Sequence record: SRR31156797_362
Reading direction: 5' to 3' (one strand)
Length of the DNA stretch: 29,003 nt
The notes under the pieces were generated by a model, which was given only the letters and a program-made list of their open reading frames with translations, did no database searches and was not told the DNA's origin. Positions within the stretch are counted from its first letter, which is position 1. Every line of letters starts with the position of its first letter. Shown here piece after piece: positions 1-29,003 of the stretch. A program made the position numbers and the translations under genes.

Positions 1-25
1 GGGCTTTGATCTTTTCAGGAAGCAT
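1..25 (-). CDS. Possible 5' end of a gene running off the left edge (MLPEKIKA...)
   Basis: Minus-strand ATG at 25 preceded by GAGA; only 8 codons are visible, so the product cannot be identified. Confidence 0.3.
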
Positions 26-162
26 GGTGTTTCTCGCATGTTAATTCTGTAGAGGTAAATATGCAGAAATTATTACCAATAACAAATAAGACCAGTCTTT
101 TTCTACACCCTCAAGTAAAATGGAAGTTACCACCACGTTACAGTGTCGTTATTTTTTGGATT

Positions 163-192
163 AAAAAAAAGGCAGCCTCCGAAGAGGCTGCC
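163..192 (-). terminator. Rho-independent terminator of the acc operon
   Basis: Minus strand reads GGCAGCCTC-TTCG-GAGGCTGCC followed by T8, about 30 nt after the accA/D stop. Confidence 0.9.
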
Positions 193-219
193 TAATGCAG
201 GTAATAGAAGGGTGAAAAG

Positions 220-2466
220 CTACCTATAATAGAGGTTGCGTCCACCAATTGTCAGGAAAGCCTGATGCAGATTTTTACGAATGTCCTTACGGCTCCACAC
301 GCCTTGAATGTGACCTCGGGAAAGGCCTTTGTAGCAATTGTGGTAGTCGGGCGGTATTTCAATGCCTGTGGTTTCCTTGATAACACCGGGGCCAGCAAAG
401 CCCAAGCGTGAGGAACGGACTGCGTATTGGTACGGAGAACATCCAAGGAAGGATGCAACTGGACCGGCATACGAGTTGGTATCGTACAGCACAATATACA
501 GTCCACCTTCTTCAATGTACTTACGGACCGCCATGGTGCAGCGTGGCATTTGAATAAGGCCGTTAACGCCTTCCTGAATGCGAATACCCGCTGTGCCGTG
601 TACATAGGCGAGAAACGGTTGATGTTTTGTCTGTGCCAGTTCCAGAGCGCGAATGAACTTCTCGCCCTCGGCTGCGCCCACTGAGCCGCCTCGGAAGTTT
701 GCGATCAATGTAGCACAGGTGACATTAATCCCTTCAAGACTAGCATTGAACGTCATGCAGCTTGATTGCAGGCCTGTTTTTTCCTTGGCAGCGTCAACGC
801 GTGCGTCGAAGTTCGGGAATTTCGTGGGATTGCCTGCCGCGATGTCGCGGTTGAATTCACGCAAAGAGCCTTTATCAAAGAGGTTATGCAGATACCACTG
901 GTATTCCATTGGGAAGTTGTAACCACAATGAGGGCAGACACCGGCGAAATCAGTAAACAAATCTTTAGCCCAAATATCGAGACAACCACGCTTCGAGGCG
1001 TGCGGGCAAGTAACTTCTCTGTCGATATTTGCTTGAGGGCTTATATAACCATTATCATTGGTTACCGTAGGCTCTGTTTCTTGTGTTGTAGACAGCCCCG
1101 TCAGCTCCATTTCCTTCTGTTTGTCACCTTCAGCCTTGATGCCCACTTTTTTGAGCACTGTCTTTACAACGGAATCGACCTTGCCGGTGACGACATGAAT
1201 TTCATCAGTAGCTTCTTCCACAATACGCCCAATACGCTGACGGAAGGGTTTAACTAATCCGTACACGAGCAGGCTTGAAGTGTTGGAAACGATGCCGGAA
1301 CTTGTTGCAGTCAGTTTATCCATCAAGGATCGATTGTCCTGATAAGCATGCTGAGCGAGTCTGCGGTATTTTTTGAAGCGTTTGGCAATCAGGCGTTCTC
1401 GTGCGGTTTCATTGAGGGACCAGCGAACGATAATATCCGTATGTCGCTTGAAATGACGCATGGCCATGGCGCGAAATAAACGAACGCCACGAACGCCAAG
1501 AGCCACTTCATCTGTGGCGCGAACGATTTGTTCTCGAACTTGTTTGTAGAAATCGAAATGATCGGCGCGAGCACCGAGCGGCGGTTCTTCTATGATCTCA
1601 TCAATGTAACCATTTTTCAGGTTGTCCTGAGCTGTGATGCGTTGTGCCAATGCACAGGATTCAATAAGCTCAACAGGTGCACGTTGAGAGCCTCGGATAC
1701 GGCCTTCAATGGCAGCAGCTCCTTCGGGAGAAATGACTGAATAATATCCATGGGAAAGCATCAGGCGTTTGTCAGCCATGCCGATGGCTTCTGCGCCACC
1801 GGAACCGCCTTCTGAAAAGATGGCGATAATGGGAACAGGAAGCCCTGCCATTTCATATATATTTTCAGCTATTTGCTGGGCTGCACCCGGAAAATCTTCA
1901 ACAGGGTAAGAGCCGGGCGTATTCACGTAGGCGTGGATGGGGATTTGTTCCCGAGCAGCAACCTTCATGTACTTCAAGGCCTTGCTGTTGCCCCATGGTT
2001 TGATGGAGCCACCATTACGAAATTCTTCGCCGTGGCCTTTTTCTTGCCCCACAACCATAACCGGCTGGTTAATGATCTTTTTGCCACGACGCCGAGTGAT
2101 GTACGCTCTGGCGATAAGCATGCCGGGGTCAATAGAATGTTCGTCTTGCCCACCGATTTCAGTGTAGTTATCGTAGACGTTTTCAAGGATATCCTTGAGG
2201 CATGCACGTTGAGGATGACGAACAATTCGCACCTTATCCATGGCTGTAAGCTGCGTGTCGATGGCGGATTCCATGGCAATCAATCGAGCGTCCAATGAGT
2301 CCAGTGCCCGATTTTTTAACTCTTCGGACAGGTCATTGTTTTTTTCGGAGAACGAACTGATTTCCGTGGTAAAAGCATCCAACTCAGGCCGGGGAGCGCC
2401 GCCAAGGATATCGCGGGCATAATTAACCCGTTCCTGAAGTCCCTGCAATTTCTTTTCTATATTCAT
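220..2466 (-). CDS. accA/accD: Acetyl-CoA carboxylase carboxyltransferase, fused alpha (N-terminal) and beta (C-terminal) subunits
   Basis: AccA motifs (VRIVRHPQR, GQEKG, NTPGSYP, EGGSGGA, YSVISPEG), then an AccD Zn-ribbon (CPHASKRGC...VCPHC) and F.GGS.G..EGEK, GIRIQEG, GFAGPGVI. Start moved to the ATG at 2466 (MNIEKK), 4 nt after the accC stop. Confidence 0.9.
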   Translation of the reverse strand: MNIEKKLQGLQERVNYARDILGGAPRPELDAFTTEISSFSEKNNDLSEELKNRALDSLDARLIAMESAIDTQLTAMDKVRIVRHPQRACLKDILENVYDNYTEIGGQDEHSIDPGMLIARAYITRRRGKKIINQPVMVVGQEKGHGEEFRNGGSIKPWGNSKALKYMKVAAREQIPIHAYVNTPGSYPVEDFPGAAQQIAENIYEMAGLPVPIIAIFSEGGSGGAEAIGMADKRLMLSHGYYSVISPEGAAAIEGRIRGSQRAPVELIESCALAQRITAQDNLKNGYIDEIIEEPPLGARADHFDFYKQVREQIVRATDEVALGVRGVRLFRAMAMRHFKRHTDIIVRWSLNETARERLIAKRFKKYRRLAQHAYQDNRSLMDKLTATSSGIVSNTSSLLVYGLVKPFRQRIGRIVEEATDEIHVVTGKVDSVVKTVLKKVGIKAEGDKQKEMELTGLSTTQETEPTVTNDNGYISPQANIDREVTCPHASKRGCLDIWAKDLFTDFAGVCPHCGYNFPMEYQWYLHNLFDKGSLREFNRDIAAGNPTKFPNFDARVDAAKEKTGLQSSCMTFNASLEGINVTCATLIANFRGGSVGAAEGEKFIRALELAQTKHQPFLAYVHGTAGIRIQEGVNGLIQMPRCTMAVRKYIEEGGLYIVLYDTNSYAGPVASFLGCSPYQYAVRSSRLGFAGPGVIKETTGIEIPPDYHNCYKGLSRGHIQGVWSRKDIRKNLHQAFLTIGGRNLYYR

Positions 2467-2470
2467 AGTA

Positions 2471-3889
2471 TTAGAATTCAAGCAAATTTTCTGTTTTCTC
2501 AATGAGGAAGGGAATGTTGGACTTCATGCCAGCACCGCTTGAGTCCCCGCCGTTGAGTTTCAGGTCGTTCAAGAATTCCAGACCGCGCTTCTTTGCCTCT
2601 TCCAAATCCTTGCCCCAAATAATGGCCAATGCCAGGTTGGGGTCGTATTCTGTGGGGATTTGGTATGTTCGATCTAAAGGAACATGCGTATGCATGCTCA
2701 ACCAGTCGCAGTCGGTCCATTTTAGTTCTTCAATCTTGCCAACCCATGGAGTGAAGCCTTGAGTCGTGTCTTCGGCGATGAGGCGGTATTCAATGCTGAC
2801 GCCGTCAAAGGAAACGTCATCCTGCGTATAACCGAGATCCTCACCAAGGCCGATGCGAATCTGTTCACGAATGAGATTGACGTCCTTGTTGCCCTGTGTT
2901 GAAGCGATGCAAGCCGAAACGCCGTTTTCCACCTGAATACGAGTATTCACTTCCATAAGAAAGGGCTCGCCATTGGGGGTTACAATCCATTCCCATGTAC
3001 CGACGTTGTCGTATTTGATTTCGCGAGCGATCGAGAGGGAATATTCAGTAATGTCATCCATCAGCTTCTGGGCATCAAAACTGTATTGCAGATCTTCAGG
3101 TCGGAATCCGGGGGCAACTTCAATGCGTTTTTGCAGGCCTGGACTTTGAACGGAGCAATTACGAGTCCCGAAGTGTACTGGGTTGATACCGGTTCGGTCT
3201 GAGGCTATCTGTACTTCAAGATGATTGAAGTTAAATACGCGCTGTTCAATAAGGACGCCTTCATCATTAAATGTACGAAGCGAGTAGTTGCGAATTCGAC
3301 GGTAGGTTTGTCTGAAACGAGCCATGTCTTCGACTTCATCGATGCCCATGCCTCCGCCGCCGGCGGATGCCTTTACCAAAACGACCGGACGAGAAATGCC
3401 CATTTTCGTCTGGAATTCAAAGAGGCTCTCGGCAATGGCTTCAGCTTCCATTTCATCATATATTGCACGGTCAGAACCGGGGACAGTCGGTACCCCAATT
3501 TTGCGTGCTAGTCGTTTGGTATTAATTTTGTCGCCAAGGTCGCGAATAACTTCCCATGAAGGGCCAATAAAGGTCATGGGACGATCTCGTTCTACTACCC
3601 GTCTGGCAAAACGGTAGTTTTCCGAAAAGAATCCGTATCCCGGATGGACAGCGGTTGCACCGGATTCGTCGGCTACGGAAAGGATATCACCGGCATCAAG
3701 ATAGTTATGAATGCGGTAGAGTGATTTTTCGCCGCCCAGTCTTTTGGCAACATCAATATGACCGGACTGTGAATCTTCTTCTGTATACAGAGCGACAAAC
3801 TGAACGCCTAAATCGGAACATGCTTCCATGATCCGAACAGCTATTTCGCCCCGGTTGGCAATGAGTACTTTATTTCCCTGAATGCTCAC
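2471..3889 (-). CDS. accC: Biotin carboxylase
   Basis: KVLIANRGEIAVRI, HPGYGFFSEN, KASAGGGGMG, RNCSVQ...QKRIE, FLMEVNTRIQVE; GTG start. Confidence 0.92.
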   Translation of the reverse strand: MSIQGNKVLIANRGEIAVRIMEACSDLGVQFVALYTEEDSQSGHIDVAKRLGGEKSLYRIHNYLDAGDILSVADESGATAVHPGYGFFSENYRFARRVVERDRPMTFIGPSWEVIRDLGDKINTKRLARKIGVPTVPGSDRAIYDEMEAEAIAESLFEFQTKMGISRPVVLVKASAGGGGMGIDEVEDMARFRQTYRRIRNYSLRTFNDEGVLIEQRVFNFNHLEVQIASDRTGINPVHFGTRNCSVQSPGLQKRIEVAPGFRPEDLQYSFDAQKLMDDITEYSLSIAREIKYDNVGTWEWIVTPNGEPFLMEVNTRIQVENGVSACIASTQGNKDVNLIREQIRIGLGEDLGYTQDDVSFDGVSIEYRLIAEDTTQGFTPWVGKIEELKWTDCDWLSMHTHVPLDRTYQIPTEYDPNLALAIIWGKDLEEAKKRGLEFLNDLKLNGGDSSGAGMKSNIPFLIEKTENLLEF

Positions 3890-4135
3890 GATTTGCTTAT
3901 CTCTTGTTTAGAGTAAATGGGAGGTGCTTTAGTTAACGGTTCTTCTCGGTTCTTGCAAATTTTTCACTTTCATTTTTAATCAAATATTTCAATATATTAA
4001 TCTAAAACGGTTGTTTTAATTGTCGAAGTGGATTTTTTACTAAAAAATGTGTAGATAGTCTGTCCAACCCAAAAAAGAGGCGTTTTATTGTCATAATTGT
4101 TAATGTTATGAGTTTTGGGCGCAGAGGAGTTTAGT

Positions 4136-5398
4136 ATGGATTACGTTATTGTAGGAAATGGTGTTTCAGCCATCGGTGCCATTGAAGGTATTCGTCAACA
4201 TGATACGAAAGGGACCATCACGGTTATCAGTGATGAGGTTGTGCCGACATATGGACGTCCGCTGATCTCCTATTACCTTTCAGATAAGATAAAATTCGAA
4301 ACATTACCATTTCGTCCAGAAGAATTTTATAAAAATAACGGGATTGAAATGCGGCTCGGATCACGGGTGTTGTCCATTGATACCAAAGATAAAATTGTGA
4401 CCTTGGACAGTGGGGATACTGTACCGTATGGCAAATTACTGCTTGCTACAGGGGGGACACCCGTCAAGCCGAACCTATCTGGAATTGATGGACCGGGGGT
4501 CCACAATTTTACAACTGTCGCTCATGCGGAGACACTCAAGGAATTGGTGGACAAAGTTAAGAGGGTTGTTGTCATTGGTGCTGGACTGATCGCTTTGAAA
4601 GCTGCCGAAGGCTTTGCCGAAAAGGGTGTAGAAGTCACCATTGTTGTTCGTTCCCGTATAATGCGCACCTATTTTGATGAAACGGCAGGAGAGTTAATTG
4701 TCGATCATCTTGAAAAGAATGGTATTAAATTTATGCAAGGGACCGGCACCAAGGAAATTGTTCGGTACAATGACGGAACTATTAAAGGTGTAGAAACCGA
4801 CAAGGGGCTTGTGGATGCAGATGTGGTCATTGTGGCTGCCGGTGTACGTCCGAATATGGGACTGGCTGCACAGGCTGGATTAATTACAAATCAGGGTATT
4901 CGGGTTAATGATTTCCTTGCAACAAGCGATCCTGATATTTTTGCTGCGGGCGATGTTGCTGAAGCCAAGGATCTACTGACCGGTGAATATACCGTGCGTC
5001 CCATCTGGCCTAATGCGTATACTCAGGGACGATATGCGGGGTTGAATATGGCTGGGGCGGATGCCCCTTACACAGGTGGCATGTCAATGAACTCTATTAC
5101 GTATTACGGTTTGCCGACGATTTCTGTTGGTGAAACAAATCTGGCAGATGAGGATGAGTATGAGACAACCATTCATTTGGATCGAGAAAACTCAATTTAT
5201 CGAAAGCTCATATTTAAAGAAAATGTTTTGGCTGGTTGTATTTTGATCGGTGACATTGATGCTGCCGGTTTTTATACTAGCTTTATCAAAAATGGTTTTG
5301 AACTGGATAATGCCGCCAAGGAACGTCTTATGGAAGGCGACCCGTCTCCTGCCCTGTGGCCTGACAGTTTTATTGAAGGTATGATGAATAACCCCTAA
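4136..5398 (+). CDS. NAD(P)H/FAD-dependent oxidoreductase (NirB N-terminal / NADH:rubredoxin reductase-like)
   Basis: VIVGNGVSA, YGRPLIS, LLLATGG, VIGAGLI, IFAAGDVA. Start set to the ATG at 4136 behind SD GAGGAG. Confidence 0.85.
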   Translation: MDYVIVGNGVSAIGAIEGIRQHDTKGTITVISDEVVPTYGRPLISYYLSDKIKFETLPFRPEEFYKNNGIEMRLGSRVLSIDTKDKIVTLDSGDTVPYGKLLLATGGTPVKPNLSGIDGPGVHNFTTVAHAETLKELVDKVKRVVVIGAGLIALKAAEGFAEKGVEVTIVVRSRIMRTYFDETAGELIVDHLEKNGIKFMQGTGTKEIVRYNDGTIKGVETDKGLVDADVVIVAAGVRPNMGLAAQAGLITNQGIRVNDFLATSDPDIFAAGDVAEAKDLLTGEYTVRPIWPNAYTQGRYAGLNMAGADAPYTGGMSMNSITYYGLPTISVGETNLADEDEYETTIHLDRENSIYRKLIFKENVLAGCILIGDIDAAGFYTSFIKNGFELDNAAKERLMEGDPSPALWPDSFIEGMMNNP

Positions 5399-5420
5399 GT
5401 TTTAAATCATATAAAAATGC

Positions 5421-5450
5421 AAAAGGGCCGTTTTTTTAACGGCCCTTTTT
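5421..5450. terminator. Bidirectional intrinsic terminator
   Basis: AAAAGGGCCGTT-tttt(t)-AACGGCCCTTTTT between convergent genes. Confidence 0.85.
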
Positions 5451-7675
5451 TATTTTGTTTTGTGATTGAATACACCATCCCAATCGGATTCAGGAGGGAC
5501 CTCTATGAGGTGTGCACATCGTTTGATGTACAGATCGTACAATAATTGATCTTTCCCTGTTCCTTTGAGTTTTATAAACAGTTTTTTGGCTTCCTCGAAC
5601 TTTTTGTTTGTATATGCATCATAAGCTGTTTGATATAGAGCGAGTTCGTCCTTACGTTCTAAGGCTTCTTTTTGTTTGTAAACCGTATAGATAGTGACTG
5701 ATTCTTTTTTGCCTTTTACTCGAACATTATCGAGTATTCGACAGTAATATCCTTCTTTACAGGCATTGATTACGTCTTGACTGACCACCAGCTTTTGACC
5801 GTAATATTTGGTCAATCCTTCAAGACGTGAAGCTAGATTTACATTGTCACCAATGAGTGTGTAATCGAATAAATCTGCGGACCCCATATTCCCGACTCGC
5901 ACAGGACCCGAGTGAATACCAATGCCTACGGCGATGGTAAATCCATATTTTTTCATGAATTCATCGTTCAATTGTTCCAGACGGTCCAGTTGATTAATTG
6001 CGGCTATTAATGCTTTATCTTGATGATTTTCCACATCAAGTGGTGCGTTCCAGAAAGCCATGACCGCATCACCGATGAACTTGTCCAGTGTCCCCTCATT
6101 TTCTGTAATGATTCTAGTCATTGGCGTCAGGTAATCATGCAAAAGGTCTGTCACTTGTGTCGGAGAAAGTTTTTCCGATAGTGAGGTGAAACCACGAACA
6201 TCTGAGAATTGAATAGTTATGTCTTTTTCCTGACCTTCCAGAGATAGGGCATCTGGATTGTCCATTATTTGAGAAATAACTGATGGAGACAGATAATGGG
6301 CAAACGCTCCATGAATGAATTTTTTGGCATGTTCTTCTCGCCAGAATTTTAGAATGGTCAAAGAAGCGAATGTTACAGCCAAAGTAAGATAGGAATACAT
6401 GGGGGATATGAAATAGTTTTGTTCTTGATAAAGGAGAATTGATCCATACCACATCGCATAACTTAGGCCTATCAAAGGGAGTACTATCCAGGAAGCTCGG
6501 GCCCACATGAGGAGAAAGGTCGTGACAAGCCCCGCTAGTACCATGCCGGAAAACTCAATTCCTTTCGTCCAGTCCGGGATGGAAATAAATTGCTTTGATA
6601 AAATATTATCGATGATTGTTGCATGGGTTTCTACCCCCGGAGCGCCCGGATCGAGTGGTGTAGGGCGCAAATCCTTCAGTCCTGAAGCAGACGTCCCGAT
6701 CAGAGCAATCCGCCCTTGAAGTGCTCCGTTAGGGAGTTTCCTATCAAGAACGTCAGCGGCGCTTATATACTCAAATGTTTTCATTGTACCGCGATAGTTG
6801 ATCAACATTCGTCCATGATGGTCTGTTGGGATAACCATTCCTTTGAGTTTGATCGATTCTACGCCTAACGAGGACATTTTTAGAATCATGCTATCTATGC
6901 CGGTTGCCTGCATGAGCGAGGCCAGAGCAAGACTGGGATAGATCTTTCCTTTGCAACTGAAGAGGAGAGGCACGCGCCTGTAGACTGAATCTGCATCAGG
7001 GGAAATTGTAATGAACCCACTTCGTGCAGCGGCCTCTGCTAATATCGGAATGGGACAGATCATATCCTTTGCCTGAGGAATGGCATCAAGCGGAGCCATA
7101 GACCCCGGAGGGGCGAGGACTGCAACCTTGGCGGGTTTGACAGTACATTGGGGTCGCTCTTGAGAAACATTTCGCTGGTTTTTAGCGCTTGCGATAAAAT
7201 CAATGCCAAGAACGAAAGGTCCTGTTTTGAGATTGGCCGCCAATAATGCATCGTAGTCATCAAAATCAACGGGTAATCCCTTGAAACCAATATTGAGGTC
7301 CAAATCCCTTTTTACATCTTTTCTGATGTTTATGGGCGATGTACGGTCTGGTTCAACAAAAATAATATCTGAAGCAATGGCTGCTGCACCGTATGCCTGC
7401 AGATATTTCATGAGCATGGCTACACGATATCTTGGCCAGGGCCATTGGCCTTTTTCAGCCAAGCTTTTTTCATCAAGGTCGATGATAACAGGGATATTGG
7501 TTGAAACTGGTCCATGATATTCTTTTATATAATGATCATAGATCTTTAATTCCAGTAGGTAGAGGAATTGAGGCTGACTGAGAAAGAGGAGGACCATGAC
7601 AATAGTAATACTCACTCCGGCGACAAGAAGGATGAGCTGATCTTTTTTAAATGCATTTTTAAGAAATGACGGCAT
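5450..7675 (-). CDS. Membrane class III adenylate cyclase with CHASE2 sensor domain
   Basis: N-terminal TM; CHASE2 motifs (IIDLDEKSL, GQWPWPR, DSVYRRVPL, LIGTSASGLKDLRPTP); three TMs; cyclase motifs FSDVRGFT, DKFIGDAVMAFW, DYTLIGDNVNLASRLE. Confidence 0.9.
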   Translation of the reverse strand: MPSFLKNAFKKDQLILLVAGVSITIVMVLLFLSQPQFLYLLELKIYDHYIKEYHGPVSTNIPVIIDLDEKSLAEKGQWPWPRYRVAMLMKYLQAYGAAAIASDIIFVEPDRTSPINIRKDVKRDLDLNIGFKGLPVDFDDYDALLAANLKTGPFVLGIDFIASAKNQRNVSQERPQCTVKPAKVAVLAPPGSMAPLDAIPQAKDMICPIPILAEAAARSGFITISPDADSVYRRVPLLFSCKGKIYPSLALASLMQATGIDSMILKMSSLGVESIKLKGMVIPTDHHGRMLINYRGTMKTFEYISAADVLDRKLPNGALQGRIALIGTSASGLKDLRPTPLDPGAPGVETHATIIDNILSKQFISIPDWTKGIEFSGMVLAGLVTTFLLMWARASWIVLPLIGLSYAMWYGSILLYQEQNYFISPMYSYLTLAVTFASLTILKFWREEHAKKFIHGAFAHYLSPSVISQIMDNPDALSLEGQEKDITIQFSDVRGFTSLSEKLSPTQVTDLLHDYLTPMTRIITENEGTLDKFIGDAVMAFWNAPLDVENHQDKALIAAINQLDRLEQLNDEFMKKYGFTIAVGIGIHSGPVRVGNMGSADLFDYTLIGDNVNLASRLEGLTKYYGQKLVVSQDVINACKEGYYCRILDNVRVKGKKESVTIYTVYKQKEALERKDELALYQTAYDAYTNKKFEEAKKLFIKLKGTGKDQLLYDLYIKRCAHLIEVPPESDWDGVFNHKTK

Positions 7676-7975
7676 GGAATCCTCAAAAAAGAGATTATTA
7701 ATGACAATTGATTTCGGTAATGAACTATTATCTCATGACAAATTATCATTAAATCTTTTTTTTTCCGAGGCTTTTTACTGATGAAGAACGCAAAAGAGCT
7801 TAATTGTTTAAAATATTTTAACTAATTAATATTATGGGGCCTTGAGTGAGGCGCACGGTTTTTCAATAGTTCTCATAATGGTTGATTGAGTGTGCTCAAT
7901 ATTTTTTCATGAAAAGTGTTGCCACCAAATTGACAGACAGGCTATATTACACCAACTGAAAATCATATAGGTTGA

Positions 7976-8185
<210 letters not shown>

Positions 8186-8200
8186 AGAATATCATTTGTG

Positions 8201-8236
8201 AAAAAAAAGACCGCACATTGTGCGGTCTTTTTTTTT
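8201..8236. terminator. Bidirectional intrinsic terminator
   Basis: A8-GACCGCAC-att-GTGCGGTC-T-run between the ferredoxin and the convergent DUF1499 gene. Confidence 0.9.
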
Positions 8237-8255
8237 ATCGTGATAGAATTGTAAT

Positions 8256-8705
8256 CTATTGTGATTTCTCAAAAATTTGTCGTAATTCTTCAATACGATC
8301 TCTATTTCCGCCAAAATCCAAAAAGTCTCCACGTGAGATTGCGTGAACGTGAATTATTCCCGCCTGCTGATCATAGAAGAATTCAGCATCGTCCATGGTA
8401 CGCATGACTGAGCTTTTGAATTCAGCACGAAGATAATTGTTCTCAACGAGCAAGACTTTACCCCCGAATATGGACTCAATTGCGTTGCCCAAATCAACCA
8501 TGACAATTTCAGAATCTCCATGGGCTATAATTGGAGCAATTTTATTTTTGGGATTAGTGGCTTGTGATGAAACGCAGTCATTTGTTTCGCCGCATACGGC
8601 AAATGTGCCATTGTGCATTCCCATTTCAGGGGCTTTACTGGCGCAAGCACACAATGAAATTACAGCCAAAATACAGAGAATAGAGCGAATTTGTATCTGT
8701 TTCAT
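8256..8705 (-). CDS. DUF1499-family lipoprotein
   Basis: Lipobox LCAC; C...DCVSSQ; YLRAEFKS..MRTMDDAEF; SRG...DFGGNRDRIEELR. Confidence 0.75.
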   Translation of the reverse strand: MKQIQIRSILCILAVISLCACASKAPEMGMHNGTFAVCGETNDCVSSQATNPKNKIAPIIAHGDSEIVMVDLGNAIESIFGGKVLLVENNYLRAEFKSSVMRTMDDAEFFYDQQAGIIHVHAISRGDFLDFGGNRDRIEELRQIFEKSQ

Positions 8706-8768
8706 GGAGGCAATCTATTGCAAAAGGGGGCTGAAATGCAACCAATTTCAGCAATAAAAGATATATGA

Positions 8769-9089
8769 TCAGACTATTTTCTCATACCACAAAAAATCGT
8801 CGAGATTTATTCTGTCCGACGCGTCGAATAAGATACCTTCATTTACAAGTAATTCTTTTTGGTCCTCATACCCCTGCTGACGAGCGAGGGATATACGACC
8901 TTCCCTGTTGATTACCCTGTGCCAGGGAAGTCTTTCCTTTCGAGAACTGGAGTGGAGAATACGAGCAACCTGTCGAGCCGCTCGACGATTACCAGCCATG
9001 GTGGCAATCCCTCCATACGTAGCAACCTTTCCATGAGGTATCGAACGGATGATTTTAATGACTTTCAACGTAAATGGCGATGACGACAT
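8769..9089 (-). CDS. atl: Alkyltransferase-like protein (ATL/YbaZ, MGMT family)
   Basis: IPHGKVATYGGIA, AARQVA and PWHRV (Trp in place of the catalytic Cys of PCHRV). Confidence 0.88.
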   Translation of the reverse strand: MSSSPFTLKVIKIIRSIPHGKVATYGGIATMAGNRRAARQVARILHSSSRKERLPWHRVINREGRISLARQQGYEDQKELLVNEGILFDASDRINLDDFLWYEKIV

Positions 9090-9192
9090 GTTCCATTCAT
9101 AGAATGGTTGAGGAGAAGAAACAAGAAAAGTTCATGTTATTAATAAGGGAGATGTGTTGACTTATAGGGATGATTATCAGATGTATTTAAGT

Positions 9193-9957
9193 ATGAAAAT
9201 TTCGTATCGTATTCTTATATTTTTGGTAATGGTCATATTTTCTTTTCCTGCTGTAAATGGCTTCGCTTTACAGATTGAGCCACCCTTAATCAAGGAGCGA
9301 TGTGTTGTCTGTCATACGGCTGACCGCATTTGTGCCAATTGGGGTAAGGGAGAGGATTTTTGGGGGCCGACTGTCAAGCGCATGGTTTCCAATGGAGCAA
9401 AAGTCTCGGACGATGAGATTGCGGCATTCTCTCTGTTGTTGAGTGGGCAGACTCAGCCTGTAGCACAAATTCTGAACTGTGAGTCTTCTCATAAAGCTGA
9501 TGTGAATATTTCCACATCGCAAAAAATGCCCACTTTTATGGCTCTTGGACATCCCGTTTTCATGACCCTCGCGTTTGTTTTATCTCTTTGGGTAGCATGG
9601 CAGGGTATCAATCGAATTAGAATTTCCCTTTTTAAACATAAAGTTCGGTTTAATTGGAAAGGGCATGTCCGCTATGGAATTGTTGTCATGAGTACATGGT
9701 TTTTCGGCATGATTGCTGGAGGAATTATGGCAAAACTGATCTATGGCGAGGCCGGCATGACTGGTGACCACCGAACAATTGCAATGATCATGTTACCAAT
9801 GATTATTTTTGGTGAAGGTTCCGGTTTATATATGAAATTCAAAAAAGCTTCGAGAAAAATACTGCCCATATTCCATGGCGTCAATAATCTCATACTGGTC
9901 CTATTGGCTTTCATGCAGCTTTTTACCGGCTTTTATCTTGTGAGAGGTTTGTTTTAG
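9193..9957 (+). CDS. Membrane protein: signal/TM, monoheme cytochrome c (CVVCH), and a 4-TM His-rich DUF4079/cytochrome b561-like domain
   Basis: CxxCH followed by W..TV.RM...GA (Met distal ligand candidate); four hydrophobic helices with His in GHP, KGHVR, GDHR and FHG. Start uncertain (9181 or 9193). Confidence 0.7.
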   Translation: MKISYRILIFLVMVIFSFPAVNGFALQIEPPLIKERCVVCHTADRICANWGKGEDFWGPTVKRMVSNGAKVSDDEIAAFSLLLSGQTQPVAQILNCESSHKADVNISTSQKMPTFMALGHPVFMTLAFVLSLWVAWQGINRIRISLFKHKVRFNWKGHVRYGIVVMSTWFFGMIAGGIMAKLIYGEAGMTGDHRTIAMIMLPMIIFGEGSGLYMKFKKASRKILPIFHGVNNLILVLLAFMQLFTGFYLVRGLF

Positions 9958-9985
9958 GCCATAATGATAATACAAGGAGTCACCC

Positions 9986-10465
9986 ATGAAAAAGTGTTGT
10001 CTGATTGCTCTCTGTGCGGCTTTTACATTGTCTTTGCTGGCTGGTTCTGCTTTGGCCGAAGGAAAACCGGGGCCAGATGCAAAAGAGTTATGGAACTATA
10101 TCACCAAGGTTGATCCATATACCGAATGGGGTTTCTGGCCGGATCATGAAGGAATGCAACCCGGTCGTGCTCCTCATGGTCCGAAACACAAGGTTTATGT
10201 GAATTCGGCTGGGTTGAATTCAAAAATGCCGCCAGTTGCATGTGGCACCATTGAGGTTAAAGAAAATTATAGCCCTGATGAAAAGCTTGCGGCCATTACA
10301 GTCATGTATAAGGTGAGTGGGTATAATCCAAGCGATGGAGACTGGTTTTGGGTGAAATATTCACCCGATGGCACGGCAGACAAGGCTGGAAAGCCGGCAG
10401 GTTGCATTGGTTGCCATGGGACGCGTGCTGCCAATGATTTTATTTTGGTGCATGAATTTAAGTAG
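9986..10465 (+). CDS. Cytochrome P460 family protein
   Basis: Signal peptide (ALA-E), KVYVN, GTIEVKENY, ITVMYK..GY.P..GDWFW, C-terminal CIGCH...DFI; SD AAGGAG. Confidence 0.85.
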   Translation: MKKCCLIALCAAFTLSLLAGSALAEGKPGPDAKELWNYITKVDPYTEWGFWPDHEGMQPGRAPHGPKHKVYVNSAGLNSKMPPVACGTIEVKENYSPDEKLAAITVMYKVSGYNPSDGDWFWVKYSPDGTADKAGKPAGCIGCHGTRAANDFILVHEFK

Positions 10466-10482
10466 CGATTTCGTAAAATCAT

Positions 10483-10520
10483 AAAAAAGAACCTGGCCAT
10501 AGGACCGGGTTCTTTTTTTT
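10483..10520. terminator. Bidirectional intrinsic terminator
   Basis: AAAAAAGAACCTGG-loop-CCGGGTTCTTTTTTTT between convergent genes. Confidence 0.8.
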
Positions 10521-10526
10521 AGGCCT

Positions 10527-10973
10527 TTAATGGCTTTTTATTTGGCTGACATCGGGTATGTCTTCCATGGATTTTCCATAATATACAAATTTTAAGATTC
10601 CATTTTTATCTATCAACATTTGGGCTGGCATTCTGCCTAATTTAATAAGACGTACTTCTTGTCCATAAAGATTCAACACAGAGTGTTTCGGGTCGGGAAG
10701 CCCGACAAAGGGAATTCTTTCTTTTTCCCAATATGTTATAAAAGATTGTGGTTTTTCAGGTCCGACAACGAGTATTTCAATGTCCAAAGCCTTGATCTGT
10801 TCGTACTCTTGACGCAACTGCGCCATGTGCTGTCGGCAGAATGGTCACAAAAAACTTCTATTGAAGACGAGCAATACATGTTTTTTTTGAGCATAATCAG
10901 ACAGAGATATTTTTTGCCCCGCTACATCCTTCAAAGTGAAGTCAGGAGCTTGTGATTCTACGGCTACCTGCAT
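10527..10973 (-). CDS. AhpC/TSA (peroxiredoxin-like, thioredoxin-fold) selenoprotein with UxxC motif, 148 aa
   Basis: ATG at 10973 with SD GAGG; MQVAVESQAPDFTLKDVAGQKISLSDYAQKKHVLLVFNRSFL-UGA(10845-10847)-PFCRQHMAQL... continues in frame into the 99-aa track ORF. Confidence 0.88.
10810..10825 (-). promoter_or_regulatory. Putative bacterial SECIS element
   Basis: mRNA UGGCGC-AGUU-GCGUCA hairpin; the loop contains GU and starts 25 nt after the UGA. Confidence 0.65.
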
Positions 10974-11266
10974 GATTTACCTCGTTTTTTCTTGTTGTTT
11001 ACCCAAATAATGAACTGTTTGTAGTTAATGAGACCACATAAAAATTTCTTGTCTTCTTTTATTCAAATATACGTAGTTACAATGGTGAATTCTTTTTCGA
11101 TATGTTTGCTTTAAAACAGGCTTTTGAAGTCTGAAATCTCCTTGACAATGGCATCAAAATATCATCATCAATCACTGCTTATTGTCAAAAGTTCGGGCGA
11201 CAACGACATTCAGATGTCTTTGAGTCTTCCATTGGGTCAACACTTCCTAACAAATATCCGAGTCTT

Positions 11267-12499
11267 ATGGGAAAGCATATCATTGAAGAGGCGAGTCGCT
11301 GCTTGCAATGCAAGAAACCGTTGTGCAGCAAGGGGTGTCCGATCAGTACCCCAATTAATGAAGTTATAAAACTCTTGCTTGACGGGAAGACATACGAAGC
11401 GGGCGAACTTTTGTTTAATAACAATCCGCTATCTGTTGTTTGTTCTCTTATCTGTCCGCATGAAAATTTCTGTGAAGGCCATTGTATTCTTGGCAAAAAG
11501 AGTTCTCCTATTCAGGTCAGTGACATCGAAAACTATATCTCCAGTTATTATCTGGAACAGCTTCAGATGAAGAAGCCCGAGCATGAGAATAATGGCAAAA
11601 AGATAGCGATAGTTGGTTCCGGTCCTGCTGGCCTAACTGTTGCCTTTATCCTTGCTTCAAAGGGGTTTGATGTGACTATTTTCGAATCCGAAGATAAGAT
11701 AGGCGGAGTCCTTCAGTACGGCATTCCCGATTTTCGTTTGCCAAAAAGCATTTTGGTCAAACTCAAGAAGATGTTGGAACGGCTGGGTGTTAAAATACGT
11801 CCCAATATGGTCATTGGTCCTATTATTACGCTCGAAGATCTTCTGCGTGATGGATACAAGGCAATCTTCATCGGGACCGGTGTGTGGAGTCCCAAGCCTT
11901 TACGTATCAAAGGTGAAACTTTGGGAACGGTCCACTACGCGATTAATTATCTCAAAAATCCTAATGTTTATTCTTTAGGCAAGCGAGTGTTTGTTATCGG
12001 CGCAGGAAATGTGGCCATGGATGTTGCCAGAACAGCCCGACGCAAGGGGGCGGAAGAGGTCACTGTCCTCTATCGCCGTGGCGAAGAAAATATGTCGGCC
12101 ACCAAATACGAGTATGAGTATGCCAAACTTGATGGTGTCGCATTTCAATTTTATACTGCACCTCTCGAAATTTTGGATGATGGTATTCGATGTGTCAAAA
12201 CTCACCTTGAGGAACAGGACGGTTCAATGCGTCTTGTTACTGAAGAGGGCAGTGAACACTTTCTTGAAGCGGACACAGTTTTTATTGCGGCCAGTCAGGC
12301 TCCGAGAGATAATTTGTCCGGTATTGAAGTCGGTAAAACAGGCCTCATCATAACCAATGAAGATGGCCGAACCACTCGGGAAGGGGTTTTTGCTTCAGGT
12401 GATGTTGTCACAGGTGCCAAGACTGTGGCTGAAGCGGTGAATCTTTCCAAACGTTCTGCACAAGCCATTATGGATTATGTCGCAACCTTGAAAGAATAA
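11267..12499 (+). CDS. GltD/NfnB/SudA-like Fe-S flavoprotein, NAD(P)-dependent oxidoreductase
   Basis: EASRCLQCKKPLCSKGCP, CSLICPHENFCEGHC, IVGSGPAGL, YGIPDFRLP, VIGAGNVAMDVAR, LYRR, VFASGDV. Confidence 0.88.
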   Translation: MGKHIIEEASRCLQCKKPLCSKGCPISTPINEVIKLLLDGKTYEAGELLFNNNPLSVVCSLICPHENFCEGHCILGKKSSPIQVSDIENYISSYYLEQLQMKKPEHENNGKKIAIVGSGPAGLTVAFILASKGFDVTIFESEDKIGGVLQYGIPDFRLPKSILVKLKKMLERLGVKIRPNMVIGPIITLEDLLRDGYKAIFIGTGVWSPKPLRIKGETLGTVHYAINYLKNPNVYSLGKRVFVIGAGNVAMDVARTARRKGAEEVTVLYRRGEENMSATKYEYEYAKLDGVAFQFYTAPLEILDDGIRCVKTHLEEQDGSMRLVTEEGSEHFLEADTVFIAASQAPRDNLSGIEVGKTGLIITNEDGRTTREGVFASGDVVTGAKTVAEAVNLSKRSAQAIMDYVATLKE

Positions 12500-12516
12500 T
12501 TCAAAATTATTGTCTC

Positions 12517-12568
12517 AAAAAAAGAACTCCCTGAAATCACAATAAGTGGTATCAGGGAGTTCTTTTTT
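12517..12568. terminator. Bidirectional intrinsic terminator
   Basis: AAAAAAAGAACTCCCTGA...TCAGGGAGTTCTTTTTT. Confidence 0.85.
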
Positions 12569-12582
12569 GTGGCTAATCATTT

Positions 12583-13989
12583 TCAATCCCTTGATATTCC
12601 GTGCTGTTTGATGAGGACATAAAATCGAGCGCGAGAAATTCCTGCGACTTCGCATGATTTTTTGACATCCCCCCCGGTTATATCAAATAGATTAAGAAGA
12701 TACCGTTTTTCCATTTCTTCATACTGAAGATTTCGATACTCTTTGAGAGTCGGGAAATCTTGTGGATCAATACGTAAGTGGTCCTGATGTTCTTCTCTAC
12801 TGATTCCTTTTTCCATATCACGACGAGCAATTTCCGCACGGATGGCACGTGGCAGGTGACGAGGGTAAAGTATCGATTCTTTGCCAGCTCGTGAAAGGGC
12901 TTGCTCAATGGTGTTTTGAAGTTCTCGGATGTTGCCTGGCCATTTATAGTTCATCAGTGCATCTAAGAAATCAGGCGAAAATCCTTTGCTCGCCATTTTA
13001 AGTCGTTTGGAATGATGCTGAATGAATTTACATGTCAATTCGTTAATGTCTTCGGTGATTGATCGAAGTGGCGGAAGTTGCATGCGGATACCGCGCAGCC
13101 GATAAAAGAGATCTCGCCGGAAGTCTGCTTTTTCAACCATGGCCTCAAGGTTTCGATTGGTTGCTGCTACAAGACGAAAATTACTCTGGATTTCCTTCAT
13201 GCCACCAACAGGACGAAAGCTTCGTCCTTCCAGTACACGCAGAAAAACTTTTTGCAGGGACATCGGCAATTCTCCTACTTCATCAAGAAAGAGAACACCG
13301 CTGTCAGCTTGTTTGACTAACCCCACGGAATTTCTATCCGCGCTAGTATATGCTCCGCGTTCATGACCAAAGAGAAGGTTCTCTGCCAAAGTGTCTGGTA
13401 GGGCAGCACAGTCAACAACAATAAAAGGATTTGCTGCTCGTTCACTGTTTTTGTGGATGGCTCGTGCGAAAAGTTCTTTGCCTGTTCCGGTTTCTCCAGT
13501 GATAAGAACATTTGCATCTGAACTTGCAGCATGCGCCAGTGTATCCAGACAAGACTGAAGCAAGCGACTATTGCCTATGATACCGGAACGCCGCAAAGAA
13601 CATCGGATGCCCCCGCTATATCGCTCTTCATGATATTCTATAACCCGTTTTATAAGAACGAGAAGTCGCTGCATATTCGGTGGTTTGGTGATGTAGTTCC
13701 ACGCACCGTTTTGAATAGCCAGTTCAGCCATGTCAGGATTTCGGCTACGGGAAATGACAATGACTTCAGGAAAGGACGGAATTTCTCTGATTGTTGCGAG
13801 GTAAGCTAGACTGTCACCATCCGCAAGATCATCTCCAAGCAGTACAGCCTTGTAGTCTCCGGTGTGAAGCAGGCCCATCGCACGTGACAATGTATCACAG
13901 TCTGCCGTCGGTAGACCGTGTGTTGCAAGAGCTTTACCCAAGGCTTGAGTAAACCTCCTGTCTCCATCAATAATGAGAATTTCGGCCAT
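12583..13989 (-). CDS. Sigma54-dependent enhancer-binding protein (NtrC-like REC-AAA+-Fis HTH) with an atypical receiver
   Basis: Start MAEILIIDGD at 13989 (SD GGGAG); Walker A GETGTGKE; GAYTSA (GAFTGA variant); LFLDEVGE; FRRDLFYRL; WPGNIREL; C-terminal HTH. The phospho-Asp position is Gly52 (VLLGDD). Confidence 0.92.
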   Translation of the reverse strand: MAEILIIDGDRRFTQALGKALATHGLPTADCDTLSRAMGLLHTGDYKAVLLGDDLADGDSLAYLATIREIPSFPEVIVISRSRNPDMAELAIQNGAWNYITKPPNMQRLLVLIKRVIEYHEERYSGGIRCSLRRSGIIGNSRLLQSCLDTLAHAASSDANVLITGETGTGKELFARAIHKNSERAANPFIVVDCAALPDTLAENLLFGHERGAYTSADRNSVGLVKQADSGVLFLDEVGELPMSLQKVFLRVLEGRSFRPVGGMKEIQSNFRLVAATNRNLEAMVEKADFRRDLFYRLRGIRMQLPPLRSITEDINELTCKFIQHHSKRLKMASKGFSPDFLDALMNYKWPGNIRELQNTIEQALSRAGKESILYPRHLPRAIRAEIARRDMEKGISREEHQDHLRIDPQDFPTLKEYRNLQYEEMEKRYLLNLFDITGGDVKKSCEVAGISRARFYVLIKQHGISRD

Positions 13990-14120
13990 GACGTAATTCT
14001 CCCTCTTCCTACAAAGAAGTCCCCACATAATTATACCATGAATTGTGCGGGAATTGTCAAATCTGTCTACATCTTGAAATTGTTGAAGAAAAAAACATAT
14101 CGTTTTGAGAGAGTTAAAAA

Positions 14121-14280
14121 GTCTCGTCTGACAAGACACACAACGCTCTTTGAAGCATGAGAGACTCTTGAGAGTCCTCGCACAATCTTTTGCAAATAAT
14201 TTCATCTTATGAATGGCAGGGGACTCTCTTCAAGGTGAGGATGTGTCTTGTTTTGCAAGACTCATCTTGTACGAGAAGAC
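14121..14280. promoter_or_regulatory. Candidate enhancer (UAS) sites, GTCT-N9-AGAC x3
   Basis: GTCTcgtctgacaAGAC (14121-14137), GTCTTGttttgCAAGAC (14245-14261), ATCTtgtacgagaAGAC (14264-14280); the last two lie about 90-125 bp upstream of the -24 element. Confidence 0.55.
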
Positions 14281-14367
14281 GTTTTAAGCCTGATTTTCAA
14301 GGGAAAACAGCATGTCTGCCAATAGACTCTCTCTCCATCAATCGAGAATATCTATACAACTCGAAAG

Positions 14368-14383
14368 CGGTACGCATCTTGTT
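14368..14383 (+). promoter_or_regulatory. Candidate sigma54 -24/-12 promoter of the hdr operon
   Basis: CGGTACGCATCTTGTT versus consensus TGGCACGNNNNTTGCW; correct GG-N10 spacing, with GT instead of GC at -12. Confidence 0.6.
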
Positions 14384-14523
14384 CTTAGAGAGCAAGTGAG
14401 AATCGTCCGGGAGTAACGCGGATATCCGGGAAAATGAATTTCCTTTTGGTTCAAGCGGGGTTGCTGATTCAAGGGCAACAATATTCAAGCGGTTCGCGTA
14501 GCGCGACACTCTCATACTCTCCA

Positions 14524-14847
14524 TGTGAACGCCCCGGAAAAGAGAAGACAAGGGAATACGGCAAGGAGGTATCACGAATGCGGCGCAAATGGGATGCACG
14601 GAAAAAAGCAAAGATCGTCTTGGAAGGCCTTATGGGAGGGTGCGTTAATGACTTGTGTCGCTCCCACGACCTGCGACCCGGACAGTATTACAAGTGGCGA
14701 GGGCAATTCCTGGAACAATGCCATCAGGTTTTTGAAAAGCGACCGAATCTGTCGAGTGAATCAGAGTTGGTGGCTGAAAATGAAGAACTCAAAAAACTGG
14801 TGGGTGAACTGACTTTGGAACTGACCAGCGGCAAGAGTAGTCGTTGA
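14524..14847 (+). mobile_element. IS3-family remnant: left-IR-like sequence plus orfA; no orfB, no right IR
   Basis: TGTGAACGCCCCGGAAAAGAGAAGACA resembles IS3-family left ends (TGAACCGCCCCGG...GAGAC type) and lies about 50 bp before an OrfA-like ORF; no DDE integrase ORF follows. Confidence 0.55.
14578..14847 (+). CDS. IS3 OrfA-like helix-turn-helix/leucine-zipper protein (89 aa), first gene of the hdr operon
   Basis: MRRKWDARKKAKIVLEGL...VNDLCRSHDL...QYYKWRGQFL...ENEELKKLVGELTLE; perfect SD AAGGAGGT; stop 22 nt before the hdrA ATG. Confidence 0.8.
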   Translation: MRRKWDARKKAKIVLEGLMGGCVNDLCRSHDLRPGQYYKWRGQFLEQCHQVFEKRPNLSSESELVAENEELKKLVGELTLELTSGKSSR

Positions 14848-14869
14848 CACGTCGAGGAATGGAGGAACC

Positions 14870-16894
14870 ATGGGCAACAAAATCGGAGTATACATCTGTC
14901 ACTGCGGTTCGAACATCGCGGGAAAGGTCGATTGCGAAGACGTGGCCAGGTATGCCGGAAAACTCAAGGACGTGGCGGTCTCTCGAGACTACCAATTCAT
15001 GTGTTCGGACCCGGGACAGGAAATGGTTATCAAGGATATCCGCGAATATGGGCTCAACAGGGTCGTCGTGGCATCCTGTTCACCGCGTCTGCATGAAAAG
15101 ACTTTTCAGAAGGCCTGTGCACGGGCTGGGTTAAATCCCTATCTCATGCAACACGCATGTATTCGGGAACATTGTTCATGGACAACCGCTGATCCGGATG
15201 AAGCGACAGCCAAGGCCAAGCATATTGTCGAAGCGGCCGTTGATAGAGTGGGCGATCACGAGAAACTCTTTTCACGCGAAGTGGATGTCCTGCCGGATGT
15301 CATGGTCGTTGGTGCTGGCATCGCCGGTATTCAGGCGTCCCTTGATATCGCCAAATCAGGACATAAGGTTCATTTGGTTGAAAAAAGTCCGTCAATTGGT
15401 GGGCATATGGCCCAGTTCGACAAGACATTTCCTACATTGGATTGTGCAGCCTGTATTTCCACTCCCAAGATGGTGGCGGTATCGCAGGAACCGAACATTA
15501 ATCTGATGACTTGGAGTGAAGTTGAGGACGTTTCCGGTTTTGTCGGGAATTATACAGTAACCGTGAAGCACAAGCCTCGGTATGTGAACGAAGCTGTCTG
15601 TACCGGCTGCGGAGCCTGTCTGGAAAAGTGTCCAACCAAAGCTTTGAACGAGTTCAACGAAGGGCTTTCCATGCGAAAGGCCATTTATCGGAATTCGCCA
15701 CAGGCCGTACCGAGTACGCCGGTCATCGATGGTTCTATCTGTAAAAAGATTACTAAAGATAAATGTGGAATATGTCAGACCATATGTCCTACTGGAGCCA
15801 TCGATTATACTATGAAGGAGACTCATGAAGTCTTTAATGTCGGTTCCATTGTACTGGCTACCGGATACGATGCCATGGACCCGACACCATTGTACGAATA
15901 CGGCTTTGGTCGATTCGACAATGTGTACACTGCGTTACAATTCGAACGGCTTAACAACGCAGTTGGTCCCACCGAGGGAAAGATTATCTTGAAGAATGGC
16001 GAGGCGCCCAAAAGTGTCGGCATAATTCATTGTGTGGGCAGCCGTGATAAAAACTATCACGAATACTGTTCGCGCACCTGTTGCATGTACGCCCTCAAAT
16101 TTGACCATCTTATCAAGGATAAAGTCGGACACGATACCAAGGTGTACAATTTTTACATTGATATGAGGTGCTTCGGCAAGGGGTACGAAGAGTTCTTCAA
16201 GCGTGTTCAAGAGGAAGGTGTGACCTTTATTCGGGGGCGTCCAGCTGAAGTTGTCGAAGAAGATGACAAGCTGGTGATCGTTGGTGAAGACACCTTACTC
16301 GGGATGAATGTGCGTGTACCTGTGGACATGGTCATTCTGTGCACTGCCATGGAAGCGCGTAAAGATGTCACTGAAGTGGCCCGTATATTTGGTGTGGCTC
16401 AAGGGCAGGATGGATTCTTCCTTGAAGAACATCCCAAGTTGGGTCCGGTTTCTACCGCGACCGATGGTGTGTTTCTTGCCGGAGCCTGTCAGGGACCAAA
16501 AGATATTCCAGATGCCGTTGCTCATGCTTCAGGTGGTGCAGCGCAAGCTCTTGCGCTTGCTGCCAAGGGGACTGTTTCCATATCTCCGACAACTTCGTGG
16601 ATCGACCCGGACGTCTGCATCGGATGCAAGGTGTGTATTAATCTGTGCCCGTACTCAGCCATTGAGTTTGACGAACGGCGACAGATATCGGTTATCAACG
16701 AAGCAATGTGTAAGGGCTGTGGCAGCTGTGCAGGGTATTGCCCAAGTGGGGCCGCGCAGATCAAGCACTTCAATCAGACTCAGATATTCAATGAAATCGA
16801 CGGAATGCTTGGCATGATGTTTGACCTTGTGCCTCCTGAGGCCGAGGGACAAAGAGCTGAGGCAGTCAGTGATAATCAACCGGGCGAAGCCTAG
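14870..16894 (+). CDS. hdrA: Heterodisulfide reductase subunit A
   Basis: IGVYICHCG, VVASCSPRLHE, IREHCSW, VGAGIAG, DKTFPTLDCAAC, inserted ferredoxin, QFER, HCVGSRD..CSRTCCMYALK, C-terminal 2x[4Fe-4S]. Confidence 0.95.
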   Translation: MGNKIGVYICHCGSNIAGKVDCEDVARYAGKLKDVAVSRDYQFMCSDPGQEMVIKDIREYGLNRVVVASCSPRLHEKTFQKACARAGLNPYLMQHACIREHCSWTTADPDEATAKAKHIVEAAVDRVGDHEKLFSREVDVLPDVMVVGAGIAGIQASLDIAKSGHKVHLVEKSPSIGGHMAQFDKTFPTLDCAACISTPKMVAVSQEPNINLMTWSEVEDVSGFVGNYTVTVKHKPRYVNEAVCTGCGACLEKCPTKALNEFNEGLSMRKAIYRNSPQAVPSTPVIDGSICKKITKDKCGICQTICPTGAIDYTMKETHEVFNVGSIVLATGYDAMDPTPLYEYGFGRFDNVYTALQFERLNNAVGPTEGKIILKNGEAPKSVGIIHCVGSRDKNYHEYCSRTCCMYALKFDHLIKDKVGHDTKVYNFYIDMRCFGKGYEEFFKRVQEEGVTFIRGRPAEVVEEDDKLVIVGEDTLLGMNVRVPVDMVILCTAMEARKDVTEVARIFGVAQGQDGFFLEEHPKLGPVSTATDGVFLAGACQGPKDIPDAVAHASGGAAQALALAAKGTVSISPTTSWIDPDVCIGCKVCINLCPYSAIEFDERRQISVINEAMCKGCGSCAGYCPSGAAQIKHFNQTQIFNEIDGMLGMMFDLVPPEAEGQRAEAVSDNQPGEA

Positions 16895-16903
16895 GAGGCA
16901 GTG

Positions 16904-17329
16904 ATGAGTAGTGAATTTGAACCGACCATTCTGGCCTTTGTCTGCAATTGGTGCACCTACACCGCAGCAGATCTCGCCGGAACGTCGAGAATGGTACAAC
17001 AGCCAAATTTACGATTAGTACGCGTTATGTGTACCGGCATGGTGGACCCTAAGTACATTGTGAAGTCGCTCCTTTCCGGGGCTGACGGAGTGCTTGTCAG
17101 TGGGTGTCATCCCGGTGATTGCCATTATATCAACGGCAACTACAAAGCCCGGCGTCGGGTTAAGCTTCTCAATGAAATCCTGCCTCAGTTTGGTGTTGAA
17201 CGGGAGCGCGTCAAGCTGACTTGGGTGGGAGCGAGTGAAGGGAATGAATTTGCGGAAACGGTAAATTCTTTCATTAACGAAATCAGAGAACTCGGTCCCA
17301 TGGAAGCGCGTTCCATGGCCGTGGTTTAG
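16904..17329 (+). CDS. mvhD: MvhD/FlxD [2Fe-2S] subunit
   Basis: FVCNWCTYTAADLAG, RVMCTG, GADGVLVSGCHPGDCHY; SD AGGAGG. Confidence 0.93.
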   Translation: MSSEFEPTILAFVCNWCTYTAADLAGTSRMVQQPNLRLVRVMCTGMVDPKYIVKSLLSGADGVLVSGCHPGDCHYINGNYKARRRVKLLNEILPQFGVERERVKLTWVGASEGNEFAETVNSFINEIRELGPMEARSMAVV

Positions 17330-17347
17330 ACACTGGGAGGTGGCGAC

Positions 17348-18493
17348 ATGGCGACCACTGTGAAAATACAAGTTGAAAATAACAATCCGGTTGTGGCGAT
17401 CCAGGGCTTTTTGCGCGGCTTGCTGGAAGACGAGTCGTTAGGCGGAGTTGTGGTACCGGTCCACCTGTTCGACAAAGGAATTCCCATGCCCACACTGGTA
17501 ACTGATCCAGATCAACTTTCAGGTGCTGATCCATTAGCTCCGGCATTTCCCATGAACAGTGCAAAACTACTTTCGCGATTGACACGAGGGCAATCTGGCG
17601 AGCGCATTGCCGTTGTCATGCGACCTTGTGAGATTCGTGCATTCGTGGAGCTGGTCAAACTCAATCAGGGTAGTCTCGACGACGTCATTATCGTGGGAGT
17701 GGACTGTATGGGGGCCTACGACAACACCGGTTATAAGACTTTTGTTGGTGATCGGGATTCGTTTGAGGCAACGCTCGCCTTCCAAGGGCAACATGGTGGA
17801 GCGAATGAAACTGCGGTGAACGGCGTGGATATCGCTCCGGCCTGTAAATCCTGTGAATTCCCGGCTCCAACCAATGCGGATATCGTTATTGGAATTGCCG
17901 GTGCAGATCTGCACGATGCTATTCCTGTCATGGCTGACAGTGCGCGAGGCGAAGCTTTGCTTAATAGCCTTGGATTACCCGACATGGAAACCAATGGGCG
18001 CGACGCGGTACTCGAATCGCTTATCAAGGTCCGTACTGAACATCGTGACGCCATGATTGAAGCAACTCAGGCTGCTACCGGAACATTGTCGGACTTGTCG
18101 GAATATCTGTCGAGTTGCGTGAACTGCTACAACTGTCGAGTGGCCTGTCCGGTCTGCTACTGCAAGGAATGTGTGTTTAATACGGACGTGTTTGAACACA
18201 AGCCGTGGCAATACCTGGGCTGGGCCAAGCGTAAGGGAAGCCTCAAGCTGCCCACAGATACCATCTTCTACCATCTGACCCGTATGGCGCACATGTCCAT
18301 GGCCTGTGTCGGGTGTGGGCAGTGCTCCAATGCCTGTCCTAACGGCATTCCTGTAATGGAGTTGTTCCGTACAGTCGCAGCGCGGACACAGAAGAGCTTT
18401 GATTACGAACCGGGCAGAAGTCTGGAAGAGTCGCCACCGCTTTCGGTTTTCAAGGAAGACGAGTTCCAGGACACAGTGTCACACATGGCCTGA
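17348..18493 (+). CDS. FdhB/FrhB-like (F420 hydrogenase/dehydrogenase beta-like) Fe-S protein with a 2x[4Fe-4S] domain
   Basis: AVVMRPCEIRAFVELVKLNQ..LD...VGVDCMG, ACKSC, CVNCYNCRVACPVCYCKEC, CVGCGQCSNACP. Confidence 0.8.
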   Translation: MATTVKIQVENNNPVVAIQGFLRGLLEDESLGGVVVPVHLFDKGIPMPTLVTDPDQLSGADPLAPAFPMNSAKLLSRLTRGQSGERIAVVMRPCEIRAFVELVKLNQGSLDDVIIVGVDCMGAYDNTGYKTFVGDRDSFEATLAFQGQHGGANETAVNGVDIAPACKSCEFPAPTNADIVIGIAGADLHDAIPVMADSARGEALLNSLGLPDMETNGRDAVLESLIKVRTEHRDAMIEATQAATGTLSDLSEYLSSCVNCYNCRVACPVCYCKECVFNTDVFEHKPWQYLGWAKRKGSLKLPTDTIFYHLTRMAHMSMACVGCGQCSNACPNGIPVMELFRTVAARTQKSFDYEPGRSLEESPPLSVFKEDEFQDTVSHMA

Positions 18494-18521
18494 TGACAGG
18501 TCCCAGTTTCGGGAGGACGTT

Positions 18522-21500
18522 ATGAGGAAGCAATACGGAGCAATGGTGGTAGGCGCAGGAATCGGTGGTATACGCGCCGCCCTCGACCTGGCCGTTACCG
18601 GTCACAAGGTCGCTCTTATCGACCGCCGTCCAAATCACGGTGGAATCTTGAGTCAACTTGACCACCAATTCCCGTCTGATCATTGTGGCATGTGTAAAAT
18701 GCTGCCGCTTATGTCACGGGATTCATCCAGCCAGTATTGTCTGCGCAAAGGGCTGTTTCACGATAATATTGATATTATGCTCTCCACCGAAGTGGCAGAA
18801 GTTGAAGGTGAGCCGGGCAAATTCTTTGTCTCTTTAAACCGAACTTCCCCCTTGGTGGACCCGACAAAATGTGTCAGTTGCGGCAAATGTTCCGAAGTTT
18901 GCCCAGTGCGTGTGGACAGTGAATTCAACGCCGGATTAACTCAGCGAGCGGCTATTTATCTGCCGGTTCCGCACGCCATCCCCAATCAGTATGTGCTGGA
19001 TTTGAACAACTGCCTGCGTTGTTGGAAGTGTCATGAAGTGTGTCCTACCGGGGCCATTGATTTCAAATTCGAAGAGCGCAAGGATTTTCATATCCTTGTG
19101 GTTGATCGAGATGAAATGGTTCAGGAAATGATGCAGGGAAGTCTCGATGAACAGAATTTTCCCCTTCATTTTACCGCAAGTGGGCGTGAGGCTGTGGACC
19201 AACTCGCTGAAACCGATCAATTTAGACTTGTCCTGCTTGGATTAAATATCAATGACATGGACGCTGAACGTGTCCTGACACGTTGTCAGGAACTTCATCC
19301 AGATATGCCAGTGGTCATTTTGGCAGACAGTAGTCAGGAAGAGACTGCTTCAGCTCTTGTTATGCAGGGTGCACGTGAATATTTGACTAAGCCATTGACT
19401 GCAAAGAAATTTGTGCCGTGGCTCGATAAATTGTTCGTGCGTATTCTGTCCGACACAGTCGAGGAACTGGAAGTCGGAGCTATTGTCTTGGCTGGTGGAT
19501 TTGAGTGTTATGATCCGAAGACCGATCCTTCCGCTTCGTCGGAAATTTGGAATTATGATCACCCCGGCGTACTCACGGCGGTAGAATTCGAACGACTTCT
19601 AAGCGGAACCGGTCCTACCGGCGGTAAGTTGTTGCGTCCCGGTGATGACAAGCCCGTCAAAAAGATTGCATGGATTCAATGTGTCGGCTCACGCGATGTG
19701 CAGAGGAATGCGGACTTCTGTTCTGGTATATGCTGTATGTTTTCCATCAAGGAATCATTGCTCGCTAAAAAAGTGACCAATGGTGCTGTGGAGACCTCCA
19801 TCTTTTACATGGACATGCGTACGGCAGGAAAGGGGTATCAACGCTATCGCATCAATGCTGAAAAGGAAGAGGGCGTGCGTTTTGTTCGCAGCCGTCCTCA
19901 TTCCCTCTTGCCGACGGATAACGGGCAGGACATCAAGCTTGAGTACTTTGCCGAAGACGGGACTATGGTCACTGAAATCTATGACATGGTTGTTTTGGCC
20001 GTGGGCGCTCGTCCGCCAAAGAATACAGACACCTTCGCGCAAACTATCGGCATTGATCTTAATCAATGGGGTTTTGCAGATACGCAACCGTATTCACCGG
20101 AACGTACAAGCGCGGTCGGTATTTTTGCCGCCGGGGCGTTTGGTGAACCCAAGGACATCTCCGAATCCGTGATTCATGCAGGAGCAGCAGCGCAAGCCGC
20201 GTCCCGCATCATCAAGGCATATGACGTGCTGGCGGGTATTGAGGACGAACCTGAACCCGAGTTCCCAGACGTTTCGCGTGAACCACCTCGTACATTGGTG
20301 GCAGTCTGTGCATCCTGTCCTACTTTGGAGCAATCTGTGGATATCGAAGCGTTGAGTCTGCGTATGGCCAATGTGCATTCGGTATGCAAGGTTGTAAGTG
20401 TAGGAAGTGCCTGCACCGTAGAAGGGTGGGGCGATATTGAACAGGCGGCCATAGAGTTTAAGCCGAACCGTATTATCATCGGTGCGTGTATGCCTTACGC
20501 CTACATTCCCCGTCTCAAGGAATTGGGCAAGACCATTGGTTTGAATCCCGCACTTATGGATGTGGTGGATATTTATACACCGACCTTTGGCCCGGAAACA
20601 AACGCACGAACAGCGGAGAAGGAAATTTACGCATCCTTGTCCACGGCTGTTGCTCGGTTGCAAGGAGTCGACCCAACACCGCCACCCAATATGGTTGATG
20701 TAGAACGATCGGCTCTGGTTGTTGGCGGAGGGTTGGCAGGCATGACAGCAGCCATGTCCATTGCAGATCAGGGTTACGGAGTTTGTTTAGTTGAATCCGA
20801 GGAAGAACTCGGGGGCATGGCTATGCGACTGCATACACAACTCGATGGTTCCGATCCTCACAAGTACATGGAAGAACTGATCGCGCAGGTGGAAAAGCAT
20901 CCGAATATCAAGGTGCTTAAGGATTCCCGAGTCGTGCTGTCTCGAGGCAGTGCAGGACGGTTCCGTTCAGCCATCGCCAGCCCGGAAGGAGTCTTCCCGC
21001 TTGAGCATGGTGTATCCATCCTCGCTACAGGCGCACACGAGGCCAAGGTCTATGAAAGTGGTCTGTGCGTACACAAGTCGGTGATGACTCATTTCGCATT
21101 GGAAGAACAGCTAGCTACAGGTCAGCTTGATGCAGGCATACTCTCTTCGGTTGCCATGATTCAGTGTTGGCGCAAACCCGGTGAGGACCGCACCTATTGC
21201 AGCAAGGTCTGTTGCCCGGAAATGGTCAAGAATGTGCTTGCTCTCAAGGAGCGCAACCCCGATTTACCGATATACGTGTTCTACCGTGATATCATGATGC
21301 CTGGTTTCCTTGAGACCTACTACACGCAGGCGCGGAAGGCCGGAGCCATTTTCATTCGATATGAACAAGATGAACCTCCACAGGTAAAATTTGAGGAAGG
21401 CAAACCGGTTATTACGGCCTACGACCCCATTCTCAGAGAAAATATCGTTCTTAGGCCGGATATCCTGTCACTTTCGAGTGGTATGGAACCTAATGACATG

Positions 21501-21956
21501 GATGATATCCAAGAAGTTTTTGGTGTGGAGATCAACGAAGACGGTTTCTATCAGGAAGCTGACTTCAAATGGCGGCCCGTGGATTTCCTTAAGCAGGGTG
21601 TCTACGCGTGCGGAACAGGTTTGGCTCCTCGTCGAATGGGAGAATCTGTCGCTTCTGCCAAGGCAGCTGCTCAACGCGCACTGAGAATTCTCAATGCAGA
21701 AACCATTGCCCGCGAAACCGTAGTGGCCTCTGTCCGACACTCCCTGTGTTCATTGTGTCAGGCGTGTGTCGCGGCCTGTCCATATGGAGCGCGTGTGCTT
21801 GATATGGAACTCGGTCAGATTCAGGTGGACGAAATTCTGTGTCAGGGCTGCGGTTCCTGTGCAGCAGTCTGTCCCAACAGCGCCACGGTCCTTAAAGGAT
21901 TCCACGACGGGCCGATGATGTCTGTCATTGACGCAGCACTCGAAGAACCGGCGTAA
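18522..21956 (+). CDS. hdrA: Tandem HdrA-HdrA flavoprotein (1144 aa) with an inserted receiver-like domain
   Basis: Start MRKQYG at 18522 (SD GGGAGG). Two FAD sites (VGAGIGG, VGGGLAG), DHQFP.DHCGMC, ferredoxin, REC at residues ~189-309, WIQCVGSRD..CSGICC, IIGAC, MIQC..YCSKVCC, C-terminal ferredoxin. Confidence 0.9.
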   Translation: MRKQYGAMVVGAGIGGIRAALDLAVTGHKVALIDRRPNHGGILSQLDHQFPSDHCGMCKMLPLMSRDSSSQYCLRKGLFHDNIDIMLSTEVAEVEGEPGKFFVSLNRTSPLVDPTKCVSCGKCSEVCPVRVDSEFNAGLTQRAAIYLPVPHAIPNQYVLDLNNCLRCWKCHEVCPTGAIDFKFEERKDFHILVVDRDEMVQEMMQGSLDEQNFPLHFTASGREAVDQLAETDQFRLVLLGLNINDMDAERVLTRCQELHPDMPVVILADSSQEETASALVMQGAREYLTKPLTAKKFVPWLDKLFVRILSDTVEELEVGAIVLAGGFECYDPKTDPSASSEIWNYDHPGVLTAVEFERLLSGTGPTGGKLLRPGDDKPVKKIAWIQCVGSRDVQRNADFCSGICCMFSIKESLLAKKVTNGAVETSIFYMDMRTAGKGYQRYRINAEKEEGVRFVRSRPHSLLPTDNGQDIKLEYFAEDGTMVTEIYDMVVLAVGARPPKNTDTFAQTIGIDLNQWGFADTQPYSPERTSAVGIFAAGAFGEPKDISESVIHAGAAAQAASRIIKAYDVLAGIEDEPEPEFPDVSREPPRTLVAVCASCPTLEQSVDIEALSLRMANVHSVCKVVSVGSACTVEGWGDIEQAAIEFKPNRIIIGACMPYAYIPRLKELGKTIGLNPALMDVVDIYTPTFGPETNARTAEKEIYASLSTAVARLQGVDPTPPPNMVDVERSALVVGGGLAGMTAAMSIADQGYGVCLVESEEELGGMAMRLHTQLDGSDPHKYMEELIAQVEKHPNIKVLKDSRVVLSRGSAGRFRSAIASPEGVFPLEHGVSILATGAHEAKVYESGLCVHKSVMTHFALEEQLATGQLDAGILSSVAMIQCWRKPGEDRTYCSKVCCPEMVKNVLALKERNPDLPIYVFYRDIMMPGFLETYYTQARKAGAIFIRYEQDEPPQVKFEEGKPVITAYDPILRENIVLRPDILSLSSGMEPNDMDDIQEVFGVEINEDGFYQEADFKWRPVDFLKQGVYACGTGLAPRRMGESVASAKAAAQRALRILNAETIARETVVASVRHSLCSLCQACVAACPYGARVLDMELGQIQVDEILCQGCGSCAAVCPNSATVLKGFHDGPMMSVIDAALEEPA

Positions 21957-21981
21957 TTCGGAAATATGGAGGAATAACGCC

Positions 21982-22548
21982 ATGAGCGAAGCAATAAGAA
22001 AAACATGGATCCCGGCCAGAGATGAAATCGAGTTCGTGCTCGCCCAATTAAAGGAAGAAGTTGGGGCCTGCATGCAGTGCGGCACCTGTACAGCGTCCTG
22101 TCCTAATGGGTTCGCTATGGATATAACTCCGCGGGCTATGTGGCGGATGATTCAGTTTGGCATGCTCGACGAGATACTTGAGAGTCATACCTTCTGGATG
22201 TGTTCGTCCTGTTACACCTGCACACTGCGGTGTCCACGAGGTCTCAAACTCACTTCGGTTATGGCTTCTCTGAAGAGACTGGCCATGCTCAGTGGCAAAG
22301 GTCGTAAGAACAGTGCGTTCTATAGAGCGTTCATGGAAAACGTCGAGTCACATGGTCGGGTGCAGGAAATGGGCATGATGAGCAATTACTTCTTCAAACG
22401 CATGGATAACCCGACGCTACCGCTCAAGTTTGTACCGCTGGGTATGAAGATGATGGCCAAGGGCAAAGTACATATGCCGGGTGGCGGTCAGGGCGGAGTG
22501 CTGAAGCCTATGTTCGCCAAGGCGCGAGAGATGGAGGGATTGTCATGA
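21982..22548 (+). CDS. hdrC: Heterodisulfide reductase subunit C
   Basis: CMQCGTCTASCP...PR..WRMIQFG...WMCSSCYTCTLRCPRG; ATG at 21982 behind GGAGG. Confidence 0.9.
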   Translation: MSEAIRKTWIPARDEIEFVLAQLKEEVGACMQCGTCTASCPNGFAMDITPRAMWRMIQFGMLDEILESHTFWMCSSCYTCTLRCPRGLKLTSVMASLKRLAMLSGKGRKNSAFYRAFMENVESHGRVQEMGMMSNYFFKRMDNPTLPLKFVPLGMKMMAKGKVHMPGGGQGGVLKPMFAKAREMEGLS

Positions 22549-23498
22549 AATACGCATACTACCCAGGTTGTTCTTTGACTGAAAGTGCGACGGAGTTTGA
22601 TATCTCTACGCGTGCAGTCATGGATTATCTTGGTGCCGAATTGATCGAAATTCCAGACTGGACCTGTTGCGGCGCGAGTGCAGCCGAGCCTGTGAGCAAG
22701 CTCATGAATTATGCGCTTCCGGCACGGAACCTTGCCCTTACTGAAAAGGAACTTGATGGCATTGATGTGATTGCGCCGTGTTCCGCCTGTTATCTTAACC
22801 TCCTCAAGGTTAACAAGGAAGTAGTTGGAGACAGGAGCCTACATGGCAAGGTGAATGAAGTGCTGGCTGCGTCTGGTTTGACTTATTCCGGCAAGGTGGA
22901 AGTACGACATATTCTCGATGTTCTCATCAATGATGTCGGGGCAAAAATTATTGAACAGAAGGTGACCAACAATCTTGAGGGCATGAAGATCGCCCCATAT
23001 TACGGGTGTCAGATCTTACGACCATACCCGGTGTTTGATGATCCCAAGAACCCTACATCCATGCATCGTGTTCTTACGGCATTGGGTGCAGAAGTGCATG
23101 AGTGGGATCACGGAAACAAATGTTGCGGTGCATCGCTCATGATGGGGCATCGCGATGTGGCGCTTCAATCTGTTGCAGCAATACTCGCTGACGCAGAGGG
23201 CGCGGATGCCATCGCTACAGTCTGTCCATTGTGCCAGATGAATCTTGAGGCATATCAGTCGCAGGCGCAGAAACTTGGAGCCAAACCTATCCCCATTCTC
23301 TATCTGACACAATTGATGGGCGAAGCCTTTGGGCTGGAGGATGGGGCCATTCAATTCGAGAAAAACCTGACCATATCGGCTGGGGTCAGGAGGGATATCG
23401 CCAACAAGGTCTGGAGCCAGCCGAACCAGACCGAAAGCGGCGACGATATGGCGGAAGCAAAGGCGGATAACCTCAGCAAGGGGGCAAGTCATGTTTAA
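22545..23498 (+). CDS. hdrB: Heterodisulfide reductase subunit B
   Basis: YAYYPGCSL, DWTCCG, APCSAC, APYYGC, KCCG, TVCPLCQMNL; ATGA overlap with hdrC. Confidence 0.93.
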   Translation: MKYAYYPGCSLTESATEFDISTRAVMDYLGAELIEIPDWTCCGASAAEPVSKLMNYALPARNLALTEKELDGIDVIAPCSACYLNLLKVNKEVVGDRSLHGKVNEVLAASGLTYSGKVEVRHILDVLINDVGAKIIEQKVTNNLEGMKIAPYYGCQILRPYPVFDDPKNPTSMHRVLTALGAEVHEWDHGNKCCGASLMMGHRDVALQSVAAILADAEGADAIATVCPLCQMNLEAYQSQAQKLGAKPIPILYLTQLMGEAFGLEDGAIQFEKNLTISAGVRRDIANKVWSQPNQTESGDDMAEAKADNLSKGASHV

Positions 23499-24393
23499 GG
23501 ACATCATCGTAGGAGTCACTCCTACCGGAATCGACAATTGCGCGGTTCAGGCAGCAATGGAATTCGCTCGTAAGTTCGAGTCCAAGCTTTACCTCGTTCA
23601 CGTAGCGGGCATGGCTCAGGGCTGGGGCTCCATCGAAACCCTGGAACCTTCGGGTGAAACTTCTCGGCTCAAGGAACAGATCTCTGAAACCTATGCGGAA
23701 ATGCTTGAGGGCATCCCGGAATCACAAATCATTGTCGTACCGGGTATCCCACACAACGAAATTCTGCGTCTTGCACGAAAGAAGAACACTGATCTTATCG
23801 TCATGGGACCGCACACCAAGGAATACGAGGAGACCCGTTCCAAGATGTGGGGTATGACAGGCAGTACGCTCGAACGCGTTAGCCAGAAGGCCCGCTGTCC
23901 GGTCATGATCGTTCATAAGGACGTTGTCTGCAAGGAACCGCTGTATAGCAACATCCTTGTGGCAACCGACTTCTCTGATCAAGCTGAATGCGCCGTAAGT
24001 TACGGCGGCCAGATGGCCCGTCAGTACAAGGCCAATCTCAAGATCATGCATGTCGTGGAAAATGGAAACAGTCGTTCTGAAGTCATCGGTCGATTGGAAG
24101 ATGAATATGGTCCTCGCCTTGATGGTATCGGCGAATGCGGTTTCGAGGCCTGTCGCGGCAAGCCTTCCATGGAAATTCTGCGCATGGGGAATCAGGCCGA
24201 TGCAGACTTGATCATCATGGCTCACCATTCCAAGGAACGTGACCCAGAAAAGGCTTTCCTTGGGTCGACAGTTACTCAGGTGGCATTGAATGCACCGTGT
24301 CCGACCATGAGCGTCAACCGTCACTTCGATCTGCGTTGTGGTCTTATGTACGACCAGACAGGCGCAGCTGTTCAGACAGAGGCCTTGGCCTAG
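23491..24393 (+). CDS. Tandem universal stress protein (2x USP)
   Basis: FKDIIVG...LYLVHV...DLIVMG...GSTLERV..KARCPVMIV, then ILVATDFS...DLIIMA...LGSTVTQVALNAPCPTMSV. Confidence 0.9.
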   Translation: MFKDIIVGVTPTGIDNCAVQAAMEFARKFESKLYLVHVAGMAQGWGSIETLEPSGETSRLKEQISETYAEMLEGIPESQIIVVPGIPHNEILRLARKKNTDLIVMGPHTKEYEETRSKMWGMTGSTLERVSQKARCPVMIVHKDVVCKEPLYSNILVATDFSDQAECAVSYGGQMARQYKANLKIMHVVENGNSRSEVIGRLEDEYGPRLDGIGECGFEACRGKPSMEILRMGNQADADLIIMAHHSKERDPEKAFLGSTVTQVALNAPCPTMSVNRHFDLRCGLMYDQTGAAVQTEALA

Positions 24394-24441
24394 ACGAAAA
24401 TTCAGTGTGAATAAGAGTTGAACCTTACGATAAACGGTTTT

Positions 24442-24463
24442 CGGGAGCGGGTGACCGCTCCCG
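24442..24463. other. Intra-operon GC-rich hairpin without a U-tract
   Basis: CGGGAGCGG-GTGA-CCGCTCCCG, a perfect 9-bp stem between usp and the HdrD-like gene. Confidence 0.6.
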
Positions 24464-24500
24464 GGAATCCGGCGGCATAAGTCCGCGAAAGGAGTTAGCC

Positions 24501-25796
24501 ATGGGTGAAGCAGCGCTTCTTATCGAGCCGAAGCAATCGGAACTGGTGGACAAGGTCCGGGAACTGCTGCCCGAGGGCGGTAATCTGAATATGTGTCTCA
24601 CGTGTGGAGCCTGCTCTGCCGGATGTCCTGCTACGGGTATGGAAGACATGGACCCTCGTAAATTTCTGCGTTTAGCACTTATGGGGCAGGAAGAGGCAAT
24701 TCGTTCGACATCCTGGGTGTGGCTGTGCACCATGTGTCGGCGGTGCGTTCATGCGTGCCCCATGGAAGTGGATATCCCTCAACTGATCTACCAATGTCGT
24801 CAATCATGGCCAAGGGAAGATCGTCCGAAGGGAATACTTGGTTCCTGTGAGCAGGCATTGAACACTCCGGGCAACAGCGCCATGGGTGCATCCAGCGACG
24901 ATTTTAAATTCGTGGTCGAGGATGTGGCCGAAGAAGTTCGTGAAATGCAGCCTGGTCAGGAAAATATTCAAGTCTCTGTAGACAGAAAGGGCGCCTATTA
25001 TTTCCTTAATCAAAACTCTCGTGAACCAGTGACCGAACCTGACGAAATGGTTCCGCTTTGGAAGATACTTAATCTGGTTGGCGCGGATTGGACCTACAGC
25101 ACTAAAGGTTGGGCCGCAGAAAATTACTGCATGTTCCTAGCCGATGATGACGCATGGGAAAACGTGGTGCGCAACAAGGCAGGAGCCGTGGAAGAGTTGG
25201 GGTGCAAGGTCTGGCTCAATACGGAGTGAGGACACGAATTTTATGCAGTCCGGGCTGGACTGCAAAAGTTTAATGTCGAACACGACTTCGAGATGGAAAG
25301 CATCATCCGGCTGTATGCCCAGTGGATTCGTGAGGGCAAGCTGCCAGTCAATTCCGATTGGAACAAGGACTTGGGTGTGACCTTCACGGTTCAGGACCCG
25401 TGTCAGCTTGTACGGAAATCACTGGGTGATCCGGTGGCCGAGGACCTTCGTTTTGTGGTCAAATCCGTTGTCGGTGAAGAGAATTTCATCGATATGTGGC
25501 CGAATAAATCCAACAATTACTGTTGCGGTGGTGGCGGTGGATTCCTTCAGTCAGGTTTTGCGGACGAACGGCGTAAATACGGTCAGATCAAGCTCGACCA
25601 GATTCTTCGCACCAAGGCAGACTATTGTATCGCGCCATGTCACAACTGCCATTCTCAGATTCATGATCTCAGTGAATACTCCGGCGCACACTTTCCGGTA
25701 GTTCACCTCTGGACGCTCATTTGTCTTTCGCTTGGTATCCTCGGCGAAAACGAACGTGAATATCTCGGAGATGATTTGAAGAATGTAGGGTTGTAG
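24501..25796 (+). CDS. HdrD/DsrK/GlpC-like (Fe-S)-binding CCG protein, selenoprotein (Sec243), 431 aa
   Basis: Track ORFs 24501-25229 and 25293-25796 are one frame joined through UGA 25227-25229: WLNTE-U-GHEFYAVRAGLQKFNVEHDFE-MESII, i.e. the ECGH motif. Also CLTCGACSAGCP, CTMCRRCVHACP, QDPC, YCCGGGGG, APCHNC. Confidence 0.9.
25244..25264 (+). promoter_or_regulatory. Bacterial SECIS element
   Basis: Perfect 8-bp stem TGCAGTCC-GGGCT-GGACTGCA; the G-rich loop begins 22 nt after the UGA. Confidence 0.8.
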
Positions 25797-25818
25797 ACAG
25801 GAAAGGGATAGACAAGGG

Positions 25819-25860
25819 AAAGCCCTGTGCTTCGGTTTAATTGCCGAAGGACAGGGCTTT
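25819..25860. terminator. Terminator hairpin between the hdr operon and the convergent helicase
   Basis: AAAGCCCTGTgCTTCGG...CCGAAGgACAGGGCTTT. Confidence 0.75.
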
Positions 25861-25881
25861 GTTATTGCTATGAAAGGGATA

Positions 25882-27117
25882 CTACGCTGCGGAGCGACGA
25901 CCTCGATTGGAGTTGCGTTTCCTTGAATTGGAAAAGCGATTCTTGGGAGGACGGCGGCCGGGTTTGCGAGTGTCTACCTTGGTGCTGACGGCGTTATGGT
26001 CAAATCCGTCAATGGTATTTTGTTCAACCTTGATACGCATGACCCGCTCGATAGCTTTGATCTGGGACCGTTCTTCCGGGGTCACAAGACTGACGGCTGT
26101 ACCGGAACGACCGGCTCGACCTGTCCGTCCGATGCGGTGAGTATATGTCTCGACAGTGTCCGGCATGTCAAAATTGATGACATGGGAAATACGGTCGCAA
26201 TCGATACCGCGCGCGGCGATGTCGGTGGCTACCATGATGTTGAACTGCCCGTTACGAAATCCGTCCAACGCTCTTTGACGCTGACCCTGGCTCATATTGC
26301 CCTGAAGGAAAGTGCAGTTTTCTCCGTTGTTACAGAGCTTGCGCGCCAGATTCTTTGCCTTGTGCTTTGTGCGGGTAAAGATGAGTACGCTTTTATGGTC
26401 AGTTGTCGCGAGTATTTTTCCCAACAGTGAAAGCTTGAGATGATTGGGCGCCTTGTACTGAACATGCCCGACGCTTTCCACGGAGACCGTGTTGGCGACC
26501 TGAACGGTTTTGGGTTGATTCAGGATATTTTCTGCGAGCTTTCTGATATCGGAGGGCATGGTGGCGGAGAAGAGCAGATTCTGCCTTTTGGCGGGCAGTT
26601 TAGCCAAAATGCGCTTGATGTCCGGCATAAAGCCCATGTCGAGCATCCTATCCGCTTCGTCCAGAACCAACGTGTTGATCTGGTTGAGATTGACGGCGTT
26701 CATTTTCATGAGGCGGACCAATCGACCGGGGCAGGCCACGATTACGCGGGAATAGCTGAAGGCCTTGATTTGTGGGTTCATGCCCACGCCGCCTATGACA
26801 GCCGCACTGCGGACACCGGTTTGTTTGCCAAGAGCGACAAAGCTTTCATGAATTTGCAATGCCAGCTCACGAGTTGGAGCAAGAACCAGAATTTTGGGTG
26901 CACCCTTGGCGGGCAGCCTTTCATCCAGCAGACGTTGCAGGGTTGGCAGGGCGAACGCAGCGGTTTTGCCGGTGCCGGTTTGGGCCAATCCCATGACATC
27001 GTGCCCTTTGAGCACGTGAGGGATTGCCTGAGTTTGAATAGGGGTCGGGGTTTCATAGCCACAGAATTTGATGCCCGCATTAAGACGATTATCAAAAGAA
27101 AAAGAGGAAAAAGCCAT
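25882..27117 (-). CDS. DEAD-box RNA helicase (RhlE-like)
   Basis: Start MAFSSF at 27117 (SD AAGGA); PTPIQ, AQTGTGKT, PTRELA, DEAD, SAT, ATDIAARGID, HRIGRTGRAG, basic C-terminal tail. Confidence 0.93.
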   Translation of the reverse strand: MAFSSFSFDNRLNAGIKFCGYETPTPIQTQAIPHVLKGHDVMGLAQTGTGKTAAFALPTLQRLLDERLPAKGAPKILVLAPTRELALQIHESFVALGKQTGVRSAAVIGGVGMNPQIKAFSYSRVIVACPGRLVRLMKMNAVNLNQINTLVLDEADRMLDMGFMPDIKRILAKLPAKRQNLLFSATMPSDIRKLAENILNQPKTVQVANTVSVESVGHVQYKAPNHLKLSLLGKILATTDHKSVLIFTRTKHKAKNLARKLCNNGENCTFLQGNMSQGQRQRALDGFRNGQFNIMVATDIAARGIDCDRISHVINFDMPDTVETYTHRIGRTGRAGRSGTAVSLVTPEERSQIKAIERVMRIKVEQNTIDGFDHNAVSTKVDTRKPGRRPPKNRFSNSRKRNSNRGRRSAA

Positions 27118-27519
27118 ATGATCCTTGTGTGAAAAGGTATTAATGACGACGGCGCGCAACAGCGGTCGTGTCCGGGTAAACCGGATTATGTATAAGGGAT
27201 GGCTCTGGTACGTGGAATAAATCTTGTTTCGACAAACCGAAACGATGGCGTCCAAATGGGACAAAGAAGTAATCGTGCGTCCAGTTACGCTGAGCAGGTA
27301 CTACTTGTCCTATTAGGTGAGGAAAGTAAAGGGGTATTAAAAATGGTAGTTTTATCTAGACTAATTAGTATGTTGGGATGGTTTTTTAGTTAAATTTTTG
27401 TTTAAAATCAAAGTCAGATTAAAGCCTTTGTTAAGTAAAGTGTCCTTTTTTAGATGCAATCTTTCAGGAAATAATAAAAATGAGGCGAAAAATTCAAAGA
27501 ATAAAACCTGTTTTAAATG

Positions 27520-27553
27520 AAAAAAAGCTCTGAATCGATGTTCAGAGCTTTTT
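27520..27553 (-). terminator. Terminator following the displaced tRNA 3'-end copy
   Basis: AAAAAAAGCTCTGAA-tcgatg-TTCAGAGCTTTTT. Confidence 0.8.
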
Positions 27554-27560
27554 ATTTTGC

Positions 27561-27575
27561 TGGCGGAGAGGGTGG
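27561..27575 (-). repeat. att-like direct repeat of the tRNA-Ser 3' end
   Basis: TGGCGGAGAGGGTGG is identical to 28975-28989; the match extends to 27/29 nt (27547-27575 versus 28961-28989). Confidence 0.85.
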
Positions 27576-27674
27576 AAAAAGGTCTGTCCGACTTTCCAAC
27601 CTTGTAATAATTTAACCTTGATGTGTGCACAAAGGGCGCTGTGTAGCACTTCTGTGTAGCTGTGGTCTACTAGC

Positions 27675-28724
27675 TTACGTGCGAGCAATTCGTTTCTGAT
27701 TCTTTTTACTTTTAAAACGCTCTTGTATCCTAGGATACTGAGGAGATTGGCCCACTCCTTCAACAATGAAAAGTTCTTCTAACATCTCAGCGGCACTCAC
27801 TAATGCAGACTGCGTATTCAGTTTTACAAGCTCATATCGATAGTCATGTCCATGAGGTAACTTTAACAATAAACACGGATGACCTTTATGATGTTCTAGT
27901 GATATAAATGTAGCATTTTCATCTTGGACTATATCTCTCAGTTCGTAGGCAATTCGATCTGCAAACATTCTTGTATCAATTGGCGTACGAGCCATTGTAT
28001 TTCCATTAAGAACCATTCTGGCTTGTCCTTGGCTGTCTGCAAAATGAATATTTACTCCATTGGTTTTCAGGTTTTTTATATCTTGGGGGCTAGGTTGATC
28101 TGTGAAAGAGGGCAAAATTCCTTTCATAACGGGACACAACGAATCAGCAACAACTGGAAGTTCAGTCTCTAGCACATTGAAAATAGGGTTTTCTTTCGAT
28201 TCGATATACATGTCAGAGTGGCAACCTATAGCAAGTAATGTTATTTCATGCGTATGAAATAAAGCATATACGAGTTGGTCATTCGTCAATTTGTTGTACC
28301 CAACATGGAAGTGTCGTATGTGCATACTGTCTGCCATAAAGTCAGCTATGAATCGCCCGGATTTGTCAAAAAAACCTTGATTGTTATGCGTAACAAACCG
28401 CTCACGTTTGTTAAGATTTGGGTTGTTGAGACGCTTATCCCCAATCTGTAAACAATCAATTAGTTCGCCAAGCTTAGTCCTAACGATAGGATCTTGTATC
28501 GCTCCTTCCTGCACGATGAAGGCTCCCGTTTTTTTTACCGAATATGGGAAAGCACGAATTTGAGATTTCATATGTCGCTTTATCACAGCAATTGACAGCC
28601 CTAAGCCCTTGCCTATTAGATGTTTCCTTTCTTGAGAAGATAGTAATTCAAGTGCTGTTTTCTCGAAGTACTTGGCTAAACCTTGGTAGACAGACATTCG
28701 CTTTATACGCTTTTTATTTGCCAT
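27675..28724 (-). CDS. Hypothetical protein (349 aa) with a YafQ/RelE-like ribonuclease motif
   Basis: Long ORF; KLGELIDCLQIG and IRHFHVG...DQLVY....EITLLAIGCHSDMY resemble the YafQ pattern KL..VI..L..G / ECHI..DWLLIY....L.L.RTG.HSDLF. Confidence 0.65.
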   Translation of the reverse strand: MANKKRIKRMSVYQGLAKYFEKTALELLSSQERKHLIGKGLGLSIAVIKRHMKSQIRAFPYSVKKTGAFIVQEGAIQDPIVRTKLGELIDCLQIGDKRLNNPNLNKRERFVTHNNQGFFDKSGRFIADFMADSMHIRHFHVGYNKLTNDQLVYALFHTHEITLLAIGCHSDMYIESKENPIFNVLETELPVVADSLCPVMKGILPSFTDQPSPQDIKNLKTNGVNIHFADSQGQARMVLNGNTMARTPIDTRMFADRIAYELRDIVQDENATFISLEHHKGHPCLLLKLPHGHDYRYELVKLNTQSALVSAAEMLEELFIVEGVGQSPQYPRIQERFKSKKNQKRIART

Positions 28725-28931
28725 TATGTATACCTGTTCGTAATGGAATATTGATTCGACAGTTAAATAATAAGATTAGCCATACAAAAAAGGAAAATAC
28801 ACCCCAAGACTAAAACACGCAAAGATAAAGCCCGTCCAGAGGAGTAGTCAGGGATAATGGTTACAGAACGCCACAGAATTAGGTGGGGCTCTACAATTCT
28901 TAAATTAATGAATTATACAGAAATTAATTAC

Positions 28932-28967
28932 AAAAAAGCCTTTGGGTCTATGACCCAAAGGCTTTTT
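28932..28967 (-). terminator. tRNA terminator
   Basis: AAAAAAGCCTTTGGGTC-tat-GACCCAAAGGCTTTTT directly downstream of the tRNA CCA. Confidence 0.88.
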
Positions 28968-28974
28968 ATTTTCA

Positions 28975-29003
28975 TGGCGGAGAGGGTGGGATTCGAACCC
29001 ACG
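28975..29003 (-). tRNA. 3' part of a tRNA, probably tRNA-Ser (anticodon outside the window)
   Basis: Reverse complement CGTGGG-TTCGAAT-CCCAC-CCTCTCC-G-CCA gives the T-arm, an acceptor strand pairing with GGAGAGG, discriminator G and an encoded CCA. Confidence 0.85.

Follow-up and report, generated by a model that had tools for sequence, protein, structure and literature searches.

Desulfobacterium autotrophicum HRM2 has a locus VIII that, in the available text of Strittmatter et al. 2009 (PMC2702500), comprises hdrL/hdrA4, mvhD, fdhB, hdrC, hdrB and hdrD2; a response regulator, a histidine kinase and a CheY-like protein are drawn in that paper at hdr loci of this organism, and its genome is reported to encode Sec-containing HdrD proteins. 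A second example is the HdrABC/HdrL system of Syntrophobacter fumaroxidans (Sfum_0819-0824), with the order HdrL-MvhD-FeS(FdhB-like)-HdrA-HdrCB, which in a 2018 proteome study (PMC5947623) was abundant in the presence of sulfate and was complete under that condition alone; the authors proposed a confurcating, DsrC-linked role, and the available portion of that study contains no mention of a receiver domain for the system. Its gene order is shared by the Syntrophobacterales loci in our sample (L080). Another soluble bacterial HdrABC is the FlxABCD-HdrABC system of Desulfovibrio vulgaris, attributed to Ramos in 2015, for which a link between NADH, ferredoxin and DsrC was reportedly proposed.

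The stretch of DNA analysed here, hereafter the window, is 29,003 nucleotides long. Positions 12583-25796 carry all ten genes expected from a sequence-only reading: a divergently oriented sigma-54 activator (EBP) and nine closely packed genes that share one orientation, in the order orfA(HTH)-hdrA-mvhD-fdhB-like-hdrAA(inserted receiver)-hdrC-hdrB-usp-hdrD(Sec). Starts were corrected for EBP, orfA, hdrAA and hdrC, and the features are as follows.

12583..13989, minus strand: EBP, degenerate receiver, AAA+ and C-terminal HTH, 468 aa (Pfam Sigma54_activat 212 bits; Response_reg 46.7 bits only)
14121..14280, no strand assigned: three palindromes GTCTTG-N5-CAAGAC at 14121-14137, 14245-14261 and 14264-14280 (conserved blocks, MAFFT alignment)
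14368..14383, plus strand: sigma-54-like -24/-12 element, CGGTACGCATCTTGTT (conserved in 10/10 aligned regions)
14578..14847, plus strand: orfA, HTH_Tnp_1-type, 89 aa, first gene of the operon (Pfam HTH_Tnp_1 43 bits; ribosome-binding site AAGGAGG)
14870..16894, plus strand: HdrA, complete, four-domain, 674 aa (NCBIfam HdrA2, E 4e-238)
16901..17329, plus strand: MvhD-type [2Fe-2S] adaptor, 142 aa (Pfam FlpD 181 bits)
17348..18493, plus strand: FdhB/FrhB-like flavo-iron-sulfur protein, 381 aa (phmmer against solved structures)
18522..21956, plus strand: HdrAA, tandem HdrA, 1144 aa (piecewise alignment to solved HdrA/sHdrA; Pfam; GGGAGG site at the start)
19089..19451, plus strand: pseudo-receiver insert in HdrAA, about residues 190-310 (Pfam Response_reg 52.7 bits)
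21982..22548, plus strand: HdrC, two [4Fe-4S] motifs, 188 aa (NCBIfam CoB_CoM_SS_C, E 8e-25, under cut-off)
22545..23498, plus strand: HdrB, two intact CCG motifs (Pfam CCG twice; C...CCG...CxxC twice in the translation)
23491..24393, plus strand: tandem universal stress protein (USP), two domains, 300 aa (Pfam Usp 131 bits, two stretches)
24501..25796, plus strand: HdrD-type selenoprotein (HdrC+HdrB fusion), 431 aa (open frame with one TGA)
25245..25263, plus strand: SECIS-like hairpin, 15 nt 3' of the TGA (nucleotide-level conservation; fold energy)

Neighbouring genes of the operon are between -8 and +28 nt apart, except for 107 nt 5' of hdrD; hdrC overlaps hdrB, the usp start overlaps the hdrB stop, and no terminator-like site with more than five stem pairs was found on the plus strand inside the operon. 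The gene contents listed by the sequence-only reading also stand: HdrA contributes one HdrA-type FAD module and HdrAA two, the two disulfide-reductase-type subunits are HdrB, with both CCG motifs, and HdrD, the USP and the HTH are present, and a Pfam scan of flanking ORFs in the window gave no hydrogenase, FdhA or Flx gene. It is strongly supported that the products are flavin or iron-sulfur proteins and that the cluster includes no membrane subunit.

Residues 4-646 of HdrA align to positions 1-640 of the 777 of the HdrA2 profile, with 792 bits against a curated cut-off of 1100 (NCBIfam), and the MvhD adaptor corresponds to the C-terminal, MvhD portion of the same profile (positions 645-775). 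The NCBIfam matches fall under the curated cut-off for every Hdr subunit; these proteins are relatives of the methanogen enzymes and not their equivalents. The FdhB-like protein is homologous, over nearly its full length, to the beta subunit of the F420-type formate dehydrogenases in solved Fdh-Hdr complexes (E 9.5e-33 to 7bkb_E, with residues 17-372 aligned to 26-392 of 414; further matches to 9t1s_M and 8rvu_E). F420 itself is unlikely because, in the nearest genome, CofD is absent and the CofH-like matches are under cut-off; it is established that these bacteria have no CoM or CoB.

The core hdrA-mvhD-fdhB-like-hdrAA-hdrCB occurs in Desulfovibrionales, Syntrophobacterales and Desulfobacterales. 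A cluster conservation search showed that the genes are indeed conserved together, with the six core genes co-linear in 16/16 loci of relatives and hdrC and hdrB following hdrAA in 60 of 80 further loci, and the arrangement is therefore not due to chance. In five relatives' loci (L079, L086, L088, L096 and L105) hdrCB is absent past hdrAA, so that the complex may be modular; among the 80 loci, usp follows hdrB mainly in those of Desulfovibrionales type. Of 25 same-genus genomes, 17 have a full-length HdrAA (fragmented in one), as do 5 of the 16 searched from the order's other families; the cluster is missing from eight of the 25, and this patchiness implies an accessory rather than a core part of sulfate respiration.

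The proposal that the cluster is a new system did not survive a check of the literature on hdr clusters, as far as the available texts go: its core is already locus VIII (PMC2702500) and HdrABC/HdrL (PMC5947623). The complex is rightly called uncharacterised, the core having been described but never characterised biochemically. Public databases already carry a name for the protein. There is strong support for regarding the operon as a Pseudodesulfovibrio-type, kinase-less derivative of the widespread Desulfobacterota locus hdrL/hdrA-mvhD-fdhB-hdrA(REC)-hdrCB(-hdrD).

The EBP start was set at Met73 of the long ORF, where homologues and solved NtrC1 (1ny5/4l4u) begin to align; the alignment to NtrC1 runs from residue 3 and places Gly ('AVLLGDD') opposite the acceptor Asp and 'IDGD' opposite 'IEDD', a degenerate state kept across same-genus loci. 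Phosphorylation might still be possible on the Asp residues that follow this Gly at +1 and +2 ('LLGDD'). Upstream of the operon, the window was aligned with nine same-genus intergenic regions (MAFFT). The three palindromes are probably binding sites (UAS) of the EBP; all three lie in a stretch of 160 bp, and 0.59 would be expected over the entire window, although the pattern was chosen post hoc. The -24/-12 element has the spacing GG-N10-GT, with GT instead of GC at -12, and a scan with the strict sigma-54 consensus gave no match in the upstream region; a similar element, yGGCAC-N5-TTG[A/T/G], precedes hdrA in most relatives, and rpoN is found in the nearest genome. The conserved promoter-like element and the palindromes link the EBP to the genes and, as judged from these sequence features, there is strong support for a single predicted operon from orfA to hdrD with a sigma-54-like promoter under EBP control. 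Receiver, AAA+ and HTH domains, a sigma-54-like promoter and upstream palindromes are common to this EBP and the NtrC/NtrC1-type two-component activators, whereas Gly for the acceptor Asp, 'GD' for 'DD' and the lack of an adjacent kinase set it apart.

The domain order of HdrAA was derived from piecewise alignment to solved HdrA (8rvu/5odc) and sHdrA (6tjr), together with Pfam matches. A FAD start with an inserted ferredoxin domain is followed by the receiver insert and the rest of the first TrxR-like domain, and then by an HdrA N-terminal domain, a second FAD domain and a C-terminal ferredoxin domain. Against YycF, the receiver shows Gly opposite the acceptor Asp, DR opposite DD and Ala opposite Thr, with Lys retained; the six-residue signature is DRDGAK, compared with the canonical DDEDTK in 29/92 loci, and the receiver is degenerate in Desulfovibrionales.

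In relatives, a canonical EBP receiver adjoins a PAS histidine kinase: wherever the EBP carries the acceptor Asp a kinase is adjacent (27/27 loci), and where it carries Gly there is none (0/25). In the HdrAA tree, loci with Gly in both receivers group as a single clade (26 rows), and the double-Gly state is accordingly a single event. In this clade, which includes the window, the kinase is lost and orfA is always present; orfA accompanies 25/25 kinase-less and 4/27 kinase-bearing loci, and in the nearest genome it is single copy with no transposase adjoining. Most simply, the pseudo-receivers would be relics, left by that event, of a phosphorelay consisting of a PAS histidine kinase, the EBP and sometimes a CheY-like protein, and in the window's clade they most likely serve as phosphorylation-independent, structural or constitutive modules. 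What is added here to the earlier descriptions is the survey of HdrAA receiver signatures, the kinase and canonical EBP of relatives, and the single kinase-less, orfA-bearing Gly/Gly clade.

HdrD is read in one frame, interrupted only by the TGA at 25227-25229 (Sec243), and its NCBIfam matches, all under cut-off, are HmcF/TmcB/DsrK-like. The TGA is retained in 25/25 orthologue rows (23 distinct loci), and a paralogue has Cys aligned at this position in 31 rows. The nucleotide sequence of the SECIS-like hairpin (-17 kcal/mol, z-score -3.55) is conserved throughout the 25 rows, in contrast to its flanks, which vary, and selB and tRNA-Sec are found in the nearest genome. Incorporation of Sec is a well-supported prediction. 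Likened by description, HdrD belongs to a known selenoprotein family of Deltaproteobacteria, the 'Fe-S oxidoreductase (GlpC)' of Zhang et al. 2006 (PMC1794560), which in the available text is a Sec-containing CCG protein of HdrD/GlpC type whose gene neighbours hdrA genes, as in the window.

The reading we favour, with a probability of about 0.6, is a conserved, EBP-controlled operon of sulfate reducers for an Hdr-like bifurcating or confurcating machine, in a kinase-less variant with relic receivers; this retains from the sequence-only reading an Hdr-type, probably bifurcating make-up, a conserved gene unit and the absence of a donor enzyme from the cluster. By analogy with Fdh/Mvh-MvhD-HdrABC and Flx-Hdr, the proteins would form a flavin-based machine linking ferredoxin to a disulfide/trisulfide acceptor, most likely DsrC-type, at the CCG clusters of HdrB, with a second such site probably at the Sec of HdrD. 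MvhD and the FdhB-like flavoprotein would provide a third electron port for a redox partner that is not encoded in the cluster.

It is rather unlikely that the genes specify co-regulated modules instead of one machine, namely HdrA-MvhD-FdhB-like, HdrAA-HdrCB, and USP with Sec-HdrD for thiol/disulfide or stress functions. Such a division is suggested by the gap 5' of hdrD, by USP and HdrD accompanying the core mainly in Desulfovibrionales, by Sec and Cys HdrD paralogues that co-occur or swap in the hdrD slot, and by loci where hdrCB is missing or replaced by an HdrD-type gene (L096), but the core genes keep their arrangement from one taxonomic order to another, the coding regions overlap at hdrC/hdrB and at hdrB/usp and, in the available text of PMC5947623, the S. 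fumaroxidans products are reported as detected together with sulfate.

Decidedly unlikely is a formate-linked Hdr, a bacterial counterpart of the methanogen FdhAB-MvhD-HdrABC in which a cytoplasmic FdhA from another locus would dock onto the FdhB-like subunit. The homology of this subunit to FdhB of the solved complexes is consistent with this, the operon's copy is the only FdhB-like gene in the nearest genome, whose single cytoplasmic-type Sec-FdhA (812 bits against a cut-off of 666) lacks an adjoining FdhB, and fdhB is directly followed by fdhA at some D. autotrophicum hdr loci in the available text of PMC2702500. However, there is no fdhA in the window, and in the nearest genome the orphan FdhA, about 1 Mb away, has a kinase and an EBP of its own; the protein also brings its own iron-sulfur domains at the N-terminus, of a kind that typically works with other partners.

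An NAD(P)H-linked split HdrL, with the NAD(P)H site supplied in trans by a GltD-like flavoprotein encoded just beyond the EBP (11267-12499), is very unlikely. A GltD-like domain is inserted in the first HdrA of Syntrophobacterales and Desulfobacterales relatives (Pfam on L080), 20/80 loci match a GltD-like protein just 5' of mvhD (33-39% identity to that of the window), and the end of the window's gene is separated from the EBP stop by 84 nt; nevertheless, this gene is convergent with the EBP and outside the operon, matches generic GltD families under their cut-offs, and is adjacent only in the window and the two relatives closest to it, L021 and L022, being absent from the other 22 kinase-less loci.

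NtrC1-type activators are controlled by receiver dimers, and the sequence-only reading tied expression to the complex's own redox or assembly state through matching pseudo-receivers, which could mean that the one on HdrAA binds or titrates the one on the EBP. No evidence for such self-signalling emerged from the analysis; the match holds for the Gly common to both in the same 25 loci with no kinase nearby, but the two are only 26% identical, that state arose once in one clade, relatives have a canonical EBP and kinase, the HdrAA Asp was lost in several other branches that kept the EBP Asp and kinase, and the HdrAA receiver, canonical elsewhere, is far older than the kinase loss, so that this self-signalling is highly improbable and decay after kinase loss would fit the pattern better than a designed enzyme-to-activator link.

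Homologues of HdrA, MvhD, FdhB, HdrB and HdrC of the methanogen FdhAB-MvhD-HdrABC complexes (PDB 7bkb, 8rvu, 9t1s) are all present in the window, which differs in lacking FdhA and in its extra tandem HdrAA with receiver, Sec-HdrD and USP. With Flx-Hdr of D. vulgaris, as far as available descriptions go, the locus has in common that HdrABC is soluble and bacterial and comes with an MvhD-like adaptor, whereas the Flx genes are absent and an FdhB-like protein and a second, tandem HdrA replace the donor module. The available account of HdrABC/HdrL in S. fumaroxidans has HdrL where the first HdrA of the window is without the HdrL insert, and its relative L080, unlike the window, combines an adjacent PAS kinase with an EBP and an HdrAA receiver that are both canonical. 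Relative to locus VIII, as available in PMC2702500, the window lacks the GltD-like (HdrL) insert in its first HdrA, the kinase and the Asp of both receivers, and has orfA and usp in addition, while both carry an HdrL/HdrA-type tandem, mvhD, fdhB without fdhA, hdrCB and a soluble hdrD.

The locus of the window belongs to a known, biochemically uncharacterised Hdr locus type and represents a kinase-less form of it that has pseudo-receivers, orfA and usp. Its gene set, as proposed in the sequence-only reading, was borne out by the ORF list, with nine genes on the + strand (14434-25796) and one on the - strand (12583-14205), and by Pfam and NCBIfam assignments. The - strand gene encodes a sigma-54 activator (EBP) with a Sigma54_activat domain (Pfam, 212 bits) and a weakly matching receiver (Response_reg, 46.7 bits). 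The + strand genes encode an HTH_Tnp_1 protein (orfA), HdrA, MvhD (FlpD, 181 bits), an FdhB-like protein with FrhB_FdhB_C and ferredoxin domains, a double HdrA of 1144 amino acids with an inserted receiver (HdrAA), HdrC, HdrB (CCG domain twice), a tandem USP and HdrD, the last as two listed ORFs which become one HdrD-type frame on reading through a TGA at 25227-25229. Intergenic spacings range from -8 to +28 nt throughout the operon, with the exception of 107 nt ahead of hdrD, and no convincing terminator was found within it. The following gene starts were corrected:

13989, - strand, start of the EBP gene (12583-14205 in the ORF list)
14578, + strand, start of orfA
18522, + strand, start of hdrAA
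21982, + strand, start of hdrC

The absence of a donor gene, also proposed earlier, was upheld in that no hydrogenase (MvhAG), FdhA or Flx is encoded in the cluster or in the Pfam-scanned flanking ORFs of the window, only the FdhB-like protein being present. The scanned flanks encode a carboxylase pair, a rubredoxin-reductase-like protein, a CHASE2 cyclase, a DUF1499 protein, a methyltransferase domain, a P460-like protein, a Prx-like protein, a GltD-like protein and a DEAD helicase, and the window carries no tRNA. Some of these flanking genes are:

220-3889, - strand, gene pair for a carboxyltransferase (ACCA-like, 760 aa) and a biotin carboxylase
5450-7675, - strand, CHASE2-domain adenylate/guanylate cyclase, 741 aa
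9154-10465, + strand, ORF of 267 aa weakly matching a SorB-type c-cytochrome, and next to it a cytochrome P460-like ORF

HdrA residues 4-646 align to positions 1-640 of the 777-position HdrA2 profile (E 4e-238), with a score of 792 bits that lies below the curated cut-off of 1100, and MvhD matches positions 645-775, such that the fused profile is covered jointly by the two proteins. The domain set typical of HdrA (FAD, N-terminal, inserted and C-terminal ferredoxin domains) is present, as judged from the HdrA profile match and the HdrAA alignment. HdrAA was aligned piecewise against solved HdrA structures (8rvu, 5odc), yielding the following domain order:

residues 7-182, FAD start and inserted ferredoxin domain
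residues ~190-310, receiver
residues 315-512, remainder of the first thioredoxin-reductase-like domain
residues 585-758, HdrA N-terminal domain and second FAD start
residues 731-1056, region like the sHdrA-type flavoprotein 6tjr
residues 1004-1144, C-terminal ferredoxin domain

Thus, the piecewise alignment places the receiver in the first half of HdrAA, where it directly follows the inserted ferredoxin domain. HdrB carries the C...CCG...CxxC motif in both copies of its CCG domain, and it is accompanied by an HdrC with two [4Fe-4S] motifs and by the MvhD adaptor. Residues 17-372 of the 381-residue FdhB-like protein align to FdhB of solved Fdh-Hdr complexes (7bkb_E, E 9.5e-33; also 9t1s_M and 8rvu_E) and, given this near-full-length homology, the trio FdhB-MvhD-HdrA of the methanogen complex is present, without FdhA. 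The G-2x-G-9x-G(S/T) motif of ATP-binding USPs was not seen in the USP on inspection by eye.

The sequence-only reading had presented the cluster as a candidate new system. It stands as a conserved Hdr locus, the six core genes being co-linear in 16/16 fetched loci, and falls as a novelty, since the locus type already appears in excerpts of two earlier papers (PMC2702500, PMC5947623). Desulfobacterium autotrophicum carries nine hdr loci, among which locus VIII comprises tandem hdrL/hdrA, fdhB, hdrA4 with hdrB and hdrC, and hdrD2, and a figure legend on these hdr loci names a response regulator, a histidine kinase and a CheY-like regulator (Strittmatter 2009, PMC2702500, in excerpt). In Syntrophobacter fumaroxidans, HdrABC/HdrL corresponds to Sfum_0819-0824 and was abundant, and complete only, with sulfate; the authors of that proteome study speculate that the complex performs confurcation to DsrC (PMC5947623, in excerpt). 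Literature searches of article full texts yielded no biochemical study of this locus type and no paper discussing a receiver within HdrA.

The HdrAA tree places the window within this locus VIII/HdrABC-HdrL family, with which it shares the order of six orthologous genes. A relative is encoded in 260 of 388 pattern-matching stretches from a collection of species-representative genomes. The best 80 of these 260 are assigned by record title to Pseudodesulfovibrio (closest), Maridesulfovibrio, Desulfomicrobium, Solidesulfovibrio, Desulfolutivibrio, Desulfocurvus and Desulfobaculum, to the Desulfohalobiaceae, Syntrophobacterales and Desulfobacteraceae, and to one Latescibacterota MAG. Among the best 80 loci, hdrC and hdrB directly follow hdrAA in 60 and most of the others stop at a contig edge; in the relatives L079, L086, L088, L096 and L105 hdrCB is absent downstream although the locus continues, L096 carrying an HdrD-type gene there. 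A GltD-like match in the first HdrA region, characteristic of HdrL, occurs in 20 of the best 80 and the insert was confirmed by Pfam on one of them (L080); the HdrA of the window, with 674 amino acids, carries no Fer4_20/GltD insert and is therefore not of the HdrL form. USP, HdrD and a divergent EBP accompany the core mainly in the Desulfovibrionales. At shorter range, full-length HdrAA was found in 17 of 25 same-genus genomes (once in fragments); of 16 genomes representing other families of the order, 5 have it, and the cluster is consequently considered accessory. The genome nearest to the window, used for comparison below, shares 92% of its words and 99% protein identity with it and is 100% complete.

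The HdrAA insert has a receiver fold by profile (Pfam Response_reg, 52.7 bits against a cut-off of 30.2) and matches 107 solved receivers at E <= 0.001. Where YycF reads '...LLD...', it reads 'LVLLGLNIND', with Gly at the position of the acceptor Asp, and nothing of its signature (D-R-D, G, A, K) is retained beyond the Lys and the flanking Asps. Similarly, the EBP receiver reads 'AVLLGDDLADGD' where NtrC1 has 'VVLLDLLLPD', again with Gly for the acceptor Asp, and has 'DGD' instead of 'DDD'; an Asp at +1 after the Gly leaves a small doubt as to the loss of its phospho-acceptor.

The six signature positions were counted over 92 distinct loci, remaining from 96 rows after omission of four duplicates (L038, L044, L060 and L070, repeats of L023, L024, L032 and L033). 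The HdrAA receiver is fully canonical (D-D-E/D/T/K) in 29 of the 92, all of Syntrophobacterales/Desulfobacterales type. The Desulfovibrionales have a degenerate form of it, mostly x-P-D, in which the acceptor is D, S, G or A. For 40 of the 92 loci no orthologous EBP was captured. The EBP has the acceptor Asp in 27 loci, each with an adjoining histidine kinase gene (27/27), and as HdrAA acceptor 19 of these loci have D, seven S and one G. It has Gly in 25 loci, with an adjoining kinase in 0/25 and an HdrAA Gly in 25/25. Domain orders of the adjoining kinase include PAS-PAS-HisKA-HATPase-REC (L056) and PAS-HisKA-HATPase (L080). In addition, a free, canonical CheY-like gene lies between usp and hdrD in a single Desulfovibrionaceae-type subclade of eight loci (L054, L055, L056 at 15011-15403 on the + strand, L058, L059 and L061-L063), where the hybrid PAS kinase is retained.

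In a FastTree of HdrAA, a quick tree with SH-like support values and no bootstrap, all loci with Gly in both receivers form one clade (26 rows, support 100), and the acceptor states S, G and A also fall in other branches. Because all the double-Gly loci share one clade, the double loss of Asp is regarded as a single event and, therefore, carries no statistical weight as a correlation. Elsewhere, the Asp of the HdrAA receiver was also lost while that of the EBP was retained. The earlier suggestion that expression is tied to the state of the enzyme through matching pseudo-receivers on enzyme and activator was not supported: the two receivers of the window are 26% identical, which is ordinary between two receiver domains, and the Asp losses are not always paired. 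In our reading, the ancestral locus had a phosphorelay, and in the clade of the window the kinase was lost and both receivers lost their phospho-site. The HdrAA receiver of the window can act only without phosphorylation.

Regulation of the operon was examined from the intergenic region, which was aligned with nine same-genus loci, the conserved blocks being read from the alignment. A strict scan for TGGCAC-N5-TTGCW between the EBP gene and hdrA gave no match. The alignment revealed the following conserved elements:

14368-14383, sigma-54-like -24/-12 element CGGyACGCATCTTGT (GG-N10-GT or GA), with a non-consensus -12
14121-14137, palindrome GTCTTG-N5-CAAGAC
14245-14261, second copy of the palindrome
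14264-14280, third copy of the palindrome

Most of the more distantly related loci have a similar element, yGGCAC-N5-TTG[A/T/G], 57-120 nt 5' of hdrA, and this recurrence marks the non-consensus -12 as a family trait. The AAA+ domain of the EBP has a sigma-54 interaction loop reading GAYTSA, the consensus for such activators being GAFTGA, and the nearest genome carries rpoN (456 bits, cut-off 277). Control of the operon by sigma-54 and the EBP is thus a prediction well supported by comparison. Two further conserved features, neither of them matching Rfam, are a GAGAGT...ACTCTC inverted pair between the palindromes (14168-14231) and a 'ACACTCTCATACTCTCC' motif (14506-14525) in the leader of about 195 nt ahead of orfA; for the 5' region of the operon as a whole, Rfam returned chance-level matches only.

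An origin of orfA as a remnant of an IS3-family insertion sequence was rejected: orfB is lacking, hdrA starts 22 nt after orfA, the gene occurs in a single copy in the nearest genome and its position is conserved in 29 loci. It is present in 25/25 loci with Gly as the EBP acceptor, as against 4/27 with Asp.

The TGA of hdrD is retained in 25/25 orthologue rows with at least 55% identity, representing 23 distinct loci, and it occurs at the same alignment column in five HdrD genes of Desulfobacterales type (L096, L107, L108, L109 and L116). A hairpin 15 nt 3' of the TGA is conserved at the nucleotide level (-17 kcal/mol, z-score -3.55). Cys occupies the Sec position in an HdrD orthologue of L105 and, as 'MPDCGGGSY', in 31 rows of an HdrD paralogue with about 29% identity; this paralogue lies downstream of Sec-hdrD in L025, L026, L037, L040, L043, L054, L058 and L061 and in place of Sec-HdrD in, for example, L027, L028, L030, L034 and L035. 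The Sec machinery was sought in the nearest genome and was found there as selB (398 bits against a cut-off of 242) and tRNA-Sec (81.8 bits against 47), completing the TGA, hairpin, Cys homologues and machinery expected of a bacterial selenoprotein. The Sec stands for the second Cys of 'CCG' in the first, degenerate CCG domain of HdrD ('NTEUGHE'). This part of the locus was already known, given that "Fe-S oxidoreductase (GlpC)" is listed, in an excerpt of PMC1794560, as a selenoprotein family beside hdrA operons in Deltaproteobacteria. A Prx-like (AhpC/TSA) gene (10527-10973, - strand), with an in-frame TGA in 'FLUPFC' and visible under table 11 as a 99-aa tail only, is probably a second selenoprotein of the window, belonging to the known 'Prx-like thiol:disulfide oxidoreductase' family (excerpt of PMC1794560).

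The electron donor was considered in three forms. F420 as the cofactor of the FdhB-like protein is unlikely: in the nearest genome CofD gave no matches, and CofH-like proteins, with 334 and 320 bits, fell short of the cut-off of 374. For the HdrL forms, NAD(P)H is a plausible donor; the HdrA of the window has no NAD(P)H (GltD-like) domain. A GltD/NfnB-like NAD(P)H flavoprotein is encoded at 11267-12499 on the + strand, convergent with the EBP gene, and is 33-39% identical to the GltD-like insert of HdrL in distant relatives; such a gene adjoins the locus only in the window, L021 and L022. As to formate, the nearest genome encodes one cytoplasmic-type Sec-FdhA (TIGR01591, 812 bits; L117:7168-9954, - strand) with N-terminal iron-sulfur domains and no adjoining FdhB, with a urea transporter and a histidine kinase and sigma-54 activator of its own encoded nearby. 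The sole FdhB-like gene of that genome is the one in this operon and, together with the lone FdhA, it leaves room for a formate-linked reading.

In sulfate reducers and syntrophs, Hdr-like complexes are considered to pass electrons to DsrC and, to our knowledge, none of these has been characterised apart from Flx-Hdr. The products of the locus may assemble round the HdrA-type flavins, with HdrCB and Sec-HdrD as putative sites for reducing a disulfide or trisulfide, for which DsrC is the usual candidate. One flavin would bifurcate or confurcate between the disulfide/trisulfide couple and ferredoxin, and MvhD and the FdhB-like protein would connect to a third partner. In solved HdrA, the inserted ferredoxin domain carries the low-potential branch, and the position of the HdrAA receiver beside this domain suggests that the receiver could gate this branch in the canonical relatives. 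In the ancestral form, in which the HdrAA receiver has the canonical DDEDTK signature, one PAS kinase may have served two or more receivers, acting on transcription via the EBP and on enzyme activity via HdrAA. In the clade of the window, candidate inputs after rewiring would be the tandem USP, the HTH protein of orfA and the redox state, and contact between the receivers of enzyme and activator is one possible form that the rewired switch might take. Taken jointly, that the HdrAA receiver is a switch of a bifurcating flavoenzyme, ancestrally under one-kinase control and rewired in the window clade to a phosphorylation-independent input, is an unlikely reading to which we assign a probability of roughly 0.2.

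Direct two-component control of an energy-conserving enzyme is rare, and a receiver within a bifurcating flavoprotein would be an instance of it. The most interesting lead is offered by the relatives, more than by the window itself, in that they have a canonical receiver in a putative bifurcating flavoprotein beside its kinase. A PAS kinase adjoins the locus in many of them, the HdrAA phospho-residues are canonical in 29/92 loci, and the locus type is widespread. The kinase-less, Asp-less clade provides a natural comparison for the role of a receiver without phosphorylation. For annotation, the window gains corrected gene starts, a Sec-HdrD that table 11 splits into two ORFs, a predicted member of the sigma-54 regulon, for which candidate binding sites are given, and an HTH gene now distinguished from insertion sequences.

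In comparison with known systems, the EBP has the AAA+ sigma-54 domain and conserved -24/-12-like element of an NtrC-type activator but lacks the acceptor Asp/acidic pocket and a neighbouring kinase. With the F420-dependent FrhB/FdhB flavoproteins, the locus shares whole-chain FdhB homology but not, in the nearest genome, F420 synthesis. CoM and CoB are, as far as we know, absent from these bacteria. From the soluble HdrABC-MvhD heterodisulfide reductase, the locus differs in having no co-encoded donor enzyme, but it shares with that complex HdrA, HdrB, HdrC and MvhD.

Follow-up and report, generated by a model that had tools for sequence, protein, structure and literature searches.

The tandem HdrA encoded in the window (the whole stretch of 29,003 nucleotides analyzed, from sequence record SRR31156797_362) carries, right behind its inserted ferredoxin domain, a pseudo-receiver, i.e., a domain with a predicted receiver fold and no phospho-acceptor aspartate. 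The insert is a conserved family trait, and in Desulfobacterales-type relatives the receiver at the same place is fully canonical, which the original prediction, made from this DNA alone, had missed. We give an even chance to the reading that the insert descends from a phospho-switch and has been locked into the role of a structural brace for the inserted ferredoxin, the predicted low-potential electron exit.

Positions 19086 to 19448 (plus strand, residues 189–309) are translated without a stop within the open reading frame that begins at ATG 18522, which is preceded by a GGAGG ribosome-binding site. A Pfam scan finds Response_reg at residues 191–297 (E = 5.3e-14 when the full-length protein is scanned and 8.9e-16 with just the insert), exceeding the curated cut-off. 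In the AlphaFold2 model of the full-length protein (mean pLDDT 85.7, pTM 0.85), residues 190–310 adopt the (beta-alpha)5 topology of five alternating strands and helices, with a pLDDT of about 86–91. When the insert was modeled in isolation, Foldseek matched it to the NtrC1 and PmrA receivers (TM 0.83–0.87), with the NtrC1 receiver 1ny5 at E = 1.2e-9, TM 0.87, and rmsd 1.5 Å; RitR structures were also among the matches. As originally predicted, the insert directly follows the ferredoxin domain, and the HdrA upstream in the same operon aligns without any insert at the corresponding place.

The five active-site positions are occupied by D195, R196, G240, A268, and K290, so that three of the five conserved residues are lost. 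The earlier reading of Gly240 at the phospho-site and of Ala in place of the switch Thr/Ser (Ala268) agrees with the receiver alignment. Compared with a canonical phospho-receiver, the domain has the predicted fold and lacks the phospho-acceptor Asp; within the acid pair, switch, and lysine, D195 and K290 are kept, and R196 and A268 deviate. A PF00072 match without the D site is how aspartate-less receivers (ALR/PsR) are defined in the available portion of PMC12632262, and the insert is such a match. According to the accessible parts of PMC12632262 and PMC4395418, these domains (e.g., RitR) have a receiver fold without the phospho-Asp, as the insert does, commonly show a Thr-to-Ala change, and make up about 4–6% of receivers; Gly-type ALRs had no characterized structure as of 2015 in the sections of PMC4395418 concerned. 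Rather than standing at the N terminus of a regulator, the pseudo-receiver of HdrA is spliced inside a domain of a redox enzyme.

The host protein is not a plain HdrA: alignment to the canonical HdrA of the operon reveals two partial HdrA units fused in one chain. Unit 1 consists of an FAD domain, the inserted ferredoxin, and the receiver, and has no C-terminal ferredoxin; it is followed by an HdrA N-domain-like segment and by unit 2, which has an FAD domain without an inserted ferredoxin and ends in a C-terminal ferredoxin. The resemblance of the intervening segment to the HdrA N-domain, in which three cysteines are invariant, is our reading of the sequence. Both FAD domains are of the thioredoxin-reductase-like type with the core cluster cysteines (C387/C400/C404/C405 and C882/C893/C897/C898), which are invariant in all 144 full-length rows of the alignment. 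In the same alignment, E357/K410 are invariant and E861/K903 nearly so; these may correspond to Glu356/Lys409 of 5ODC HdrA, a pair near the flavin that is linked to bifurcation. The single-unit HdrA models of NCBIfam score below their curated cut-offs (629 bits against 1100, 481 against 1300, and 481 against 1400). Nor is the protein an HdrL, as Pfam finds no Fer4_20, the inserted NAD(P)H-binding GltD-like domain, in the tandem HdrA; at canonical loci, Fer4_20 is found in the HdrL adjoining the tandem HdrA. The tandem HdrA is thus a fused variant, HdrA-like in its predicted working, and electron bifurcation by its complex is predicted by analogy.

The analogy is to the methanogen HdrA proteins of the Mvh-Hdr, Fdh-Hdr-Fmd, and Elp-Hdr complexes (PDB 5ODC, 7BKB, and 8RVU/8RVY), which are the top Foldseek matches of the tandem HdrA (E about 1e-42 to 1e-40). 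They share with it the FAD fold, the inserted ferredoxin, the C-terminal ferredoxin, and the cluster cysteines, and in both cases MvhD, HdrB, and HdrC are encoded alongside. Unlike the methanogen proteins, the chain in the window fuses two partial units and places a receiver behind the inserted ferredoxin, and its operon has no gene for a hydrogenase catalytic subunit. In the methanogen complexes, as described in the part of PMC12350162 available, a mobile arm that includes HdrA's N-terminal and C-terminal domains serves the FAD in the opposite HdrA copy; electrons are anticipated to leave through the inserted ferredoxin, which also binds FmdF/MvhB.

The genes of the operon and the landmarks of the receiver are collected in Table 1. 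The gene set resembles that of Syntrophobacter fumaroxidans Sfum_0819-0824 and of Desulfobacterium autotrophicum locus VIII (HdrL or HdrA, MvhD, FdhB-like FeS protein, HdrA, HdrC, and HdrB, in the accessible text of PMC5947623 and PMC2702500). These clusters have an HdrL where the window has a plain HdrA. The same sources, as far as available, report the S. fumaroxidans HdrABC/HdrL complex to be abundant with sulfate. The two HdrD-like reading frames downstream are likely one selenoprotein, because the in-frame TGA at 25227–25229 aligns with a Cys of an unsplit relative that is 61% identical.

Table 1. Features of the tandem-HdrA operon and of the receiver insert (positions in the window).
Feature	Position	Strand	Basis or remark
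Divergent sigma-54 activator with pseudo-receiver, 468 aa from ATG 13989	12583..13989	-	ORF call, Pfam
Activator Gly52, phospho-Asp position	13834..13836	-	Locus alignment, profile-profile alignment
Candidate sigma-54-like promoter GG-N10-GT, upstream of operon	14369..14382	+	Conserved among loci
89-aa HTH protein (HTH_Tnp_1-like), first gene of operon	14578..14847	+	Pfam
Canonical HdrA, without receiver insert	14870..16894	+	NCBIfam, alignment
MvhD	16901..17329	+	Pfam
FrhB/FdhB-like iron-sulfur protein	17348..18493	+	Pfam
Tandem HdrA, 1144 aa	18522..21956	+	ORF call, Pfam, NCBIfam, Foldseek, alignment
Inserted 2x[4Fe-4S] ferredoxin domain, just before receiver, contains W168	18837..19067	+	Pfam, alignment
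Pseudo-receiver (aspartate-less REC), residues 189–310 of tandem HdrA	19086..19451	+	Pfam PF00072, AF2, Foldseek
Gly240, phospho-Asp position	19239..19241	+	Codon GGA; Gly in 41/41 loci of the window's clade, all four Gly codons used
alpha3 patch R250/R254	19269..19292	+	Desulfovibrionales 76/80, 80/80; canonical group 0/77, 2/77
Ala268, switch Thr/Ser position	19323..19325	+	Receiver alignment
Lys290, conserved receiver Lys, kept	19389..19391	+	Receiver alignment
alpha5 patch W300, D302, K303, R307, S310	19419..19454	+	76–79/80 Desulfovibrionales; 0–10/77 canonical loci
HdrC-like, start inferred at internal ATG	21982..22548	+	ORF list, NCBIfam
HdrB-like	22545..23498	+	Pfam, NCBIfam
Tandem universal stress protein (Usp)	23491..24393	+	Pfam
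HdrD-like, two ORFs, likely one selenoprotein	24501..25796	+	Alignment to unsplit relative

To our reading of the literature, the tandem HdrA is of a known enzyme type, and its receiver insert is not described in the texts searched. Full-text searches returned no paper on a receiver inside HdrA, although subscription papers and supplements could mention the insert, and the word “receiver” occurs 0 times in the main texts of PMC2702500 and PMC5947623. The fusion has nevertheless been flagged already in an automatic annotation, which calls one database protein [quoted passage not shown].

A region search returned 119 proteins, 114 of them HdrA-type. Over 115 rows including the query, the receiver was canonical in 38 and had, at the phospho-site, Gly in 41, Asp within a broken pocket in 29, Ser in 3, and Ala in 2; the other 2 rows were partial. 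An alignment headed by a canonical sequence was used as the query against genome loci; the best 80 of 582 loci are mostly Desulfobacterales-type, and the canonical query biases the set toward the canonical form. Within it, all 77 scorable loci have DD/D/T/K, and the 3 others are broken or incomplete. For the window's own group, labeled Desulfovibrionales from the database names of the nearest proteins (Pseudodesulfovibrio), the genome G001 served as a stand-in for the window (92% shared words, 99% protein identity). The junction was matched in 87 of 401 genomes, in two of these no better than ordinary regulators would match, and the Desulfovibrionales set comprises 80 of 90 matched places, the 10 left out being mostly on short contigs. 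The five receiver residues are all kept in none of these 80 loci (L086–L165). Our trees were not rooted independently; we treat the canonical state as the ancestral one, given that Usp-REC fusions (about 75% identity) are the nearest free relatives of the canonical insert and that the five residues define receivers generally (PMC12632262, in the portion available).

Among the 48 canonical loci with at least 4.5 kb downstream, a kinase gene lies downstream of the canonical HdrA-REC in 46, and 34 of the loci share one 761-aa kinase, encoded on the same strand. The canonical relatives beside kinase genes may therefore be directly controlled by phosphorylation, judging from gene order. Loss of the ~761-aa kinase from the window's lineage was considered and rejected, as G001, G282, and G008 encode a full-length homolog (45%). 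Full-length homologs in Desulfovibrionales are located at L166:8995-11265, L167:9346-11637, and L168:8987-11290. The Desulfovibrionales homolog adjoins a different membrane redox operon, which we take to be of the Hmc/Tmc type, with a Usp and small receivers of its own. Since this kinase also occurs beside another operon, phosphorylation of HdrA by it cannot be assumed.

We put at slightly under even the chance that sulfate reducers contain a widespread family of HdrA-type (predicted electron-bifurcating) flavoproteins that are switched directly by His-Asp phosphorylation of a receiver at the ferredoxin exit, and that this switch is frozen in one state in Desulfovibrionales. If so, nature provides a regulated enzyme and a locked counterpart in the two groups, and the window's own protein most likely belongs to the locked kind. 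Electron-bifurcating HdrA complexes hold a central place in anaerobic energy metabolism; the stake is smaller for the window's own protein than for the family. The literature searched holds no report of two-component post-translational control of an electron-bifurcating HdrA complex. The family offers a direct test, with a receiver intact in one lineage and dead in another, both on the predicted low-potential exit domain.

In Desulfovibrionales, the receiver is under purifying selection (dN/dS 0.149, pooled over 15 close pairs) and is at the same time the fastest-evolving of six protein segments (0.149 vs 0.03–0.14). No deletion of the receiver was seen in orthologs: it is matched in 84 of 87 ortholog-bearing genomes, and, of the remaining three, G379 has an insert that is strongly decayed, while in G060 and G140 the contig stops short of it. 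Conservation of the alpha4 switch face drops from 99% in the canonical group to 45–63% in Desulfovibrionales. Conversely, the alpha3 and alpha5 patches (Table 1) and W168 of the inserted ferredoxin (75/80 vs 0/77 canonical loci) are lineage-specific, and 10 of 50 lineage-specific conserved sites fall in the receiver (129 of 1144 residues), with the reservation that such residues are confounded with ancestry, as they reflect a single split. From this move of conservation, down on the alpha4 face and up on alpha3/alpha5 and W168, we infer a fixed docking of the receiver on the enzyme or a subunit.

The brace reading would run as follows. An intact receiver would have been inserted once and would have stayed canonical in the Desulfobacterales-type group; in Desulfovibrionales, the acid pocket and the Thr would have been lost and a fixed alpha3/alpha5 surface gained, which, to judge by its conservation, would serve for docking, either to the enzyme itself or to a partner subunit. 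By the methanogen Hdr structures, the fused protein would be a covalent pseudo-dimer that has a single arm and a single exit, in which the mobile arm of unit 2 would serve the FAD of unit 1 and hand the low-potential electron to the inserted ferredoxin of unit 1. The receiver would be attached to the low-potential exit via this domain, and the loss of Asp from the activator would be a separate event, coinciding with the loss of its upstream kinase. The position of the receiver makes a role at the ferredoxin domain plausible. Several observations count against a brace. A pure brace does not obviously explain why Gly240 is fixed in 41/41 loci, together with Lys290 in 98% of the clade. The high dN/dS also speaks against it, as do distant paralogs of the tandem HdrA (about 914 aa, 35% identity), which lack a receiver, so that the architecture does not always need one.

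An alternative is a phosphorylation-independent allosteric sensor or docking site, in which the pseudo-receiver would still toggle the ferredoxin exit through a ligand or partner (ferredoxin, Usp, or the FrhB-like subunit). We regard this as rather unlikely, though it is favored by Gly240 being invariant in 41/41 loci through four different codons, with D195 and K290 kept in the Gly clade, and by new invariant alpha3 arginines that lie away from the linker helix. Also in its favor, a Usp gene comes after the operon in 77 of 81 records of the Desulfovibrionales group, the window among them, and the canonical receiver is kin to the Usp-REC fusions. Speaking against it, pocket residues are free to vary beyond the Gly clade (0–4 of five kept), and conservation of the alpha4-beta5 switch face is poor. 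As to the fusions themselves, Usp-REC-Usp at L057:15107-16423 and three other loci, the sequence similarity suggests that the insert may derive from them or that one kinase may target both. A search for shorter proteins yielded mostly contig fragments and Usp-REC fusions, and established no stand-alone form.

It is unlikely that the domain is a passive relic, retained simply for being built into the chain and having to fold, and with no specific job. In favor of a relic are the top dN/dS within the protein, the extreme decay in one genome, and the existence of paralogs without a receiver. Yet it was only once the switch had gone that the charged, surface-type residues R250, R254, D302, K303, and R307 turned near-invariant, and not one ortholog was seen to have deleted the domain.

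The original prediction raised the possibility that the two Gly pseudo-receivers, of HdrA and of the divergent activator, pair, which would make HdrA a trigger enzyme that informs the activator of its redox state. The premise of a shared Asp-to-Gly change was borne out, as HdrA Gly240 and activator Gly52 share a column in the profile-profile alignment. The activator receiver also has Gly at the second acidic position, keeps Ser80 and Lys102, and is only 22% identical to the HdrA receiver. A complex prediction of the two domains scored 0.00 (mark 0.32), which gives no answer and is not evidence either way. The gene arrangement suits a regulatory link: of the 80 loci, 77 have a scorable divergent activator linked to the operon (the exceptions being L131 and L133, with another activator, and L139, which is truncated), and a sigma-54-like GG-N10-GT pattern lies ahead of the operon in 68 of 78 loci, against 5.2 expected from shuffled sequence and 4 for the reverse strand, albeit scored on the same loci it was derived from. 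Within the window alone the motif is not enriched (9 matches vs 5.7 expected). The sigma-54 consensus has C at −12; in the candidate promoters this base is never C (T 36, A 22, G 10).

The state of the activator follows its kinase. In 32 loci, the gene directly upstream of the activator encodes a PAS-PAS hybrid kinase, assigned by orthology; the activator is canonical in 32/32 loci with it and 0/45 without it, an association that amounts to 1–2 independent events. In four kinase-less genomes tested, the search for a full-length ortholog of this kinase found none (best partial matches 222–290 bits, vs 567 for a true one). Over the 77 loci, the HdrA/activator states were Gly/Gly in 39, Asp/canonical in 25, Ser/canonical in 4, Gly/canonical in 3, Asp/Ala in 3, Gly/degenerate Asp in 2, and Asp/Gly in 1. 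Pairing would draw on the 39 Gly/Gly loci, none of which has the kinase, on both Asp losses mapping to one branch, and on the need of a kinase-less activator for another input. However, all 39 belong to a single 42-row clade that also contains the window (support 100; FastTree, protein without the receiver), and the activator tree (76 rows, full AAA match) groups the same loci. The shared Gly thus rests on one branch, i.e., one event, and is not distinguishable from coincidence.

Outside this state, nine loci are discordant, namely HdrA Gly with an intact activator and kinase (3), HdrA Gly with activator Asp (2), and HdrA Asp with activator Gly or Ala (4), and the Ser loci combine a changed HdrA with an intact activator. 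The HdrA site left Asp five times, and over five independent pairs the activator followed 0.3 times on average. The HdrA receiver is degenerate in all 80 Desulfovibrionales loci, even where the activator is intact, and the new conserved surface is present in loci with a canonical activator as well. Gly is also a common replacement, found in 11% of aspartate-less receivers (PMC4395418, in the text accessible). Altogether, the covariation survey does not support HdrA as a trigger enzyme paired with the activator, a model that we now hold to be highly improbable; with few independent events the power of the survey is low, and pairing may still occur within the one Gly/Gly clade. The matching Gly in the activator likely reflects shared ancestry rather than pairing.

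Further observations concern the activator and its surroundings. L111 and L112, nested in the Gly clade, have an activator with Asp (GAT), a broken acid pocket, and no kinase; possibly this Asp is a reversion. The 89-aa HTH_Tnp_1-like gene leads the operon in 45/45 kinase-less vs 7/32 kinase-bearing loci, counts that depend on kinship, and its product is a candidate regulator of the kinase-less activator. GAGACTC/GAGAGTC-like words, repeated at 14060–14340 between the activator and the promoter, may be putative binding sites of the activator. Elsewhere in the window, on the minus strand, there are a 349-aa reading frame without a Pfam match (27675–28724) and, at 220–3889, a fused carboxyltransferase alpha/beta gene (760 aa) that follows a biotin carboxylase gene.
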